From an uncultured Blautia sp. (GTDB taxonomy: Bacteria; Bacillota; Clostridia; Lachnospirales; Lachnospiraceae), in assembly GCA_934373235.1 (NCBI GenBank), contig CAKROW010000008.1, positions 1,039 to 65,038 of the forward strand: a stretch of DNA of 64,000 nucleotides, read 5' to 3'. Position 1 is the stretch's first letter. The number at the start of each line of letters is the position of its first letter. A program made the position numbers and the translations under genes. A model generated the notes under the pieces. That model had not been told where the DNA came from. It worked only from the letters and a program-made list of their open reading frames with translations, and did no database searches. This document shows, piece after piece, positions 1 to 64,000 of this stretch.

Positions 1-7
1 TGAAAAT

Positions 8-91
8 GCAGGAATGGCGGAATTGGCAGACGCGCAGGCTTCAGGTGCCTGTGGTCGCAAGATCGTGTGGGTTCAAGTCCCATTTCCTGCA
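8..91 (+). tRNA. tRNA-Leu (anticodon CAG), class II with long variable arm
   Basis: Acceptor stem GCAGGAA(8-14)/TTCCTGC(84-90) with discriminator A91. Anticodon stem CAGGC(35-39)/GCCTG(47-51) around loop TTCAGGT, anticodon CAG at 42-44. Long variable arm and T-loop GGTTCAAGTCC. CCA is not encoded. Confidence 0.9.
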
Positions 92-120
92 TTATTTTTA
101 TTTTATCCAAAATCAAAAAA

Positions 121-157
121 ACAGAAGTGCTTCGTAACCGGCACTTCTGTTTTTTTA
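121..157. terminator. Bidirectional rho-independent terminator between tRNA-Leu and the convergent lspA-like gene
   Basis: Perfect 10-bp stem ACAGAAGTGC(121-130)/GCACTTCTGT(141-150). A-run immediately upstream and T-run at 151-157. Confidence 0.8.
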
Positions 158-158
158 T

Positions 159-626
159 TTATTTCTTTCTGTCTGAAAAGAAGTTCCCTGCTGCCCACAT
201 GGCACTTCCTGCAAAAATAAAGAAATCTGAAATATTAAATACAACCTTCTTAAGCTTCTCATTTCCCAAGTCAAAGCTTACATAATCCGTGACATATCCC
301 CGGTTCTTCCGTTCCAGATAGTTATTCAGGCCTCCGCCCAGAACCATGGACAGCCCCAGTTTTGAAAGTTTTCCACTGTCACGGGTCTTTGTCCGTATGG
401 TTTCCCACAGTACTCCACCTAAAACCAGTGTGGATATCTCACGGACAGATGCCTTATCTTTCTTTTCCAGGATTCCCAGCATCATTCCCTCATTATGGCA
501 GTTGCGGAGAATGACCCGTCCGCCAAGTTTCTTCTCTGTTGTTCCCTGTATCCTGTCAGAATTCACATGTTCCTTCACGCAGTGATCAAGAGCATAGACT
601 CCTGCTGTAAGCAGACTGTAGATCAT
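159..626 (-). CDS. Signal peptidase II (LspA)-like membrane protein, divergent
   Basis: 155-aa ORF with LspA-like motif order: ALDHCVKEHV, RNCHNEGMMLGIL (in place of NTGAAFG), LGGGLNNYLER..GYVTDYV, VVFNISDFF. The first catalytic Asp position (IDR) reads LER. Confidence 0.6.
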   Translation of the reverse strand: MIYSLLTAGVYALDHCVKEHVNSDRIQGTTEKKLGGRVILRNCHNEGMMLGILEKKDKASVREISTLVLGGVLWETIRTKTRDSGKLSKLGLSMVLGGGLNNYLERKNRGYVTDYVSFDLGNEKLKKVVFNISDFFIFAGSAMWAAGNFFSDRKK

Positions 627-1246
627 TTGTTATCACCTGATTTCTCCAGATTTACACCTGTATGCTCAGCAGCTTCTGTTCCTGCCTGAGCTTCTTCTGA
701 AATATCTGCCTCCGGATCTCCGGCTGCTTCTGTCTCTGCAGATGCTTCTGCTGTTGTGTCTGTTTTATCTTCTGTTCCTTCTGTTTCTGTTGTTTCTTCT
801 GTTTCTCCAACTACCTGAGCATCCTTAACATCATCATCGATCTGTTCGATCACATCTCTCGCCTGTTCCTCAAGCTCAGGTGTAGGGCAGGCTGCGCCAC
901 AGTAAGGGCAGAAATTGGCTTCCCTCATCACTGCCTTATGGCAGGCGGGGCAGTATTTCTCCCCATTATGGGCAGCAATGACATCTCTGTAATGATCTGC
1001 CACCTGCATATGCTGGCTGATCTCCTGGCAGAGTATCCCAAGCTCTCCGTCAACGCCTTCTCCCTGCTCATACCGTGCATAGATCACACGGCCAATATCC
1101 ATCATGGCTTTCTCTGCCAGTTGTTCTTCCCCGGAGAGCTGGTTCCGGATCTTCTGTACCTCATAAAGGTCCTCAGCCTTCTGGCTGATATTCCTGGCTG
1201 TCTTCGCTATGATCGCTCCGATCCCGCTGAAAAAATCATTTCCCAT
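623..1246 (-). CDS. Zinc-ribbon domain protein with acidic low-complexity C-terminus
   Basis: 207-aa ORF with CPACHKAVMREANFCPYCGAAC (CxxC..CxxC zinc ribbon). The C-terminal ~70 aa are rich in E/T/D/A. Its stop overlaps the start of the downstream gene (ATGA at 623-626). Confidence 0.6.
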   Translation of the reverse strand: MGNDFFSGIGAIIAKTARNISQKAEDLYEVQKIRNQLSGEEQLAEKAMMDIGRVIYARYEQGEGVDGELGILCQEISQHMQVADHYRDVIAAHNGEKYCPACHKAVMREANFCPYCGAACPTPELEEQARDVIEQIDDDVKDAQVVGETEETTETEGTEDKTDTTAEASAETEAAGDPEADISEEAQAGTEAAEHTGVNLEKSGDNK

Positions 1247-1302
1247 TAATCTGCATCCCCTGACTGTTTTAAAGCGGATATTTCGCTTCCATACATGCTC
1301 AT

Positions 1303-1335
1303 GAACGCACAGACCGCCTGGCAGTCTGTGCGTTC
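1303..1335 (-). terminator. Strong hairpin just after the clpX stop (possible terminator, no clear U-tract on the minus strand)
   Basis: 12-bp perfect stem GAACGCACAGAC(1303-1314)/GTCTGTGCGTTC(1324-1335) with a 9-nt loop. The T-rich flank is on the plus-strand side only. Confidence 0.35.
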
Positions 1336-1341
1336 TGTTTT

Positions 1342-2736
1342 CTATTCTTCACTTCCGATATGCGGGACTTCCTGGCCTCTTAAAAGAATCCTCGGCCCGC
1401 CATTTCCCTCAATGTAACTCTCTGTGATCACAACCTCACCAATGCTGTCATCCTTTGGAATCTCATACATGATATCCAGCATATACTCTTCCAGGATCGC
1501 ACGGAGGGCACGGGCTCCTGTATGACGCTCCAGAGCTTTCCTTGCAATGGCATGAAGGGCACCGTCCTCAAACTCCAGCTTCACCTCATCCAGTGCAAGA
1601 AGCTTCTTGTACTGCTTCAGGATCGCATTCTTCGGCTCTTTCAGGATCTGCACAAGCATATCCTCATTCAGTCCGTTTAATGTAAATATAATCGGAAGAC
1701 GTCCGATAAATTCCGGAATCATGCCAAAACTTCTCAGATCATCCACTGTCACCTTTTCAAGCACACGAGGATCATTGTCATACTTATCCTTAAGGTCTGC
1801 ATAAAATCCGATGGATGCCTGCTTGTTCAGTCTCTCCTTGATGATATTCTCAAGATCCGGGAAAGCACCTCCGCAGATAAAAAGAATATTCCTGGTATTC
1901 ACAGTTACCATAGGCACCATTGCGTTCTTGCTGGTGGCTCCTACCGGCACCTCCACCTCACTGCCCTCAAGAAGCTTCAGAAGTCCCTGCTGTACGGCTT
2001 CACCACTTACATCTCTCTGATTGGTATTCTTCTTCTTGGCAATCTTGTCGATCTCATCAATAAAGATGATTCCATGTTCTGCCTTCTCCACATCATTATC
2101 CGCTGCTGCAAGAAGCTTAGACACAACACTCTCAATATCATCACCAATGTATCCTGCCTCAGTAAGAGAAGTTGCATCTGCAATGGCAAGAGGCACCTCA
2201 AGAAGCTTGGCAAGCATCTTGACCAGATATGTCTTACCACAGCCGGTTGGTCCGATCATAAGCATGTTGGACTTCTCGATCTCGATCTCATCCATGGTAT
2301 CTGTGGCAACACGTTTATAATGGTTGTAAACACCTACAGACATAACCTTCTTGGCATATTCCTGTCCGATAACGTACTGGTCCAGGGCTGCCTTGATCTT
2401 ATGGGGAGCCGGGATATCCTTAAGGTTGATAGCCGGCTTGGGGGTTTCGGATTTCTTCTTGATCTTCTTTGGCTGGTTCATGGGATTCTGAAGGCTGCTG
2501 AGATCGATCATGCTCACATTGGGCATGTTAAAAAGATCTCCGTAGTTCATGTTCCCGTTATTCATCTGTGTATTCATGGTATCAAAGCTCTTCTGCATGC
2601 AGTCAGAGCATATATGTATATTATTGGGAAGGTCGATCATCTTCCCGGCCTGACTCTCCGGCCTGCGGCATAAAAAGCAGAATTTCTCATATTTCTGCTC
2701 TTCGTCTTTGTTATCGTTGTCAAACTGATCTGCCAT
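1342..2736 (-). CDS. clpX: ATP-dependent Clp protease ATP-binding subunit ClpX
   Basis: N-terminal C4 zinc finger (CFLCRR...CSDCM), Walker A GPTGCGKT, pore loop GYIG, IGF ClpP-docking loop (SIGF), sensor region. At 464 aa it has a long Asn/Met/Lys-rich linker after the zinc finger. Confidence 0.93.
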
Positions 2737-2773
2737 AATGTTCCCTTTCTCTTCTCTGTTATTTCTGCCCTAC

Positions 2774-2801
2774 ATTATAACATATTATCTCCGGGTATCA
2801 A
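2774..2801 (-). promoter_or_regulatory. Candidate sigma-A promoter for clpX
   Basis: On the minus strand: TTGATA (2801-2796), 16-nt spacer, TGtTATAAT extended -10 (TATAAT = 2779-2774), about 38 nt upstream of the clpX ATG. Confidence 0.55.
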
Positions 2802-2865
2802 ATTAACTTTTTATAAAAAGAAAAGAACCGCCTGTGCAGTCCTTTTCTGTTGATCTGTCCTATTT

Positions 2866-4314
2866 TTATTCTTCTGTGGAAGATTTGCTTCCAAGTGTTA
2901 CCTCCACAGTTTCCTCCTTGTACTCACCATTTTCTGCCCGGGCTACCACAAGTTCGATTTTTTCGCCGGCCTCATAGTACTGGAGCTTCTCGCTTAAATC
3001 TTTTCTGCCACTCACCTTCTGTCCGTCAAGCTTCACGATGATATCGCCTTTTGTAATACCAGCCTCATCTGCCGCACTGCCGGATGCCACATCTGTAAGA
3101 AATGCTCCTGCCGGCATATTGTACATCTGAATGGCCTCAGAAGTAAGATCCGCCGCTACCACGCCCAGATATCCTGCCTTGGAGGTATCCGATACCTTTT
3201 CACGTGTCTCTCTGTTCATAAGTTCTTCAAGGATTGGCTCTGCCTTGGAGATCGGGATCGCATATCCCATTCCTTCTACTGCGCTGTCAGCATATTTTGC
3301 TGAATTGATGCCGATGACCTCACCTTTCATATTCAGAAGAGCACCGCCACTGTTTCCGGGGTTGATGGCTGCATCAGTCTGGATCAGACCTGTTGTCTCT
3401 GTATTATCTGTTGTGATGCTTCTGTTCAGGGCACTGACCCATCCGGATGTAACAGACTGCCCATATCCGAGAGCATTACCGATAGCCACGACCTGCTGGC
3501 CTACCACCAGATCATCAGAACTTCCAAGCTGTGCGATCTTGATCTCATTCATGGTGTCATCGGGGATGTCACTTTTGGAGACTGCAATCACAGCAAGATC
3601 ATTATCCTCATCTGTTCCTTTGATCTTGGCAGATACTGCATCTTCTACATTTACATCGCTGTCACTGGCCATGTTCTGTGTCTCTTCTTCTGCATCTACC
3701 ACATCATTCCCAATGAAGCACACAGTCAGCGTAGTCGCACCGGAAACCACATGGTTGTTGGTCGCAATGAGAAGTTCATCATCATTTTCTCCTACGATAA
3801 TACCGGATCCGCTTCCTGCACTCTGATACTGTCTTGTACCAAATCCAAAGAAACTCGGGATTTCCTGCACACTTACGGATGTAATGGCAACAACGGAAGG
3901 CATGGTGGCCTGTGCTACTCCTGCCACAGTTCCGTTCTCTGCAATAATATCCGAAACATCAGAGCTGGCATCAGAAGTATCCGAGGATGCTGTGGTCTCC
4001 GGCACTGTCTCTGTAGTTCCGATCTCAGAGGTGGTGCTGTCCTTTCCCCTGATCTTATCTGCTGTGATATTTACTCCCTGGAATACCAGGCCTGCAACCA
4101 ACCCGAAGATCACTGCCAGTGCCACGGCCATCCCTGCTTTTTTTCCGAAATTACCGCCATTTCCGGAGGGCTTTACCGGAGGCCTTCCGGTTCCTCCTGC
4201 ATAATGCTCGATCTGTGGCTGGCGTACCTGATAATGCGCATATCTGGGTGGCGGTGTCTGGCCGCCGGTTCCACTGTTCTGCGGTTCCTGCCCCCATCTG
4301 TTTTCTTCTCCCAT
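2866..4314 (-). CDS. htrA: HtrA/DegP-family serine protease (trypsin-like domain plus C-terminal PDZ), membrane anchored
   Basis: GNSGGALLN serine motif, HV..NNHVV His region, C-terminal PDZ-like segment (GITKGDIIVKLDG). N-terminal Pro/Gly-rich tail followed by one TM helix. Confidence 0.9.
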   Translation of the reverse strand: MGEENRWGQEPQNSGTGGQTPPPRYAHYQVRQPQIEHYAGGTGRPPVKPSGNGGNFGKKAGMAVALAVIFGLVAGLVFQGVNITADKIRGKDSTTSEIGTTETVPETTASSDTSDASSDVSDIIAENGTVAGVAQATMPSVVAITSVSVQEIPSFFGFGTRQYQSAGSGSGIIVGENDDELLIATNNHVVSGATTLTVCFIGNDVVDAEEETQNMASDSDVNVEDAVSAKIKGTDEDNDLAVIAVSKSDIPDDTMNEIKIAQLGSSDDLVVGQQVVAIGNALGYGQSVTSGWVSALNRSITTDNTETTGLIQTDAAINPGNSGGALLNMKGEVIGINSAKYADSAVEGMGYAIPISKAEPILEELMNRETREKVSDTSKAGYLGVVAADLTSEAIQMYNMPAGAFLTDVASGSAADEAGITKGDIIVKLDGQKVSGRKDLSEKLQYYEAGEKIELVVARAENGEYKEETVEVTLGSKSSTEE

Positions 4315-4489
4315 ATTTATCTGCTCCCTTCACCTACAGCCTTCCGGGTAGTCATTATATCCTTTACCGGACTGCCATAGCTCTTTATCCATCTTTTAGA
4401 CTCCAGTTTAACAGGCATTTGTGTTTAAAATGTGACAGATTATTAAAAATAGAGTGATGCCTGAAAATATTCTTCTCTGCTGTAGTCTT

Positions 4490-5416
4490 TTATTTCTCTG
4501 TCCAGTATGAAGGGTTCATTGTACACATGGAGATCACCCTGTCAGGAAGCCTGCGATAGCGTTTTCCAAGGAAATATCCTGCATATTTGGAAACGCTCTG
4601 AAAGAACAATCCGGGCAGAAGCCAGGGTCTTCCCTTTTTTATAAGATAAGCTGCGCTTTTTTTCACAAGGCGTATTCCTTCGCCTTCAGAGGGAACTCCC
4701 TCAAAGACATCCGGATGATCTGCCTGGGATACACCCAGGTCAAAATTTCTGTGAAACTGTTCCCTGCAGTTATAATTATGTGAGTGATATACTCTGGCAT
4801 CTGCCGCATAGGCGATCCGGTAGCCTTTTTTTGCCATCCAGCCTGCATAGATCATATCCTCATTAAAAATAGCACGTTCCGGAAAGCCCCCTACCTCTTC
4901 GTAGATCTTTTTGTCATAAGCTGCACACACATTAGAGCAGAAATAGGTCTTGATGCCATATTTCTCCACGTCCTTCTCCCCCTTCACAGATGACTGCTCC
5001 GGATAATTAAACGAGCGGGTATAACGTTCCAGAAAACGGCAGTCTTCTTTTGGAAGCTGGCGGGCGTAAGCTGCTCCGATGTTCTTATTTTCTGTAACAG
5101 CTTTTACCAGGCTGCGGATCAAGTGCCTGTCTGCAGGAAGTGCATCCTGGGTCATAAATACCATGATATCTGCCTGGGAAATATCTGCCGCTTTTCTTCT
5201 GGTGCCGCCATGGTCAAAATCTGCTTTTTTCAGATGATGCACCTCTACCAGGGGATAGCTTTCTTCCCAGGAACTGTCCCAGTACTTCTCCTCTGTATTC
5301 ATAACAAGTATCTTATTTACAGGATGATCCTGTCTTGAAAGCCGTTCCAGAAGGCTGGTAAACTCAGCTCCCGGACGATAGGTTGGAATGATCACGTCTG
5401 TTTTTACTGTATTCAT
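4490..5416 (-). CDS. Family 2 glycosyltransferase (rhamnosyltransferase-like)
   Basis: VIIPTYRPG start of a GT-A fold, FMTQDA (DxD-equivalent) motif, 308 aa. RBS GGAGAG upstream of the ATG. Confidence 0.8.
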   Translation of the reverse strand: MNTVKTDVIIPTYRPGAEFTSLLERLSRQDHPVNKILVMNTEEKYWDSSWEESYPLVEVHHLKKADFDHGGTRRKAADISQADIMVFMTQDALPADRHLIRSLVKAVTENKNIGAAYARQLPKEDCRFLERYTRSFNYPEQSSVKGEKDVEKYGIKTYFCSNVCAAYDKKIYEEVGGFPERAIFNEDMIYAGWMAKKGYRIAYAADARVYHSHNYNCREQFHRNFDLGVSQADHPDVFEGVPSEGEGIRLVKKSAAYLIKKGRPWLLPGLFFQSVSKYAGYFLGKRYRRLPDRVISMCTMNPSYWTEK

Positions 5417-5438
5417 CTTCTTCTCTCCGATTATAAAA

Positions 5439-5464
5439 AGACCATCCGCAAAAATGGATGGTCT
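5439..5464 (-). terminator. Rho-independent terminator between the LCP gene and the last GT2 gene
   Basis: 9-bp stem AGACCATCC(5439-5447)/GGATGGTCT(5456-5464). On the minus strand it is followed by TTTTTATAAT. It lies in the 54-nt gap 5417-5470. Confidence 0.55.
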
Positions 5465-5470
5465 GTTTTA

Positions 5471-6940
5471 TTATTCTCCGTCACCGAGGTCGCCTGCATC
5501 TTCGCCGCCTGCGTCCTCTGCTCCGGTATCTCCTGCATCTCCTGCTCCGCTGTCAGTATCTCCGCCGATATCTCCATCTGCGCCATTGTCAGAGTCTCCA
5601 GCAGCATCACCTGTAGTATCGGTATCTGCACCGCTGTAATCAACATCTGTACTGTCAGTGTTATCATTGTAATCTGCATCTCCGCCACCGGTATTATCGT
5701 TTCCGGTGTCATATCCGGGATCATAGTCATCTGACGTATCCTCTGAATAATCCGGTGTATAATCAGGCTCACTGTAAGAATAATCATCTGAGCTGTCATC
5801 AGCCTGCCAGATCACCGCATCATCTGTGGTGGTTTCCGTATCCGGTGTCTCGGTGATCACCGGTGCTGTTTCCTGTACTCCCGTACCATCCACGATCTGT
5901 GTGATATGGTTGCTTCGATCTGTGATAACTGCTGTAGGTGTATATCCTGTACTTCCGTAAAGGAAATCATGGATCTTCACAACATTGGTTTCCAGTGTCA
6001 TAGGCACGATAACGCTGCCCTTCACAGTAGCAAACTTATATTCCAGCGGGAAACCTGATGTGTCATCAATACTGTATCCGATCATGGCCGGGATCATCTG
6101 AAGGATCTCTGTCTTGGATACAGATGTTTTGATCATAGGGAAAACCTGATCCATAATATCAAAAATAGTACTCAGGCCTGCAGATTTGGCCTTGTCCACG
6201 ATCATCTGGATCACACGCCTCTGTCTCTCAGTACGTCCCATATCAAGACTTGCAGTGTAACGGATACGGCAGTAGGAAGTTGCCTGTACACCATTCAGGT
6301 GATAGGTTCCCACGATCGCCTCCTGATCTTCCGGTTTTGGCTCCGGCAGCTCTACCGGTGTATAACTTTTGCCGGTCTCCTCTGATGTCTCCACACAGTA
6401 GTTGTTCATATGAACGATCTCCGCATAGGAAAGAGGAATATCAAGTCCTCCAAGACAGTCAACCACTGTAACCAGTGCGTCAAAATCGATCGCAACATAA
6501 TCGGTGATGTTCAGGTCAAGGTTTGTGTTCAGCATGGAAATAGCCTGTGCGGGGCCTCCCAGTGCATAGGCTGCATTGGCCTTGGTATAGGTGTCGTCTC
6601 CCACATTAAGGAGGGTATCTCTGTATACAGAAACAAGTTTCACAGCCTTGGTATCATTATTGATGCTGGCAATGATAATGGTATCGCTGTTCTCAGTATT
6701 CAGCTTCTCATTCTTGTTTCTGTGGTCCAGACCAAACAGTGCGTACGTTGTATAACCTGTCATCTGCGGTGCCTGATCATTGGTTACAATATCCTGTTCT
6801 GAAAGATCCGTCTCCTGGATATCGATCTTATCCAGTCTGGAAGAAATCTGTCCATATACGTAAAGACCGCCGATAAACAGCAGCAAAACGACAATTTCCA
6901 GAATGAACAGGAATTTTTTCTTTTTTCGTGGTCTCGCCAT
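5471..6940 (-). CDS. LytR-CpsA-Psr (LCP) family glycopolymer-peptidoglycan ligase with long acidic C-terminal tail
   Basis: N-terminal basic segment plus TM helix. LCP core motifs (YALFGLDHRN..SDTIIIASIN, VSVYRDT, RIRY..DMGRTERQRRV). The last ~110 aa are D/G/T/Y/S low complexity. Confidence 0.85.
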   Translation of the reverse strand: MARPRKKKKFLFILEIVVLLLFIGGLYVYGQISSRLDKIDIQETDLSEQDIVTNDQAPQMTGYTTYALFGLDHRNKNEKLNTENSDTIIIASINNDTKAVKLVSVYRDTLLNVGDDTYTKANAAYALGGPAQAISMLNTNLDLNITDYVAIDFDALVTVVDCLGGLDIPLSYAEIVHMNNYCVETSEETGKSYTPVELPEPKPEDQEAIVGTYHLNGVQATSYCRIRYTASLDMGRTERQRRVIQMIVDKAKSAGLSTIFDIMDQVFPMIKTSVSKTEILQMIPAMIGYSIDDTSGFPLEYKFATVKGSVIVPMTLETNVVKIHDFLYGSTGYTPTAVITDRSNHITQIVDGTGVQETAPVITETPDTETTTDDAVIWQADDSSDDYSYSEPDYTPDYSEDTSDDYDPGYDTGNDNTGGGDADYNDNTDSTDVDYSGADTDTTGDAAGDSDNGADGDIGGDTDSGAGDAGDTGAEDAGGEDAGDLGDGE

Positions 6941-6954
6941 CTTTTTTCCCCTTT

Positions 6955-8373
6955 TTAATATGCGTTCTTGTTGATAAAGCCTTTAAATATAGTAAGGAAC
7001 ATGATCTTGATATCCAGTCCCACAGACCAGTTTTCGATGTAATAAAGATCACATTCAATACGTTTCCTGATAGAAGTATCTCCCCGGTAACCGTTTACCT
7101 GTGCCCATCCGGTAAGTCCCGGGCGCACCTGATGTTTTACCATGTACCTGGGTATCTCCTCACGGAATTTCTCCACAAAAAACGGTCTCTCAGGGCGAGG
7201 TCCCACCAGACTCATCTCTCCCTTGAGGATGTTAAAAAGCTGTGGAAGTTCGTCCAGACTGGTATGGCGCATAAATTTGCCGATACCTGTGACCCTCGGG
7301 TCATTCTTTACTGTCCACGCCTTTTTTTCTTCGGATTCCTTCTGTACTTCCATTGAGCGGAACTTGTACATCCAGAAGGTCTGGTTATGAAGTCCCACAC
7401 GTTCCTGCCTGTAGATCAGCGGCCCCGGCGAAGTAAGCTTGATAAGCCCGCACAGAACCAGCATCACCGGCGATGCAACAATGATCGCAGCAACAGAACC
7501 GGCAATATCCATGGCTCTCTTTACAAGTGCATTGAACGTATTACTCAGCGGTACATACCGGATGTTGATCACCGGCAGCCCCAGAATATCCTCTGTGTAA
7601 GGCTTTGTTGGAATGATATTGTTGTAGTCCGGAATAAACTTAGTGTGGACTCCTGACTTCTCACAAAGTGCTACGATCTCCTCAAGACGATAATATTCAC
7701 TCAGTCCCAGGGTAATGGCAATCTCATCCAGACGGCTGGAGGGCAGGATGATCATAAGATTGGCAATTCTTCCAATCACCTTGATCCCCTTGTAAGTGGT
7801 TCCCGCCGGAACATTGTCATCCAGAATTCCCCTGATCACATATCCCCACTGCGGATTCTGCAGAATCCTGTCAATGTATTCCTCTGCGGCACGGCTGTAT
7901 CCCACCAGAAGCACCTGTTTCTGGTTCATTCCCTTTTTGCGCATATCCCGGAGGATACAGAACACAAACATCCTGACTCCCCACTCAAGAACAATATTGA
8001 TCAGGCAGAAAGATACCAGGGTAAGACGGGAATAATCCAGTTCCTTAAAGTTATAAAGTGCAAACATGATGAACAGGAGCCCTAACACGTTTGCCTTCAC
8101 AATATTGGCAAGCACGAGACGGCGCCCCTGCATCCGCATCGGTGTATACAGATCAAAAGCCTGGTACAAAAGAAGATATCCGGGAATGATGAATATAAGC
8201 ATAAACATATATTCCTGGACCGTCTTGGACTGAACCGCCGAGTGTTCAAAAATACCCTGAAAACGGATCAGCCACGCCAGACCATATGATATTGCAACTA
8301 CAAATACATCAATCAGCATATGGAGACGACTGAAATTCTTCTGATTATCCTTAATCAATTTCCGCCACCTCAT
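6955..8373 (-). CDS. Polyprenyl-phosphate hexose-1-phosphate transferase (large PHPT, WcaJ/CpsE-like initiating enzyme)
   Basis: Several N-terminal TM helices and a C-terminal bacterial sugar transferase domain ([38 protein letters not shown]). Confidence 0.9.
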
Positions 8374-8443
8374 TTAAATTCATTGCCATTATCTTATAAT
8401 AGATGAATGGTAAAATCAACAAAAATTTATCTAAACGCTTCAT

Positions 8444-9400
8444 TCAGCCTGCAAAACGGCGGAACATATTCACCCACAGCTCGATCTGGAGCTTCACATA
8501 ATGATGGATATTGCGCAGGGAAAACTTCACTTTTCTGCCTTTTGCACTGATCTGAAAACCGTTCTTGATCCCTGCCACATACTCTCTTCCGTAGCCCTTG
8601 GATGCAAAAAATATTACCTTTGCACCGAATCCGGTGATCAGGAAAGGAAGGTTCAGGATGATCTGTATCCATGGCATGTTTTTATAGATCAGGTAAATAT
8701 TGTTTCTGGAAGAATACCGGATCTTGAAATGATTGTATCTGGATCCGCTGGTTCCGCTTCCCACATGATATACCACTGCTTTTGGCGCATACCAGTTCTC
8801 ATAGCCCTCAATCCTTGCCCTGTATCCGATATCCAGATCTTCCAGATATGCAAAATGCTCCTCGTCAAAATCTCCGATCTGCTCAATGACCTTCTTCCTG
8901 TAAATGGCAGCTCCCGCACAGGAGGAAAAGATCTTCTGCTCTTTGTTGTATCTGTCAATATCCTTTCCCTTGCCTCTGGCAAATGCCCATCCAAGGGCAC
9001 AGTAATAATTACCTGCATCATCCATCTTATCCCGGTCATGAAGCTGGATCATCTTTGCCTGGCAGGAAAAAGCTCTTTTGTGTCTCCTGATAGCTGCCAC
9101 CATCTCCTCCAGAAAATCCACTTCCACTTCCGTGTCATTATTCAGAAGGAGAACGTACCCGGATCTGGCCGCCCTGATTCCCTCATTGACCGCTCTGCTG
9201 AACCCGAAATTTTCAGGCAGCTCTATAATATGGACCCATGGATATTCTGCCGCCACAAAAGCACAGCTTCCGTCTGTAGATCCGTTATCTACCAGTATGA
9301 CCTCGTAATTTTTTATTGTCTGTCTCTCCAGGCTGGAAAGAACTCCCTCAAGATATGCCATTCCGTTAAAATTAGGAATAACTACTGATACTTCCTGCAT
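8444..9400 (-). CDS. Family 2 glycosyltransferase (WbbL-like)
   Basis: VVIPNFNG, VILVDNGSTDGS, LLNNDTEV motifs of a GT-A/GT2 fold. 318 aa. Confidence 0.85.
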   Translation of the reverse strand: MQEVSVVIPNFNGMAYLEGVLSSLERQTIKNYEVILVDNGSTDGSCAFVAAEYPWVHIIELPENFGFSRAVNEGIRAARSGYVLLLNNDTEVEVDFLEEMVAAIRRHKRAFSCQAKMIQLHDRDKMDDAGNYYCALGWAFARGKGKDIDRYNKEQKIFSSCAGAAIYRKKVIEQIGDFDEEHFAYLEDLDIGYRARIEGYENWYAPKAVVYHVGSGTSGSRYNHFKIRYSSRNNIYLIYKNMPWIQIILNLPFLITGFGAKVIFFASKGYGREYVAGIKNGFQISAKGRKVKFSLRNIHHYVKLQIELWVNMFRRFAG

Positions 9401-9406
9401 TGCTTT

Positions 9407-11269
9407 TTATCCCCTTTTCTTTCCCATTCCCGGAAGTGGTTTCAGGGAATAATTCCATTTGGTAAGTGAAAGATTCTTATTGTAGTACGGATCTCCGTTT
9501 TTGAGAATGTCGATCCAGTGGCAGCGCATGTACTCGATCTCCGACTGGAATCTGCGTATCTTTTCCTCGCTGTCCTCTGTACCTCTGGACTTGGATTCAT
9601 AATGGTAAAGCCTTACATAGGGATCATATACAATAAGATGCCCGTTTTGGCGTACCTTCAGACAGAGATCCACATCATTAAAAGCAACAGCCAGTTCCTC
9701 TGTAAAGCCACCCGCCTCCTGAAAAACAGCTTTCTTCATCATCATACAGGCCGCAGTCACACAGCTCATATCCTGAAGAAGAGATGCCTTGTGGAGATAG
9801 CCTGTACGGTCCCCGGGCATATTCACGAACATATTCCCCGCGATTCCGCCGATTCCCACCACACAGCCTGCATGCTGAATGGTATTGTCCGGATAAAGAA
9901 GCTTGGCTCCCACTGCTCCAACCTCCGGTCTCTGGCATACACCGAGAAGCTCCTGGATCCAGTCCGGTTCCAGAACCGTCACATCGTTATTCAGGAACAG
10001 AAGATAATCTCCTTTTGCGCTTCTCACACCGAAATTATTGATAGCTGAATAATTAAACTCCTTTTTCCAGCGGACAAGATGAATCTTTGGATTCACAAAG
10101 AGTTCCTTATAATATTGGAAGATCTCATCTGTGGTACTGTTATTCTCCACAATGATGATCTCATAATTGGTATATGTGGTTTTGGTAAAAACAGACTCCA
10201 GACATGCCTGAAGTGTTTTTTTCTCGTCCTTGTTTGGAATGATAATGGACACAAGAGGCTGACCCTGCACCGGATATTTCACCCTGTAAAAGCCGAAATC
10301 CCTGGTATGCTCCACAGTTCCCGGTGTACCTGTACGCAAAAGATTACCCTCAATGGCTCTCTTTCCTGCTTCAAAGGCATACATCTTGCTTGCCGGATTG
10401 TCTGCTGTGGAGGATTTGTGTGTCCTCCAGTGATAAAGGATCTCCGGGATATGGACGATCTCCCTGGCTTCCTCCACACAGCGGAAAATAAAATCATAAT
10501 CCTGTGCTCCGTCAAATTCCCTGCGAAAGCCTCCTGCTTTTTCCACAATGGATCTTCTCACAACAAGAAAATGGCAGATATAATTGTTGGACCTTAAAAG
10601 ATCCAAGCTGAAATCCGGCTTGAAATGAGGCTGGAAATGCTCGGAAAGGTCTGTTGTAACCTTATCCTCATCCGAATAGAACACATCGCCTTCCGGATGT
10701 TCCTCCATAGCTTTCACCATCTCATAAAGTGCGTCAGGAGCCAGAAGGTCATCATGGTCCAGAAGACCCACAAACTCTCCCTCTGCCATGGAAAAAGCCT
10801 CATTGGTATTCTCTGCAATCCCCAAGTTCTCCTCCAGATCCTTATGTCTGATGCGGCTGTCTTTCTTCTCATATTCTGCCAGCACAGCAGTCATTGTCTC
10901 ATCTTCCGGACTGCCGTTTGCCATACAGAGCTCCCAGTTACTGTAGGTCTGCGCCTCCAGGGAATCCAGAAGCTGTCTCAGGAAAAGCTCCGGTGTCTTA
11001 TAAGCCGGTACCACAATACTGATCAGCGGTTCATTCTTAAACTTATGCTTCCGTTCCTTCTCAAGCTCTTCCTCTGTTGGCCTATACGCTTCATACCAGG
11101 GTCCGTAGGGAACTTCCTCCGGCTCAAAGCGTTCATGGAGGCGTACCCAGAATTCCTTCGGGCCGTAATGCTTCAGATAACGCCAGCCCTTCCGGATAGT
11201 GTACGGAGACAATTTCCTGAAAAGTCTCGTCCACTCTATATTGCCTCCTGTTGAATTATTTTTGCTCAT
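9407..11269 (-). CDS. Tandem two-domain GT2 glycosyltransferase (paralog 1 of 3)
   Basis: Two GT-A modules: ISIVVPAYKT..DHDD and VSIIIPNKDE..FLNNDVTV. Conserved C-terminal GDPYYNKNLSL. RBS GGAGAA. Confidence 0.85.
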   Translation of the reverse strand: MSKNNSTGGNIEWTRLFRKLSPYTIRKGWRYLKHYGPKEFWVRLHERFEPEEVPYGPWYEAYRPTEEELEKERKHKFKNEPLISIVVPAYKTPELFLRQLLDSLEAQTYSNWELCMANGSPEDETMTAVLAEYEKKDSRIRHKDLEENLGIAENTNEAFSMAEGEFVGLLDHDDLLAPDALYEMVKAMEEHPEGDVFYSDEDKVTTDLSEHFQPHFKPDFSLDLLRSNNYICHFLVVRRSIVEKAGGFRREFDGAQDYDFIFRCVEEAREIVHIPEILYHWRTHKSSTADNPASKMYAFEAGKRAIEGNLLRTGTPGTVEHTRDFGFYRVKYPVQGQPLVSIIIPNKDEKKTLQACLESVFTKTTYTNYEIIIVENNSTTDEIFQYYKELFVNPKIHLVRWKKEFNYSAINNFGVRSAKGDYLLFLNNDVTVLEPDWIQELLGVCQRPEVGAVGAKLLYPDNTIQHAGCVVGIGGIAGNMFVNMPGDRTGYLHKASLLQDMSCVTAACMMMKKAVFQEAGGFTEELAVAFNDVDLCLKVRQNGHLIVYDPYVRLYHYESKSRGTEDSEEKIRRFQSEIEYMRCHWIDILKNGDPYYNKNLSLTKWNYSLKPLPGMGKKRG

Positions 11270-11324
11270 ATTTTTTCTCCGTATTACTGTTATGATAGGT
11301 TATTTTACCATTACAGCATTTTTT

Positions 11325-11354
11325 TTGCAAGGAACAGGGAAAATGTGTTATACT
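11325..11354 (+). promoter_or_regulatory. Candidate sigma-A promoter for the plus-strand PBP5-like gene
   Basis: TTGCAA(11325-11330), 18-nt spacer, TGtTATACT (TATACT = 11349-11354). RBS AGGAG lies 9 nt before the ATG at 11390. Confidence 0.55.
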
Positions 11355-11389
11355 GAGTGCATTCCTAAAGACTACAGGAGCATAAAATA

Positions 11390-13036
11390 ATGAAAAATAA
11401 AAAATTAAATACCATTCTTCTGGCACTGGGGCTGTCTGCCTCCCTGTTTTTCCAGGCACCGGTCTTTGCCACAGAGGACCCGGACTTTACAGATACCTCC
11501 TCTGAAGATGATCCTGCCTACGATGATACCGGCAGTGATTCTGATGATTCCTCAGATGATTCCTCAGATGATTCTTCTTATGACAGCGACGGAACCATTG
11601 AATATCTTTCAGATTCTGATGCTTCCACAGATGAGGATACTTCCGGAAGTGAGGATACTGAAAGCTACGACACCGGCGATACCGGTACCTCTGACACAGA
11701 TAATACGGACGGCACCGCAGATTCCAGTGATACAGCAGGCACGGACTCCGGTACTGCCACCACAGACACCACACAGACAGAAACAGTGTCCACAGAGGCT
11801 GCTTCCACAGAAGCTGCTGCCACTGACACCCCGGAGCAGACCGAAGCCTCCCAGGGAACAGATACCCAGGCAGCCACTGACAGCACCGCAGCTTCCCAGG
11901 GCATTACCACCAACTCCATCAGCGGATGGCCACAGGGTCCGGAGATCACCGCAGAATCAGCAGTGATCATGGAAGCTTCCACAGGCACTGTCCTCTATGG
12001 CAAAAATACAGACATTACTCAGCTTCCGGCTGGTACAGTCAAGATCATGACCTGTCTCCTGGCTCTTGAGAACAGTCAGCTTACAGATACCGTCACCATG
12101 ACAGAAACCGGTGTTTCCGGCGTAACAGACGGAGGGGCAAGCCTTTCCTCACAGCTTGGCGAGACCTTCACCATGGAACAGTGTCTTTACGCCATGATGG
12201 TAGGTTCTGCCAACGATGTGGCTCTCCAGGTAGCCGAGCAGATCAGCGGATCCGTGGACGCCTTTGTTGCTGCCATGAACCAGCGGGCCAGCCAGCTTGG
12301 CTGTACAGATACGGTATTTACCAATCCCACCGGACTTCCGGACGATAATCAGCATACCACTGCCCATGACCTTGCGCTGATCATGCAGGCAGCCATCCAA
12401 AATGACAGCTTCCGCACCATTGTCAGTGCCACAAGCTATACGATCCCGGCTACCAACATCTCCGCAGGTGTCCGTAACCTTACCAGTACCTTTACCATGA
12501 ACAATTCCGGAGCAGCCACTTTCTACGAAGGCTGCATCGGCGGCAAGGAGAGCACAGCTACCGCTTCCGGAACCACACTTGCCTGCGCTGCTGAGAAAAA
12601 CGGTGTCACACTCATCGCCATACTCCTTAAAGGTACTGCCGGACAGACTGACAGCGAAGCCGCTTCTCTTCTGGATTACGGATTTAACAACTTCCAGCTT
12701 CTGGACATTGGAAATGATGATTTCAATATCCTTTCCGGTGGAACTGTTATGGTTCCCGCCGGTGCCACAGCAGCAGATCTGACCACTCAGGATACTGAGG
12801 ACAATAACCAGATCAGCCGCCAGTATTTCTTCGGCGGAACACAGGTGGGTACTGCAGTAGTGGAGGATATCAAAGACGAATCCGGATCTGACACCCAGAT
12901 CAACGATACCAACATGGAAGAGGCGAAGGCTTACTCCCAGAACAGATCCAGAGTTCCCTATTACCTTATCGGAGGAGCTGGTATCCTTCTGCTCCTTCTT
13001 CTTATCTGGCGCCTTGTAAGGGTTCTTAAGAAATAG
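11390..13036 (+). CDS. PBP5/DacA-like (peptidase S11 fold) protein lacking the catalytic serine; probable pseudoenzyme
   Basis: Alignable by eye with the paralog at 25655-27013. SxxK reads GTVK (GGT at 12032-12034), SxN is retained (SAN), KTG reads KES (12545-12553). Signal peptide, ~140-aa D/S/T-rich N-terminal region, C-terminal TM anchor. Confidence 0.8.
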   Translation: MKNKKLNTILLALGLSASLFFQAPVFATEDPDFTDTSSEDDPAYDDTGSDSDDSSDDSSDDSSYDSDGTIEYLSDSDASTDEDTSGSEDTESYDTGDTGTSDTDNTDGTADSSDTAGTDSGTATTDTTQTETVSTEAASTEAAATDTPEQTEASQGTDTQAATDSTAASQGITTNSISGWPQGPEITAESAVIMEASTGTVLYGKNTDITQLPAGTVKIMTCLLALENSQLTDTVTMTETGVSGVTDGGASLSSQLGETFTMEQCLYAMMVGSANDVALQVAEQISGSVDAFVAAMNQRASQLGCTDTVFTNPTGLPDDNQHTTAHDLALIMQAAIQNDSFRTIVSATSYTIPATNISAGVRNLTSTFTMNNSGAATFYEGCIGGKESTATASGTTLACAAEKNGVTLIAILLKGTAGQTDSEAASLLDYGFNNFQLLDIGNDDFNILSGGTVMVPAGATAADLTTQDTEDNNQISRQYFFGGTQVGTAVVEDIKDESGSDTQINDTNMEEAKAYSQNRSRVPYYLIGGAGILLLLLLIWRLVRVLKK

Positions 13037-13067
13037 CAGACAGTCCTCTGTCTTATACCCGAAAATC

Positions 13068-13130
13068 AAAGGATCCCCCGGATCTGTTTCCGATTCTGTA
13101 AGAACTTGGAAATAAATCCGGGGGATCTTT
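13068..13130 (-). terminator. Long-stem hairpin terminator directly after the yfhO stop
   Basis: AAAGGATCCCCCGGAT(13068-13083) pairs with ATCCGGGGGATCTTT(13116-13130): 15 bp, one bulged G, 32-nt loop. The minus-strand downstream flank is TTTGATTTTC. Confidence 0.5.
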
Positions 13131-15641
13131 CTATACGTTTCTCTCAGTCAAAGCTTTTGGCCTTTTTTTTGTAAAAAAATATACAAGATATATAATATAC
13201 ACACACCAGAATACTCCGGAGCCTGCAACACCTGCCTTTAATCCAGGTGCCCGAAAAGTAAGTTCGATCTTATGATCTCCTGCCTTTACCTGACAGCTAC
13301 TGAATCCAAGATCACTTTTCAGGATCTCTGTCCGCTTTCCATCTACAGTAAGTTCCCAGCCATTTTCGTAAGGGATCATAAACTGAACATATCCATCCCT
13401 CTCTGCATGGACGGAGGCTTCCACTCTGGAATCCTTTTCGGGAACTGACACTGTTACTGTGGAATGATCCTCTCCCCCTTCTTTTTTCAGGTTCTGGAAT
13501 TCTTTCATGGAGCTTACATCTGCTCCATTCTCCACAGCTACCGCACCATCCAGCAGTTCCTGTCTGGTATCCTCACTGCAAAGAGCTCTGAAGCTTTTCT
13601 CTGAGATGGCAGTACTGTAAAATCCGGCTACAGATGCCTTCTCCACATTTTCGTAAAGATAGATTCCCGCAAACTGCTGAACCAGCTTGTATTTACTGCT
13701 GTCCAGATTTTTGTCCCTGGAAAGAAGGTATCTGACACCCAGGAAAGCGCCAAGCCAGTTGTCATCTGCCACTTTCCAGTATGCCAGCTTGTTCTGGTCC
13801 CCACAATAAAGTTCCGGATAACAGGTATCCACAAATTCCTTGAGATTGCCGTTCATCACTGAATTGTAGGTACTGATACCCCGGTAGTTCTGTCCTGCGC
13901 TGTCCATGGCAAAGGTAGCTGACATATAGTCCTTTTCCACCCTGTAAAATTCCCGGTCATATGATTCCAGCCAGATAAGGGCATCCTGAAGATCCTGCCT
14001 GTAAAGCTCGCGGAAATAACTCTGGGGCTGGTTAAATTCTGCCCTTGCGCTGGTTTCCCCGTCTTTGGACTCTCTTTGCTTCAGATAGGTATCTGTGGCA
14101 GTTTCAAACTGTTCCACCGGAGTATCTGCCTTTCTCAGATAGATCCTGTCCTGGAAGGTTACACCACCCTCGGAAACCACATTGATGATAAATGCAGCAG
14201 TAAGGATATAAACCACAGTCCTCTGCATAACACTCCAGCCGGAACCGCTGTTTTTCTTTTGGGGAATCCGGTTCCACAGGATCAGCACTGCTGCCGTTAC
14301 AGTTCCTGTCACTGCTGCCACAGCCACATTTGCTCTGTATTCACTGAAAAGGCTCCAGCTATATCCGTTAAAACATACCCAGATAAGTACCGCCTCTGTC
14401 ACAGCCACTGCCGGGATATTGGCTTTTTCCCCTGCAAGAAGTCTGTCCCAGGTCCAGGCGGCAGCCATCAGCATAAACGGAAGAAGCACAAAAGTATAAC
14501 GGTTGGTACTTTCCGTAAAGGAATTATAGGCAATACCGCCAACCGGCAGAAGCACCAGGATCAGCATAAACAACGCACTGCCATATACTGCTTTTTTTAT
14601 CCGCTTGTTCTCATTTTTGCGGAACAGGATCAGGAACTGCACTGTAAGGAAAACTGCCAGCACAGAGCAGAACACCACAGGATCCTCATAATAATTAAGG
14701 TAACCGTGGAATTTTTCGTCTCCCAGTTCCTGAAGGTTCTGGAAGTTACTGGAAAACAGCCTGGTAATAAGACTTGCATAATATTCTTTACCGTAGGGGG
14801 TAAAACAGTTCCTGATAATGGCAGATATTCCCGCATCTTTCCCAAGCCTTGAAGAAACACCGGTGAGGACCAGGGCCGTAGGAAGAAAGATCCCAAGGCT
14901 CATTCCGATTCCCAGGATCATCTGAGCGCATCCCCCAAGGAATTTCTTTGCCCCGTCTTTTAAGGACAGGCCTTCCTTTGCACACAGACGGAAGATCATA
15001 TAAAATCCCACAGTTGCAAGGATCATATAGGAAAAATACACGCTTGTAAGCCCGCAGAAAAACGCAGCAACAGGAAAAAGCACACCGCTTTTCCTGTCTT
15101 TTATGTAATGCTCACAGAAGATCAGCATCAGCGGGAGGTAGATCGTCACTACCCCAAACTGATAATGCTGTCCCCAGATCATAAGATAGCCGCTCATTCC
15201 ATAGGCAAAAGCAGCAAGGAATTTTGCAGATCTGCTGAATCCATACTGGCTCAGGAACCAGTAAAACACAAGTCCTGCAAGAAGGATCTCAAGGATCATC
15301 ACCCACACAATAAAAAGAAGCATATGGGCGGTTCCCTTCACAAATCCCAGAAGATAAAGGATCCAGATGAACGGGTGGAACATATAATAGTTAAAAATAT
15401 TGATTCCCAGTCCATTGGTAAAATCCCAGTCTGTAAAGGTTCCGTTTTTCAGATGGTTTACCACATCTGCATACTGCATGGTATACTGCTGCCAGGTGTC
15501 TCCGCCAACGTCATTGAACATCAGCACCCGGTCACCAAAAACATAATCTCTGAATATAAAAAGGCAGGATGCCAGCAGTGCCACAAAAAGCACTGCTATC
15601 ACCAGCCCCTCCCTTTTTATCTTTTTTTTATCTTTTATCAT
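13131..15641 (-). CDS. yfhO: YfhO-family GT-C membrane glycosyltransferase
   Basis: 836 aa with many TM helices. N-terminal pattern FGDRVLMFNDVGGDTWQQY...GLGINIFNYY is typical of YfhO. Large extracytoplasmic C-terminal domain. Confidence 0.85.
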   Translation of the reverse strand: MIKDKKKIKREGLVIAVLFVALLASCLFIFRDYVFGDRVLMFNDVGGDTWQQYTMQYADVVNHLKNGTFTDWDFTNGLGINIFNYYMFHPFIWILYLLGFVKGTAHMLLFIVWVMILEILLAGLVFYWFLSQYGFSRSAKFLAAFAYGMSGYLMIWGQHYQFGVVTIYLPLMLIFCEHYIKDRKSGVLFPVAAFFCGLTSVYFSYMILATVGFYMIFRLCAKEGLSLKDGAKKFLGGCAQMILGIGMSLGIFLPTALVLTGVSSRLGKDAGISAIIRNCFTPYGKEYYASLITRLFSSNFQNLQELGDEKFHGYLNYYEDPVVFCSVLAVFLTVQFLILFRKNENKRIKKAVYGSALFMLILVLLPVGGIAYNSFTESTNRYTFVLLPFMLMAAAWTWDRLLAGEKANIPAVAVTEAVLIWVCFNGYSWSLFSEYRANVAVAAVTGTVTAAVLILWNRIPQKKNSGSGWSVMQRTVVYILTAAFIINVVSEGGVTFQDRIYLRKADTPVEQFETATDTYLKQRESKDGETSARAEFNQPQSYFRELYRQDLQDALIWLESYDREFYRVEKDYMSATFAMDSAGQNYRGISTYNSVMNGNLKEFVDTCYPELYCGDQNKLAYWKVADDNWLGAFLGVRYLLSRDKNLDSSKYKLVQQFAGIYLYENVEKASVAGFYSTAISEKSFRALCSEDTRQELLDGAVAVENGADVSSMKEFQNLKKEGGEDHSTVTVSVPEKDSRVEASVHAERDGYVQFMIPYENGWELTVDGKRTEILKSDLGFSSCQVKAGDHKIELTFRAPGLKAGVAGSGVFWCVYIIYLVYFFTKKRPKALTERNV

Positions 15642-15642
15642 A

Positions 15643-18087
15643 CTATATCCTTTTCAGGGAGAAATCCTGGCTCTCCAGGGTTAAATTCGGGTTGTAGTAA
15701 GGATCTCCGTTTTTCAGGATATCCGGCCAGCGTCTCTCCATAGTCGCGATCTCTTTCTGGAAACGTTCGATCTTTTCCGGTGTATCCTCCAGACCTCTGG
15801 ACTTGGACTCATAGTGATAAAGCTCTGCATATGGATTATACACAACCAGATATCCGGCCTGCCGCACCTTGAGGCAGAAATCAATATCATTAAATGCAAC
15901 CGCCAGCTCCTCTGTCAGGCCGCCAACCTTATCGAACACAGATTTTTTTACCATCATGCAGGCAGCGGTCACTGCGCTGTAATCCTGTGCCGTGATGATC
16001 CTGTGACAGTAACCTGTTGAGCTTCTCGGCTGCTGTACAAAGCAGTGTCCCGCAATTCCCCCGAAACCGATCACAACGCCCGCATGCTGAATGGTATTAT
16101 CCCCATAGTACATACGTGCTCCCACGATCCCAACATCTTTTCTCATGCAATAGCCAAGCATCTCCTCGATACAGTCGGCATTGATCATCTCTGTATCGTT
16201 GTTGAGCAGAAGATAATATTCTCCGGATGCTTCCCCTGCACCAAAATTATTGATGGCAGAATAATTGAAACCGCCTTTGTAATATACAACCTTTACCTTT
16301 GGATTCTTCTTTTCCAGCTCTTTGTAGTACCGGAAGGTTTCCTCCTCTGTGCTGTTATTCTCAATGATCACATATTCCACATTTCTGTATGTGGACTTCT
16401 CCTCAATGGCAGAAATACATCTGTCAAGATCATCTTTATGATCCTTGTTGGGGATCAGGATGGAAACCAGGGGATCATTTTCTCTTATGAACTTTGTCCT
16501 GTAAAGTCCCAGGAACTCTCCATGGCGTACCTCAGCTTTCACGCCGATCCTGTCGTAGTGCGCCTGTACAGCACGAAGTCCCGCCTCAAAAGCATAACGC
16601 TTGCTTTCCGGATTCTCAGATGTGGAGTTCTCATGGCATCTCCAGTGGTAACAGATCCTCGGAACATGGGCGATATGGGTGGTGTTTTCCACACAGCGCA
16701 GGATAAAATCATAGTCCTGTGCACCGTCATACTCCGGTCTCAGCACTCCAACCCTGTCAACCAGGCTGCGTTTTGCCACAAAAAGGTGGCAGATATAATT
16801 TACAGAACAGAGCAGATCCAGGTTAAAGTCCGGCTTGAAGTTTGGCTGGAAAAATTTATGTCCGTCCATAGACATTTTATCCTCATCTGTATACACAACC
16901 TCTGTACACGGATCTTCATTGATCTTCTTCACACACTGGAAAAAGGCATCCTCTGTAAGCACATCGTCATGATCCCCGAAGGCGATCCAGTCACCGGTAG
17001 CTATCTCAATGGCAGCATTGGTGTTTTCTGCGATCTTAAGAGGCTCTTCATGGGAGACAACCCTGATCCTGTCATCTGAAGCTTTCAGCTCCTCAAGGAT
17101 ACCGGCAATTGGGGAATCTGCCCCGCTTCCGTCGGAAAGACACAGCTCCCAGTTACTGTATGTCTGATTTTTTACAGAATCCACAACTTCCCTTAAATAT
17201 TTCTCATCGGTTTTATATAAGGGCACAACAAGGCTGATCTTCGGCTGGATCTCAAAAGTAAGCTCTCTCTGGGCTCTTAACTCCTCCTCTGTCGGAAGAT
17301 GCTTTTTCAGCCAGTCATTGTAAACGATCGGACGGTCCTTCAGGGTAGTCAGCTTGTGGACACCTTTTTCCATCAGGGCCTTGGCACCGTGGATACGGAA
17401 ATACTGTATCCCCTTGCTTCCGTATTTTTTTACTTTGTTTTTCAGGATCACTGCCGGTTTCAGGCTTACCTTATGAACTGCGTTACACTCTTTTGTGTGG
17501 AACACAAGATACAGATCCTGGGTCTTGAGATCCTGGATCTCCATAAAAAAGCCGCATTTTGGCTCTACCGGAAACTCTTTGAACATTTCCACAACATCAG
17601 AACGGCTGGTCATCTGGATATCACAGGGGATCGGATTCTTCTCTTTGTCAAAAATGCGTATCTTCACCGGCTTAGCTGCAACCACCCAGCCTCGCAGCCT
17701 TACAGAGCCTTCCTTTGGATTGACAGTTTCTTCCTCAATAAAATACTGCGGCTTCTGCCATCTCTTTTTCAGCTCTTTGATCTTTATGGAAAACCACAGG
17801 ATCCTGTCATCTCCGGAAACTGCGTAAATACTTAAAACCTTGTATTCCGCAAAATTTTCAGGGAGCCTGACAGTCACTTCCACCATCTGGCCGCTCTGGG
17901 ATTCTCCGGTCTTAAACCGTTCAATGGCACTGGCAGGCTCCCATTCCTCCATGGAAGCCTCCAGGACATGTTCATCTGCACTGGCTTCCAGCCTGTATCC
18001 CCTTGGAAAATTTCCCTGAAGAAGATACGTATATTTGTCAGTAAGGCTGAAACGCTCACGCCTTACCTCCCATATCTCTTGACTCAT
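15643..18087 (-). CDS. Tandem two-domain GT2 glycosyltransferase with ~280-aa N-terminal extension (paralog 2 of 3)
   Basis: ISLVVPLYKT..DHDD and VSILIPNKDH..LLNNDTEM modules. C-terminal GDPYYNPNLTL. N-terminal beta-rich modules (VRLRGWVV..). RBS AAGGAGG. Confidence 0.85.
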   Translation of the reverse strand: MSQEIWEVRRERFSLTDKYTYLLQGNFPRGYRLEASADEHVLEASMEEWEPASAIERFKTGESQSGQMVEVTVRLPENFAEYKVLSIYAVSGDDRILWFSIKIKELKKRWQKPQYFIEEETVNPKEGSVRLRGWVVAAKPVKIRIFDKEKNPIPCDIQMTSRSDVVEMFKEFPVEPKCGFFMEIQDLKTQDLYLVFHTKECNAVHKVSLKPAVILKNKVKKYGSKGIQYFRIHGAKALMEKGVHKLTTLKDRPIVYNDWLKKHLPTEEELRAQRELTFEIQPKISLVVPLYKTDEKYLREVVDSVKNQTYSNWELCLSDGSGADSPIAGILEELKASDDRIRVVSHEEPLKIAENTNAAIEIATGDWIAFGDHDDVLTEDAFFQCVKKINEDPCTEVVYTDEDKMSMDGHKFFQPNFKPDFNLDLLCSVNYICHLFVAKRSLVDRVGVLRPEYDGAQDYDFILRCVENTTHIAHVPRICYHWRCHENSTSENPESKRYAFEAGLRAVQAHYDRIGVKAEVRHGEFLGLYRTKFIRENDPLVSILIPNKDHKDDLDRCISAIEEKSTYRNVEYVIIENNSTEEETFRYYKELEKKNPKVKVVYYKGGFNYSAINNFGAGEASGEYYLLLNNDTEMINADCIEEMLGYCMRKDVGIVGARMYYGDNTIQHAGVVIGFGGIAGHCFVQQPRSSTGYCHRIITAQDYSAVTAACMMVKKSVFDKVGGLTEELAVAFNDIDFCLKVRQAGYLVVYNPYAELYHYESKSRGLEDTPEKIERFQKEIATMERRWPDILKNGDPYYNPNLTLESQDFSLKRI

Positions 18088-18135
18088 GTTTTTCCTCCTT
18101 CACACAGTCGGTATTTTCTCAGAGTCTGACAGGCT

Positions 18136-20625
18136 CTAGGCCTCGTCTTTTCTCAGCGAACAGTCACCATCTGTCAGAGACAGATTGGGGTTGTAATAGG
18201 GATCTCCGTTTTTCAGGATATCCGGCCATTTCTCTTTGAACCGGGCGATCTCTCCGTGGAAACGCTGCACCTGACGGGCAGTTTCCTCTTTTCCCCTGGA
18301 CTTGGATTCATAATGATAAAGCTCCGCATATGGAGTAAATACTACCAGCTTATCTGCAGCCCTGACCTTCATGCACAGATCCACATCATTAAATGCCACC
18401 TGGAACTTCTCGTCAAAGCCTCCCACAGCTTCAAACACATCTCTCCTCATCATCATACAGGCAGCAGTGACAGCGGAATAATCCTGGGCACTGATAAGGC
18501 GTGCCTGGTATCCGTAGGTTTCTCTTGGCATACAGGAAAAAATATGTCCGGCAATACCGCCAAGGCCGATGACCACACCTGCATGCTGTACTGTGTCATC
18601 CGGATAATAAAGCTTTGCTCCTACTGCACCTACATCCTCTCTCTGGCTGTAGCCCAGCATTTCCTGTATCCAGTTCTCCGTGATGATCTCTGTATCATTG
18701 TTCAGGAACAGGAGATGTTCCCCGTCACAGCTCTTCACTGCAAAATTATTGATAGCCGCATAGTTGAAACCTTCCTTCCAGGTGATCACCCGGACCTTCG
18801 GTTCTTTTTTCTCTGTCTCCTCATACCACTTAAAAGTTTCCGGTTCTGTACTGTTGTTCTCCACAATAAGAATCTCATAGTTGGGATAAGCAGTCTTTTC
18901 AAGAACAGAATTTACACAGGTCTTAAGATCCTCTATATGGTCTTTGTTCGGGATGATAATGCTTACTTTGGGCTGACCCTGTACAGCATAATGTGTCCGG
19001 TATCTTCCGAAGATATTGGTACACTCTGCCTCTGCCTTAATGCCAAGGCGGTTATAATGCTCCTGTAAGGCTTTGCGTCCCGCATCAAAGGCGTACTGCT
19101 TGCTTCCCGGATTCTCTGCTGTGGAAGCCGGGTGGGAACGCCAGTGATAGAGAACCTTCGGCACATGGGCGATCCGGTCTGCCTTCTCCGAGCACCGCAG
19201 GATCAGGTCAAAATCCTGTGCTCCGTCATACTCCGGACGGAAACCTCCGATCTCGTCCATAATGGCCTTTCTCACAACAAAAATATGGCAGATATAATTG
19301 TTGCTGCGCAGAAGATCCAGATCAAAATCAGGCTTAAGGTTCGGCTCAAAATATTTTTTGCCGTTCATGGTCACCTTATCTTCATCTGTATAAACGATAT
19401 CTGTACGCTCCGGATCTTCGTTGATGGCTTTTACGATCTCGTACACCGCATCTCTTGCCACCACATCGTCATGGTCGGAAAGCATGATAAAATCGCCGGA
19501 TGCCATAGCTGCTGCCGCATTTGTGTTCTCGGAAATACCGCCGTTTTTCTCAAGCCTTTTATACTTCACTCTGGAATCTCTTCCGTATTTTCTGCGGATA
19601 TATTTTCCAACACGATCCTCCGAGCTTCCATCGGCCAGGCAGATCTCAATGTTATGATAAGACTGTCCTGTAAGGGAATCCATAAGCTCTCCCAGGAATT
19701 TTTCCGGTGTGTTGTAAAGAGGGATCACAATGCTGATCAGAGGCTCATAAGGAAATTTCACCCTGCTCTGGGCAAAAAGCTCCCTCTTTGAGGCCATCCG
19801 CTCCTGCATCCACATGGTATAATCTGCGAACCAGGGATCCATACGGTATTCCAGGTAACGCAAAAAGCCCCGGTATCCCTTCTCCCGTATCCTTTTTTTA
19901 TTTTCCTCTTTTTCTCCAAGAGCCTTCTTAAGCCTTCCCCATTTGGAATAGGCAGCATCGAACTTTTTCATCTCGATGCCGTATTTTTTGCTTGCATAGC
20001 CATTGGAAAAGACGATGCTTAAGACTTTGGCATGGACTGTTTTTCTCCTCATGGTAATGGAGAATCCACATTTCAGCTTCTCGTCAGTGATCTCGTAGGC
20101 TTTGTTTACATCCAGGCGCACCACTCTCTCCACTGCAAACTTCTGCGGTTCTCCCTTTTCATCTTTCACCTGGATGGAAATCTGAGAAATTGTTTCCAGG
20201 TCAAATCCCCATCCCTGGATCATCATGATATCTCCACGCTGTTCCAGTGCTTCCACCTTGTATACAACAGTCTGGTTATAATATTCTTCTTTTATCTTCT
20301 CCGTATTCTTCTCAAAAAGCAGTTCTTCTGTATCGCTGCCCACCAGATAAAGAGCCATTTTGTGATATTTTTCCATGAGACTTCTGATTTCCGGGACATA
20401 GATGGAAAAACCCGGTTTTTCCGGAATCTTTGTCTCCTTCAGTACATTGCCAAGATCCGGTCTTTCACGGAACTTAACTTCTGCCGGAACCACTTCCCCG
20501 TCAAAGCGGATTTCAAGCCTGAATGACTGCTCCGGTTCCGGGATCGCCCAGCCCTCAATATAGTAGACTGCCTGTTCATGTATTTCCACCTGTGCGATAT
20601 CAACGCTTTTTAAAAGATTATCCAT
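18136..20625 (-). CDS. Tandem two-domain GT2 glycosyltransferase with duplicated N-terminal module (paralog 3 of 3)
   Basis: ISIVIPLYNT..DHDD and VSIIIPNKDH..FLNNDTEI modules. C-terminal GDPYYNPNLSL. Two ~100-aa N-terminal repeats (YYIEGWAIP.., MMIQGWGFD..). Confidence 0.85.
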   Translation of the reverse strand: MDNLLKSVDIAQVEIHEQAVYYIEGWAIPEPEQSFRLEIRFDGEVVPAEVKFRERPDLGNVLKETKIPEKPGFSIYVPEIRSLMEKYHKMALYLVGSDTEELLFEKNTEKIKEEYYNQTVVYKVEALEQRGDIMMIQGWGFDLETISQISIQVKDEKGEPQKFAVERVVRLDVNKAYEITDEKLKCGFSITMRRKTVHAKVLSIVFSNGYASKKYGIEMKKFDAAYSKWGRLKKALGEKEENKKRIREKGYRGFLRYLEYRMDPWFADYTMWMQERMASKRELFAQSRVKFPYEPLISIVIPLYNTPEKFLGELMDSLTGQSYHNIEICLADGSSEDRVGKYIRRKYGRDSRVKYKRLEKNGGISENTNAAAAMASGDFIMLSDHDDVVARDAVYEIVKAINEDPERTDIVYTDEDKVTMNGKKYFEPNLKPDFDLDLLRSNNYICHIFVVRKAIMDEIGGFRPEYDGAQDFDLILRCSEKADRIAHVPKVLYHWRSHPASTAENPGSKQYAFDAGRKALQEHYNRLGIKAEAECTNIFGRYRTHYAVQGQPKVSIIIPNKDHIEDLKTCVNSVLEKTAYPNYEILIVENNSTEPETFKWYEETEKKEPKVRVITWKEGFNYAAINNFAVKSCDGEHLLFLNNDTEIITENWIQEMLGYSQREDVGAVGAKLYYPDDTVQHAGVVIGLGGIAGHIFSCMPRETYGYQARLISAQDYSAVTAACMMMRRDVFEAVGGFDEKFQVAFNDVDLCMKVRAADKLVVFTPYAELYHYESKSRGKEETARQVQRFHGEIARFKEKWPDILKNGDPYYNPNLSLTDGDCSLRKDEA

Positions 20626-22901
20626 TATTTCCTCTCAATTCCTTTTTTCACAGTCCTGTAAGCCTTCCAGACCTTTGTGCCCTCCATATCCCTGATCCGG
20701 GCCTCATAACGGATCTTTTCGGCTTCCAGCTCTTCCATCGCCCTGTGGAGATTCTCCACATCCTGTCGGAGCTTATCCACATCTGCCACAACTTCTGATG
20801 TAAGATTCTTTTCCTGTTTTCCAAGGCACTGGATCTCTGCGGAAAGAAACAGTTCTTCTGTCCCGTCCCTAAGCTCCTCTGTAACAAAATACGGGTCACT
20901 GCCTTCAAAGTAAAACAGACCCTCTCCTGCCGGCTTTCCATTGCATCCATAAACCACTTCTGTGCCATCTGCATATTTCAGGCTGTGGATACGCACAAGG
21001 CATGACTCCTCACATGGATCTATACGAAGACGTTTTACCTTACCTCTGGTCTGGATCATACCCTCAAACCGGTTTTCATTCTTTGGCAGAAACCAGGAAT
21101 CTTCCTCAGAAAAATCAGCACCTCTGTCTGCATAGATCTGTATTGCTTTCACCTCTCTGGCAAGATTCCTTACATCCAGGATCGTGCCCTGTGAAATATC
21201 CTGATACATATGGCGCATAGGCACTTTGGTTCCAAGAATAAACTGCTGGAAATTCTCTTCCATTTTTTCGAAAGCTTTCTGTTCTTCTTCTGTGATACCG
21301 GCTCTCTTATAGAAATCCAGCTCAAGAAGAGGGCATCTTGCAGTGCTTGTATAAAGATAATACTTCAACACCCTGTAGATCTGGTAATCTACAGGTACTG
21401 GAAACTCAAAACTCCACTCATAATCCAGAAGCTGCCACTCCTCTCCTGTCTTCAGAAGATTGGCACATACAGGATCAATGTCTGTCACCGGCGCACATTT
21501 AAGTCCCTCCGGAAGCTTTACATCACCAAATATCCTGCGAAAGCTGTCAGTCATTGCAAATTCCTGCTCTCCGGCAGCTTTCCTTAAGATGTCAATATAC
21601 TGGGAAAATTTTTCCCAGACCTTCTCATATTCCTTTGCAGACACCAGTCTGTCCAGCTCCTGTTCAAGGGTCTCGCCCTGCAGGTACTCAAGCCTGACGC
21701 CCTGTTCAAGCTTATCACACCGGTTCATATGGATACCGCTTCCCTGATAAAGCTTCTCAAGCTTCTCATACAGATCGTAGATCCTGCTGGTATGAGCGGA
21801 CCCTTTCCGGCTGCATGGAACCTTGATAACAGACTTCATGCCCTGGCTGTTTTCATGGATCTCTGTGCGGAGGGAATATGCGTCATCCCTCTCATTGGAA
21901 AACTTCACATATAGCGGACTGTCTTCCCACAGTTTTCCATCTTTTAAAGATGCCACGATCAGGAAAGAATTGGAAAAATCCGAATACAGGTCATTTCCGA
22001 TCAGACTGTCTGCCACCTGGATCTCATCAAAAAGCCGGAGGCGCGCCCTGTCAAAATTATAGTGGATCTCCCGCAGTTCTCCCTTCCTTGGAAGCCATCT
22101 GTCAGAATAAATGCTCATGGGGAATTTGTAATCCGGATAAGGGTAATACATCTGGTACTGGTATCCTCCTGCCCGGTCAAAGATCTCACCGATCTCCTTC
22201 CTGGAAAATGTCCGCACCCCTGTAGTATCCGGATACCCTTCCAAGCCCTCAAAGAATTTACCTACATGATCCTCTGTGCATCCTGCCCAGTATTTCAGGC
22301 CCAGGCGGTTCTCAATGGCTATGATAAGCTTGCCGTCCGGTTTCAGGAACCGGGACACCTTTTTCAGCATGTCTGTATAGGGAGTGTCTGTACCCATATA
22401 ACCCTCGGAATATTCAAAGACACCGATCAGTGTTACATAATCAAATTTTTCATCCAGACTTTTCTCGATGCTATCAAAATTTCCAACCAGGATCTCAATA
22501 TTGTCAAGATCCCGGTTACGGTTTGCATTGATAGTACTTCGCATTTTTGACAGCTCGATACAGGTGACTTTTTTGGCTTTTTTTGCCAGGACACCGGTTA
22601 CTGCCCCACAGCCGGAGCCGATCTCCAGAACAGTATCTTCCCTGGTCACAGGAAGCCAGTCTACAATATTTCCGCGGATATGTGAAAAATGATACAGCAC
22701 CGGCCAGCTTTTTCGCCGGGCGATCTCATGGTTCCACTCATCTTCCCTGTAATTTTCACTGATCTCAAGGAGTTCTTCCTCCACCTTTCCATCACTGTAC
22801 AGATCCTTTCCCGGATAAAATTCATAATCCAGTGTTACTTTTCCTATTTTTTCTTTCATAGTCTGCGCTTTCTCCAATTTCCTTCCCTGTGTTTCCGTCA
22901 A
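20625..22901 (-). CDS. WbdD-like multidomain protein: SAM methyltransferase + kinase-like domain + beta domain + C-terminal coiled coil
   Basis: VLEIGSGCGAVTGVLA (SAM motif I). Kinase/APH-like elements: VIKV, LEYLQGETL, TDIDPVCANLL, LLDYEWS. C-terminal heptad-like DVDKLRQDVENLHRAMEELEAEKIRYEARIRDMEG plus a basic tail. The start is ambiguous (TTG 22901 or ATG 22859). Confidence 0.7.
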   Translation of the reverse strand: MTETQGRKLEKAQTMKEKIGKVTLDYEFYPGKDLYSDGKVEEELLEISENYREDEWNHEIARRKSWPVLYHFSHIRGNIVDWLPVTREDTVLEIGSGCGAVTGVLAKKAKKVTCIELSKMRSTINANRNRDLDNIEILVGNFDSIEKSLDEKFDYVTLIGVFEYSEGYMGTDTPYTDMLKKVSRFLKPDGKLIIAIENRLGLKYWAGCTEDHVGKFFEGLEGYPDTTGVRTFSRKEIGEIFDRAGGYQYQMYYPYPDYKFPMSIYSDRWLPRKGELREIHYNFDRARLRLFDEIQVADSLIGNDLYSDFSNSFLIVASLKDGKLWEDSPLYVKFSNERDDAYSLRTEIHENSQGMKSVIKVPCSRKGSAHTSRIYDLYEKLEKLYQGSGIHMNRCDKLEQGVRLEYLQGETLEQELDRLVSAKEYEKVWEKFSQYIDILRKAAGEQEFAMTDSFRRIFGDVKLPEGLKCAPVTDIDPVCANLLKTGEEWQLLDYEWSFEFPVPVDYQIYRVLKYYLYTSTARCPLLELDFYKRAGITEEEQKAFEKMEENFQQFILGTKVPMRHMYQDISQGTILDVRNLAREVKAIQIYADRGADFSEEDSWFLPKNENRFEGMIQTRGKVKRLRIDPCEESCLVRIHSLKYADGTEVVYGCNGKPAGEGLFYFEGSDPYFVTEELRDGTEELFLSAEIQCLGKQEKNLTSEVVADVDKLRQDVENLHRAMEELEAEKIRYEARIRDMEGTKVWKAYRTVKKGIERK

Positions 22902-24226
22902 TTATTTTTGTCCTGATATTCCACAGTGACCCTGGAATTCATATCATAGAATCCAACTGTGTTCTTGGTTGAGATCACTGTCACATTACAGATATCATAC
23001 AGCCTGTGGAACACCTGGAAGTCTCCGTCCTGATACCCGGTGCAGCCCAAGGACAGAAGATACTCTCCCCCCTGCATATTCATCTCCTGGCGGAAGGTCA
23101 CAATAACCTCCCTGCCGTCTCCACATGGTTCAATATCTTTTTTCTCATACATGGTATTGGTTCCTGTGATCTCTGTTCCCTGTACATTCTTGAATGTAAA
23201 AGCCACAATAGGCTCCTGTACCTTCTCATGGAAACGGACTCTCACAAGAATGTCAAACACTGAATTTTTCTCTATGGTGTTGGTATAATTTCCCCTTGCA
23301 TCCCGCAGGGTAAAATCGATGATCTCGGCTTTTTTGTCACCATATTCCAGCTTCTGGGGATCTGTTTCAAAAGGTCTTGGCCATTTTCCCTCTGCCAGAC
23401 AGGAGGCGCTGTCTATCGTACCCATTGATTCAGCAGCCTCAGTCTGAGCCTGGATCACATCTGCTGCCCCTGTATCCACAGATACCTCATCGCCTCCTGC
23501 AAGAAGCTTCTTGTACCAGTCCACCATCTCCTTCGGAGCACCCTCTCCCATCTTTACACCTTTGTTAAGGAGGACTACACGGTCACAGTATTTGCTGATG
23601 CTTCCAAGGTCATGGCTTACAAACAGGATGGTCTTGCCACGTTTCTTAAATTCCTCAAATTTGCGGTAACATTTTGCCTGGAAAAATACGTCACCTACAG
23701 ACAGTGCCTCATCTACGATCAGGATCTCCGGATCGATATTGATGGCAACTGCAAAGGCCAGACGCACAAACATACCGCTGGAATATGTTTTTACCGGCTG
23801 ATGGATAAAATCACCGATATCCGCAAAATCCAGGATTGCCTGCAGTCTGGCTGTGATCTCCTCCCTTGTGAAACCGATCATGGTTCCGTTAAGGTATACA
23901 TTTTCCAGTCCGGAATACTCCATGTTAAATCCTGCACCCAGCTCCAGAAGTGCTGAGATCCTGCCATTCACCTCAAGGCTTCCGCCGGTTGGGTTCAGCA
24001 CTCCGGTGATGATCTTCAGGATGGTGGATTTTCCGGAGCCGTTGGTACCAATGATACCAACAGTCTCTCCTTTATTTACCTGAAAAGATACATCGTTAAG
24101 GGCATAATGCTCCCTGTATCTTTTCTTTTTTGACAGCCCCAGTGCCTCCTTGAGACGGTCAATGGGCTTGTCATAAAGCTTATACATCTTACTGATGTTA
24201 TTTACTGATATTGCAATATCCGACAT
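22898..24226 (-). CDS. wzt: Polysaccharide ABC exporter ATP-binding protein Wzt/TagH-type with C-terminal substrate-binding-like extension
   Basis: Walker A GTNGSGKST, signature SSGM, Walker B ILIVDE, then ~190 extra C-terminal residues (beta-rich, Wzt_C-like). Confidence 0.9.
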   Translation of the reverse strand: MSDIAISVNNISKMYKLYDKPIDRLKEALGLSKKKRYREHYALNDVSFQVNKGETVGIIGTNGSGKSTILKIITGVLNPTGGSLEVNGRISALLELGAGFNMEYSGLENVYLNGTMIGFTREEITARLQAILDFADIGDFIHQPVKTYSSGMFVRLAFAVAINIDPEILIVDEALSVGDVFFQAKCYRKFEEFKKRGKTILFVSHDLGSISKYCDRVVLLNKGVKMGEGAPKEMVDWYKKLLAGGDEVSVDTGAADVIQAQTEAAESMGTIDSASCLAEGKWPRPFETDPQKLEYGDKKAEIIDFTLRDARGNYTNTIEKNSVFDILVRVRFHEKVQEPIVAFTFKNVQGTEITGTNTMYEKKDIEPCGDGREVIVTFRQEMNMQGGEYLLSLGCTGYQDGDFQVFHRLYDICNVTVISTKNTVGFYDMNSRVTVEYQDKNN

Positions 24227-24248
24227 AAGTCAACCTCTCTTTGTTTTG

Positions 24249-25055
24249 TTAAAGCACGTCTGCAAAATGGGGTTTCAGACGTTTGAATATTACGGATCCC
24301 AATACAAAGAGCACTGCAGTCACTACCCAGAAATAAACCGTCCACGCCGGATGTGCCCAGATCCCGATATGTCCCAGCATGGAATCACGGTAACCTGTTA
24401 CAATATAATACATGGGATTCAGCTTAAAAAGTTTAATAGCCCATGGATAGGAATTCAGCATATTCACATCCCACATGATAGGTGTGAGCCATACGCCCAC
24501 CTGGAGTATGATGCTGATGATCTGTGTCAGATCCCTGAAAAAGATCACCACCGCACTGGTAGCGTACACCAGTCCCAGAACCAGCAGAAATGTGCAGAAT
24601 GAATAATACAGGATCTGCAATGTATAAAAGCCTGGCCTGTATCCGTAGCAGGTACATAATATCAGTGAAAATGCCACAAAGAAAATGTGCACAAAAAGTG
24701 CTGATACGATCTTCACAATAGGAAGGATACTGATCTTGAACACTACCTTTTTGACCAGATAATTGTATTCGATCAGCGCATTGGTGCCACCGTTTAATGC
24801 ATCCTGGAAAAAGAACCAGGGAATGATACCGGTAACCAGATAGAGCACAAAGGGATATTCTGATACATTTCCCGCCTTAAGTCCCACGGAAAATACAAAC
24901 CAGTATACCAGGATCGTCACAACAGGCTGAACAAACGCCCAGACGATTCCCAGATAGGAGCCTGCATATTTGGTTTTGAAGTCATTTTTTGCAAGGCTTA
25001 GCACAAGCTTTCTGTTATGATAAACCTCAGCCGGCAATGCTAATATTTTTTTCAT
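24249..25055 (-). CDS. wzm: Polysaccharide ABC exporter permease (ABC-2 type, Wzm/TagG-like)
   Basis: 268 aa with six predicted TM helices. N-terminal LAKNDFKTKYAGSYLGIVW motif is typical of ABC-2 glycan exporters. Confidence 0.85.
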   Translation of the reverse strand: MKKILALPAEVYHNRKLVLSLAKNDFKTKYAGSYLGIVWAFVQPVVTILVYWFVFSVGLKAGNVSEYPFVLYLVTGIIPWFFFQDALNGGTNALIEYNYLVKKVVFKISILPIVKIVSALFVHIFFVAFSLILCTCYGYRPGFYTLQILYYSFCTFLLVLGLVYATSAVVIFFRDLTQIISIILQVGVWLTPIMWDVNMLNSYPWAIKLFKLNPMYYIVTGYRDSMLGHIGIWAHPAWTVYFWVVTAVLFVLGSVIFKRLKPHFADVL

Positions 25056-25066
25056 TGTATTGTTTC

Positions 25067-25624
25067 CTATCGATTCTTATATTCCTCAAAGCTTCCCCAC
25101 TTCTGATCCTTATCAGAGAAGATCAGCTCCATGCCTTCCGGAATCGGCCACTCTACATTGATGTCCTTATCGTTCCAGATCAGGCCGCCCTCATCATTAG
25201 GATGGTAGAAATCAGAGCATTTATAAGTAAACTCCGCATTTTCAGAAAGTACAAGGAAACCATGTGCAAATCCCTTTGGGATAAAGAACTGTTTCTTGTT
25301 CTCAGCGGAAAGTACCACTCCGTACCACTGTCCGAAAGTTTTGGAACCTTCACGAAGGTCAACAGCAACGTCAAATACCTCACCGTTTACCACACGTACA
25401 AGCTTGTCCTGTGGATAATTGATCTGGAAATGAAGCCCACGGAGTACGCCGTAACGGGAGCTGGACTGATTGTCCTGAACAAATTCCACATCAATGCCTG
25501 CTTCCCTGAAGTCGTTATAGTTGTATGTCTCCATAAAATATCCTCTGGAATCTCCGAATACGGTAGGCTCCACCACTTTCAGTCCTTCAATATCTCCGCA
25601 CTGTGTTACTTTTATTTTTCCCAT
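25067..25624 (-). CDS. rfbC: dTDP-4-dehydrorhamnose 3,5-epimerase
   Basis: 185 aa with RmlC cupin motifs (DSRGYFMETY, VQDNQSSS..GVLRGLHFQ, KLVRVV.GEVFDVAVDLR, PKGFAHGF). Confidence 0.9.
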   Translation of the reverse strand: MGKIKVTQCGDIEGLKVVEPTVFGDSRGYFMETYNYNDFREAGIDVEFVQDNQSSSRYGVLRGLHFQINYPQDKLVRVVNGEVFDVAVDLREGSKTFGQWYGVVLSAENKKQFFIPKGFAHGFLVLSENAEFTYKCSDFYHPNDEGGLIWNDKDINVEWPIPEGMELIFSDKDQKWGSFEEYKNR

Positions 25625-25654
25625 TTTTCTGTTCTCCTTTTCTTTGGAATATGA

Positions 25655-27013
25655 TTATTTTTCGTAATTCTTTTGTTTTATCCTCAAAGCCGCTAAAAGG
25701 CCGATGAGCAGTAATATCATGGCAGCCATGACTACCAGAAGGATAAGCCTTGTCTTCGGGATGCCCTTCACTGTATCTTTCCGGGTATCTGCAGCATCGC
25801 TTGTCTCTGTCCCTGCTTTTCTTGCATGGCTGCTGTTGTCCGAAATGGTTCTGTCTGTGAGATTGCTGCCGTTTTCATCTGTATCTGTGGTTTCTGTTGT
25901 TTCTGCGGTTCCTGTTGTTTCTGTGGTTCCTGTATTTTCCTCAGTCCCGGGCACAGGCGTCTCTGTCACTGTGATCATTCCTGATCCAACCAGATGATCA
26001 CCAAGGTAGTAATCCTCCATCTGAGGATTATTTTCCTCCGGCTTCGTGGTAAGGGTGGATATATCCATTCCGTTGGGAACTGTGACGCTTCCTCCGTTTA
26101 CCTCGGTTCTGGTAAAATTCGTATATACATATTCACTTAACGCCTTCGTGTCCATACATGAGTAGGACAGGTTCTGGGCACGCATGGTAACAATGATATA
26201 CGTAAGCCCGTTCTGCTCCACCTCTGTCACAAGGGTCTGACCTGCTGCATTGGTGTAACCGGTCTTTCCCCCTTTGCATGGCTCGTAGTAGAACTCACTC
26301 TCCGGTGCCATCATTGCATGATGATTGGAAAGATTTCTCACCTGGCTGTTCATGTTGGTAGGCTGGATATCATGCTGTCTGGTGTGCACAACGGTACTGA
26401 AGGTATCATTCTTAAGTCCTGCCTGGTAGATCAGTGCCATATCCCTGGCTGAAGAATAATTATTCTCATCCGGAAGTCCGCTGGAATTGGCAAAATGCGT
26501 GTTCTCACAGCCAAGTTCTGCTGCCTTCTGGTTCATCATATCTATAAATGCCTGTTCCGTGCCGCCAATATGCTCTGCGATCTGTGCTGCCACGTCATTG
26601 GCAGAAGAAAGGATCAGTGCATACAGGCAGTCCTCCATACTGATAATCTCCCCCACCTGTGTGCCGATATTGCTGGAATCCGCATTGACATTTCGCACAC
26701 CTGTAGCAGTAAAAGTCACCTGTTCATCCATAGCAGAGTGTTCTGCTGCCACAAGTAAAGTCATAAGCTTGGTGATGCTGGCAGGATAACGCTGAAGGTC
26801 CGCACCCTTGTCATAGAGCACCCGGCCTGTTTCATTATCCATGACGACGGCAGTGTCCGAGGTGATCGCCGGTGCTGCCGGCCATCCTGTAATCTGGTCT
26901 GTAGTTACCGTACCGGCGGTGTTCAGATCCACTGCCCCATAGGCAGACACTGCACCTGCCCCGATAAAAACACACCCAAGGATTACTGCCAGGATCTTTT
27001 TATATTTTTTCAT
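25655..27013 (-). CDS. D-alanyl-D-alanine carboxypeptidase (PBP5/DacA-type, peptidase S11), catalytic motifs intact
   Basis: SITK (PASITKLMT), SAN and KTG (GGKTGYT) are all present. Signal peptide, T/E-rich linker, C-terminal TM anchor. ATG 27013 has a GGAG RBS; the ORF extends to TTG 27028. Confidence 0.85.
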   Translation of the reverse strand: MKKYKKILAVILGCVFIGAGAVSAYGAVDLNTAGTVTTDQITGWPAAPAITSDTAVVMDNETGRVLYDKGADLQRYPASITKLMTLLVAAEHSAMDEQVTFTATGVRNVNADSSNIGTQVGEIISMEDCLYALILSSANDVAAQIAEHIGGTEQAFIDMMNQKAAELGCENTHFANSSGLPDENNYSSARDMALIYQAGLKNDTFSTVVHTRQHDIQPTNMNSQVRNLSNHHAMMAPESEFYYEPCKGGKTGYTNAAGQTLVTEVEQNGLTYIIVTMRAQNLSYSCMDTKALSEYVYTNFTRTEVNGGSVTVPNGMDISTLTTKPEENNPQMEDYYLGDHLVGSGMITVTETPVPGTEENTGTTETTGTAETTETTDTDENGSNLTDRTISDNSSHARKAGTETSDAADTRKDTVKGIPKTRLILLVVMAAMILLLIGLLAALRIKQKNYEK

Positions 27014-27028
27014 AATATAAGTCTCCAA

Positions 27029-28159
27029 TCAGAATCCGTCAAAAGATGCAACTGCGTCAACCACTCTCCTGGCATCCTCCATGTCCAGGTTATAGAACAT
27101 GGGAAGCCTTAAGAGTCTCTCACTTTCTCTGGTGGTATACACATCCTCCCCTGCAAATCTGCCAAATTTAAGGCCTGCAGGCGCAGAGTGGAGCGGCACA
27201 TAATGGAACACACTGCACACACCCTTCTCCCGTAAATATTTCAGAAGCCGGGTCCTTACCTGGATATCATGTACTTTAATATAATACATATGTGCATTAT
27301 GCTCACATTCTGCCGGCACAAAAGGCTGCTGGATCTTGCCTTCATCTGCAAGGAATTTCAGGTTCCGGTTATAAAAATCATAAATTTCCATACGCTTGGC
27401 ACTGATCTTTTTGTGCTGTTCAAGCTGTGCATAAAGATATGCCGCATTCAGCTCACTGGGCAGATAGGATGAACCGTAATCCATCCAGCGGTATTTATCC
27501 ACCTGTCCACGGAAAAACTTGCTTCTGTCTGTTCCCTTTTCCCGCAGGATCTCTGCTTTTTCCTGGTAGGCATCATCATCATAGACAATGGCGCCTCCCT
27601 CTCCCATAGTATAATTCTTAGTCTCATGGAAGCTGTAACAGCCAAAATCTCCGATGGTTCCCAGTGCTTTTCCTTTATAGTATGCATCCACTCCCTGGGC
27701 AGCATCCTCCACTACCTTAAGGTTATGTTTCCTGGCGATCGCCATAATGGTATCCATCTCACAGGCAACCCCTGCATAGTGGACCGGTACGATCACTCTG
27801 GTCTTATCTGTGATGGCCTGTTCGATCAGCTTCTCATCAATATTCATGGTATCCGGGCGGATATCCACAAACACGATCTTTGCACCTCTGAGCACAAAAG
27901 CATCCGCAGTGGACACAAATGTGTAGGATGGCATGATCACCTCATCTCCAGGCTGTACATCCGAAAGATAGGCTGCCATCTCCAGTGCATGTGTGCAGGA
28001 GGTTGTAAGCATCACGTGTCCCACATGAAAACGGTCCTGCATCCATCCGGAACATTTTTTTGTGTACTCACCGTCTCCGCAGAGCATCCCGCGGTTGACC
28101 GCATCCTGTATATATTCAAATTCCCTGCCTGTAAACGCAGGTCTGTTAAAATCTATCAT
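27029..28159 (-). CDS. DegT/WecE-class PLP-dependent dTDP-4-keto-6-deoxyhexose 4-aminotransferase
   Basis: The N-terminus MIDFNRPAFTGREFEYIQDAVNRGMLCGDGEYTKKC follows the E. coli WecE pattern as I recall it. VEDAAQG, SFHETKN (PLP lysine), GEGGA. Confidence 0.85.
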   Translation of the reverse strand: MIDFNRPAFTGREFEYIQDAVNRGMLCGDGEYTKKCSGWMQDRFHVGHVMLTTSCTHALEMAAYLSDVQPGDEVIMPSYTFVSTADAFVLRGAKIVFVDIRPDTMNIDEKLIEQAITDKTRVIVPVHYAGVACEMDTIMAIARKHNLKVVEDAAQGVDAYYKGKALGTIGDFGCYSFHETKNYTMGEGGAIVYDDDAYQEKAEILREKGTDRSKFFRGQVDKYRWMDYGSSYLPSELNAAYLYAQLEQHKKISAKRMEIYDFYNRNLKFLADEGKIQQPFVPAECEHNAHMYYIKVHDIQVRTRLLKYLREKGVCSVFHYVPLHSAPAGLKFGRFAGEDVYTTRESERLLRLPMFYNLDMEDARRVVDAVASFDGF

Positions 28160-28171
28160 CTCTTCCTCTTT

Positions 28172-29134
28172 TCAAAGTGCTTCCCATTCTTTTATGCAGG
28201 CAGCTATATATTCCATTTCTTCCCTGCCATACCTCTGGTCGCAGGGTACTGGCAGGATATTCTCTGACCACTGATATTCCAGGGTATCTGCCTTAAGGTC
28301 CCGCAGCACATTCTTCCAGTTGGTTGGTACAAAGATCTTCTTTCCTGCCAGCCATCTGCGAAGTTCGATTCCATTCCTGTGATAGTAAGGGTAAGCAAAA
28401 GGTCCCTCCGGTATCTCACCGTTAAATGGTGAACCGGAAGGCAGAAGCTCTGCAAGCAGTCTGTAATTGGCCTCTCTTTTTCGCTTTATGCCCTCATAGT
28501 CAATGGTCTTAAGCAGGTTCTCCGTAAGACGTGACATACGCCGTACTCCGCTGCTGCCAAATCCTGCCGCAGTATCCAGCATACGCTGATAATAGGTACC
28601 TGCGTCGTATTCATATCTTCCCAGCACATGGGCCATATGCTCCATGGAGTAATCCTCCGGAAGATCCATATCCGGCTGCGCATCTGTGGCCAGATATGCA
28701 CCGTCCCCCACACCGAAAAACTTCCTGCATGAGTAAATGGTATCGATTCCCTCCACCGGCCTGTCATAAAATGCCTGTGTATTGTCTACAATAATATTTC
28801 CAAATTTTTTCTTATAATAACGTATCTTATCTTCTGTGAGGCAGCCATAGTAATTCACCAGATACACGTAAGTTCCTTCTTCCGGTGCTCCCTGTGGCAG
28901 CACAGGTTCCAGCTCCTCGCTGAGATAATAAAAGATCATCTCTGTATCATTCTCCCTGCACACCTGAAACACAGATTCACAGAGAAAATAAGGCATATAT
29001 ATCTTACGGATCTGCCTTGTCCTCAAAAGGAGAAGAAAGGCCGTCCTGCCCAGATTCACCCTGTACAGATCCTCATAATATTCTCTGCCGGATGCTTCCT
29101 CCAGCTCAAGATATCCTCCGATTTCTTTCTTCAA
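28172..29134 (-). CDS. Uncharacterised protein, possibly a divergent DegT/aminotransferase-fold enzyme
   Basis: The ORF runs to GTG 29164. TTG at 29134 is preceded by AGGAGG with a 9-nt spacer. Weak DegT-like pattern: LGRTAFLLLL, IYMPYFLCESV, VDNTQAF, YSCRKFFGVGDGAYL. Confidence 0.45.
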   Translation of the reverse strand: MKKEIGGYLELEEASGREYYEDLYRVNLGRTAFLLLLRTRQIRKIYMPYFLCESVFQVCRENDTEMIFYYLSEELEPVLPQGAPEEGTYVYLVNYYGCLTEDKIRYYKKKFGNIIVDNTQAFYDRPVEGIDTIYSCRKFFGVGDGAYLATDAQPDMDLPEDYSMEHMAHVLGRYEYDAGTYYQRMLDTAAGFGSSGVRRMSRLTENLLKTIDYEGIKRKREANYRLLAELLPSGSPFNGEIPEGPFAYPYYHRNGIELRRWLAGKKIFVPTNWKNVLRDLKADTLEYQWSENILPVPCDQRYGREEMEYIAACIKEWEAL

Positions 29135-29266
29135 ATCTGATATCCTCCTGTCAGCTATTGACACTTGTTTTTTATCTTATCATTTTCAATGTCGGTTGTA
29201 AAGAGTTCACGAATAGTATATACTTGCATCGTATGAAAGTAAATTATCACGAAAGCGAGTTCAAAA

Positions 29267-30238
29267 ATGTTAGTTTCTATTGTGATCCCCTGCTATTACT
29301 CAGAAAAGTCCATACGCAAGGTAGTGGAAATGGTAATGGCGGAGTTTGACAAAAATGAGGGCTATGAATGTGAATTTGTCCTTGTAAATGATGGCTCCAC
29401 AGACAATACCTGGCCTGAGATCCAAAGGCTTGGTCAGGAATACCCCTGTGTCCACGGCATCAATCTTATGCATAATTTTGGCCAGCATAATGCCCTGATG
29501 GCATCCATGCACTATGCAAAAGGCGACTATGTCCTGGGAATGGATGACGATATGCAGACCCACCCTTCCCAGATCTTCAGACTGATACATAAGATCGAGG
29601 AAGGCTATGATCTGGTATACGGTGTCTACCCTCACAAAAAAAATTCCTGGCTTAAGAATTTTTCCAGCAAGATCAACGAAGTCACTTCCCGGATTATGCT
29701 GAACCGCCCCAGGGACATTGTATCCAGCAATTTCTGGATCATCACCAGCGCAGTACAGAAGGAAGTTGCCAAGTATACCAGCTTCAATCCCTATATTGAC
29801 GGAATCTTTTACCGTGTAACCCATAATATCGGAAATGTTCCGGTAGAACACTATCGCCGGGAATTCGGCACCTCCGGTTACACCTTACGTAAACTTGTCA
29901 ATCTGTGGCTTTGTTACTGGAACTTTTCGGTGATTCCTCTGCGGCTTTCCTTTTTCCTGGGAATCTTTTCCGGATTTGCAGGAGTTGTCATTGCACTGCT
30001 TGTGATCATCAACAAGCTGCTGCACCCGGATGTTACCATGGGATGGTCCTCCACCTTATGTGTTATTGTGATCTTTTTTGGCATCGTGCTTACAGTTCTT
30101 GGTATTGTAGGGGAATATCTGGGCAAGATCATTCTGATCCTTAACAACACGCCCCAGTATATTGTCCGTGAAACAGTCAATACACCAGATACCATAGAGG
30201 AAAAGATCAGCAAACTTGTGAGGGAGAAAGTCAATTGA
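29267..30238 (+). CDS. Polyprenyl-phosphate glycosyltransferase (GT2, GtrB/CsbB/ArnC architecture)
   Basis: N-terminal GT-A (VSIVIPCYY, VLVNDGSTD, MDDDMQ) followed by two C-terminal TM helices with the GIVGEYLGKI motif. Confidence 0.85.
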   Translation: MLVSIVIPCYYSEKSIRKVVEMVMAEFDKNEGYECEFVLVNDGSTDNTWPEIQRLGQEYPCVHGINLMHNFGQHNALMASMHYAKGDYVLGMDDDMQTHPSQIFRLIHKIEEGYDLVYGVYPHKKNSWLKNFSSKINEVTSRIMLNRPRDIVSSNFWIITSAVQKEVAKYTSFNPYIDGIFYRVTHNIGNVPVEHYRREFGTSGYTLRKLVNLWLCYWNFSVIPLRLSFFLGIFSGFAGVVIALLVIINKLLHPDVTMGWSSTLCVIVIFFGIVLTVLGIVGEYLGKIILILNNTPQYIVRETVNTPDTIEEKISKLVREKVN

Positions 30239-31473
30239 AAAAGATCATGATTCTGGGAGCCGGGATCTACCAGGTTCCCCTTATAAAAGCAGCCCAGGAT
30301 ATGGGACTTTATACCATCGTTGCCAGCATCCCCGGAGAGTATCCCGGGTTTGCCCTGGCTGATCAGGTCTGTACCATAAATACCACAGATCAGCAGGAAA
30401 TCCTTAAAGTATGCCTCCGTGAAAACATCCAGGCCATCTGCACCACCGGTACGGATGTTGCCGTTTCCACCATCGGATATGTGTGCCAGCACATGGGACT
30501 TCCGGGAATTTCCCTTTCTGCTGCCAGGAATGTCACAGACAAAGCACAGATGAAGGCAGCTTTTGAGCGTGGACATGTATCTGCCTCCCGTTTCCGTCAG
30601 GTAAATACCCTTGAGAAGGCCCGAAAAGCTGCTTCTGAGATCGGCTATCCTGTAGTCGTCAAACGTGTGGACAGCTCCGGAAGCCGCGGAATTACAGTTG
30701 TAAAGGATCCGGAATATCTGGCTGCAGCTTTTGATTCTGCACTCTCCGGTTCACGCAGGGATTATGTTCTGGTTGAGGAGAAACTTCATGGCATGGAAGT
30801 CGGTGCAGATGGCCTGATCCAGAACGGAGAAATTGTTTTCTTTGTTCCCCACGGAAAGTCCGTATATCATACAGGAACCATTGATGTTCCTGCAGGACAC
30901 AGCCTTCCATGGCAGGGTTCCCCGGTTCTTTCTGAGGAAATCCGCCGCCAGCTTAATGCCGCAGTTCAGGCACTTGGACTTGACAACTGTCCTTTTAACG
31001 CAGATCTTTTTGTAGATCCTGATACTGCCAAAGTGTGGATCATTGAGATTGGGGGCCGTACAGGCGCTACCTGCATCCCTGAGCTGATCTCCATGTATTA
31101 TGGTTTTGATTATTACGAAAAAATACTGAAAAACGCTCTTGGTGAGCCACTGTCTCTTCCCTCTGTTCCCCACGGAAGCCCCTGCCGTGCAATGCTTCTT
31201 ATGAGTCCCTTTGAAGGCAGGATCACATCTGTGGATCAGGATATCCTTCATGAGCTTACAGAACAGGGGATTACCGTCACACTGGACTATCCTGTGGGTC
31301 ATCCGGTTGAAAAAATGGAAAACGGCACCTGCCGCTTCGGCCATGTGATATTTCCGGTGCATCAGCCTGAGGAAACTGACCGGATCCTTCGTAAACTCTA
31401 CAGCTCGATCCACATTGACGAAGAGCCCCTTTCCTGGGAACATAATATAAAGCCCCATATCGGGGACGCCTGA
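30235..31473 (+). CDS. ATP-grasp family ligase
   Basis: MKKIMILGAGIYQVPLI Rossmann-like pre-ATP-grasp domain, DKAQMK..F, YPVVVKRVDSSGSRGI, LVEEKLHGMEV, IIEIGGR. The TTG start overlaps the upstream stop (TTGA 30235-30238). Confidence 0.8.
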   Translation: MKKIMILGAGIYQVPLIKAAQDMGLYTIVASIPGEYPGFALADQVCTINTTDQQEILKVCLRENIQAICTTGTDVAVSTIGYVCQHMGLPGISLSAARNVTDKAQMKAAFERGHVSASRFRQVNTLEKARKAASEIGYPVVVKRVDSSGSRGITVVKDPEYLAAAFDSALSGSRRDYVLVEEKLHGMEVGADGLIQNGEIVFFVPHGKSVYHTGTIDVPAGHSLPWQGSPVLSEEIRRQLNAAVQALGLDNCPFNADLFVDPDTAKVWIIEIGGRTGATCIPELISMYYGFDYYEKILKNALGEPLSLPSVPHGSPCRAMLLMSPFEGRITSVDQDILHELTEQGITVTLDYPVGHPVEKMENGTCRFGHVIFPVHQPEETDRILRKLYSSIHIDEEPLSWEHNIKPHIGDA

Positions 31474-31514
31474 TAACTGCTTACTTTTTCCGGATTTTTT
31501 ACAGCGGAGGAACT

Positions 31515-31865
31515 ATGTCAAAAGTCAAAGATTATATACAGCTTCATTTAAATATCCTGCTGTTCTCCCTGACAAGTGTTTTTTCCAAGCTTGCCTCAGT
31601 ACAGTATAACCGCCATGGCCTTGACAGTATCATGCTTTATGTTTTTCTTTTTCTCATGATACTGAACTGCGGGATCTATGCCATTGCGTGGCAGCAGGTC
31701 ATCAAAAAATTTTCCCTGTCCACAGCCTATGCCAACAAAAGTGTTTACCTTCTGTGGTCTCAGGTATGGGCAGTGATCATTTTTCACGAAAATCTTTCCA
31801 TACAGAACATTATCGGTATCCTGATCGTTCTGGCCGGAGTCTGGATGGTGCAGAGATATGAATAG
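31515..31865 (+). CDS. Small four-TM EamA-half/SMR-like protein, ArnE-like (putative lipid-linked sugar flippase subunit)
   Basis: 116 aa. C-terminal AYANKSVYLLWSQVWAVIIFHENLSIQNIIGILIVLAGVWMV resembles the ArnE pattern AY..S...W......HE..S......G. RBS GGAGG. Confidence 0.65.
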   Translation: MSKVKDYIQLHLNILLFSLTSVFSKLASVQYNRHGLDSIMLYVFLFLMILNCGIYAIAWQQVIKKFSLSTAYANKSVYLLWSQVWAVIIFHENLSIQNIIGILIVLAGVWMVQRYE

Positions 31866-32196
31866 AACATTTATGCTGATCATGCTTTGTGGAACCTTTT
31901 TTTCCGCAGTTTCCCAGATCCTTCTGAAACAGAGTGCCAACAAAACCTACAAAAACGCCCTTCTGGAATATCTTAACTGGAGGGTTATCCTTGCATATGG
32001 GATCTTTTTTGCAGTACTTCTTCTTAACACTCTGTGCTACACAAAAGTTGATATGCGTTTCGGCCCGGTCATAGACACCGCCACTTATGTATTTGTGCTG
32101 ATCTTTTCCCGCCTGATCCTGAAAGAAAAGATCACCCGCGGAAAGATCATCGGCAACCTTATCATTATTGCCGGGATCATTGTCTACACCTTATAA
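31858..32196 (+). CDS. Small four-TM EamA-half/SMR-like protein, ArnF-like partner subunit
   Basis: 112 aa. Its start overlaps the upstream stop (ATGAATAG, 31858-31865). Hydrophobic throughout, with a conserved C-terminal ..KEKIT..KIIGNLIIIAGIIV. Confidence 0.65.
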   Translation: MNRTFMLIMLCGTFFSAVSQILLKQSANKTYKNALLEYLNWRVILAYGIFFAVLLLNTLCYTKVDMRFGPVIDTATYVFVLIFSRLILKEKITRGKIIGNLIIIAGIIVYTL

Positions 32197-32231
32197 AGCT
32201 GCAGAAACTATTACAGATCTGTTCATACAGA

Positions 32232-32278
32232 ACAGCCCATTGAAAAAGTGAGATTCACATTTCAATGGGCTGTTTTTT
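32232..32278 (+). terminator. Rho-independent terminator of the plus-strand decoration operon
   Basis: 14-bp perfect stem ACAGCCCATTGAAA(32232-32245)/TTTCAATGGGCTGT(32260-32273) followed by TTTTT. Confidence 0.85.
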
Positions 32279-32291
32279 GCTCTTATGTTAT

Positions 32292-33821
32292 TTACCGGTT
32301 AGTACATACACCATTCTTGTCAAAAATGTAGGTTACACCATTTTCTTTTTTGGTACAGTTTTTGTACATGATTCCTGTGTAGCTGTCAAAACGGTACGGT
32401 TTTCCCTTGATCCGCAGCCAGCTTCTGCACATCTTTCCATTAGATCTGAAGTAGTAGGTATGATCCTCTCCATTTCCGGACCATGTATAGAATACAGATT
32501 TTACACGGACACCGTCATTTCCGAAATAGTATACATCGTCATTATCATCCATGTATCTTACATTTTTCATCATATATCCGTATTTGTTCTGGAAATAATA
32601 GACTTTGGAACCGATTCTCGTCATTCCTCTGGCTCCGTATCCGTTGGATTTCATGTAATATTTACGGTTATTCCAGGTTATCCACTTGTTGGTCACTCTG
32701 GCTCCGTTCTTGTCCACATAAAACACATTTCTATTGTAACGGATGAGCTGGCTCTTATATAAACCCTTGGTGGCGTTGATATAATAATACCTGCTTCCAA
32801 CCTTCACCCATCCCGTCTTCTTCACGCCGCTTGCATAGTAAAAAGTCTTTCCGTTCTCCTTGACCCATCCATTTTTTATATTGTTCTTGGTATCCGGAGT
32901 CCTGGACGCCTTATATGTGGCAAGTGCCTTTGTTCTCGGGGTGATGATCTTGGTGTAATCCACATAACCAAAATCTACATCTACATCTGAATAACTGGAA
33001 ATTCCACTGATCAGACCCTTGGTGGAATTTAAATATCCGCCACCATCACCGTCAGTTGCCTGCCAGATCGTATATTTGTACTCATTTCTGTCAGGTGCAA
33101 GGATATCATCACCGTAACGTGCAAGCCATACATCCAGACCTTTCAGTTTGCTCCAGGCCACCTTCTCATCATACCAATTGGTGTTGCAGTAAACCATGGG
33201 ATAATATCCGGCTTTTTTCACCTCATTACAAAATGCCAGTGCAAGGTCTGCTATCCTGGATGGGGAAAGTTCACCCATTTTACTGTACTCCAGGTCGTAG
33301 ACAACAGGGTAGGAAACCTTGTAACCGTTCATTTTTTTGATGGCAAACTGTGCTTCCTTCAGTGCCTCCGTTGTGGTGGTTGCAAGACTGTATACATAGG
33401 TTCCTACCGGAACGCCTGCCGCTGCTGCCTGTTTCATGTTATAGGCATACTGTCTGTCCATATGCTCCAGGCCATAGGAGATCCTTACAAAAGCAAAATC
33501 CACATTTGATTTCTTAACTTTTTTCCAGTCAATGGTATCCTGCCATTCAGAAACATCAATACCTCTTGTGATGGCTCCGTTGATCTTTTCACCGCTTCCA
33601 TTATAGCAGACTCCATTGATCTTCTTCCATGCCTTGGAGCTTGTAGCCTTTCCGCTGGCCTTACCGGAAATCTTTCCGCTTCTTACCTTTTCTTCCTCGG
33701 CAACTGTATCCCGGCGGTCAACTCCGCCACCGCCCATTGCCATAACTGTGGTTCCCATTGCACCTATGCCCAGCACTGCCGCCATAATGCCGGATACCAG
33801 CCATACTTTCCACTTTTTCAT
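32292..33821 (-). CDS. GH25 muramidase (lysozyme) with C-terminal cell-wall-binding repeats
   Basis: Signal peptide. GIDVSEWQDTIDWKKV..DFAFVRISYG and VVYDLEY GH25 motifs. The C-terminal half has ~20-aa aromatic repeats (GWVKENGKTFYY, GWVKVGSRYYYI, ..). Confidence 0.9.
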   Translation of the reverse strand: MKKWKVWLVSGIMAAVLGIGAMGTTVMAMGGGGVDRRDTVAEEEKVRSGKISGKASGKATSSKAWKKINGVCYNGSGEKINGAITRGIDVSEWQDTIDWKKVKKSNVDFAFVRISYGLEHMDRQYAYNMKQAAAAGVPVGTYVYSLATTTTEALKEAQFAIKKMNGYKVSYPVVYDLEYSKMGELSPSRIADLALAFCNEVKKAGYYPMVYCNTNWYDEKVAWSKLKGLDVWLARYGDDILAPDRNEYKYTIWQATDGDGGGYLNSTKGLISGISSYSDVDVDFGYVDYTKIITPRTKALATYKASRTPDTKNNIKNGWVKENGKTFYYASGVKKTGWVKVGSRYYYINATKGLYKSQLIRYNRNVFYVDKNGARVTNKWITWNNRKYYMKSNGYGARGMTRIGSKVYYFQNKYGYMMKNVRYMDDNDDVYYFGNDGVRVKSVFYTWSGNGEDHTYYFRSNGKMCRSWLRIKGKPYRFDSYTGIMYKNCTKKENGVTYIFDKNGVCTNR

Positions 33822-33944
33822 GTTTTTTCCTTTCCCTTTTCTGTATGATTTTTGTCAGGCGGATATTTGCGATCCGCGCCGCCCACTGCTTATTGCTTTT
33901 CGCAGCCTCGCAGGAGGCTTCGATGATTCTGGTAAAAAGAAGAA

Positions 33945-33983
33945 ACCTGCTGTTCTACGGTTATCTTCTGTAAAACAGCAGGT
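33945..33983 (-). terminator. Rho-independent terminator of the L,D-transpeptidase gene
   Basis: 10-bp stem ACCTGCTGTT(33945-33954)/AACAGCAGGT(33974-33983). On the minus strand it is followed by TTCTTCTTTTT. Confidence 0.8.
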
Positions 33984-33992
33984 CATTTCTGA

Positions 33993-36884
33993 TTAATTAT
34001 AAGCCGGATCTGTAGGATCGTAGTTACCGATTCCAACCAGTGGCACGATTGGCTTACGTCCTAACGGTCCCTTGAATGTTTCTCTGGAATCATAGTTTCC
34101 GTCAAAGATACGGATGGTTGCTCCGTTACAGTTATCATATACCCATTTTGCATCTGCTACGCAGACACGGATACATCCATGAGATGCCGGATTACCAAGC
34201 TTCAGATACTCTGCTGTGGAAAGATTATGATTATTCGGCTCTGCACATGCAATAGAGTGAACAAAGATTCCGCCCTGACCACATCCGTCTACATGAGTTC
34301 CATACTGTCCCCAGGATGGTCCCATCAGCGGCTGCCATCTTGCACTTCTGCTAAGACTGTATGTACCTGTCCAGGTCGGTGTTCCCGGAAGACCTACAGA
34401 TACACGGATGGTCTTAACAGGGATCTGTCTGGATGAATCTGTGTAAACTGTCATAACTCCGTTAACCCTGTCAACCTCTACATAGTACGGTCCACCGTAA
34501 ATGGAAGTGATATCATTACGTCTGTATCCGTTCTTGTCAAAGTAATACAGCTTGCCATCGATCCACATACTGGTATTTACCAGATATTTGCCCTGGTAGA
34601 GATATTTAACCTCATTGTTGTAATCATTGACGATCACCCACTCAGATTTTGTGATAAATCTTCCCTGGCTGTCAAGATATCCGTTTGCACCGTTTCTGGT
34701 GGCTGCCTGATTGGTCTGTACTACGTAATTATCCAGATAATACCAGTAGCTTCCAACCTTCTGCCAGCCTCTCTGACGAAGTACCCCGTTCTTGGATGCA
34801 AAATACCAGTTGTTATTATAACGTATCAGTGTATTCTTATAGATCCAGCCTCTTCTGGATGCTTCAGAAGATGTTGCAAAGAAATATTTCTTTCCGTCGA
34901 TGGTTGTGATACCGCTTGCAGATTTACCTTTTGCATCAAAATAATATTTATTGTTGACCCAGGTGTTCATGTAGTGGTTGCCGTTCTTGTTAAAGTAATA
35001 CCAGCCACAGTATACCCCTGATGTTGTGTATATCTTCTGCCAGCCGTATCTCTCCTCAACCTTACCCGGGGTACTTCCAAAGTAATACAGTCTGTTGGAT
35101 GCACCTTTGCAGCGGTGCCATCCGTTTGTCCAGGGTGCCCTTCTTCCGTTGGAACCAAAGTAGTATCTCTCCCCTGTCCTGCTGTTCCTGACCATCTTGC
35201 TCTTGCGGACATGGCCCTTGGCATCTGTTGCATAATAGTTGCCGTTCTCGGTCTTGGCCATTGTGTTTTTGAGGATATAGCCGTTTGCATCGATCAGGAA
35301 GGAATATTTCTTGGATTTGATCCTTGAAATATAAACACCATGTTTCAGGATCTGTCCGAACTTGGATGCTCTTGGATTACAATAGATCCATCTGGTTCCC
35401 TTGTTGCCCTGTACGCTTGTCCATCCGCCGTAGAACATCTTACCCGGAATATCATTGTCATCTGATGCCGGCTGATAGTAGTACTGATAGCTTCCAGAAC
35501 CTTTCTTTACGGTCTTGATACCTACATAAGGAACTCCATTCTTATCAAGATTATAGAAAGCACCATCGATCTTTTTATTTTTTCCGATAATGCTCTTGCC
35601 TACCTTCTCAAGATCCGGAATGGAAATGTAATAACCTTTCATTCCATAATAGCGGAAATTGCTTCCTGTCCAGAGCCAGTAGCCTCTCTTCTGCTGTCCC
35701 AGATCAGAAGTCCATGGTGTAATATTCTGTTCCTCACAGCCTGCATATAATTTAGCTGTTGAACTTTCAGCCATGTAATATTCCCGTGTGGTCTTGCCTG
35801 AATAGCCCAGGTTTCCAGGTTCCCTTGTGATACGTCCGGTAACCATGATACCTGACTCATCAAAAAGATAATATCCTGTATGGCCGTTGGTATTTACCTT
35901 GATAAGACCATCCTTGGCTGTGTAATACTTATCTGCTACTGTTCCTGCAGATGCCATGGACGGAACATCAGTGTCATCTACCTGAGTGTCTGCTGCTGCC
36001 TGCTGTGCATCAACAAGGCCCAGATTCTCTGCTTCTGCTGCATTTCCGGAATCCAACTGAATATCTGTGCTGTCTGCCCCGGTATCTCCTGACTGGATAT
36101 TTGTGCTGTCTGCCCCGGTATCTCCTGACTGGATATTTGTGCTGTCTGCCCCGGCATCTCCTGACTGGATATCTGCCGTATCAGCGGACTGTACCGCTGC
36201 TTTGGCTGAGGATGTTTTGGTCTTTGCCTTTTTCAGCATATATTTGCCGCTTACAGGTTTCCAGTCTGTTATCTTCGCAATAACAACTCCGTTTTTGTCC
36301 TTTGCCGCACCAGCCTCTGCCTCCGCTGCATCTCCCGGATCAACCACTTTATCTGTTGATGCCTTCGCAGCCTGAGGTGCGGTCAGATCCTCCGGTTCCC
36401 CTGCTGAAAACGAATCTTCCGGTGTTTCTGTAACCTGTGGTACTTCTGTGACCTGTGGTACTTCTGTGATATCCGGAGTTTCTGTGATATCTGGTGTCTC
36501 TGTAACCTCCGGTGCCTCTGTGATCTCAGGTGTCTCTGTAACCTCCGGTGTCTCTGTAACCTCCGGCGTCTCTGTAACTGCCGGATCTTCTGTCACTGCC
36601 GGATCTTCTGTTTCTGCCGGATCTTCTGTTTCTGCCGGATCTTCTGTTTCTACCGGATTTTCTGTTTCTGCCGGTGTAACTTCCGGAATGCTCTCAGTGG
36701 GATCAGATGCTGTATCTGACTGCTGATCTTCCTGAACAGCATCGCCAAATCCATCGTCCTCGCTACCTGCCGCTTCTGTCTGCACCTGCTCTGCGCTGTC
36801 GCTGAATACGGAAGCTCCGGCTTCCACTGTGCCGCCAACACATAATGTAAGGCTGAGCAGCATCGCCACAACTCTTCTCTTCAC
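33993..36884 (-). CDS. L,D-transpeptidase (YkuD domain) with cell-wall-binding repeats and N-terminal tandem-repeat acidic region
   Basis: C-terminal YkuD catalytic motif SHGCIRV. Central array of aromatic wall-binding repeats (YYF...G). Signal peptide. The N-terminal ~300 aa are built from 6-aa and 12-aa tandem repeats. Confidence 0.9.
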   Translation of the reverse strand: MKRRVVAMLLSLTLCVGGTVEAGASVFSDSAEQVQTEAAGSEDDGFGDAVQEDQQSDTASDPTESIPEVTPAETENPVETEDPAETEDPAETEDPAVTEDPAVTETPEVTETPEVTETPEITEAPEVTETPDITETPDITEVPQVTEVPQVTETPEDSFSAGEPEDLTAPQAAKASTDKVVDPGDAAEAEAGAAKDKNGVVIAKITDWKPVSGKYMLKKAKTKTSSAKAAVQSADTADIQSGDAGADSTNIQSGDTGADSTNIQSGDTGADSTDIQLDSGNAAEAENLGLVDAQQAAADTQVDDTDVPSMASAGTVADKYYTAKDGLIKVNTNGHTGYYLFDESGIMVTGRITREPGNLGYSGKTTREYYMAESSTAKLYAGCEEQNITPWTSDLGQQKRGYWLWTGSNFRYYGMKGYYISIPDLEKVGKSIIGKNKKIDGAFYNLDKNGVPYVGIKTVKKGSGSYQYYYQPASDDNDIPGKMFYGGWTSVQGNKGTRWIYCNPRASKFGQILKHGVYISRIKSKKYSFLIDANGYILKNTMAKTENGNYYATDAKGHVRKSKMVRNSRTGERYYFGSNGRRAPWTNGWHRCKGASNRLYYFGSTPGKVEERYGWQKIYTTSGVYCGWYYFNKNGNHYMNTWVNNKYYFDAKGKSASGITTIDGKKYFFATSSEASRRGWIYKNTLIRYNNNWYFASKNGVLRQRGWQKVGSYWYYLDNYVVQTNQAATRNGANGYLDSQGRFITKSEWVIVNDYNNEVKYLYQGKYLVNTSMWIDGKLYYFDKNGYRRNDITSIYGGPYYVEVDRVNGVMTVYTDSSRQIPVKTIRVSVGLPGTPTWTGTYSLSRSARWQPLMGPSWGQYGTHVDGCGQGGIFVHSIACAEPNNHNLSTAEYLKLGNPASHGCIRVCVADAKWVYDNCNGATIRIFDGNYDSRETFKGPLGRKPIVPLVGIGNYDPTDPAYN
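36058..36175. repeat. In-frame 36-nt tandem repeat (3 copies plus a partial copy) inside the L,D-transpeptidase gene
   Basis: Units at 36058-36093, 36094-36129 and 36130-36165 differ by 1-3 nt. They encode the 12-aa unit SGDTGADSTNIQ. Confidence 0.9.
36421..36680. repeat. In-frame 18-nt periodic repeat array inside the L,D-transpeptidase gene
   Basis: About 14 degenerate 18-nt units (e.g. ggatcttctgtttctgcc x3, tgtctctgtaacctccgg x3). They encode ETEDPA and (V/I)TETPE-type hexapeptides. Confidence 0.85.
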
Positions 36885-36921
36885 AATAATCCCTCCTGTA
36901 ATGATTTATGATTATTCCCTG

Positions 36922-37185
36922 TCATTCACCCAGTCCGCCTTCGATGGAATTCACAAGTGCCTCCAGAGCCTCCTGCTCATCCTCTCCCTGGCATACCAGC
37001 GTAATCTCATCTCCACGCTTAACACATGCACCCAGCACACTTAAAACACTCTTGGCATTGGCACTTCCACCATCATACTCAAAGGTGATGGAAGATTTAT
37101 ACCTGATTGCCTCATTGCACAGGATTCCTGCCGGACGAAGATGAAGTCCTGACGGGTTTGTGACCGTTACCTTACGACTGATCAT
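36922..37185 (-). CDS. HPr-family phosphocarrier protein
   Basis: MISRKVTVTNPSGLHLRPAG (His-15 motif) and NAKSVLSVLG (Ser-46 motif). ATG 37185 lies 8 nt after AAGGAG. The longer ORF to 37275 overlaps cdaR and is unlikely. Confidence 0.85.
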   Translation of the reverse strand: MISRKVTVTNPSGLHLRPAGILCNEAIRYKSSITFEYDGGSANAKSVLSVLGACVKRGDEITLVCQGEDEQEALEALVNSIEGGLGE

Positions 37186-37204
37186 ATCCATATCTCCTTG
37201 TACA

Positions 37205-38509
37205 TCAGTTATTTCCTGTTTCATCCTCCACATTGGAGACCTTGGAAACCTTGATCTCAACTGTTGCATCTTCAAGAAGCTTGTAACCTTTGGGAAGTGA
37301 TACCTTCACAGGAACTTCATAGCTTCCTTCTGTCCAGTCATCCGGAGAAATGGATGCCTTCACAGATTCCACATTAAAATCTGAAAGATCTCCGTCATTT
37401 GCCTGAACCTTCAGTTCAATCCCGGCTACCTCAAAGGCAAGCTGCAGATCATCCGGTTTTCCTTTTACTTCAATATCTTCTGTTGAAAAATCATATATTT
37501 TGCTGCCTTCCGGCAAAATATTCACTGTCACCCAAAGATCGGTGCTGGCTCCTGATGTAAGCATCAGCCCATCCGGCAGCAGTTCTGATATATCGATCTT
37601 TTTCTCCACATCATTGCTCTTTCCGGAAATATCAACATTTTCGTTGTCAAGATAAATGGTATTTCCCTGAAGCCTCAGATTCTCAAGCGCCTCATCACTT
37701 CCCGCCACACTTAAAGTCTCGGGAACTGTTGTCACACTGTCCACAACATAGCCTTCTGCCGGTTCTCCCACATATCCTGCGCTGATCTTGATATCAGAAC
37801 GTACCTTCCACAGCTTAGCTGTGACATTCACCTTACCATTGTTATCAAACTTCAGATAACTCATGGAATTGGCTGAAAGCGTATCCTGATTCTTGTCTGT
37901 AATGGTCATCTCAGCTCCTGTAACTGTAGTATCCTCAGTAATACCTTCCAGTCTTGAGCTTACATCAACACTCACACTGTCTATCTTACCAACCAGTGTC
38001 TCCGGTCCTGTAATCCTTACTTTCGCCGGACTTACCGTGAGAGATGAGATCTCATAACCCTGACCCGGCTTGCTGTCACCGCTGCTGACATTGATGGCAA
38101 ACTCCTTGGTAACCTTTTTCTCCAGGTGTATGCTCAGGTTCTGCGGTACCACCCTGATATTTTCCTGAAGGATTCCCGGACATGTGGCCATTATGGGGAT
38201 CATCACCGGATCTGTATCAATGGATTCTGCCTGCTGCAGATCTGCCACCGCCTTGATATCTGTAGATGTAAGCTTGTTCACTGTCTTGCGCTCACCGGTA
38301 ATATACACGCGGACAGAATTCTCACTGTCATCCTGCATTACCATCTTGCCAAGGCTGTCCACGTAAGCCTCATTGATCACCTGGACATCCGACACCACAA
38401 ATGATTTGGTAACAATAGGATTATCAACATTCACAACTATGAGCCATACAAGTATGCCCACGATCACCGACATAATCTTCAAAGGGATGTTCTTAAAATT
38501 TTTCTTCAT
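37205..38509 (-). CDS. cdaR: YbbR-domain protein CdaR (regulator of diadenylate cyclase CdaA)
   Basis: N-terminal TM helix followed by repeated YbbR-like beta modules. It lies immediately downstream of cdaA and overlaps it by 17 nt. Confidence 0.8.
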   Translation of the reverse strand: MKKNFKNIPLKIMSVIVGILVWLIVVNVDNPIVTKSFVVSDVQVINEAYVDSLGKMVMQDDSENSVRVYITGERKTVNKLTSTDIKAVADLQQAESIDTDPVMIPIMATCPGILQENIRVVPQNLSIHLEKKVTKEFAINVSSGDSKPGQGYEISSLTVSPAKVRITGPETLVGKIDSVSVDVSSRLEGITEDTTVTGAEMTITDKNQDTLSANSMSYLKFDNNGKVNVTAKLWKVRSDIKISAGYVGEPAEGYVVDSVTTVPETLSVAGSDEALENLRLQGNTIYLDNENVDISGKSNDVEKKIDISELLPDGLMLTSGASTDLWVTVNILPEGSKIYDFSTEDIEVKGKPDDLQLAFEVAGIELKVQANDGDLSDFNVESVKASISPDDWTEGSYEVPVKVSLPKGYKLLEDATVEIKVSKVSNVEDETGNN

Positions 38510-39380
38510 GCTTCACTCTCCCTTTCAGCAGATGCCGAAGCTTACTGTTATCAACTACTTTCTTGTTCTGAGCATTGATCAGGATCTCCCGGAGCTGCTT
38601 GGATGTCAGTCCCCTGGAAAGCGCCCCATCCTGCGCTACAGATACCTGTCCGGTCTCCTCTGAAACAATGATCGTCAGGGAATCTGTGGCCTCACTGATT
38701 CCCACTCCTGCTCTGTGTCTGGTTCCAAGCTGCTTGCTCAGTTCCATATTGTCTGAAAGAGGAAGATAACAGGTTGCTGCCACGATACGGTTTCCTCTCA
38801 CGATGACCGCACCATCATGCAGCGGTGTATTGTGTTCAAAAATATTAATAAGAAGCTGGCTTGATAAAATTCCATCCACATTGATACCGGTCCGCACATA
38901 TTCATCCAGACGGATTTCCTTCTCAATGACGATCAGGGCTCCGGTCTTCACCTCACCCATATCAAAACATGCCTTCACCAGCTCATTGATAGTCTTGTCA
39001 TTAAACCGCTCCTGCACTTCCTTGCCCGAATCAAAAGGAATAATAGTAGAAACGATCTTCTTCTGTCCCAGTTGTTCCAGAGCCTTGCGAAGCTCGGGCT
39101 GGAAAATTACGATCACGCCGATCACCAGCACATTGGCAAGATTGCGGACAATCCACAGGATCGTATTCATTTTGAAAATATATGCGACCAGGATAAAAGC
39201 AAGGACTACCAGGATGCCTTTCAGAAGAGTATATGCACGCGTAAACTTGATCCACGCCATAAACTGATACACAAAAAAGGAAATCAGTGCGATCTCGATC
39301 ACATCGATCACACCCAGTCCCGGCAGCGTAAGCTTGCCCAGATATCCTGTGAGATTTGTCAGTATGTTCTCCATAAGCAC
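38493..39380 (-). CDS. cdaA: Diadenylate cyclase CdaA (c-di-AMP synthase)
   Basis: Three N-terminal TM helices and DAC-domain motifs GALIVIE, TPLHDGAVIV, GTRHRAG, SEETG. Confidence 0.92.
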   Translation of the reverse strand: MLMENILTNLTGYLGKLTLPGLGVIDVIEIALISFFVYQFMAWIKFTRAYTLLKGILVVLAFILVAYIFKMNTILWIVRNLANVLVIGVIVIFQPELRKALEQLGQKKIVSTIIPFDSGKEVQERFNDKTINELVKACFDMGEVKTGALIVIEKEIRLDEYVRTGINVDGILSSQLLINIFEHNTPLHDGAVIVRGNRIVAATCYLPLSDNMELSKQLGTRHRAGVGISEATDSLTIIVSEETGQVSVAQDGALSRGLTSKQLREILINAQNKKVVDNSKLRHLLKGRVKHEEKF

Positions 39381-39480
39381 CCTCCTTTCCCTGATACTGC
39401 TTTTATTGTTTGTAATCTGTCAGAGCCTCTGCACTGTACAGCCCCTGAATCCGCTTTTATATTCTTCCGGATGACACAGA

Positions 39481-40638
39481 TCAGAGATCCTTAAGGGACT
39501 CCTCAAGTTTCTTCTCAAAATCGATCTTGTCTACCTCCGGAGTCTTTCTCATAGGCGGCTGCTCCGGTGCAGTCTCTTTTACTTCTTTTTTCTCTTTTAC
39601 AGATGGTGCTGTCTTTTTCTTTGCGGCATTTCTGGCAGCCCTTCTGTGTCCTGGTCCGTCAAAGCCGGAACCGATGGTAACCACATCATCCTCTGCCTTT
39701 CTGTCACCGCGGCTGCTGTCACCGTTGATCTTCTTGATGCTGCGCTCAGATGTTGTTACCGCTGCCTTGGGAACAGCTTTCACATAGTAATAATACTCAT
39801 CATCCTCATACTCCAGACGTTCTGTTCTGCTGTAATCTCCTCCGAAAACAAAAAACTCCAGAATGATTCCAACAACTACTGAGATAACTGTATACAGGAT
39901 CAGAGATACCATATCAAGCTGTACATTCAGACAGAAATCCCCTGCCAGCATCACAAGGATATAGACAACACCGCCTGCAATAATGGCGATTCTCCACGCA
40001 TAATCAAAAGCACGGGTACGGAGAAGGTTCACGATCAAAACCACGATCACAAATGCGATCACTGTGATCCACATCCCCCAGTTCTGTACCAGTCCGTCTG
40101 CGATCAGCTTCAGCTTCTGTGCTGCTTCCACATCTGCACTTCCAAGGACTGCTGACTGCTGTTTTACAAAACGGATAAAATAATAAATCACAACACCACA
40201 GCCTGCCGGAAGAGCGGAAACCGCTGTTCCCAGAAGACCGGCTCCAATAGGCAGAAGTGCCGGTACGCTGAATCCAAAAGAAAGCGGTGTCAGCACGAGC
40301 ACCACGTTCTGTGAGGAACTGAATCTCAGAAACAGGATCAGCATAAACAGAACCAGCACAAGCATAAATCCCGCCGTCTCGATCCCCACTGCATAACAGT
40401 GTCCGATCATCAGGGCAAATCCTACAAATATCATTACAGATGTGGGAAGAATAGAACAGATCAATGCCAGGATCACGATAATAAAAATATTATCCAGTTG
40501 TTTCATATATCCCATATTCGCGTTGATCCACAGAAAATAAACAAATGCAAGAACAAATTTCAGTACAGGCATAAGATAAATCTCATACTGTCCGTAAAAA
40601 TTCTTGATTTTCTGTTTGATTTCAAGTAATGCCGTCAT
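39481..40638 (-). CDS. Polytopic membrane protein of unknown function with Lys/Glu-rich cytoplasmic tail
   Basis: 385-aa ORF with about 8 hydrophobic segments, then YEDDEYYYY and a basic/acidic C-terminal ~100 aa. Its start overlaps the upstream stop (ATGA 40635-40638). Confidence 0.6.
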   Translation of the reverse strand: MTALLEIKQKIKNFYGQYEIYLMPVLKFVLAFVYFLWINANMGYMKQLDNIFIIVILALICSILPTSVMIFVGFALMIGHCYAVGIETAGFMLVLVLFMLILFLRFSSSQNVVLVLTPLSFGFSVPALLPIGAGLLGTAVSALPAGCGVVIYYFIRFVKQQSAVLGSADVEAAQKLKLIADGLVQNWGMWITVIAFVIVVLIVNLLRTRAFDYAWRIAIIAGGVVYILVMLAGDFCLNVQLDMVSLILYTVISVVVGIILEFFVFGGDYSRTERLEYEDDEYYYYVKAVPKAAVTTSERSIKKINGDSSRGDRKAEDDVVTIGSGFDGPGHRRAARNAAKKKTAPSVKEKKEVKETAPEQPPMRKTPEVDKIDFEKKLEESLKDL

Positions 40639-41069
40639 TTTCTATGTCCTCCCGCATTTCCCCGGCCAGATGCCTTTTTTCCTTCATGGCCATAGATTTT
40701 TTCCAGTCTGGTGAGATCCTGATAGTATTCCTTCACGCTCTTCTTGGCACGGTGATACTTCACAGAATACTGGATGTAAGTCAAGATTGAATATACAACA
40801 AGCACGATCACATAACCGACTACTATATAAATTCCCACAGCGATCAGATTTATCTTATTCACATTATCCATAAGATATTCGCTGAAATATGCTGCAAGCC
40901 CTGCAAGTCCCAGCACATAGCCGATCGTCACAAGAAAGAAATTTTTGATCAGTGCAAGACCGATATAGTCACTTCTGTAATACCTGCTCACCGGAAGATA
41001 ACGTCTGCCCTCACCCTTTTCATACATGGCAAGATGGCTCATTATCTTTACCTTTTCTTCGTTTAACAT
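40635..41069 (-). CDS. Small two-TM membrane protein of unknown function
   Basis: ATG 41069 lies 6 nt after AAGGAG. 144 aa with two hydrophobic helices and a basic C-terminus. The longer ORF to 41219 overlaps comFC and has no RBS. Confidence 0.55.
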   Translation of the reverse strand: MLNEEKVKIMSHLAMYEKGEGRRYLPVSRYYRSDYIGLALIKNFFLVTIGYVLGLAGLAAYFSEYLMDNVNKINLIAVGIYIVVGYVIVLVVYSILTYIQYSVKYHRAKKSVKEYYQDLTRLEKIYGHEGKKASGRGNAGGHRK

Positions 41070-41111
41070 AGGCAACTCCTTATAAGCTTTTACAAAATTA
41101 CAAGCAAATCT

Positions 41112-41140
41112 ATTGTAGCATATATCAATACCTATGAAAA
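41112..41140 (-). promoter_or_regulatory. Candidate promoter for the membrane-protein/cdaA-cdaR/HPr gene string
   Basis: On the minus strand: TTTTCA (41140-41135), 17-nt spacer, TGcTACAAT extended -10 (TACAAT = 41117-41112). Confidence 0.5.
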
Positions 41141-41155
41141 GCACTTTTTGGTTGT

Positions 41156-41866
41156 TCAGTCCCCTCCCATACATACCGTAAGAAAGTATATTTCCGCTGC
41201 TCCGGCATCCATAAGACACATTGCCATGGCATCCATGGTGCTTCCTGTAGTGTACACATCGTCCACCACCAGTATCCGTTTTCCCTCCAGATTTTCCGTG
41301 ACCTGAAAAGCCCTTTTCAGATTTCTTCTCCGTGCATCTCTGTCCAGTTTTTTCTGTGATCTTGTATTTTTAATCTTTCTGACGGTCTGTCCGCTCCAGG
41401 GGATACCTGTGTTCCTGCTGACACCACAGGCAATATATTCTGCCTGGTTAAATCCCCTCATCCGCTTTTTTCTCGGATGGAGAGGCACCGGCACGATCAG
41501 ATCCGGCTTCCACCGTTCCAGCTCCTTTCTGCCGTAAATGCTAAGTGCCCTGGCATAAAAATCACCGTATTCCCTGCATCCGTAATACTTGAATCTTACA
41601 ATGGAACGCCTCCATTTTCCGCTGTAGAGAAAGATTCCCCTTCCCTCAGTGAAAACATGTTTTCCTTTTCTGCACTCTTTACAGTACTCTTCCTCCTCTT
41701 TTACAGGTTTTCCGCATTTCATGCATCTGGCTCCTGTAAAAGGCTTCACCTCCCGGCTGCACTCCCGGCACACCAGGCTGTTCTCTGTCTTTCTCAGTAT
41801 CTCATGACAGAGAGGACATCTCTGTGGATACAGCATATCCAGAAACAGTTCTGCTATTTTGTTCAA
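41156..41866 (-). CDS. comFC: ComF family protein (ComFC-like phosphoribosyltransferase-fold protein with N-terminal zinc fingers)
   Basis: CPLCHE..CRECS and CMKCG..CKEC cysteine pairs, PRTase motif ILVVDDVYTTGST. The TTG start overlaps the recD2 stop (TTGA 41863-41866); the alternative ATG is at 41836. Confidence 0.8.
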   Translation of the reverse strand: MNKIAELFLDMLYPQRCPLCHEILRKTENSLVCRECSREVKPFTGARCMKCGKPVKEEEEYCKECRKGKHVFTEGRGIFLYSGKWRRSIVRFKYYGCREYGDFYARALSIYGRKELERWKPDLIVPVPLHPRKKRMRGFNQAEYIACGVSRNTGIPWSGQTVRKIKNTRSQKKLDRDARRRNLKRAFQVTENLEGKRILVVDDVYTTGSTMDAMAMCLMDAGAAEIYFLTVCMGGD

Positions 41867-44130
41867 AAGCGTCCTTTCTCCCCGATGGCGCCCTCTTCCT
41901 GTTCTGCCAGCTCCCTGATCCTCAGATCCAGGGAACTGTAGCGTTTCTGCTGTGTCTCATTGCGGATCATCTCTGCAAAGGTTCCCTCACTGCCTACCAC
42001 AGTTACACATTTTCGCGCCCTGGTAACGGCGGTGTAGAGAAGATTCCTGTTCATCAGCATCCTGGGACCTGACAGGATAGGCAGGATCACCGCAGGATAC
42101 TCTGATCCCTGGGACTTATGTATGGTGACTGCATAGGCAAGCTCCAGTTCTTCCAGTTGCTTAAAGGAGTATTCCGCATGTCTTCCATCCTCAAATTCCA
42201 CAGAAGCTGTCTCTGCAAAATCATTGATCTCCTTAAGGATTCCTGTATCTCCGTTAAATACTCCCACACCCTTGTCCACAGGTATGTTGTATTTTCCAAG
42301 GATCTCCCACTCCAACTGGTAATTGTTCCGGATCTGCATTACCTTATCGCCCTCCCGGAAAAGCTTCTGCCCGATCTCTTTCTCCTTTTTGGAGGTATCC
42401 GGCGGGTTCAGATATCTCTGCAGGATCTGATTCATGCGTTCCACTCCCAGAAGCCCCTTACGCATGGGAGTCAGCACCTGGATCTCGTTCCGTGCAGCAT
42501 CAACATATTTGGGAAGCTTCTCCTGGATCAGCGCGATCACTACACGTATGATGACATCTGCATCATATCTTTTAAGGAAAAAGAAATCCCGGCTCTTGTT
42601 ATTGATAGCCACCTGTTCTCCCCTGTTGATCTTGTGGGCGTTGACCACAATGTCACTCTCCGATGCCTGGCGAAAGATCTTGGTAAGCTCTACTACCGGA
42701 AAACAGCCGCTGTGAATAATATCACGCAGCACATTTCCGGGGCCTACGCTTGGAAGCTGGTTCTCATCCCCCACCAGGATCAGCCTGGTTCCTGCTGTTA
42801 TCGCAAGAAGCAGTGAATGCATCAGAGCAATATCCACCATGGACATCTCATCAATTATGATCACATCTGCCTCAAGAGGATTCTCCGCATTTCTGTCAAA
42901 ATGCACTGCCCTGCCTTCCTGCTCCCCCTCCGGCATGCCATTGAGTTCCAGAAGACGGTGTATGGTCTGTGCCTCGTATCCCGTAGTCTCTGTCATTCTC
43001 TTGGCTGCTCTTCCTGTAGGCGCAGCCAGTCTCAGCTCCAGCCCTTCCTCCTCAAAATAGCGGATAATGGCATTGATAGTGGTTGTTTTTCCGGTTCCCG
43101 GACCTCCGGTAAGGATAAAAAGTCCGTGTTGTGCAGCTTCTGCCACTGCCTTCTTCTGCATTTCATCAAGGACTGTACCTGTCTCCTTCTCAATCCTCAG
43201 AATCCTGCGTTCCATTTCCTTCTGGTTCTCCGGACAGAGAATATTCAGTTCACATAACATTCTGGCAGAATTCAGCTCCAGGTAATAAAAACGTGTGGGA
43301 TAGACAACCGCTCCGTCCTCTGTCTCCCGAACCACCAGCTTTCTGTCCACCACCATATCCATGAGATGTTTCTCCATATAAGAGGGATCTACTCCCAGAA
43401 GTGAGGAAGCCCTGGCAAACAGCTCCTCTTCCGGCAGATATGTATGGCCTTCCCCTGAAGCCTGCAATAGAGTATACAACATCCCGCTGCGGATTCTGTA
43501 ATCTGAATCTGTATGGATCCCGATCCTGGATGCGATCTCATCTGCAATCTTAAATCCCACCCCGCTTATGTCCTCCGCAAGACGATAAGGATTTTCCTGA
43601 AGTACACTGTACACAGACTGTCCGTATTTCTGATAGATTTTTGCACCCAGATTCAGGGAAATGCCATACTTCTGCAAAAAGATCATAGCTTTACGCATAT
43701 CTGCCTTCTCGGCCATCTGCGCTGCGATTTCCCTTGCTTTTTTCTCACTGATACCCTTGATTTCCGCAAGCCGTTCCGGTTCCTCCTCCACGATATGCAT
43801 GGTATCCTCCCCGAATCTGCGTACGATCCTGGCAGCAAGTGCCGCTCCGATGCCCTTGATCGCCCCGGATCCCAGATAACGTTCCATCGCCATGGTATCC
43901 TCCGGCATCTTCTCCGTACAGGTTGAAATCTGAAACTGTTTCCCGTATACAGGATGCTTGATATAATCTCCTGTTGCCTCGATCATGGCTCCTTCTGTCA
44001 CCACGGAAAGAGTCCCTACGCAGGTCAGATCCTTATTTTCTTCTGTTGTATGCAAAACCATGACTGTATATCCATTGTCATTATTCCTGAATATCACATG
44101 GTCTATATATCCTGTAACTGTCTCGCTCAT
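41863..44130 (-). CDS. recD2: RecD2-type SF1B ATP-dependent DNA helicase
   Basis: N-terminal OB/HhH region, Walker A GGPGTGKTT, IIIDEMSMV, LVGDENQLPSVGPG, C-terminal AVTIHKSQGSE and TAVTRAR motifs. Confidence 0.88.
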   Translation of the reverse strand: MSETVTGYIDHVIFRNNDNGYTVMVLHTTEENKDLTCVGTLSVVTEGAMIEATGDYIKHPVYGKQFQISTCTEKMPEDTMAMERYLGSGAIKGIGAALAARIVRRFGEDTMHIVEEEPERLAEIKGISEKKAREIAAQMAEKADMRKAMIFLQKYGISLNLGAKIYQKYGQSVYSVLQENPYRLAEDISGVGFKIADEIASRIGIHTDSDYRIRSGMLYTLLQASGEGHTYLPEEELFARASSLLGVDPSYMEKHLMDMVVDRKLVVRETEDGAVVYPTRFYYLELNSARMLCELNILCPENQKEMERRILRIEKETGTVLDEMQKKAVAEAAQHGLFILTGGPGTGKTTTINAIIRYFEEEGLELRLAAPTGRAAKRMTETTGYEAQTIHRLLELNGMPEGEQEGRAVHFDRNAENPLEADVIIIDEMSMVDIALMHSLLLAITAGTRLILVGDENQLPSVGPGNVLRDIIHSGCFPVVELTKIFRQASESDIVVNAHKINRGEQVAINNKSRDFFFLKRYDADVIIRVVIALIQEKLPKYVDAARNEIQVLTPMRKGLLGVERMNQILQRYLNPPDTSKKEKEIGQKLFREGDKVMQIRNNYQLEWEILGKYNIPVDKGVGVFNGDTGILKEINDFAETASVEFEDGRHAEYSFKQLEELELAYAVTIHKSQGSEYPAVILPILSGPRMLMNRNLLYTAVTRARKCVTVVGSEGTFAEMIRNETQQKRYSSLDLRIRELAEQEEGAIGEKGRF

Positions 44131-44255
44131 TCATTCCTCCTGATATAGGCAGCTTCCGCAGACACAAGCCCCTGTCTACTGCTCAGCATATATTGGAAAC
44201 CGGCTTCAGTGCTCTGCCTACCCGAAACGCAGGCTGCTTATCTGCGTTTACAAAA

Positions 44256-44277
44256 AGGCACTGCCGCAACAGTGCCT
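44256..44277 (-). terminator. Rho-independent terminator of mreB
   Basis: 8-bp stem AGGCACTG(44256-44263)/CAGTGCCT(44270-44277). On the minus strand it is followed by TTTTTG. A second hairpin AAACGCAG/CTGCGTTT lies at 44225-44249. Confidence 0.8.
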
Positions 44278-44282
44278 GATCT

Positions 44283-45266
44283 TTACATTTTTGACATGAT
44301 CTCTGCGTATCTTCCGGTTCCTGCCGCCACCACAAGCATAGCATCCTGAACTGTCAGTGTGTTAACTCCTGTCTTCTGTTCAATGAGAGTGTCCATTCCA
44401 TGAAGCATCGCGCCGCCTCCTGTAAGAACGATCCCTCTGTCCATAATATCCGCAGCCAGTTCCGGCGGTGTCTTCTCCAGAACTCCGTGGACTGCGTCCA
44501 CGATCTGCCCGGTAGCTTCCTTGAGCGCAATGCGGATTTCCTCGGAGGTAAGCGTGGCAACCTTGGGAAGTCCTGTAATAATGTTACGGCCCTTAACCTC
44601 CATGGTACGTGGTTCTGCCTCCTCGCAGGCTGTTCCGATACGGATCTTGATCTCCTCCGCAACATCAGACCCGATAAACAGGCTGTGTTTTTCCCTAACA
44701 TAATTCAGGATCGCCTGATCAAAATTATCTCCTGCAACCTTCACAGAACTGGATACCACTACTCCTGCAATGGAGATCACCGCAACGTCAGTAGTACCTG
44801 CACCAATATCCACGATCAGATTTCCAAAGGGCTTGGTGATATCAACTCCCGCACCGATAGCTGCCGCAATAGGCTCCTCCACCAGAAATACCTCCCTGGC
44901 TCCGGCCTGGTATGCAGCTTCCTCAACAGCCTTCCTCTCGATTTCCGTGATCCCGCTCGGAACACTGATGCTGATCCTGGGCTTTCGGAATGCCCGTCTT
45001 CCCATTGCCTGGGCAATAAAGTATTTCAGCATCTTCTCCATAACATTGTAATCTACAATGACGCCACGACGTATCGGCCAGATCACTTCCATGTTGGATG
45101 ACACATTGCCGGTCATCTGTCTGGCTTCCTCTCCAATGGCTCTTATTTTCTCTGTGTCTTTATCATAAACCACCACAGACGGCTCTCTGAGAACGATTCC
45201 CTTACCTGTGGCAAAAACCAGGGAATTTCTCGTTCCCAGATCAATTCCAATATCCCTTGCCGGCAT
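44283..45266 (-). CDS. mreB: Rod-shape-determining actin homolog MreB/Mbl
   Basis: DIGIDLGTRNS, EPIAAAIGAG, DIGAGTTDVAV, GIVLTGGGA motifs. ATG 45266 follows AGGAGG. The ORF extends to GTG 45290. Confidence 0.9.
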   Translation of the reverse strand: MPARDIGIDLGTRNSLVFATGKGIVLREPSVVVYDKDTEKIRAIGEEARQMTGNVSSNMEVIWPIRRGVIVDYNVMEKMLKYFIAQAMGRRAFRKPRISISVPSGITEIERKAVEEAAYQAGAREVFLVEEPIAAAIGAGVDITKPFGNLIVDIGAGTTDVAVISIAGVVVSSSVKVAGDNFDQAILNYVREKHSLFIGSDVAEEIKIRIGTACEEAEPRTMEVKGRNIITGLPKVATLTSEEIRIALKEATGQIVDAVHGVLEKTPPELAADIMDRGIVLTGGGAMLHGMDTLIEQKTGVNTLTVQDAMLVVAAGTGRYAEIMSKM

Positions 45267-45344
45267 AACTCCTCCTGCCTGCGCCTTCACACCCTGTCTC
45301 AGCGCGGTTTCATAACTGATTCTCTTTGGTCTGCTTGTATATAC

Positions 45345-45358
45345 GCGGGATATCCCGC
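45345..45358. promoter_or_regulatory. Perfect 14-bp palindrome in the mreB 5' leader (operator or 5' stem-loop)
   Basis: GCGGGATATCCCGC lies about 10-20 nt downstream of the predicted mreB -10 element. Confidence 0.3.
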
Positions 45359-45374
45359 AGTATGCTGGTATTTA

Positions 45375-45402
45375 ATTATATACAAAATTCAGTAAATTGC
45401 AA
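45375..45402 (-). promoter_or_regulatory. Candidate sigma-A promoter for mreB
   Basis: On the minus strand: TTGCAA (45402-45397), 16-nt spacer, TATAAT (45380-45375). Confidence 0.65.
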
Positions 45403-45429
45403 CCACCGCATTAGCTGATTCCCGGTGTC

Positions 45430-48303
45430 TTATGCCTCAGAAGTATCAGATGGCTTATCCTGCTTCAGATATCTGGCCACATATTTACCTGTATAGGATA
45501 CCGGGCTTGCCGCAACTTCCTCCGGCGTCCCCTTTGCAATGACGGTTCCGCCCTTCTCCCCGCCTTCAGGCCCTATATCGATAATATAATCTGCAGTCTT
45601 GATCACATCCAGATTATGCTCAATAACTACCACTGTGTTTCCACCTTCGGACAGGCGTTTCAGAATCTCCACAAGCTTGTGTACATCAGCAAAATGCAGA
45701 CCTGTAGTCGGCTCATCCAGGATATAGATCGTTTTTCCGGTACTGCGCTTGCTTAATTCTGTGGCAAGCTTGATTCTCTGGGCCTCTCCTCCGGAAAGAG
45801 TTGTAGACGGCTGTCCAAGACGGATATAGGAAAGTCCTACATCGTACAGAGTCTCTATCTTTCTTCTGATGGAAGGAACATTTTCAAAAAATCCAAGTGC
45901 CTCCTCCACAGTCATATTCAGCACATCATAGATACTCTTGCCCTTATACTTCACTTCAAGAGTCTCCCTGTTATAACGTCTGCCCTTGCACACTTCGCAG
46001 GGCACATATACATCCGGCAGAAAATGCATCTCAATCTTGATGATGCCGTCGCCGCTGCACGCCTCACATCTGCCGCCCTTTACATTGAAGCTGAATCTTC
46101 CCTTCTTATAGCCTCTGGCCTTGGCATCTGCAGTAGCTGCGAACAGATCTCTGATCTGGTCAAAAACACCGGTATACGTGGCAGGATTGGATCTTGGCGT
46201 TCTTCCGATAGGTGACTGGTCGATATTGATCACTTTGTCAAGCTGATCGATCCCCAGAATATCATCATGCTTCCCCGGAATCACCCTGGCTCTGTTCAGA
46301 TCTCTTGCCAGTCTCTTATACAGGATCTCATTTACCAGGGAGCTCTTTCCTGAACCGGACACGCCTGTAACACAGGTCATGATACCCAGTGGGATGTCCA
46401 CATTAATACGCTTCAGATTATTCTCTGCTGCACCTCTGATTTTCAGAAATCCGGCTGGTTTCTTCCTGGTCTCAGGTACCGGTATCTTAAGCCTGCCGCT
46501 TAAATATGCGCCTGTAACGGATTTCTCACATTTCATCAGATCTTCCGCCGTTCCCATTGCTACCAGTTCTCCGCCGTGTTCTCCTGCCCCTGGTCCGATA
46601 TCAATAACGCAGTCTGCCGCGCGCATGGTATCCTCGTCATGCTCTACAACGATCAGGCTGTTACCCAGATCCCGGAGACGCATCAGCGCGCTGAGCAGCT
46701 TGTCATTATCTCTCTGGTGAAGTCCGATACTTGGCTCATCCAGAATATAGGCAACTCCCACAAGACCGGAACCGATCTGCGTAGCCAGACGGATCCTCTG
46801 TGCCTCTCCTCCGGAAAGCGTTCCTGTAGCTCTGCCAAGGGACAGATATTCAAGTCCTACCTCTGCCAGAAATCCCACCCTGGCCCGGATTTCCCTGAGG
46901 ATCTGCCTGCCGATCAGCTCCTGCTGGCTGGAAAGCTTCATATCTTTAAGAAATTCCACCAGCCGGTCTACCGGCATATTGGTAACCTCGTAGATATTCT
47001 TATCTGCCACAGTCACTGCCAGAGATTCCTTCTTCAGTCTCTGTCCCTTACATGCAGTACACGGAGTGATCCGCATAAAACTCTCGTACTCCTGCTTCAT
47101 GGTATCTGAGCCGGTTTCCCTGTATCTCTGCTCCACATTGCGGATCAGCCCCGGAAAAGCCACGTCGTACACGCCCTCTCCCCTCTGTCCCTTATAGTGA
47201 ACCTTAACAGAATGTCCGCCAGTTCCGTTAATAAGGATATCCCGGACTTCCCCGGGGTAGTCACAGAACGGCGTATCCAGATCAAATCCGTACTCTCCAG
47301 CCAGAGCATCCAGGATCGCCCTGGAAAAACTTCCCGGAGTCGCACAGGACTGCCAGCCGGTCACGGCAATAGCTCCCTCATTGATACTCAGCTTCTTATC
47401 CGGTATCATCAGGTCTATGTCAAATTCCATCTTATATCCCAGTCCCAGACACTGGGGGCAGGCTCCAAATGGATTGTTAAAGGAAAAACTTCTCGGCTCT
47501 ATCTCATCAATGCTGATCCCGCAGTCCGGGCAGGAAAAACTCTGGCTGAAATTCATGGTATGTCCGTCCATGGTATCCACCACCAGAAGTCCGTCGGCCA
47601 GTTCCAGAACGGTCTCTATGGAATCGGACAGACGCTTCTCGATACCGGGCTTCACGATCAGACGGTCTACAACGATCTCAATATTATGTTTGATATTCTT
47701 ATCCAGACTGATATCCTCAGAAAGCTCATAGAGACTTCCGTCAATCTGAACACGGACATAACCGCTGCGCCTTGCCTGATCCAGAAGCCTGGCATGAGTT
47801 CCCTTACGTCCTCTCACCACAGGAGCAAGAAGCTGGATCTTCTGACGTTCCGGAAGTCCCATGATCTGATCTGTCATCTGGTCTACCGTCTGTTTACTGA
47901 TCTCCCGTCCGCATTTCGGGCAGTGGGGGATGCCGACTCTGGCGTACAGAAGCCTGAAATAATCATAGATCTCTGTCACTGTACCAACTGTGGAACGTGG
48001 ATTCCTGTTGGTAGACTTCTGATCAATGGAAATAGCAGGAGGAAGTCCCTCGATGCTCTCCACATCCGGTTTCTCCATCTGTCCAAGGAACTGTCTCGCA
48101 TAGGAGGACAGGGATTCCATATATCTTCTCTGGCCTTCTGCATAGATGGTATCAAAAGCCAGGGATGACTTGCCGGAACCGCTGAGTCCCGTAAGTACTA
48201 CAAATTCATCTCTTGGAATATCCACGCTGAGATTCTTCAGGTTATTCTCATTGGCTCCGCGTATTCTGATAAAACGATTCTTCTCTCTTACTTCTGCTGA
48301 CAT
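45430..48303 (-). CDS. uvrA: Excinuclease ABC subunit A
   Basis: Two ABC ATPase modules ([18 protein letters not shown]; LSGGEAQR x2) and zinc-finger cysteine clusters. ATG 48303 has a GAGG RBS; the ORF extends to ATG 48339, which has no RBS. Confidence 0.95.
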
Positions 48304-48404
48304 AGCCGCCTCAACTTTCTCTCTGGTTTCCTGTATCATCCAGGTTTCTATACCTGAAACTTTGTTTCTTACAGGATATCACCAGAACATCCGTTCGTCA
48401 ATAC

Positions 48405-49541
48405 TTAAATCAGAAAATCTGCCATCACTGTATTACTTACATGGATCCCTTTTCTTGTAAGGAAAATCCTGCCGTTTTTTTCCCGTAGAAGTAACAGATC
48501 TTTATATTTTTTCAGGACTTTTCCGTAAACTTCTTCAATGTCCCGGTCAAAGCACTGACGGAATTTTTCTCTCTCCACTCCATCTGTCATCCGCAGGCCA
48601 AGGAACATAAATTCAGCCATCTTGTCCTCTATGGTAAGCTTTTCACTGTTTACCCTTATTTTATCCGGTCTGCCACTTTTTATAAGATATTCTTCCATAT
48701 CTGAGGTATTGGAAAAACGTTCATCTCCGAGAAGTGAAGAAGCGCCAAGCCCAAGCCCAAGATAATCTGTCCGCTGCCAGTAGCCTTTATTATGGCGGCA
48801 GGCAAACCCCGGCTTTCCATAATTGGATATCTCATACTGGCGGTATCCGTATTCTCCCAGGATTGAGACAGTATCCTCATACATCTCATACTCCTGGTCC
48901 TCATCCGGAAGATCCAGTTCCATATCCGCAAAAGGAGTTCCTTCCTCAATAATAAGACTGTATGCGGAAATGTGCTCCGGACCCAACGCTGCCACTGTAC
49001 GCAGATTTTCCCTCCAGCCCTCCGGCTTCTGCCCCGGAATGGCAAACATCAGATCCACATTGATGTTAGAAAATCCCACTTCCCGTGCATTGCTGTAATT
49101 TTCAAGAAATTCCCCCCAGGTGTGTATCCTTCCCAGTTTTTTCAATTCCTGTTCTTTTGGTGACTGGAGCCCCATACTCAGCCTGTTCACCCCGTGGCTT
49201 CTGTAATCTTTCAGCTTTTTCATGGACAAAGTCCCCGGATTGGCTTCGATTGTGATCTCAGCGTCCGGGGCCATCATAAACTTTGTCTGTATCTCATCCA
49301 GAATCTCACCTGTAAGTCTGCTGTCCGGCACAGAGGGAGTTCCCCCTCCCATAAAAACCGAAACTACCGGTCTCCCGGAAAAATCCTCCACATTCCGGAT
49401 TTCTTTTTTTAATGCCTTAAAATACGCCTGCTGCCGTTCCTCACCGGAGGGACCGGAAAGGAAATCACAGTAGGCACATTTTTTTACACAGAAGGGGATA
49501 TGAATATAAATTTCCAGAGGTTCCCTGCTGCTATTCCTCAT
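48405..49541 (-). CDS. hemW: Radical SAM HemW/HemN-like protein (heme chaperone / coproporphyrinogen oxidase-like)
   Basis: [17 protein letters not shown] (CxxxCxxC), GGGTPS, HemN_C-like C-terminus. ATG 49541 lies 9 nt after AGGAGG. The longer ORF overlaps the upstream gene. Confidence 0.85.
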
Positions 49542-49908
49542 CCTGTCCATCCTCCTGATCTGCCAGGCTGTAGTCGTCCGAGACATAAGCATCAGAGGAA
49601 TCGCCTTCACCTGATGACGAATCAGATGTGCCATCACCAGATGCCTCCGGAGCTGCTGTTACCGATTCCGGAGCTGTTCCCGGATTCTCCATCAGATATT
49701 CATTGACCATAGTCAGGTTTCCATTGACAGTCACAGCATCCGGATCTGTTTCCCGGGGATTTGGTGTTACTGTGGGTTCAGGAGCTGTACTGATATGGAT
49801 CACCTTGTCCTCTTTGCTGCTCTTTTTACTTTTTCCACAGCCTGCAAAAAGCCCCGCAGCCATCATCACCATACCTGCGGCAAAAAACAGTTTTTTTAAT
49901 TTTTTCAC
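49531..49908 (-). CDS. Small acidic lipoprotein
   Basis: GTG 49908 lies 6 nt after AGGAGA. Signal peptide KKLKKLFFAAGMVMMAAGLFAG|C (lipobox). Acidic S/D/E-rich C-terminus. Confidence 0.6.
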   Translation of the reverse strand: MKKLKKLFFAAGMVMMAAGLFAGCGKSKKSSKEDKVIHISTAPEPTVTPNPRETDPDAVTVNGNLTMVNEYLMENPGTAPESVTAAPEASGDGTSDSSSGEGDSSDAYVSDDYSLADQEDGQDEE

Positions 49909-49918
49909 AGTATCTCTC

Positions 49919-51727
49919 CTATTTATCATCAAGCTTGAGAACACTCATAAATGCTTTCTGCGGAATCTCCACGTTGCCTACCTGGCGCATGCGCTTCTTA
50001 CCTTCCTTCTGTTTCTCAAGAAGCTTCTTCTTACGGGAGATATCACCACCATAGCACTTGGCAAGTACATCTTTTCGCATTGCTCTTACTGTCTCTCTTG
50101 CAATAACCTTGCTTCCGATTGCTGCCTGGATAGGAATCTCAAAAAGCTGACGGGGAATCTCTTCCTTAAGCTTCTCACACATCTTACGTCCGCGCTCATA
50201 AGCTGTATCTGCATGGACGATAAAGGAAAGTGCATCCACCTCTTCTTTATTTACAAGGATATCAAGTTTCACAAGTTCACTTCTCTCGTAACCGTCAAGC
50301 TCATAATCCAGAGATGCATAACCTCTGGAACGGGATTTCAGCGCGTCAAAGAAATCATAGATGATCTCGTTAAGCGGCAGTCTGTATTTCAGAAGGGCAC
50401 GCGTTTCCTCCATATACTCCATTCCCTCATACTGGCCTCGCCTCTCCTGGCACAGATCCATGATAGCCCCGATAAACTCTGTAGTCACCATGATCTCAGC
50501 CTTCACCATAGGTTCCTCCATGTACTCGATCTCAGAAGGATCCGGAAGGTTGGTCGGGTTGGTAAGCTGGATCACCTCACCGTTTGTCTTGTAAACTTTG
50601 TAAATAACACTTGGTGCTGTTGTCACAAGATCCAGATTGTACTCTCTCTCCAGACGTTCCTGGATGATCTCCAGGTGGAGAAGCCCCAGGAATCCGCATC
50701 GGAAACCAAAACCAAGTGCAACGGAAGTCTCCGGCTCATAGTAAAGAGAGGCATCATTTAACTGCAGCTTCTCCAGAGCATCACGGAGGTCTCCGTATTT
50801 GGCGCCATCTGCCGGATAAAGGCCGCAATATACCATAGGATTAACTTTTTTGTAACCCGGAAGAGCCTCTGCACATGGGTTTTCCGCATTTGTCACTGTA
50901 TCACCCACACGGGTATCACGTACATTCTTGATGCTGGCTGTAATATATCCTACCATTCCTGCTGTCAGCTCATCACATGGAATAAACTGGCCTGCACCAA
51001 AATATCCTACTTCCACTACCTCGGTGGTAAATCCGGTAGCCATCATATGGATCGGTGTGCCCTTTTTTACTGTACCATCTATTACCCTGCAAAATACAAT
51101 AACACCTTTGTACGGATCATATACAGAGTCAAAGATCAGCGCCTTAAGAGGAGCGCTCACATCTCCTGCCGGTGCCGGGATCTTATGTACGATTTCCTCA
51201 AGCACCTGATCTACATTCAGTCCGGTCTTGGCAGAGATCCTCGGTGCATCCTGGGCTTCCAGTCCGATCACATCCTCGATCTCATTGATAACCCGCTCCG
51301 GCTCTGCACTTGGAAGATCGATCTTGTTAATAACAGGAACCACATCCAGATCATGATCCAGTGCCATATACACATTGGCAAGGGTCTGAGCCTCGATTCC
51401 CTGGGCCGCATCAACCACAAGAATGGCTCCGTCGCAGGCTGCAAGGCTTCTGGAAACCTCATAGTTAAAATCGACATGTCCCGGCGTATCGATCAGATTG
51501 AAAATATACTCCTCACCGTCCCTGGCCTTATATACAATACGTACTGCCTGGGATTTGATGGTAATTCCACGCTCTCTCTCAAGGTCCATATTATCAAGAA
51601 CCTGCGCCTGCATCTCTCTTTCTGTGAGAAGACCTGTCATTTCGATGATACGGTCCGCAAGGGTTGATTTACCATGATCAATATGGGCGATAATACAAAA
51701 ATTACGAATCTTACTCTGGTCTATCAT
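49919..51727 (-). CDS. lepA: Translation elongation factor 4 (LepA)
   Basis: [21 protein letters not shown]1 motif, [13 protein letters not shown], and the characteristic LepA C-terminal domain. Confidence 0.95.
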
Positions 51728-51834
51728 TCAGGAAATCCTCCTATATTTCTCTTGTTATGTAAAGCGGACAGTCCCGTTCCGCTTTCCTGTATAATTATGA
51801 ACATAAAGCGATTGCGTTCATATCATATCATACT

Positions 51835-53226
51835 TCACCCGGTTTTGTCACCGCCTTTCAATACCCTGTTTAAGATATCCGCAAAAGGTTCCATGGCATT
51901 TTTTACCTCCTGCACAGTATTGGTCTGAGCGCCTGCTTCCAGAAGAAGTGCCCGTGGCTTCAGATGAAGATTGTACCGCAGCCCTGCCAGGTAGATCCCC
52001 CGGTAAAATTCCGGATAAAACATGGCCGCCTGATATTCCAGTTGAAAGGAAAATGCCAGGTTATCTTCTATGTAGGGATTTGGCAGATAATCTACATTTC
52101 CCTGGTTCACTGTATAGCTCAATCCATTGTAAAAAAGGATCTGAGCTGTGGGTTTTCCATTTATTTCTGTTACAAGATGACGTTCTTCCGGCACTCCGTC
52201 CCTGTGAAGGTCAATAACTACCTGGATCTCCGGATGTTCCTGAAGGACCGGCTCCACAGCTTCCCTGGCGTAGTCGTAGGCTTTGCTTCTGTCAAGCCGG
52301 CCGCTCATCATGTCAAAAGCGTCCGTTATATGGAGAACCTGATATCCATAGGTTTCTTCCAGGATCTTTACAAGATAATTCCCCACTCCCACAATGGTAT
52401 CCTCCACCTCGCCTTCCCTGGAATCTGAAAAAGTTTCCTGGGAATGGCTGTGGTAAATAAGGATCTGCGGAGCACTGCTATCCTGTTTTATGGACAGGTC
52501 TTCCCGGAGAAAACGCTCTGCATCAATCTGTTGTGCATCTGTAGCCGTATTGGAATCCACGATAAAAAACTGGTTCATCACATAATCGTAATCCTGAAGG
52601 CTTTCCGGAGAAAGATCGATCACCGGATGTGCTGCAGCTCCGGCAGACGCAGACGCCGTAGCTGAATCGCTGCCTGATCCTTCCACCTGACTGCGCTCCT
52701 GATTCCCTGCCTGCTCCCCGTCCCCGGTTTCCGCAGTTCCAGCAGCTCCAGGCTGTTCCTCTGCCGGCTCTCCCGTTTCCGTTTCAGCCGACTCATCTCC
52801 AGATATGTCTTTTGCCGGCTCTCCCGTTTCTGCCCGGCTCCCGGACTCAGCCGCGCTTTTACTGTTTTTCCCTGTTTCCTCCAGGTTCTCCGATTCTTCC
52901 TTCTTCCCATTCCCCCTGTTTTTTTCCTCTTCCGCCTTATCTTCTTCAGGGTTGTCCTCCTCTGCAATAAGCAGTTCCTCCTGCTTCTTCCTGTTTTCCT
53001 CCTGAATCCGGCTGCTTAAATATTCCCCGTTTTTCCGGGCAAGAAGTTCCTCTGTCTCAGGATCTTTTACAGCCCGGTCTTTTACAGCTTTTTTTTCCAG
53101 AAAGCTGTACAGTGGAAGCTGCCTGTACACATTCCCCTGACGGAAAAGCTCCGCCGGAAATACAGCCAGCATACCCATAAAGATCAAACTGAGAAATACG
53201 CAGAATGTTTTCCGGATACCAGTCAC
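51835..53226 (-). CDS. spoIIP: Stage II sporulation protein P (SpoIIP) with long Glu/Lys/Gly-rich insertion
   Basis: N-terminal TM helix. C-terminal SpoIIP amidase-like domain (ILIYHSHSQETF, VIDLHRDG, FYNGLSY). About 170 aa of charged low complexity sit between them. Confidence 0.8.
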   Translation of the reverse strand: MTGIRKTFCVFLSLIFMGMLAVFPAELFRQGNVYRQLPLYSFLEKKAVKDRAVKDPETEELLARKNGEYLSSRIQEENRKKQEELLIAEEDNPEEDKAEEEKNRGNGKKEESENLEETGKNSKSAAESGSRAETGEPAKDISGDESAETETGEPAEEQPGAAGTAETGDGEQAGNQERSQVEGSGSDSATASASAGAAAHPVIDLSPESLQDYDYVMNQFFIVDSNTATDAQQIDAERFLREDLSIKQDSSAPQILIYHSHSQETFSDSREGEVEDTIVGVGNYLVKILEETYGYQVLHITDAFDMMSGRLDRSKAYDYAREAVEPVLQEHPEIQVVIDLHRDGVPEERHLVTEINGKPTAQILFYNGLSYTVNQGNVDYLPNPYIEDNLAFSFQLEYQAAMFYPEFYRGIYLAGLRYNLHLKPRALLLEAGAQTNTVQEVKNAMEPFADILNRVLKGGDKTG

Positions 53227-53247
53227 ACCATCACCTCTTAAGATAAT

Positions 53248-54177
53248 CTATGACAGACTCTCCTGAATTATACTGCCGGAAAAAGCCATGTTCAGCCCTT
53301 CCGATATGGTAAAGCTCAAATACTTCACAGTCTCATCCACATCCTTTGGTGTCACAAACATGGCATGAAGCTTCGGGGAGATCATATCCTCAAGGAAAGC
53401 CCGCTGTTCTTCCTCCTCCAGGACCTGTAGCACATCTGTCATGGAATCATGGACAATGGTTCCTGCATCCACTACGGTAGGCACTCCGATGCCTATCACC
53501 TTTACCTGCAGGTTATCCTCATTTAATCCAACCCGGTTATTTCCCACACCAGACCCCGGACTGATCCCTGTATCTGTTATCTGGATGGTTCTGCTGAGCC
53601 TGGATATACTCCTTGCAGCCAGCGCATCGATGGCTATGACCAGATCCGGCTTTGTCTCTGATACGATTCCCTGTATGATCTCTGAAGTCTCCATTCCGGT
53701 CTGCGCCATGACCCCGGGTGCGATTCCGCTTAGCCTGTGCATCTTTTCACTCCCTGTACTCTTCAGGCCATATTCCCGGATAAGGTGTCTGGTCATCCTT
53801 AAATTTCCCACCACCTTAGGTCCCAGGGAATCTGCTGTGATCTCCTGGTTTCCAAGACCTACAACAAGAACAGACTGCTCCGCCTCAAGATCTGCAAGCT
53901 GTCCGATATGCCTAGCGATCTCCCTGGAAATTTCCCTGTGATAATCCTCATCTGCAACAGACAGATTGGGAGCTTCTATGGTAATATAAGTTCCCTGCGG
54001 TTTTCCCATGGTTTTTGCCCCGTTTTCTGTCCGGATATGCACCACAGTGATCCGGATGTCCCGTTCTTCATCGTAGCTTTCCCTGACCTCCACTCCCCGA
54101 AGTTCCACGCTCTCCTGTACAAATCGTTCCCTTGTCTCCAGTGCCAGATCCGTTCTGATTCCATAAGTTCCCGTCAT
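53248..54177 (-). CDS. gpr: Germination protease GPR (spore endopeptidase)
   Basis: IRTDLALE N-terminus, VVGLGNQEITADSLGP, VIAIDALAA, GVPTVVDA motifs. ATG 54177 follows AAGGA. The ORF extends two codons to GTG 54183. Confidence 0.88.
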   Translation of the reverse strand: MTGTYGIRTDLALETRERFVQESVELRGVEVRESYDEERDIRITVVHIRTENGAKTMGKPQGTYITIEAPNLSVADEDYHREISREIARHIGQLADLEAEQSVLVVGLGNQEITADSLGPKVVGNLRMTRHLIREYGLKSTGSEKMHRLSGIAPGVMAQTGMETSEIIQGIVSETKPDLVIAIDALAARSISRLSRTIQITDTGISPGSGVGNNRVGLNEDNLQVKVIGIGVPTVVDAGTIVHDSMTDVLQVLEEEEQRAFLEDMISPKLHAMFVTPKDVDETVKYLSFTISEGLNMAFSGSIIQESLS

Positions 54178-54399
54178 CACCACATCCTTTTTTTAATCAA
54201 TGCCCTATACTTTCCTGTTCTCCAGAGCGTGTTTGAAAAACCATTCCGGCAATCCGCACGCCCCACTTTGAGGTATATTTCACCTGAATTCTGTTGTCGT
54301 AGTAGTATCCCTGTTTTTCCGAAAAATACCCGCGATTTTGCAGTTTGATATCATTGTAATAATTTTGCAGGATTTTATAATAATTTTTTCAAAAAAACA

Positions 54400-54428
54400 T
54401 TGACATTTTTTGTTTTATGAGATATAGT
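54400..54428 (+). promoter_or_regulatory. Sigma-A promoter of rpsT
   Basis: TTGACA(54400-54405), 17-nt spacer, TATAGT(54423-54428), preceded by an A/T-rich tract. The leader is about 85 nt. Confidence 0.7.
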
Positions 54429-54516
54429 ATATAAGCATGTTTCATAGGAGCGCCCGTGTCTGTTCCTGTGGAAATGATAATTTTATCATATTTTATAGGA
54501 ATCGGAGGTGTACGAA

Positions 54517-54780
54517 TTGGCTAACATTAAATCCGCTAAGAAGAGAATCTTAGTTAACAGAACTAAGGCTGCAAGAAACAAAGCTATCCGTTCTGCTGTT
54601 AAGACTTCCATTAAGAAAGTTGAGGCTGCAGTTGAGAATAAGGATAAGGCTGCTGCAGAGGTTGCTCTTAAGGACGCGATCTCCACAATCAGCAAGGCTA
54701 CATCCAAGGGCGTATATCATAAGAACAATTGCGCCAGAAAAATTTCCCGTCTTTCCAGAGCTGTCAACAGCATTGCGTAA
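54517..54780 (+). CDS. rpsT: 30S ribosomal protein S20
   Basis: (M)ANIKSAKKRILVNRTKAARNKAIRS is the canonical S20 N-terminus. The TTG start at 54517 lies 6 nt after GGAGGTG. Confidence 0.93.
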   Translation: MANIKSAKKRILVNRTKAARNKAIRSAVKTSIKKVEAAVENKDKAAAEVALKDAISTISKATSKGVYHKNNCARKISRLSRAVNSIA

Positions 54781-54820
54781 CAGACCAGAGATTTTAGTTA
54801 TAAGCTTATAATTAAAAGAG

Positions 54821-54852
54821 AGACAGTCACACCGTCAGTGACTGTCTTTTTT
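54821..54852 (+). terminator. Rho-independent terminator of rpsT
   Basis: 10-bp stem AGACAGTCAC(54821-54830)/GTGACTGTCT(54838-54847) followed by TTTTTT. Confidence 0.9.
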
Positions 54853-54881
54853 GTATACCTTCATCAAAAAGGAGGCCCAGC

Positions 54882-55442
54882 ATGAACCAGCACCCTTTTA
54901 CATACAGACTCATACGCAGCAACCGCAAAACTCTGGCCATTCAGGTCAGTTCCTGCGGCCAGGTTACTGTACGTGCTCCGCGGACAATGTCCCAGGAAAC
55001 TATCCATAGCTTTCTCACAGAAAAAGAAAGCTGGGTCCTTAAGCACCTTTCCCGCGCCCAGTCCGCTCCCATCCCTGTCACGCCGCCTCCCATTTCTGAT
55101 TTCCGACGCAGGAATTATATGGAATCTGCCCGCAGGATCATCACCAGAAAAGCAGCTTTCTATGCATCAGAAATGGGGGTTACCTACGGCCGTATCACAA
55201 TCCGCGAGCAGAAAACCCGCTGGGGAAGCTGCTCCTCCAACGGGAACCTGAATTTCAACTGGCGGCTCATCTTCGCCCCTGAGGATGTTATTGATTATGT
55301 TGTAGTTCATGAACTCGCACACAGAAAGCAGATGAACCACTCACCTGCCTTTTACAGGGTAGTAGCATCTGTTCTCCCTGATTACCGTGAACCCCAGGAA
55401 TGGCTCCGCACAAACGGTATGACTCTCTGGCAGAAGCCCTGA
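54882..55442 (+). CDS. YgjP-like zinc metallopeptidase-fold protein (DUF45/M48-like)
   Basis: RKTLAIQV, TRWGSCSS.GNLNFNWRL, VVHELAH (HExxH) motifs. RBS AAGGAGG. Confidence 0.8.
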   Translation: MNQHPFTYRLIRSNRKTLAIQVSSCGQVTVRAPRTMSQETIHSFLTEKESWVLKHLSRAQSAPIPVTPPPISDFRRRNYMESARRIITRKAAFYASEMGVTYGRITIREQKTRWGSCSSNGNLNFNWRLIFAPEDVIDYVVVHELAHRKQMNHSPAFYRVVASVLPDYREPQEWLRTNGMTLWQKP

Positions 55443-55546
55443 ATAAAACAGACACTCACTTCCCCGTCCCGCTGCTTCCTGTGCACCGGAAGCAGAGAGA
55501 CGCTTATCTTACGTCCGACAGGAACTTCTGTCTCCTCCCCGGGTCC

Positions 55547-56536
55547 TCAGTTTCTCCCGGAGCTGTACTTTACGATCAGCAACTCTACGCTGAGCACATC
55601 CCCCAGTCTTCCGGTCTTTACCGCTTCCTCCGCATCCACAAAATCCCTCACCGCATTTTCCAGTTCCTCCTCCGTGTAAGATCTGGCACAGGCCGACAGC
55701 CCGCGCACCACGAAAGAAGGCACGCCGATCCTGGATGCGATCTCTGTCTGAGATGCACCCTCATTTCCAAGTTTCTTGGCAAGAAGGATCTGGCGGAACT
55801 GCTTTGCAAGGAGAAACAGGATACGCATAGGCGGTTCCTTAAGTGTCAGAAGGTCATAATAAAGGTCCAGTGCACGTTTCTGATTTTTTTCTGTAACAGC
55901 ACGCACCATATCAAAAATCTTATTTGTAGTCCGGGTTGTGCAAACTGCACGGATATCCTCTCCGTTCACAACATCCCTGCCCTCTGTATAGCAGATCAGT
56001 TTTTCCAGTTCCATTCTCAGATTCCCCATATCAGTCCCGGTCATGGCAAGAAGAAGCTCCACATCTCTCTGGGTGATCTTCCTTCCGTTCTTTCCAAGAA
56101 TTCCCGCAGCCCAGCGCACCAGCGTCTTTTCATCCTGCTCTGCAAATTCCCCGATGCTTCCGCAGGCCTTCACAGCCTTGTACATACGGCTTCTCTTGTC
56201 CACCTCAGACTCACAAAATATAAGGTAAAGATATTCCGGCAAAGCCTTCATATAATCCACCAGCTCATCGCACTTATTTTTGAAAAATCCCGTATCCTCC
56301 AGCAGAACCACTCGCCGATCCGCAAAAAAAGGCATTGTCTCAAAAAGATCGATCAGCTCCTTCACATTGAGGCCCTTTCCCTCAAAACGGCTGAAATTCA
56401 TAGTATCCTCATCCGGGTTCAATGCTTTTACCAGATTATACTTGTACTGCTGTTTCAGATAAGCTTCTTCCCCATAAAGAAGATAAACCTGCCTGAACTG
56501 TCCTGATTTTATGTCTTCCTGAATATTTTTCAACAC
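55547..56536 (-). CDS. holA: DNA polymerase III delta subunit
   Basis: 329 aa with N-terminal YLLYGEEAYL and an overall HolA pattern. It sits in the conserved position divergent from rpsT. Confidence 0.85.
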   Translation of the reverse strand: MLKNIQEDIKSGQFRQVYLLYGEEAYLKQQYKYNLVKALNPDEDTMNFSRFEGKGLNVKELIDLFETMPFFADRRVVLLEDTGFFKNKCDELVDYMKALPEYLYLIFCESEVDKRSRMYKAVKACGSIGEFAEQDEKTLVRWAAGILGKNGRKITQRDVELLLAMTGTDMGNLRMELEKLICYTEGRDVVNGEDIRAVCTTRTTNKIFDMVRAVTEKNQKRALDLYYDLLTLKEPPMRILFLLAKQFRQILLAKKLGNEGASQTEIASRIGVPSFVVRGLSACARSYTEEELENAVRDFVDAEEAVKTGRLGDVLSVELLIVKYSSGRN

Positions 56537-56571
56537 TGATACTCCTTATCTGCTCACTTTTTCCACAGTGA

Positions 56572-57579
56572 TCACCGGATCTTCTTTACAGAATCCCGGC
56601 AGATCAGCCTGGGCTTCAGCCGGATCTTCTCCGGATATCCGGAATAATCTCCCTGTATCCTTTTGTTGATCAGGCTGCATGCGGTATCTGCCATTTTTTC
56701 CAGCGGCTGCGCAACCGTGGTCAGCTTGGGCCGTACCATGACTGACAGTTCAAAATCATCAAACGAAACAACTGAAAGTTCCTCCGGAACCCTGATTCCC
56801 AGGTTATGGATCGCCGCCATGGCACCAAGGCACAGATCATAATTGGCTATAAAAACCGCCGTAGGTTTCTGTTCCAGCTCCCATAACCTGCAGATTCCCT
56901 CATATCCGTCCTTATAACTAAACTCCCCCTCAATAAGATATTCACTGTATACCGGATAATCATAATCCTCCATAGCTCTCATAAATCCCCGGAAACGCTC
57001 TCTGGCTGTAGCCTTACGTTTCTCCGGTCCTTCCAGCATGGCGATCCGTCTGTGTCCTGCCTTGATCAGATATTCTGTTGCCAGATATGCGCCTCCACAG
57101 CAGTCCACCATCACACAGTCTACATTTTCCCTGCCACTGCCGCTCTCCAGCATAACTACAGGGATCTGCTTTTCCCCAACGTATCTCAGGAACTCCAGAT
57201 CATAATTCTCCGGAGTGATCAGAAGTCCATCCACGCCACGGTCCACCAGATACCGCACCAGTTCATCTGCTTTGGCATCGCTCCAGCCTGGACTTACATA
57301 GTTCAGGGAATATCCCTCTTTCCTCAGCTTCGTCTCCACCTCTCCCAGGATCGAAGCTGTATGGGGATTGTTAATGCATCCACCCATAACACCGATCATA
57401 TAAGATCTGGAGGTTCTGAGTCCCCTGGCTGCACTGCTGGGAACATAACCAAGCCTTTTGATCGCATCTTCAATGAGGATCCGGTTTCTCTTACGCACCG
57501 TTCCTCCGTTCATATATTTTGAAATTGTAGAAATTGCCAGATTTGTCTCCCTGGCCACGTCTTTAATCGTAGCCGCCAT
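56572..57579 (-). CDS. LacI-family transcriptional regulator
   Basis: N-terminal HTH ATIKDVARETNLAISTISKYMNG plus a periplasmic-binding-protein-like sugar-binding core. Confidence 0.9.
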   Translation of the reverse strand: MAATIKDVARETNLAISTISKYMNGGTVRKRNRILIEDAIKRLGYVPSSAARGLRTSRSYMIGVMGGCINNPHTASILGEVETKLRKEGYSLNYVSPGWSDAKADELVRYLVDRGVDGLLITPENYDLEFLRYVGEKQIPVVMLESGSGRENVDCVMVDCCGGAYLATEYLIKAGHRRIAMLEGPEKRKATARERFRGFMRAMEDYDYPVYSEYLIEGEFSYKDGYEGICRLWELEQKPTAVFIANYDLCLGAMAAIHNLGIRVPEELSVVSFDDFELSVMVRPKLTTVAQPLEKMADTACSLINKRIQGDYSGYPEKIRLKPRLICRDSVKKIR

Positions 57580-57820
57580 ATTTTCACCTTACCTTTTTAT
57601 CATTATTTTCTCCTCAGATGAAGTCAATCCAATCCGATATTCGCAATCTGCAGGAGGCCTCCCTGATCTGGTTGAATTTTCTGTCATTTCGCTCTGCCTT
57701 TGATACAGATTTACTTTTTTAGATTATAGCACACCCTTCTCCTTTGCAACAACCCCATTTGACTTTCCGCCAAAATCGTGCTACTGTGTGTAGGTATATA
57801 CTGAAAGGAGTGTTCTATCC

Positions 57821-58225
57821 ATGAACAAAAAAAGCAAAGTAACAAACAATCTTAAAACTGCAACTACAAAAGCCAGATCCACTGTCAAAAATACAGTAGA
57901 AAAAATCGAAGCTTCACCGGCAGCAGAGAAAACTGTTCAGGCTGTCAAAAAAGTAACTGATACAGTTGCTGCCAAAGCACCTGAAGTTGTAGAGGAAGTT
58001 AAGAAAACAGTGACCGGTCCTAAGATCAGCGGTATTACACTTGAAATTTTTGAGACATCATTTTCTATGGACACTCTTGAAGCAGCAGTAAAAAAAGACA
58101 TCGAAACCAAAGAGCTCAAAGGCAAAGACATCCAGGTTTATGTTAATGCTGAAGAAAGAGCTGCTTATTACACAGTAGACGGACAGGGTTCTGACGATTA
58201 CAGGATCGACCTGACCACTCTTTAA
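57821..58225 (+). CDS. Small Lys/Thr/Val-rich hypothetical protein
   Basis: 134-aa ORF with an AAAGGAG RBS. Low-complexity basic N-terminal half and a structured C-terminal half (QVYVNAEERAAYYTVDG). Confidence 0.55.
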   Translation: MNKKSKVTNNLKTATTKARSTVKNTVEKIEASPAAEKTVQAVKKVTDTVAAKAPEVVEEVKKTVTGPKISGITLEIFETSFSMDTLEAAVKKDIETKELKGKDIQVYVNAEERAAYYTVDGQGSDDYRIDLTTL

Positions 58226-58232
58226 TCCTGCT

Positions 58233-59264
58233 ATGAGGGCCACGATCAAAGACATTGCCAGGGAAACAGGGCTTTCTGTGGCAACCATCTCAAAATATCT
58301 GAATAACAAAAGAATAACCGAGGAGAACCGTATCCTTATTGAGGAAGCCATTGAAAGGCTGAACTATATCCCCAGCCGTACGGCACGTACACTCCGCGCC
58401 AAGAAGACCAGGACCGTTGCGATCCTTATCTCCAACCTGGCAAACTATTTCTGGGGACCTGTGCTCAGTGCGGTTTCACAGTTTTTTATGCAATATGATT
58501 ATACGGTGATCACCAGTGCCTTTGTCTGTGACCCCAAGATCGAGCAAAGTGTTGTACAGGATCTGATCTCCCAGCATGTAGACGGGGTTGTTCTGCTTCC
58601 ATTTGACAGATATGACCAGTGTTACTGTACACTTCAGGAGGCCGGAATCCCGGTGGTCATCCTTGACCAGATTCCGGCTCATCTGGAGCACTATCCTGTA
58701 GATGTTGTTCTTTCCGACAATGTTCAGGGCAGTCGGCTTCTTGCCGAGTATCTTCAGAGCAGGGGACATACAGACATTTGTATTCTGGGCAAAGCCGAGA
58801 ACTCCTACACTGTAGAACAGCGTATCCGGGGCTTTACAGAGATCTTTCCCGAAAGCAGGAATGATTTTTTCCTGAAAACCTCGCCGCTTCGTTTCGATCA
58901 CTCCGAAGAAGTCATCAACACAGGCCGCAAATTACTGCGTAACATCCTGCATATGGAGAACAGGCCCAGCGCAATTTTCATTACAAACTATCTGGTAGCC
59001 CTGGGAAGTCTTGTGGAAGCCAGCACCTCAGGTGTTGATATCCCGGAAGATCTTTCCGTTGTTGTATTTGACGATGATCCGTTATTCCGCAGCATGCACA
59101 CTCCGATCACCTGCGTGGCACAGGATCTTACCAGCATAGGACATATCGCAGCAACTATTTTGTACCGGCGTATCCTGGGAGATTTTGAGGATTTTCCTGA
59201 TATCCGGATGGTTCCGGTGAATTTCAGAGAGCGTTCTTCAGTGAAATTACTGAAAAAACCATAA
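58233..59264 (+). CDS. LacI-family transcriptional regulator (paralog of 56572-57579)
   Basis: N-terminal HTH ATIKDIARETGLSVATISKYLNN plus a sugar-binding core. It starts 8 nt after the upstream stop. Confidence 0.9.
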   Translation: MRATIKDIARETGLSVATISKYLNNKRITEENRILIEEAIERLNYIPSRTARTLRAKKTRTVAILISNLANYFWGPVLSAVSQFFMQYDYTVITSAFVCDPKIEQSVVQDLISQHVDGVVLLPFDRYDQCYCTLQEAGIPVVILDQIPAHLEHYPVDVVLSDNVQGSRLLAEYLQSRGHTDICILGKAENSYTVEQRIRGFTEIFPESRNDFFLKTSPLRFDHSEEVINTGRKLLRNILHMENRPSAIFITNYLVALGSLVEASTSGVDIPEDLSVVVFDDDPLFRSMHTPITCVAQDLTSIGHIAATILYRRILGDFEDFPDIRMVPVNFRERSSVKLLKKP

Positions 59265-59347
59265 CTGTAATTTACCCGGGGCAGCTCCTTTGAGGTTGCC
59301 CGGGTATAAAAAAGTAATACAGAACACAAATATCCACTTTGCAAAAA

Positions 59348-59384
59348 ATGCACAGATCCCGGGATTTCCGGTCTGTGCATTTTT
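59348..59384. terminator. Bidirectional rho-independent terminator between the LacI gene (+) and glpK (-)
   Basis: 9-bp stem ATGCACAGA(59348-59356)/TCTGTGCAT(59372-59380), flanked by AAAAAA upstream and TTTTT downstream. Confidence 0.8.
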
Positions 59385-59398
59385 ATTTTCTGATCTTT

Positions 59399-61517
<2,119 letters not shown>

Positions 61518-61635
61518 ATTCTACCTCACTTCATATAGCATTTATCCGGACAGATCCCCCGCATGTTCTTATCCGGATATCTTCGCAAAACTGTTCAGTC
61601 TTTTTGTTTCTGCGCAGGACTGAATAGTTATTTTA

Positions 61636-61680
61636 TACAATACTTACAGGCATACCGTAGGCATGCCTGTAAGTATTGTA
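61636..61680. terminator. Perfect 18-bp inverted repeat downstream of the Ldh_2 gene (hairpin; atypical terminator without a U-tract)
   Basis: TACAATACTTACAGGCAT(61636-61653) and ATGCCTGTAAGTATTGTA(61663-61680) with a 9-nt loop. A second 7-bp hairpin TTCAGTC/GACTGAA lies at 61594-61624 and is followed on the minus strand by CAGTTTTG. Confidence 0.5.
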
Positions 61681-61741
61681 CCAGTTTCCTGCTATAAAAG
61701 CCAGTAGGATTTGTATTATTTTTACAAATGATGTTTATCTC

Positions 61742-62875
61742 TTATTTTTCAAACGGGAATTTGAACTGTGTAAGTCCGTACTCGTCACGAAGTCCGATAA
61801 ACTCTTTCTGTACAGCCTCTGTTACCGGAACTCCCTTGTCTTTACGATACATCCATACATCGTACTCTTTCTCGCCTGCTGTATAGATACGCTCCTCTCC
61901 TGGTGCTTTCTCAGATCCTCTTAAGTCTCTTAAGATATCGCCACAGGTCTTCTTAAATGCTTCTGCGCCCATGAATGCTTCTGTATCAATAGCGATGAAG
62001 AAGTGTCCAAGGTGATATGGACGGATGCTTCCATCTTCATTCTTTCCTTCCAGTGCTCTTAAGAAGATACCGGACTGAAGTGCTGCGGAAAGGATCTCAA
62101 CAACTGTGGAATATCCGTATCCTTTATATCCTCCTGTGGTCTCGCCAAATCCACCGAGAGGTGCAAGTGCAGCCTGTTTGTTACGGATTTTCTTCAGGAT
62201 CTCAACACTGTCTGTAAGTACCTCGCCTTCTCTGGACATTACCAGTCCCTCCGGTGTATCATGTCCGATACGTGCATAGTACTCGATCTTACCATTCTGA
62301 ATAACAGATGTAGCACAGTCAAGTGTGAATGGGAACGGCTCGTCTGTCGGCATACTGAATGTCAGCGGGTTGGTTCCAAGCATATTCTCAACACCAAATG
62401 TAGGTGCTACAGAAGGTCTTGCGTTTGTTCCGCTGATACCGATCATGTTCTCTTTTGCAGCAAGGTTTGTCCAGTAGCCTGCGATTCCATAGTGGGAAGA
62501 GTTACGTACTGCAACCATACCCATGCCATATTTATGTGCTTTCTCAATACACATATCCATAGCCTTCTTGCTGGCAACCATACCCATACCATCATTAGCA
62601 TCAATAACTGCTGTGGTAGGTGTCTCTTTGATGATGTCAATCTTTGTAACCGGGTTCAGGATGCCTGCTTTGATACGGTCGATATAGATCGGTTTGAAAC
62701 GGTTGCAGCCATGGCTCTCAATACCACGACGGTCACTCTCCATAAGTACATCTGCACAAAGTCTTGCGTCCTCTTCCGGTACTCCCACCTTCATGAAAAC
62801 TGCTGTCATGAAGTCGTCTACCATTTCCCAGGAAATAAAAGGTCTTGTTTCTTTCTCCATTGTATTGTCCTCCAT
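61742..62875 (-). CDS. Ldh_2 family (malate/L-lactate/ureidoglycolate-type) NAD(P)H-dependent oxidoreductase
   Basis: RGIESHGCNRF..YIDRIKAG, NSSHYGIAGYW, GTNP.. motifs of the Ldh_2 family. 377 aa. Confidence 0.8.
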   Translation of the reverse strand: MEDNTMEKETRPFISWEMVDDFMTAVFMKVGVPEEDARLCADVLMESDRRGIESHGCNRFKPIYIDRIKAGILNPVTKIDIIKETPTTAVIDANDGMGMVASKKAMDMCIEKAHKYGMGMVAVRNSSHYGIAGYWTNLAAKENMIGISGTNARPSVAPTFGVENMLGTNPLTFSMPTDEPFPFTLDCATSVIQNGKIEYYARIGHDTPEGLVMSREGEVLTDSVEILKKIRNKQAALAPLGGFGETTGGYKGYGYSTVVEILSAALQSGIFLRALEGKNEDGSIRPYHLGHFFIAIDTEAFMGAEAFKKTCGDILRDLRGSEKAPGEERIYTAGEKEYDVWMYRKDKGVPVTEAVQKEFIGLRDEYGLTQFKFPFEK

Positions 62876-62937
62876 TTACATTATATAATTAGTTTATTGC
62901 TTACTTTTTATATTCCGGCAGGAATATTCCTGTTTTG

Positions 62938-63669
62938 TCAGTCCTCGTCAGCCACATCTCTGCCCTTGTCCGGGAAGTTGGTGATAATGGAATTTACGCC
63001 CCATTTCTTCATTCTGCGCATATCCTCTTCTTCATTGACTGTCCATACATTCACACCTACGCCATTCTGTGAGCAGCTTATCACATGCTCTTCTTTCAGA
63101 TATTTAAGGTTCGGGTGGTAATACTGTACGTCACAGGTTCTGGCATAAACACCTGCGTTATCTACAAATGTATCAACCAGGAAACCTCCGGCAATAGTCT
63201 CGTCATTCTCTCTGCAGAGAACAATGGATGCGTTATTAAAGGATGAAAGTATGATCCTGTCCTCAAGTCCATACTCACAGATCATGTCAATGACTTTCTG
63301 TTCCATTCCGCCATAGTAATAAACACTGTTCTTCAGCTCAATATTGGTGATCAGTCCTTCTTCCTCAGACATCCATTCCAGGTATTCCCGAAGTGTCGGG
63401 ATTGTAAGCCTGCCATATTTACCCTCAAATTTATCCGGGTAGCTGCAGTCCAGCTTGCACAGCTCGTCATAAGTCATATCACGGATATAACCTGTACCGT
63501 CTGTAGTTCTGTCCACCTTCTCATCGTGCATGATCACTGGCACCAGATCCCTGGTGAGCTGTACATCAAGCTCAATACCGTCGCAGTCAGCCTCTACAGC
63601 CTTCTTAAATGCCAGCATTGTATTCTCCGGATATTTTCCACTGAAACCACGATGTGCAAATACTTTCAT
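62938..63669 (-). CDS. Glycerophosphodiester phosphodiesterase (GlpQ/UgpQ family)
   Basis: MKVFAHRGFSGKYPENT, IELDVQLTRD, HD..VDRTT motifs. 243 aa with no signal peptide. Confidence 0.88.
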   Translation of the reverse strand: MKVFAHRGFSGKYPENTMLAFKKAVEADCDGIELDVQLTRDLVPVIMHDEKVDRTTDGTGYIRDMTYDELCKLDCSYPDKFEGKYGRLTIPTLREYLEWMSEEEGLITNIELKNSVYYYGGMEQKVIDMICEYGLEDRIILSSFNNASIVLCRENDETIAGGFLVDTFVDNAGVYARTCDVQYYHPNLKYLKEEHVISCSQNGVGVNVWTVNEEEDMRRMKKWGVNSIITNFPDKGRDVADED

Positions 63670-63722
63670 GATGATTCATCCTCCTAACGATCACATTAGC
63701 ATTTTTAACAATTTCTATTCGA

Positions 63723-63751
63723 AGTATATCATATTTTTCTATGTATTTCAA
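63723..63751 (-). promoter_or_regulatory. Candidate sigma-A promoter for the glycerophosphodiesterase gene
   Basis: On the minus strand: TTGAAA (63751-63746), 17-nt spacer, TGaTATACT extended -10 (TATACT = 63728-63723). Confidence 0.65.
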
Positions 63752-63945
63752 CAGTTTTTCTTTGTTTTTACTTATTTTTTTGTTGATTTTTAATAATATT
63801 TTACAATAAAATCGCTTTATTTTTATCTCAATTGCATAATTTACACATCAGGAATAAAGTGGCTGTTTATGTATCTTTCCACCACTTTTTCCCGTGATTT
63901 TTTTTACATGGATTTTACAAAAAGGTTTATTATTGCATAAAAATA

Positions 63946-63987
63946 ACCGACATAAAAACGCACTTGTCCACACGTTTTCATGCCGGT
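63946..63987 (-). terminator. Rho-independent terminator of an upstream minus-strand gene lying beyond the window's right edge
   Basis: As minus-strand RNA, ACCGGCAUGAAAACG (63987-63973) pairs with CGUUUUUAUGUCGGU (63960-63946): 15 bp including two G-U pairs. It is followed by UAUUUUUAU. Confidence 0.6.
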
Positions 63988-64000
63988 CTCTTATCTCAAT

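Follow-up and report, generated by a model that had tools for sequence, protein, structure and literature searches.

A gene in a cell-wall polysaccharide locus of an uncultured Blautia sp. encodes a protein, here called S11L, that is probably a conserved PBP5-fold pseudo-DD-peptidase serving as a non-catalytic accessory protein in the cell-wall polysaccharide pathway. The gene lies in a window of 64,000 nucleotides, the whole stretch of DNA that was analysed (Table 1). Judging from its motifs, the window S11L cannot be a classical acyl-enzyme DD-peptidase, since the lack of Ser215, Val in place of Thr and KES in place of KTG would leave it unable to form an acyl-enzyme.

The Pfam profile Peptidase_S11 (PF00768) matches residues 182-414 of S11L (E = 5e-40; score 137.8 bits, cutoff 27.6), and a phmmer search against the PDB matched B. 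subtilis DacB (3MFD), PBP5 and K15 with E-values reaching 6.6e-33. S11L thus has the domain homology and the SxN motif of an S11 protein, and lacks both the SxxK serine and K-T/S-G. Four independent alignments (Pfam, BLASTP against the paralogue, phmmer and a custom HMM made from 119 canonical relatives) agree that Gly215 occupies the column of the nucleophile Ser, and the placement is free of gaps in phmmer against 3MFD, the Pfam profile and the custom HMM. Its codon is GGT at 12032-12034, in the context ccg gct ggt aca gtc aag. At position 217 Val replaces the Thr of S-x-T-K, while Lys218 is kept. The custom HMM pairs ryPASiTKimT with qlPAGTVKIMT and ciGGKTGyT with CIGGKESTA at top posterior probability, and it places all three motifs without a gap. 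An earlier note on this DNA, made by eye, had read Gly in the nucleophile column, SAN as kept and KES where KTG is expected; the alignments and the codon reading confirm the first, BLASTP, phmmer and the custom HMM the other two, and the Peptidase_S11 profile alignment that it had proposed as a check indeed puts Gly215 in the Ser column. Its statement that there is no alternative SxxK also holds, as regular-expression searches of the entire 548-aa protein found neither S..K nor [KH][TS]G. A catalytic residue is therefore missing from S11L at the homologous position, as in a pseudoenzyme.

Table 1. Features of S11L and its neighbourhood, in window coordinates
Feature	Position	Strand	Basis or remark
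S11L CDS (degenerate PBP5-type protein)	11390..13036	+	548 aa plus stop
Promoter-like site TTGCAA-18-TATACT, TG extension	11325..11354	+	consensus scan only
Ribosome-binding site AGGAG	11376..11380	+	9 nt 5' of ATG at 11390, sequence read directly
Signal-peptide-like N-terminus MKNKKLNTILLALGLSASLFFQAPVFA, residues 1-27	11390..11470	+	by eye
Asp/Ser/Thr-rich low-complexity spacer, residues 28-170	11471..11899	+	composition read from sequence
Peptidase_S11 (PBP5-type) penicillin-binding-fold domain, residues 182-414	11933..12631	+	Pfam E = 5e-40; Foldseek
Degenerate first motif P213-A-G215-T-V217-K218	12026..12043	+	BLASTP, phmmer, custom HMM, codon reading
Retained second motif S273-A-N275 (SxN)	12206..12214	+	BLASTP, phmmer; 82/82 orthologue sequences
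Degenerate third motif K386-E387-S388 for K-T-G	12545..12553	+	alignments; coordinates by arithmetic from start codon
C-terminal beta-rich domain and juxtamembrane helix, residues 415-523	12632..12958	+	predicted strands; Foldseek
C-terminal transmembrane anchor YYLIGGAGILLLLLLIWRLV, then basic tail RVLKK	12959..13018	+	hydrophobic sequence by eye
Conserved core block, divergent from S11L	5471..11269	-	synteny in 69-73/80 loci
LCP ligase	5471-6940	-	core block
Bac_transf priming transferase	6955-8373	-	core block
GT2	8444-9400	-	core block
Double-GT2	9407-11269	-	core block
YfhO-family membrane glycosyltransferase, convergent with S11L	13131..15641	-	start of variable part of locus
Intact S11 paralogue, SITK/SAN/KTG	25655..27013	-	inside polysaccharide operon, between DegT aminotransferase and RfbC

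S11L is predicted to be an exported, C-terminally membrane-anchored protein. The features described in the earlier note all have a match in the sequence, namely a promoter-like site, a ribosome-binding site, a signal-peptide-like N-terminus, a C-terminal hydrophobic helix and an Asp/Ser/Thr-rich spacer. The promoter-like site sits in the 120-bp divergent intergenic region common to S11L and the double-GT2 gene, and the consensus scan returned 4 sites against 2.2 expected by chance. No lipobox Cys is present in residues 1-27, and the signal-peptide-like pattern is kept across the orthologues, as is the transmembrane anchor, which is modelled as a helix. The spacer (33 Asp, 32 Thr and 26 Ser in 143 aa) contains short tandem repeats of 12-18 nt and varies in length within the species of the window. 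An acidic spacer of ~140 aa is thus present in the window copy as claimed, but it is specific to a few lineages and without counterpart in most orthologues, which places it outside the core function of S11L. The AlphaFold model, which supports only the fold (pLDDT 69, moderate, with low confidence at about model residues 181-225, the stretch up to and including the KES strand), has the two-domain PBP5/PBP6/DacB fold according to Foldseek. The top matches (3MFD, 5FSR, 3IT9 and 1NZO) included E. coli PBP6, PBP6B and PBP5 beside DacB, with a probability of 1.00 to 3MFD and PBP6 and alignments spanning 325-370 columns of the two-domain PBP5/PBP6. Residues D444, F445, S449, G450, V453, D468 and R477 of the C-terminal domain are invariant and specific to the clade.

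It is scarcely credible that S11L is functionless, whether as a pseudogene in decay or as an artefact of sequencing or assembly; the loss of motifs itself is all that speaks for this. At least 23 contigs carry an identical S11L protein, four of them from different metagenome samples, and variants at 93-96% identity likewise read PAGTVK and KES. Together with the Gly/Ala orthologues in many species, these observations rule out an error in the Gly codon, which the earlier note had raised as an objection. Pseudogene decay is ruled out by intact open reading frames (79 full-length among 80 species loci) and by dN/dS values far below 1; synteny is conserved, and variation within the species of the window is confined to the spacer, the catalytic-like domain being nearly invariant.

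The S11L family spans Blautia and its closest relatives: an orthologue was found at this position of the locus in at least 79 GTDB species genomes, most of them from Blautia. Seventy-nine species-representative loci, the window and two metagenome loci together gave 82 orthologue sequences. In all 82 the third motif is [K/R]-E-[G/S], never KTG, and the first is S/G/A-x-V-K, never S-x-T-K. Position 215 is held by small residues only, namely Ser (47 sequences, with AGT/AGC codons exclusively), Gly (17) or Ala (18). The B. wexlerae orthologue, one of the Ser forms, reads SAVK and KEG. The motif loss is therefore real, but it is common to the whole orthologous family and not private to one paralogue, as had been supposed. 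The earlier note had asked whether orthologues share the Gly and are under purifying selection: selection was found, and Gly is one of three states, with Ser the commonest. No named NCBIfam subfamily exists for S11L, every match falling far under its cutoff. The canonical relatives used for comparison were picked for S-x-T-K and GK[TS]G, so that their 100% at those columns is by construction; the unfiltered list of relatives has the same motif pattern.

The ancestral state of the nucleophile column was Ser in 100 of 100 bootstrap neighbour-joining trees, with 7-10 state changes. The changes from KTG to [K/R]E[G/S] and from SxTK to SxVK are ancestral to the S11L family, and it is the Ser that was swapped for Gly or Ala 7-10 times. 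We infer that the family may have been born by duplication of a DD-carboxypeptidase gene tied to the cell-wall polysaccharide locus. Its cleft would have been remodelled early, with S-x-T-K becoming S-x-V-K and K-T-G becoming K-x-G, which Blautia then fixed as [K/R]-E-[G/S]. The nucleophile Ser would have been dispensable afterwards, giving way repeatedly to Gly (AGT to GGT) and then to Ala (GGT to GCT).

The serine-less forms are maintained. All 35 have intact open reading frames, at a mean pairwise identity of 68%, and V217, K218, S273, N275, Q321, H322 and E387 are conserved in every one of them, as they are in the Ser forms. Nei-Gojobori dN/dS was ~0.07-0.11 among Gly/Ala pairs at dS of 0.03-1.2 and 0.040-0.045 among Ser pairs, ~1.5-2 times higher in the former at matched dS, the pairwise values being phylogenetically non-independent. 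S11L is thus an intact gene under purifying selection in several species, as a pseudoenzyme should be, and both the protein as a whole and the remainder of its pocket are strongly constrained by purifying selection. These values, genus-wide synteny and the near-invariance of the domain within the species of the window agree with the view of the earlier note that S11L is maintained and not decayed.

The higher dN/dS of the Gly/Ala pairs could also mean that the Ser orthologues are working enzymes of modified specificity, and the Gly/Ala forms, the window copy among them, recent loss-of-function alleles retained solely for a structural or partner-binding side role. The erosion of the third motif points the same way, as R386 and S388 are concentrated in the serine-less forms (R386 in 23/35, against 7/47 Ser forms). 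We regard this as unlikely, however, since serine-less lineages are old (dS > 1 and dN/dS of 0.04-0.09 within the Gly clade) and keep every other pocket residue; if catalysis were what is selected in the Ser forms, K218, S273 and N275 would be expected to drift after the loss of Ser, and no drift is seen. The 7-10 changes on the tree further suggest that Ser is nearly neutral family-wide. Some activity could still be retained by the 47 of 82 orthologues that bear Ser. In addition, the strict retention of K218, S273, N275 and [K/R]386-E387 after Ser loss exceeds the apparent need of a pure scaffold, and some chemistry could persist.

Taken further, S11L might still be an enzyme whose new chemistry or substrate does not need Ser215. 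The retained Lys, together with the serine of SxN and the new Glu, could activate water directly, or another nucleophile could attack an ester or amide decoration of the locus glycopolymer instead of D-Ala-D-Ala. The seven pocket residues invariant in Ser and Gly/Ala forms alike would fit such a role, and the four active-site-proximal positions that were altered together and then fixed in the S11L clade resemble remodelling and not erosion. Among the products of the locus are also a DegT aminotransferase and an ATP-grasp enzyme of amino-acid-ligase-like type, a possible source of unusual amide-linked decorations. Nevertheless, we consider an enzyme of this kind quite improbable. No PBP-fold hydrolase active in the absence of the SxxK serine is known to us, and our literature searches turned up no example. 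Across the clade there is no conserved alternative Ser, Thr or Cys beside position 215, with A, G or S found at 214 and T or A at 216. Members of the wider clade (~50% identity) have E, Q, A or G where S11L has Glu387, which means that a catalytic Glu was not added universally, and the free exchange of K386 with Arg, commoner in serine-less forms, points to relaxed catalytic constraint.

The intact S11 protein encoded ~12 kb away within the same locus offers an internal comparison. That two S11/PBP5-like proteins of the locus can be aligned, as noted earlier by eye, is upheld by BLASTP, which gave 40% identity over 323 aa and paired all three motifs (PAGTVKIMT/PASITKLMT, SAND/SAND and GGKESTA/GGKTGYT, S11L first). 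The two resemble each other in the catalytic and C-terminal domains, the latter with a common GG-V-VP-G...LTT motif, in their signal peptide and C-terminal transmembrane segment and in their synteny across Blautia. The paralogue, however, is always canonical (SITK/SAN/KTG in 120/120 homologues), whereas S11L lacks KTG in 82/82 sequences and Ser in 35/82; and the paralogue is co-directional within its operon, whereas S11L is a separate, divergently transcribed unit. The paralogue is syntenic in Ser-form and Gly-form species alike, and in other species it was not found within 6 kb of S11L.

S11L stands at the junction between a conserved core (LCP ligase, priming transferase and GT2s) and the variable part of the locus. 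The LCP, Bac_transf, GT2 and double-GT2 genes are divergent from S11L in 69-73 of 80 loci, and this gene order was seen around one Gly form, one Ser form and a K-G-G form of ~52% identity. A YfhO homologue lies within reach of S11L in just 23 of 80 species, and no association between the S/G/A state and this downstream gene was apparent in a by-eye comparison. S11L is conservedly linked to the LCP ligase, priming transferase, GT2s and Wzm/Wzt, and it is this gene neighbourhood that suggests a role in the pathway, of the ABC-transporter-dependent, LCP-attached kind, that makes the cell-wall polysaccharide, or in attachment.

As a pseudo-DD-peptidase, S11L would work at the outer surface of the membrane, where it would belong to the machinery for glycopolymer assembly and attachment as a subunit that binds or scaffolds without catalysing. 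Through the remodelled cleft, the C-terminal domain or both, it would bind a ligand of the cell wall or another enzyme, for which the LCP ligase, the intact S11 paralogue and extracytoplasmic glycosyltransferases are candidates; no D-Ala-D-Ala cut would be made by S11L. In PBP5 and beta-lactamase structures, the Thr of KTG helps hold the carboxylate of the substrate or beta-lactam. Because the invariant Glu387 stands at this carboxylate-binding position, its own carboxylate should disfavour a D-Ala-D-Ala or stem-peptide ligand, which argues against the ligand proposed in the earlier note. We speculate, with considerable doubt, that the PBP5 cleft has been repurposed in the S11L family to recognise something other than D-Ala-D-Ala, and that S11L represents a class of PBP-fold proteins, as yet undescribed, that assist the assembly or attachment of Gram-positive wall polysaccharides without catalysis. 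Candidate ligands would be the locus glycopolymer, whether as such or linked to lipid or peptidoglycan, or else an amino acid that decorates it, and S11L could then function as a dead counterpart to the intact S11 paralogue.

In its two-domain fold and C-terminal anchor, S11L is like E. coli PBP5, PBP6 and PBP6B and B. subtilis DacB (PBP5*), class C low-molecular-weight S11 proteins, and it retains their SxN motif and the Lys of SxxK. It differs from them in Gly215, in Val for the Thr of S-x-T-K and in K-E-S for K-T-G; moreover, the membrane anchor of PBP5 is an amphipathic helix, whereas that of S11L resembles a true hydrophobic transmembrane helix. S. aureus FmtA, a PBP-fold teichoic-acid D-Ala esterase without a canonical KTG, targets a wall glycopolymer and not peptidoglycan cross-links, and demonstrates that glycopolymers can become targets of the PBP fold. 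It is, however, a member of the S12/AmpH-like branch whose nucleophile is still the SxxK serine. An FmtA-like esterase would have the SxxK serine and an S12-type YxN; the window copy of S11L has no SxxK, and its second motif is the S11-type SxN.

The LytM factors EnvC, NlpD and DipM are likewise degenerate peptidoglycan-hydrolase proteins of the envelope that are kept for a non-catalytic role; the inactive LytM domain of DipM binds and controls several autolysins (PMC10336132). They have a LytM/M23 metallopeptidase fold and S11L a PBP/beta-lactamase fold, and the likeness is one of analogy only. C. difficile CspA and CspC are serine-protease homologues that have lost catalytic residues and are conserved and functional beside the active paralogue CspB (PMC7200643). 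Their subtilisin fold and role in spore germinant signalling are unrelated to a cell-wall polysaccharide pathway. In the literature we found neither a characterised serine-less S11 homologue nor a description of the S11L gene in Lachnospiraceae polysaccharide loci, and the text of the paper on the R. gnavus glucorhamnan cluster names no peptidase or PBP gene.

Proteins of the S11L type are publicly annotated as 'D-alanyl-D-alanine carboxypeptidase family protein', which, going by its motifs, is misleading for S11L because it cannot be acylated. Blautia ranks among the most abundant human gut genera, and the polysaccharides of its cell wall are surface molecules that face the host. If it is a pseudoenzyme, S11L would add the PBP family to the cell-wall enzymes that have regulatory pseudoenzyme relatives, much as amidases have their LytM factors, and would be a penicillin-insensitive PBP homologue invisible to activity-based probes. 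The natural Ser and Gly/Ala forms, found beside a paralogue that is always intact, amount to a natural experiment on the PBP fold without its chemistry.

The product of the ORF at 11390-13036(+), a degenerate PBP5-type protein of 548 aa termed S11L, contains a Peptidase_S11 domain at residues 182-414 (Pfam, E=5e-40) and shares 40% identity across 323 residues with an intact S11 paralogue in the same window (BLASTP). An earlier note had claimed that Gly replaces the nucleophilic Ser of the SxxK motif, that SAN is kept and that KES stands in place of KTG, and three alignments concur. BLASTP pairs PAGTVKIMT with PASITKLMT, SAND with SAND and GGKESTA with GGKTGYT of the paralogue; the motif register is unchanged against B. 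subtilis DacB (PDB 3MFD); and an HMM that we built from 119 canonical relatives aligns ungapped and at top posterior probability at all three motifs (ryPASiTKimT/qlPAGTVKIMT, kSANeva/GSANDVA, ciGGKTGyT/CIGGKESTA), with Gly215 in the nucleophile column. A scan of all 548 aa found neither S..K nor [KH][TS]G, in agreement with the claim that no alternative SxxK lies nearby. Based on these comparisons, we conclude that S11L cannot pass through the Ser-acyl intermediate by which PBPs are defined. The promoter, RBS, signal peptide, C-terminal anchor and acidic spacer noted earlier are likewise present, as a promoter-like site, an AGGAG and predicted N- and C-terminal features (see table).

A sequencing or assembly error at Gly215 was ruled out by the identical protein on at least 23 contigs and by variants sharing PAGTVK and KES. 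Four of the contigs with the identical protein stem from different human-gut metagenome samples, and their neighbouring genes are identical. Among variants at 93-96% identity, most differences are spacer indels and substitutions, and the S11-like domain is almost invariant. The spacer, whose length varies intraspecifically, is missing from most orthologues.

S11L is a member of a conserved family that can dispense with the serine. The 120 database proteins closest to it, at 63-99% identity, include few named entries, labelled Blautia or Clostridia; none has KTG, motif 3 reads K/R-E-S/G and the nucleophile column holds G, S or A. Where a source names the orthologues, it does so as D-alanyl-D-alanine carboxypeptidase family proteins. 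A GTDB scan with one genome per species yielded 162 relatives, the best 80 of which are mostly Blautia (B. luti, fusiformis, aquisgranensis, wexlerae, faecis, glucerasea, schinkii, caecimuris, acetigignens and others). The full ORF was recovered in 79 of these loci, always with x-V-K instead of x-T-K as its first motif and [KR]-E-[GS] as its third. With the window and two metagenome loci added (82 sequences), the nucleophile is Ser in 47, Gly in 17 and Ala in 18, and the Gly that the earlier note proposed to seek in orthologues is thus present. Among 1.8 billion cluster representatives searched, the clade boundary lies at ~49% identity: most of the 17 closest have S/G/A-x-V/A-K and K/R-[E/Q/A/G]-G, with a few that are fragments or differ at these columns, and nearly all those beyond it have S-[ITL]-T-K and K-T-G.

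Five loci with Blautia-type S11L and surroundings (L010, L016, L019, L079, L084) come from MAGs labelled Prevotella sp., Eggerthellaceae, Holdemanella biformis or Ruminococcus bicirculans, and are probably binning contaminants rather than horizontal transfers. Five metagenome orthologues (P0016, P0019, P0020, P0023, P0037) have identical C-terminal halves and differing N-terminal halves (PGSTVK, PASAVK or PGATVK types), reflecting either recombination between Blautia species within the gene or chimeric short-contig assemblies; the state counts therefore rest on GTDB genome loci. The nucleophile is also missing from four other, more distant S11 homologues (P0159, PVGLTK with SYND/KTT; P0164, MSGLTK with RDA; P0183, PSGLTK with KSG; P0233, PTGITK with all motifs degenerate), and dead Ser-to-Gly PBP5 homologues therefore arose in separate lineages outside this family.

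When canonical relatives root the NJ tree, Ser is the ancestral residue at position 215 and Fitch parsimony requires nine changes; 100 bootstrap trees built without the motif columns gave 7-10 changes and a Ser root in 100/100. Ser215 codons are all AGT or AGC, Gly215 codons (GGT, GGC or GGA) are one transition away, and the GCN codons of Ala215 are one step from GGN but two from AGY, so the replacement path was likely Ser to Gly to Ala. No further residue occurs at position 215, not even those a single step from AGT (Arg, Cys, Thr, Ile and Asn); the position accepts small residues only. Pairwise dN/dS (Nei-Gojobori, matched by dS bin), which is descriptive because pairs are non-independent, was 0.109, 0.070 and 0.083 between Gly/Ala forms and 0.045, 0.040 and 0.045 between Ser forms at dS 0.03-0.3, 0.3-0.8 and 0.8-1.2, respectively. 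The serine-less forms are therefore mildly relaxed yet under strong purifying selection, consistent with the earlier view that S11L is not decayed.

Although mean pairwise identity among the 35 serine-less sequences is only 68%, all share with the 47 Ser forms P213, V217, K218, T221, S273, A274, N275, Q321, H322, G384, G385 and E387. Lys386 is replaced by Arg in 23/35 serine-less sequences versus 7/47 Ser forms, and Ser388 is confined to Gly forms among the 82, indicating that motif 3 erodes further without the serine. Against canonical proteins, a set chosen for S-x-T-K and GK[TS]G, the fixed differences are V217 (canonical T), Q321 (H), H322 (Y), E387 (T) and S393 (A); 29 positions are clade-specific and invariant, with 11 falling within or beyond the C-terminal domain. 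An AlphaFold2 model from a 26-sequence alignment (pLDDT 69, pTM 0.67), of low confidence directly before and at the KES strand, matched two-domain DacB, PBP6, PBP6B and PBP5 in Foldseek (325-370 aligned columns, TM 0.60-0.66).

That the other pocket residues are strictly kept, and that position 215 holds small residues only, suggests that the cleft itself is still in use. By established knowledge of PBPs and beta-lactamases, the KTG threonine contacts the D-Ala-D-Ala carboxylate; since the invariant Glu387 replaces it, this carboxylate is an unlikely ligand. Some serine-independent chemistry may survive in S11L, an idea weakened by the E/Q/A/G variability at position 387 in the wider clade and without precedent in the literature searched. 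We instead propose that S11L would be a membrane-tethered, surface-exposed factor that binds or scaffolds without catalysis during glycopolymer assembly or attachment, with the intact paralogue perhaps working alongside it. Dead peptidase homologues are a recognised category. Among regulators of cell-wall hydrolases, those with a dead LytM domain have been studied well (PMC10336132); in the literature searched, neither a conserved serine-less S11/PBP5 family nor S11L as a polysaccharide-locus component is described.

Features of S11L and of the surrounding ABC-transporter-dependent cell-wall polysaccharide locus, from low to high window coordinates
Feature	Position	Strand	Remarks
HtrA, GT2		-	
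LCP ligase	5471-6940	-	
Bac_transf priming transferase, GT2		-	
Double-GT2	9407-11269	-	
Promoter-like site	11325-11354	+	TG-extended -10
AGGAG	9 nt 5' of S11L ATG	+	from sequence
S11L	11390-13036	+	signal-peptide-like N-terminus; C-terminal hydrophobic helix
Asp/Ser/Thr-rich spacer	11471-11899	+	143 residues (33 Asp, 32 Thr, 26 Ser)
Gly215 codon	12032-12034	+	GGT
YfhO-family GT-C enzyme	13131-15641	-	convergent with S11L
Two double-GT2s, methyltransferase-containing protein, Wzt, Wzm, RfbC		-	
Intact S11 paralogue	25655-27013	-	SITK/SAN/KTG; signal peptide; C-terminal TM
DegT aminotransferase	27029-28159	-	
330-aa protein	28172-29164	-	no Pfam match
GT2	29267-30238	+	
ATP-grasp ligase	30235-31473	+	matches D-Ala-D-Ala ligase C-terminal and L-amino-acid ligase domains
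GH25 muramidase	32292-33821	-	cell-wall-binding repeats; flanks locus
963-aa protein	33993-36884	-	C-terminal YkuD LD-transpeptidase domain; flanks locus
CdaR/YbbR	37205-38509	-	c-di-AMP pair with CdaA; both flank locus
CdaA	38493-39380	-	

Gene order ties S11L to the polysaccharide locus. Among the best 80 of the 162 relatives, the LCP/Bac_transf/GT2/double-GT2 block lies directly upstream of and divergent from the orthologue in 69-73, and the downstream side is variable, with a YfhO homologue within reach in 23. This placement is unchanged in a Gly form (72% identity), a Ser form (65%) and a K-G-G form (~52%). The YfhO-family enzyme weakly matches PgfM1 and PgfM2, enzymes of protein O-glycosylation in S. 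mutans, and the acidic spacer might be a glycosylated stalk. The genes from DegT to the ATP-grasp ligase hint at a glycopolymer with an amino sugar bearing an amino acid which, if present, could bear on what both S11 proteins recognise.

A canonical PBP within a wall-polysaccharide operon is unusual in itself. SITK/SAND/KTG is found in 120/120 homologues of the paralogue, and the order DegT, S11, RfbC, Wzm, Wzt is kept in other Blautia, in one Ser-form and one Gly-form species (L089, L090). An LD-transpeptidase adjoining a DD-carboxypeptidase suggests that tetrapeptides are supplied for 3-3 cross-linking. On another contig with a similar gene neighbourhood (L092), a canonical S11 relative (46% identity) stands in tandem with a second S11 gene, directly after GT2, 320-aa and ATP-grasp genes and downstream of CdaA, YbbR and HPr. 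This tandem is in keeping with S11L having arisen through local duplication, and plausibly pictures the event that yielded the intact and degenerate pair. In a B. luti-like Gly-form species (L005, L090), fusion of the variable region's methyltransferase and glycosyltransferase genes gives a single 1879-aa ORF, and the place of YfhO beside S11L is taken by a DUF2142-like membrane protein.

Follow-up and report, generated by a model that had tools for sequence, protein, structure and literature searches.

We analysed a window of 64,000 nucleotides (the whole stretch of DNA studied) from a gut Lachnospiraceae-type genome of an uncultured Blautia sp., in which a plus-strand gene cassette, conserved according to our computational analysis, diverges from a minus-strand glycan operon. 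The ORF listing and profile searches (Pfam, NCBIfam) verified the coordinates and domains of all six reading frames claimed in an initial annotation, together with the position of the YfhO-type gene in the facing operon; reading of the sequence verified both claimed overlaps, TTGA (30235-30238, where the start of the ATP-grasp gene overlaps the GT2 stop) and ATGAATAG (31858-31865, the 8-nt overlap of the two EamA frames). The genes named for the divergent block are present, but a 330-aa gene between WecE and GT2 had been missed. The features are:

27029-28159, minus strand: predicted WecE-type aminotransferase, 376 aa (DegT_DnrJ_EryC1 and NCBIfam WecE)
28172-29164, minus strand: divergent DegT-fold protein, probably PLP-dependent, 330 aa (structure match)
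29165-29266: divergent intergenic region, 102 bp, separating the minus-strand glycan operon from the plus-strand cassette
29267-30238, plus strand: predicted polyprenyl-phosphate GT2, ArnC/GtrB/PgfS-like, 323 aa (Glycos_transf_2)
30235-31473, plus strand: predicted ATP-grasp carboxylate-amine ligase, 412 aa, TTG start (ATP-grasp Pfam)
31515-31865, plus strand: EamA-half subunit 1, putative flippase, 116 aa, four-TM (EamA)
31858-32196, plus strand: EamA-half subunit 2, putative flippase, 112 aa, four-TM (EamA)
13131-15641, minus strand: YfhO-type GT-C of the facing operon, 836 aa (Pfam YfhO)

The intergenic region holds sigma-70-like hexamer pairs on the plus strand (29196-29224) and on the minus strand (29202-29174 and 29243-29215); these are weak evidence, and the number of such pairs in 29165-29266 was not above that in shuffled sequences.

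The 376-aa protein scored 301 bits against Pfam DegT_DnrJ_EryC1, passed two NCBIfam equivalogs (NF008687, 627 bits against a cut-off of 375; TIGR02379, 616 against 435) and carries the lysine motif SFHETKNYTMGEGG; its sequence identifies it as a PLP-dependent, WecE-type dTDP-4-keto-6-deoxyhexose 4-aminotransferase. The neighbouring 330-aa protein drew no match in Pfam, NCBIfam or PDB sequence searches, and has more than 2000 homologues. Foldseek searches with its AF2 model (pLDDT 86.9) retrieved DesV, WlaRG, WbpE, ArnB and PseC (E ~1e-11, TM ~0.6), and D127 and K148, invariant in the family, agreed in position with the DegT Asp and Lys motifs on manual reading. It is a very divergent protein of the DegT fold, probably PLP-dependent, with a true start that probably lies about 10 codons within the GTG ORF.

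GT2 (Glycos_transf_2, 97 bits in Pfam) carries two hydrophobic helices in its C-terminal part, near residues 225-248 and 264-282, and is the sole GtrB-type GT2 in the locus. Its best NCBIfam match was PgfS (165 bits), with ArnC at 143 bits; neither reached its equivalog cut-off. Its best solved relatives in the PDB were ArnC (136 bits) and GtrB (108 bits), aligned over residues 3-306 with the TM hairpin included. The DDDMQ motif of GT2 corresponds to the DADLQ motif quoted for ArnC, GtrB and DPMS (PMC12690121). The GtrB/ArnC-type architecture initially described, a GT-A domain plus a two-helix C-terminal TM hairpin, was upheld, and by sequence the protein is a full-length homologue of polyprenyl-phosphate glycosyltransferases.

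The 412-aa protein matched several ATP-grasp Pfam models, with LAL_C2 matched weakly, and in NCBIfam PRK02186 (an ATP-grasp/argininosuccinate-lyase subfamily; 84 bits), PurT (74 and 70 bits) and BacD (54 bits), all far under the cut-offs. Its best solved relative was 4DIM (E 1.7e-55), an Anaerococcus prevotii protein deposited as phosphoribosylglycinamide synthetase, followed by BacD and other L-amino-acid ligases, and many of its residues are invariant across 15 homologues. These similarities point to a carboxylate-amine ligase of the L-amino-acid-ligase or PurT-like type, whose substrates we infer below. In the Pfam search the ATP-grasp protein did not match the TupA-like family PF14305, whose predicted role is the addition of amino acids to surface polysaccharides. 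Domain searches found no acetyl- or formyltransferase in the locus, so the ATP-grasp protein is the sole candidate N-acylating enzyme. Two relatives appear as fusions, each on a single short contig where a frameshift artefact is possible: GT2 with ATP-grasp (P0059) and the DegT-like protein with the ATP-grasp N-domain (P0223). Since the GT2 part of P0059 retains both TM helices, the ligase would lie on the cytoplasmic side.

Both small proteins exceeded the Pfam EamA cut-off of 28.2 bits (subunit 1, 29.4; subunit 2, 35.0). The ArnE-like resemblance reported for the first proved real but weak: its top NCBIfam matches were ArnF (28.6 bits; cut-off 99) and ArnE (27.2 bits; cut-off 92), and within its family ArnE was matched by 25/25 and ArnF by 24/25 members, all weakly. 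Subunit 2 is instead of the generic EamA/SMR type; its family matched generic EamA/SMR models, and ArnE in only 6/27 members. In subunit 1, K+R residues favour odd loops (6 vs 1), as in 25/25 family members, which predicts an N-in topology, whereas those of subunit 2 favour even loops (26/27 members) and predict the opposite, N-out. This opposite charge bias fits that expected for an antiparallel heterodimer. The charge pattern is consistent with the proposed ArnE/F-like heterodimer; neither small protein is an orthologue of ArnE or ArnF.

The 836-aa protein scored 192 bits against Pfam YfhO, its sole NCBIfam matches being weak ones to PgfM2 and PgfM1, and has about 12 or more hydrophobic segments. 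It is the sole GT-C in the locus and thus a candidate extracytoplasmic transferase for a lipid-linked donor, paired with GT2 by elimination only.

Relatives of the ATP-grasp protein occurred in 417 species-level genomes, and we counted gene neighbourhoods in the 80 closest. GT2 lay immediately 5' of the ATP-grasp gene in 72/77 loci and the EamA pair immediately 3' in 67/77. The arrangement is not a chance juxtaposition, because it repeats in the majority of the 80 related genomes; the four genes form a tightly conserved cassette in the order GT2-ATP-grasp-EamA-EamA. A PLP enzyme adjoined it in 61/73 loci: an ACC-deaminase/D-cysteine-desulfhydrase-like PALP enzyme, of a family whose chemistry is alpha,beta-elimination, lay 5' in 50/73, and a DegT-like 330-aa-type protein lay 5' in 11/73, never alongside PALP. 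The most constant accessory is thus the DegT-like 330-aa gene or the PALP enzyme that replaces it, and unbiased ORF clustering around the 80 loci gave an identical ranking of partners. The conserved unit is a PLP enzyme, GT2, ATP-grasp and the EamA pair, not ArnB-ArnC-ArnE/F-ArnT.

The wider surroundings vary. The gene order of the window, from the terminator methyltransferase to cdaA, is repeated in locus L085, where ATP-grasp identity is only 58%, and the cassette again stands beside rml and wzm/wzt genes in L004, L030, L042, L048 and L060. In most genomes (e.g. L001) it lies outside any polysaccharide locus, and peptidoglycan enzymes are common near it (S11 peptidases, YkuD, GH25, amidase, PdaA-like deacetylase). 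Among 49 fully flanked loci, WecE occurred within 10 kb of the cassette in 13, YfhO in 7 and any candidate GT-C in 13; WecE was the direct neighbour of the cassette in 17 of 80 related loci; it occurred there in either orientation, and some of these loci lack ABC-transporter genes. Because roughly three quarters of the loci have no WecE within 10 kb, and a similar share no GT-C, neither a WecE-made amine nor a linked YfhO is generally needed. The initially proposed union of an Arn-like amino-sugar route with YfhO consequently holds for a subset that includes the window but not for the cassette at large: the amino-6-deoxyhexose and YfhO steps are plausible for the window, L085, L030, L042 and L048, but are not what defines the cassette. 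Locked as they are to GT2 and ATP-grasp across genomes, the small proteins are not stray exporters.

The cassette is a real, widespread and uncharacterised variant of three-component transmembrane glycosylation, a known scheme with no new principle; as the initial annotation supposed, the literature searched contained no characterised system of this composition, nor an ATP-grasp enzyme within such a decoration system. Most likely, judging from its genes, it loads a modified, probably amino, sugar on a lipid carrier, flips it and decorates a cell-wall polysaccharide. Our preferred reading, which is tentative and has slightly less than an even chance, is that it is one half, cytoplasmic and flipping, of a transmembrane glycosylation system of the multi-component type, to which a ligation step is added; the proposed pathway has five steps. 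WecE would convert dTDP-4-keto-6-deoxyglucose to dTDP-4-amino-4,6-dideoxyhexose, and the ArnC/GtrB-like GT2 would attach this sugar to undecaprenyl phosphate on the inner membrane face. The ATP-grasp enzyme, translationally coupled to GT2 and occasionally fused behind its TM hairpin, would join the 4-amino group of the sugar in amide linkage to a small carboxylate. The latter is most likely an amino acid, which the adjacent PLP enzyme would make or tailor, and ligation could precede or follow lipid loading. The two EamA-half proteins, unlike each other and each with four TM helices, would flip the lipid-linked sugar as an antiparallel heterodimer, and YfhO would add the side group outside to the Wzm/Wzt-exported, LCP-anchored wall polysaccharide.

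This pathway builds on the domain identities, architecture, gene coupling and cross-genome conservation of the four-gene core and PLP enzyme. Both overlaps (GT2/ATP-grasp and EamA1/EamA2), both fusions, and the proximity of the ligase to L-amino-acid ligases and PurT count in its favour, as does the finding that ArnC accepts only an N-acylated (formylated) donor (PMC12690121). Against it, PALP-type alpha,beta-elimination would offer no obvious amino-acid supply, the substrates of the ligase, GT2 and DegT-like protein are not readable from sequence, and the ArnE/ArnF and ArnC/PgfS scores are far under family cut-offs; the WecE product might be used instead by a main-chain GT2.

The described Gram-positive systems, CsbB/GtlA/GacI with GtcA/GtrA or Wzx and YfhO/GtlB/GacL, and L. 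lactis CsdAB-CflA, likewise decorate a separately made wall polymer by means of a Pren-P sugar synthase of the membrane-anchored GT-A type, a small flippase and a YfhO GT-C; the sugars added are Glc, Gal or GlcNAc, and the flippases are of the GtrA or Wzx type (PMC8035078). Unlike them, the cassette has an EamA-half heterodimer as flippase candidate, and its operon contains an ATP-grasp ligase and PLP enzyme(s). The acceptor could instead be lipoteichoic acid, peptidoglycan or surface proteins (Pgf-like O-glycosylation), adjacency to the polymer locus being synteny only, which is an unlikely alternative. The best NCBIfam matches of GT2 and YfhO belong to S. mutans protein O-glycosylation (PgfS, PgfM1, PgfE, PgfM2), and the frequent peptidoglycan-enzyme neighbours and, in most genomes, the location outside polysaccharide loci agree with this alternative. 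However, the scores fall far under the Pgf cut-offs (500, 1500 and 1400), an ATP-grasp, an EamA pair and an aminotransferase are all missing from Pgf, YfhO is embedded among polymer GT genes in the window and L085, and five further loci place the cassette beside rml and wzm/wzt.

An analogous case is C. jejuni HS:2 capsule amidation (Cj1435-Cj1438), where an amide-forming, ATP-dependent ligase is fused, genetically or physically, with a GT2 and PLP enzyme(s) for glycan decoration: Cj1436 and Cj1437 supply ethanolamine-P and serinol-P to the amidoligase domain of Cj1438, which also carries a GT2 domain and acts only after glycosyl transfer (PMC11800397), a precedent for the preferred pathway as well. 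It differs in that the Cj1438 GT2 is a polymerising cytoplasmic enzyme, the carboxylate is on the sugar (GlcA) and there is no flippase or GT-C, whereas the cassette GT2 is a Pren-P enzyme with a TM hairpin. Ligation in the window could run in the same reversed sense, which we consider rather improbable: GT2 would load a uronic acid, ATP-grasp would couple the C6 carboxylate of that sugar in amide linkage to a small amine, for example an amino acid or the phosphate of an amino alcohol, made by the adjacent PLP enzyme (DegT-like here and PALP elsewhere), the Pren-P GT2/ligase/flippase machinery would be unchanged and WecE would serve the polymer backbone. A non-WecE PLP enzyme is indeed the most constant accessory, and the 330-aa protein has a sugar-aminotransferase fold with Lys and Asp retained. 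Yet a UDP-glucose-dehydrogenase-like gene was present in only 1/80 loci and absent from the window, there was no sign of a HAD phosphatase partner, the ligase lacks a PF14305 match, and some of the 17 loci where WecE adjoins the cassette have no polymer genes.

With the Gram-negative Arn pathway (ArnB, ArnA-FT, ArnC, ArnD, ArnE/ArnF, ArnT) the window shares a DegT-class sugar 4-aminotransferase, an ArnC-like Pren-P GT2, an unlike pair of four-TM EamA/SMR-type half-transporters after it, the first matching ArnE/ArnF best, a GT-C transferase and plausibly an N-acylation step. It differs in a dTDP-6-deoxyhexose rather than UDP-Ara4N route, an ATP-grasp ligase in place of the folate-dependent formyltransferase, the absence of ArnD, YfhO in place of ArnT, and a Gram-positive-type wall polysaccharide rather than lipid A as target; no protein reaches an Arn equivalog cut-off, and WecE is absent from most related cassettes. 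A strict analogue, in which the ATP-grasp enzyme is a PurT-like N-acylase that uses formate or a short acid to mask the 4-amino group for a time, pulling an unfavourable transamination forward and enabling GT2, before a deacylase frees the amine as a cationic decoration, appears doubtful to a still greater degree. PurT models are among the best ligase matches, the donor requirement of ArnC agrees, and a polysaccharide-deacetylase-family gene lies 3' of the EamA pair in 16/80 loci; however, that deacetylase is PdaA-like, with an N-terminal membrane anchor and a predicted extracytoplasmic location, is missing from the window and L085, and the LAL_C2/BacD similarity and obligatory PLP partner suggest a larger acyl group.

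That the genes are neighbours without a common function, the EamA proteins exporting a metabolite of the ATP-grasp and PLP enzymes, such as a dipeptide-like compound, beside an ordinary glycan GT2, as EamA/SMR proteins (generic subunit 2 included) typically export small molecules and BacD-like ligases make secreted dipeptide antibiotics, is very improbable, given that GT2, a full-length homologue of ArnC and GtrB with a TM hairpin, is the tightest ligase partner, translationally coupled and fused in P0059. The flipping step of the preferred pathway has a parallel in the Citrobacter youngae O1/O2 pentofuranose system (ORF15/ORF14/ORF12), where, in a setting other than the Arn pathway, a four-TM EmrE/ArnE-like protein has been proposed to flip an Und-P-linked monosaccharide (PMC11127046); that Gram-negative system has a single small protein rather than an unlike pair, no ligase, and a donor derived from PRPP.

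All six open reading frames of the initial annotation, which had proposed an Arn-like amino-sugar module together with a YfhO protein in one wall-glycan locus, were found in the window at the coordinates claimed, and profile searches with the six proteins gave DegT/WecE, Glycos_transf_2, ATP-grasp, EamA (twice) and YfhO matches. The overlap TTGA at 30235-30238, shared by the GT2 stop and the TTG start of the ATP-grasp gene, and the overlap of the two EamA genes, ATGAATAG, are both present. The gene list was nevertheless incomplete, having omitted the 330-aa gene at 28172-29164 (-).

Genes of the cassette and its surroundings (window coordinates, strand, evidence or position)
11390-13036, +, second gene of the S11 D-Ala-D-Ala-carboxypeptidase family; opposite strand, inside the minus-strand operon
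13131-15641, -, YfhO; PF09586 at 192 bits vs a cut-off of 28.5
20625-22901, -, methyltransferase-domain protein, 758 aa; beside Wzt
22898-24226, -, Wzt with Wzt_C carbohydrate-binding domain; beside the methyltransferase
25655-27028, -, first gene of the S11 D-Ala-D-Ala-carboxypeptidase family; inside the glycan locus
27029-28159, -, WecE-type aminotransferase, DegT class; NCBIfam WecE models
28172-29164, -, DegT-like protein, 330 aa; predicted fold, with no Pfam, NCBIfam or PDB sequence match
29267-30238, +, GT2 of polyprenyl-phosphate (Pren-P) type; Glycos_transf_2 at 97 bits, two C-terminal helices
30235-31473, +, ATP-grasp protein, TTG start; ATP-grasp Pfam models
31515-31865, +, EamA-half subunit 1, 116 aa; above the Pfam EamA cut-off
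31858-32196, +, EamA-half subunit 2, 112 aa; above the Pfam EamA cut-off
32292-33821, -, GH25 protein with choline-binding repeats; Pfam
33993-36884, -, YkuD protein, 963 aa; repeat-like match to a loose pattern
37205-39380, -, cdaA-ybbR (c-di-AMP synthase); just downstream of the wall-protein genes

The minus-strand operon around the cassette forms an ABC-transporter-type wall-glycan locus. It encodes an LCP ligase, a Bac_transf initiating transferase, Wzm, Wzt, RmlC and several GT2s, of which some have two GT2 domains; the large methyltransferase adjoins the Wzt that bears Wzt_C, and RmlA and RmlB were not found in the window. Domain annotation of the locus revealed no acetyl- or formyltransferase, and promoter and terminator signals in the cassette were no more numerous than in shuffled sequences. 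The 758-aa methyltransferase and its Wzt are arranged like E. coli O9a WbdD/Wzt, in which a chain-terminating modification is coupled to export. The first S11 gene encodes a linker rich in Thr and Glu and, at the C-terminus, a TM helix, and stays between wecE and rml genes in five related loci (L004, L030, L042, L048 and L085), the rml neighbour being rmlC except in L004, where it is rmlA-rmlC.

On its sequence features, the cassette GT2 is a polyprenyl-phosphate glycosyltransferase: it combines a GT-A domain and a DxDxQ motif with the C-terminal TM hairpin claimed for it, seen as hydrophobic helices at about residues 225-248 and 264-282. Among solved structures, three of ArnC match it best (136, 123 and 122 bits), followed by GtrB (108 bits), in full-length alignments (with ArnC over residues 3-306, with GtrB over 3-302), and its DDDMQ resembles the DADLQ metal/nucleotide motif common to ArnC, GtrB and DPMS (PMC12690121). 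The best NCBIfam models, PgfS (165 bits) and ArnC (143 bits), both lie far under their equivalog cut-offs, and ArnC orthology was rejected (NF007986, 143 bits vs 529).

The ATP-grasp protein scored over cut-off on CPSase_L_D2, GARS_A, ATP-grasp_4 and other Pfam models, and has ATP-grasp fold domains in which the residues for nucleotide and Mg binding are conserved; K143, E181, E188, D257, E271 and R275 are invariant among 15 homologues. Its closest solved relative is 4DIM (E 1.7e-55, residues 2-374), deposited as phosphoribosylglycinamide synthetase of Anaerococcus prevotii, followed by BacD and other L-amino-acid ligases, PurT and CPSase. Identity at equivalog level with the BacD/YwfE ligase (54 bits vs 850) or with PurT (74 vs 339, 70 vs 502) was rejected, and LAL_C2, a domain present in many of the homologues, is matched as a resemblance only (23.5 bits vs a cut-off of 29.4). 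Relatives at 50-60% identity number in the thousands in Clostridia metagenomes.

The two EamA-half subunits belong to two separate families, whose mutual alignment is limited to the last helix (TM4). The ArnE likeness originally seen in the first small protein was borne out for subunit 1, where ArnE (25/25 family members) and ArnF (24/25) are the top NCBIfam models, matched weakly; the family of subunit 2 matches generic EamA/SMR models, with ArnE in 6/27. Orthology with ArnE or ArnF was rejected for both: subunit 1 reached 28.6 bits with ArnF and 27.2 with ArnE, and subunit 2 reached 16.4 with ArnE, against cut-offs of 92 (ArnE) and 99 (ArnF). The distribution of Lys and Arg is opposite in the two families, with subunit 1 predicted N-in in 25/25 and subunit 2 N-out in 26/27 members; such opposite bias is the antiparallel-heterodimer pattern of paired SMR transporters. 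The arrangement is thus ArnE/ArnF-like in that unlike four-TM subunits lie in tandem, linked to a GT2, with predicted topologies compatible with a heterodimer. A PDB sequence search with subunit 1 returned no match. On a 99%-identical JGI contig (L086, 9006-9293), the public call is a 95-aa antisense ORF and the first EamA-half gene is missed, so automated annotation hides the pair.

Sequence searches of Pfam, NCBIfam and the PDB gave no match for the 330-aa protein (noise only in the PDB), and among the more than 2000 members of its family one fusion protein alone has a recorded Pfam domain. An AlphaFold2 model built with 26 homologues (pLDDT 86.9, pTM 0.86) matched the nucleotide-sugar aminotransferases DesV, WlaRG, WbpE, ArnB and PseC in Foldseek (E about 1e-11, TM about 0.6). 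Two residues are invariant in the family, D127 (IIVDNTQAF; compare EDAAQ of WecE) and K148 (SCRKFFGVGDGA; compare SFHETKNYTMGEGG), and by manual reading they appear to occupy the places of the PLP-binding Asp and the Schiff-base Lys. The model and these residues together suggest a very divergent DegT-fold enzyme, probably PLP-dependent; its translation probably begins some 10 codons after the annotated GTG.

We then examined conservation of the cassette by scanning one genome per species for ATP-grasp relatives, which turned up in 417 genomes, and took counts from the 80 best. Most of these belong to Lachnospiraceae (Blautia, Choladousia, Marvinbryantia, Fusicatenibacter, Muricoprocola), the rest being Mogibacterium/Anaerovoracaceae and a few Oscillospiraceae. 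Neighbours were counted by tblastn against the related loci, and 10-kb co-occurrence of WecE and candidate GT-C genes was restricted to 49 fully flanked loci.

Neighbours of the ATP-grasp gene in related loci
Same-strand GT2, immediately 5' of the ATP-grasp gene: 72/77 loci
Both EamA-half genes, immediately 3' of the ATP-grasp gene: 67/77 loci
PALP-family PLP enzyme (ACC-deaminase-like), just 5': 50/73 loci
330-aa DegT-like protein, just 5': 11/73 loci
PALP and DegT-like protein both: never (73 loci)

The first two counts bear out the co-occurrence of the small proteins with the GT2 across genomes. Unbiased clustering of all locus ORFs also ranked the cassette families first, the next families being much rarer (WecE 17, PdaA-like deacetylase 16 and RmlB 14 loci). 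The constant unit is a PLP enzyme, the GT2, the ligase and the EamA pair, and we conclude that this cassette is real, widespread and uncharacterised, with a familiar load, flip and transfer logic. Two apparent fusions, each on one short contig, join its parts: P0059 comprises the GT2 with both TM helices and the ATP-grasp protein, and P0223 the DegT-like protein and the ATP-grasp N-domain. In L085, a locus whose ATP-grasp protein is 58% identical, the order of the window is exact (terminator methyltransferase, wzt, wzm, rmlC, S11, wecE, DegT-like gene, cassette, GH25, YkuD, cdaA), including the Pren-P GT2 and EamA pair; the compared stretch stops before the expected yfhO position. Synteny of cdaA-ybbR with the wall-protein genes is kept in L085 and L086. 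The PALP proteins belong to the ACC-deaminase/D-cysteine-desulfhydrase branch and keep the GGNK lysine motif; their best match is D-cysteate sulfo-lyase CuyA (148 bits, under cut-off), and their gene lies upstream of the GT2 in 54/80 related loci (for example L001 8063-9034).

The aminotransferase and the GT-C, by contrast with this unit, are variable or unlinked partners. WecE of the window matches NF008687 (627 bits vs 375) and TIGR02379 (616 vs 434.85) at full length (residues 1-373 aligned), above curated equivalog/subfamily cut-offs. The two models carry different product names, and the putative product from dTDP-4-keto-6-deoxyglucose may have the galacto (Fuc4N) or the gluco (Qui4N) configuration at C4. 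In 17/80 loci WecE adjoins the cassette, on either strand relative to it; several of these (for example L074) have no ABC-transporter genes nearby, which speaks for a direct link within this subset. Within 10 kb, WecE occurs in 13/49 loci and YfhO in 7/49; a DUF2298-like protein, about 700 aa long with about 20 TM segments, likewise occurs in 7/49, and YfhO or this protein in 13/49. This protein, seen in L002 (13139-15229, -) and nine further loci of Mogibacterium type with a faint DUF2298 match, is a candidate for an unrecognised GT-C. The proposed combination of an Arn-like module with YfhO is therefore plausible for the window, where all component kinds are present, but not as a general rule among the relatives; of the three-component set (Pren-P GT-A, flippase candidate, GT-C), the window locus has every kind. 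YfhO, a multi-TM protein with about 12 or more hydrophobic segments, is the only GT-C there and the cassette GT2 the only protein with GtrB/ArnC architecture, which makes their pairing reasonable by elimination. Two further GT2s of 318 and 308 aa, considered as YfhO partners, were rejected for lack of a TM hairpin.

Multi-component transmembrane glycosylation is established for Gram-positive wall polymers (PMC8035078). In the pathway we propose, WecE would form a dTDP-4-amino-6-deoxyhexose, whose amine the ATP-grasp enzyme would N-acylate, and the GT2 would load the sugar onto undecaprenyl phosphate; the EamA heterodimer would flip the lipid-linked sugar, and YfhO would move it to the polymer. 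Because the locus contains no acetyl- or formyltransferase, the ATP-grasp enzyme is the sole candidate N-acylase; its family resemblance points to an amino acid as the probable acyl group, which the DegT-like enzyme would process. We infer the order of acylation and lipid loading, as well as the acyl group, the sugar, flipping and the acceptor. ArnC takes an N-formylated amino-sugar donor only (PMC12690121). In C. jejuni, the PLP enzymes Cj1436 and Cj1437 supply Cj1438, a GT2-containing protein with an ATP-dependent amidoligase that works once the glycosyl group has been transferred (PMC11800397). These two precedents make a ligation step plausible.

A rival reading is that the ligase carries out a transient PurT-like formylation. 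Another would keep the pathway and change its acceptor, with lipoteichoic acid, proteins or peptidoglycan in place of the wall polymer. Amidation of a uronic acid by the ligase is weakened by the near absence of UDP-glucose dehydrogenase (ugd), found near 1/80 cassettes and absent from the window. That the genes are unrelated neighbours is unlikely in view of the conservation and fusion data.

The loci with WecE share a further feature. Choline-binding-type repeat proteins occur in 13/80 loci at no more than 10 kb from the cassette, namely in 12/17 loci with WecE and 1/63 without (Fisher 1.2e-9, kinship ignored). Repeat proteins were noted in L030, L038, L042, L047, L048, L057, L060, L066, L072, L074, L080 and L082 as well as in the window. 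They are GH25 muramidases, YkuD L,D-transpeptidases and amidases; the loci that combine them with WecE fall on three or more distinct branches of the ligase tree and differ in arrangement. In the window, GH25 (32292-33821) scores on Pfam choline-binding repeats, and YkuD (33993-36884) matches a loose repeat pattern only; in the latter, short acidic repeats of PETE/TEDPAE-like type at the N-terminus precede wall-binding-like repeats of YY-x-G type. The co-occurrence suggests that the amino-sugar decoration could be the ligand of these repeats. In the most specific form of this idea, which we regard as improbable, the cassette would build, on undecaprenyl phosphate, a 4-amino-6-deoxyhexose that is aminoacylated yet still cationic. 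The resulting wall side group would be the anchor ligand for the repeats of the adjacent GH25, YkuD and amidase proteins, a Lachnospiraceae counterpart of pneumococcal teichoic-acid phosphocholine; if true, this would also provide a Dlt-independent means of setting surface charge.

Lachnospiraceae such as Blautia and Fusicatenibacter, both among the related genomes, are prominent gut bacteria, and to our knowledge their wall glycans are largely uncharacterised. The cassette, present in hundreds of species-level genomes, adds ATP-dependent ligation and PLP chemistry to a simple load, flip and transfer decoration. A review of Gram-positive systems gives flippases of GtrA- or Wzx-type only and the sugars Glc, Gal and GlcNAc only (PMC8035078); here, in contrast, an EamA-half pair occurs with an ATP-grasp and a PLP enzyme. 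Small ArnE/EmrE-like flippase candidates outside Arn are described for a Gram-negative three-component system (PMC11127046). Our literature search found no system pairing an ATP-grasp enzyme with GtrB, CsbB, YfhO, ArnC, EamA or rhamnan-type wall polysaccharides; papers on Klebsiella CfmP and on the lipocone did not bear on the question, and a search for choline-binding repeats in Lachnospiraceae brought nothing informative. An aminoacyl amino-sugar product would be a new route to amines on Gram-positive-type walls and, if true, could affect cationic-peptide resistance, recognition by phages, lectins and the immune system, and wall-protein anchoring. Three families without an assigned function gain a defined gene context: the 4DIM ATP-grasp family, the DegT-fold family with its more than 2000 members and no Pfam model, and the EamA-half pair.

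Two further neighbours were seen in related loci. Directly after the EamA pair, 16/80 loci of one Lachnospiraceae clade (L001 12098-13018) encode a PdaA-like deacetylase, which on account of this likeness and its N-terminal membrane anchor is probably extracytoplasmic; it was rejected as an ArnD analogue, and may simply lie next to the cassette or may deacylate the decoration on the extracytoplasmic side. About 8 kb 5' of the cassette, in Parablautia and Mogibacterium, lies an MBOAT gene with a partner of about 380 aa without a Pfam match (L001 1838-4438, L002 1646-4427), a pair that could be an acylation system for the cassette's polymer.
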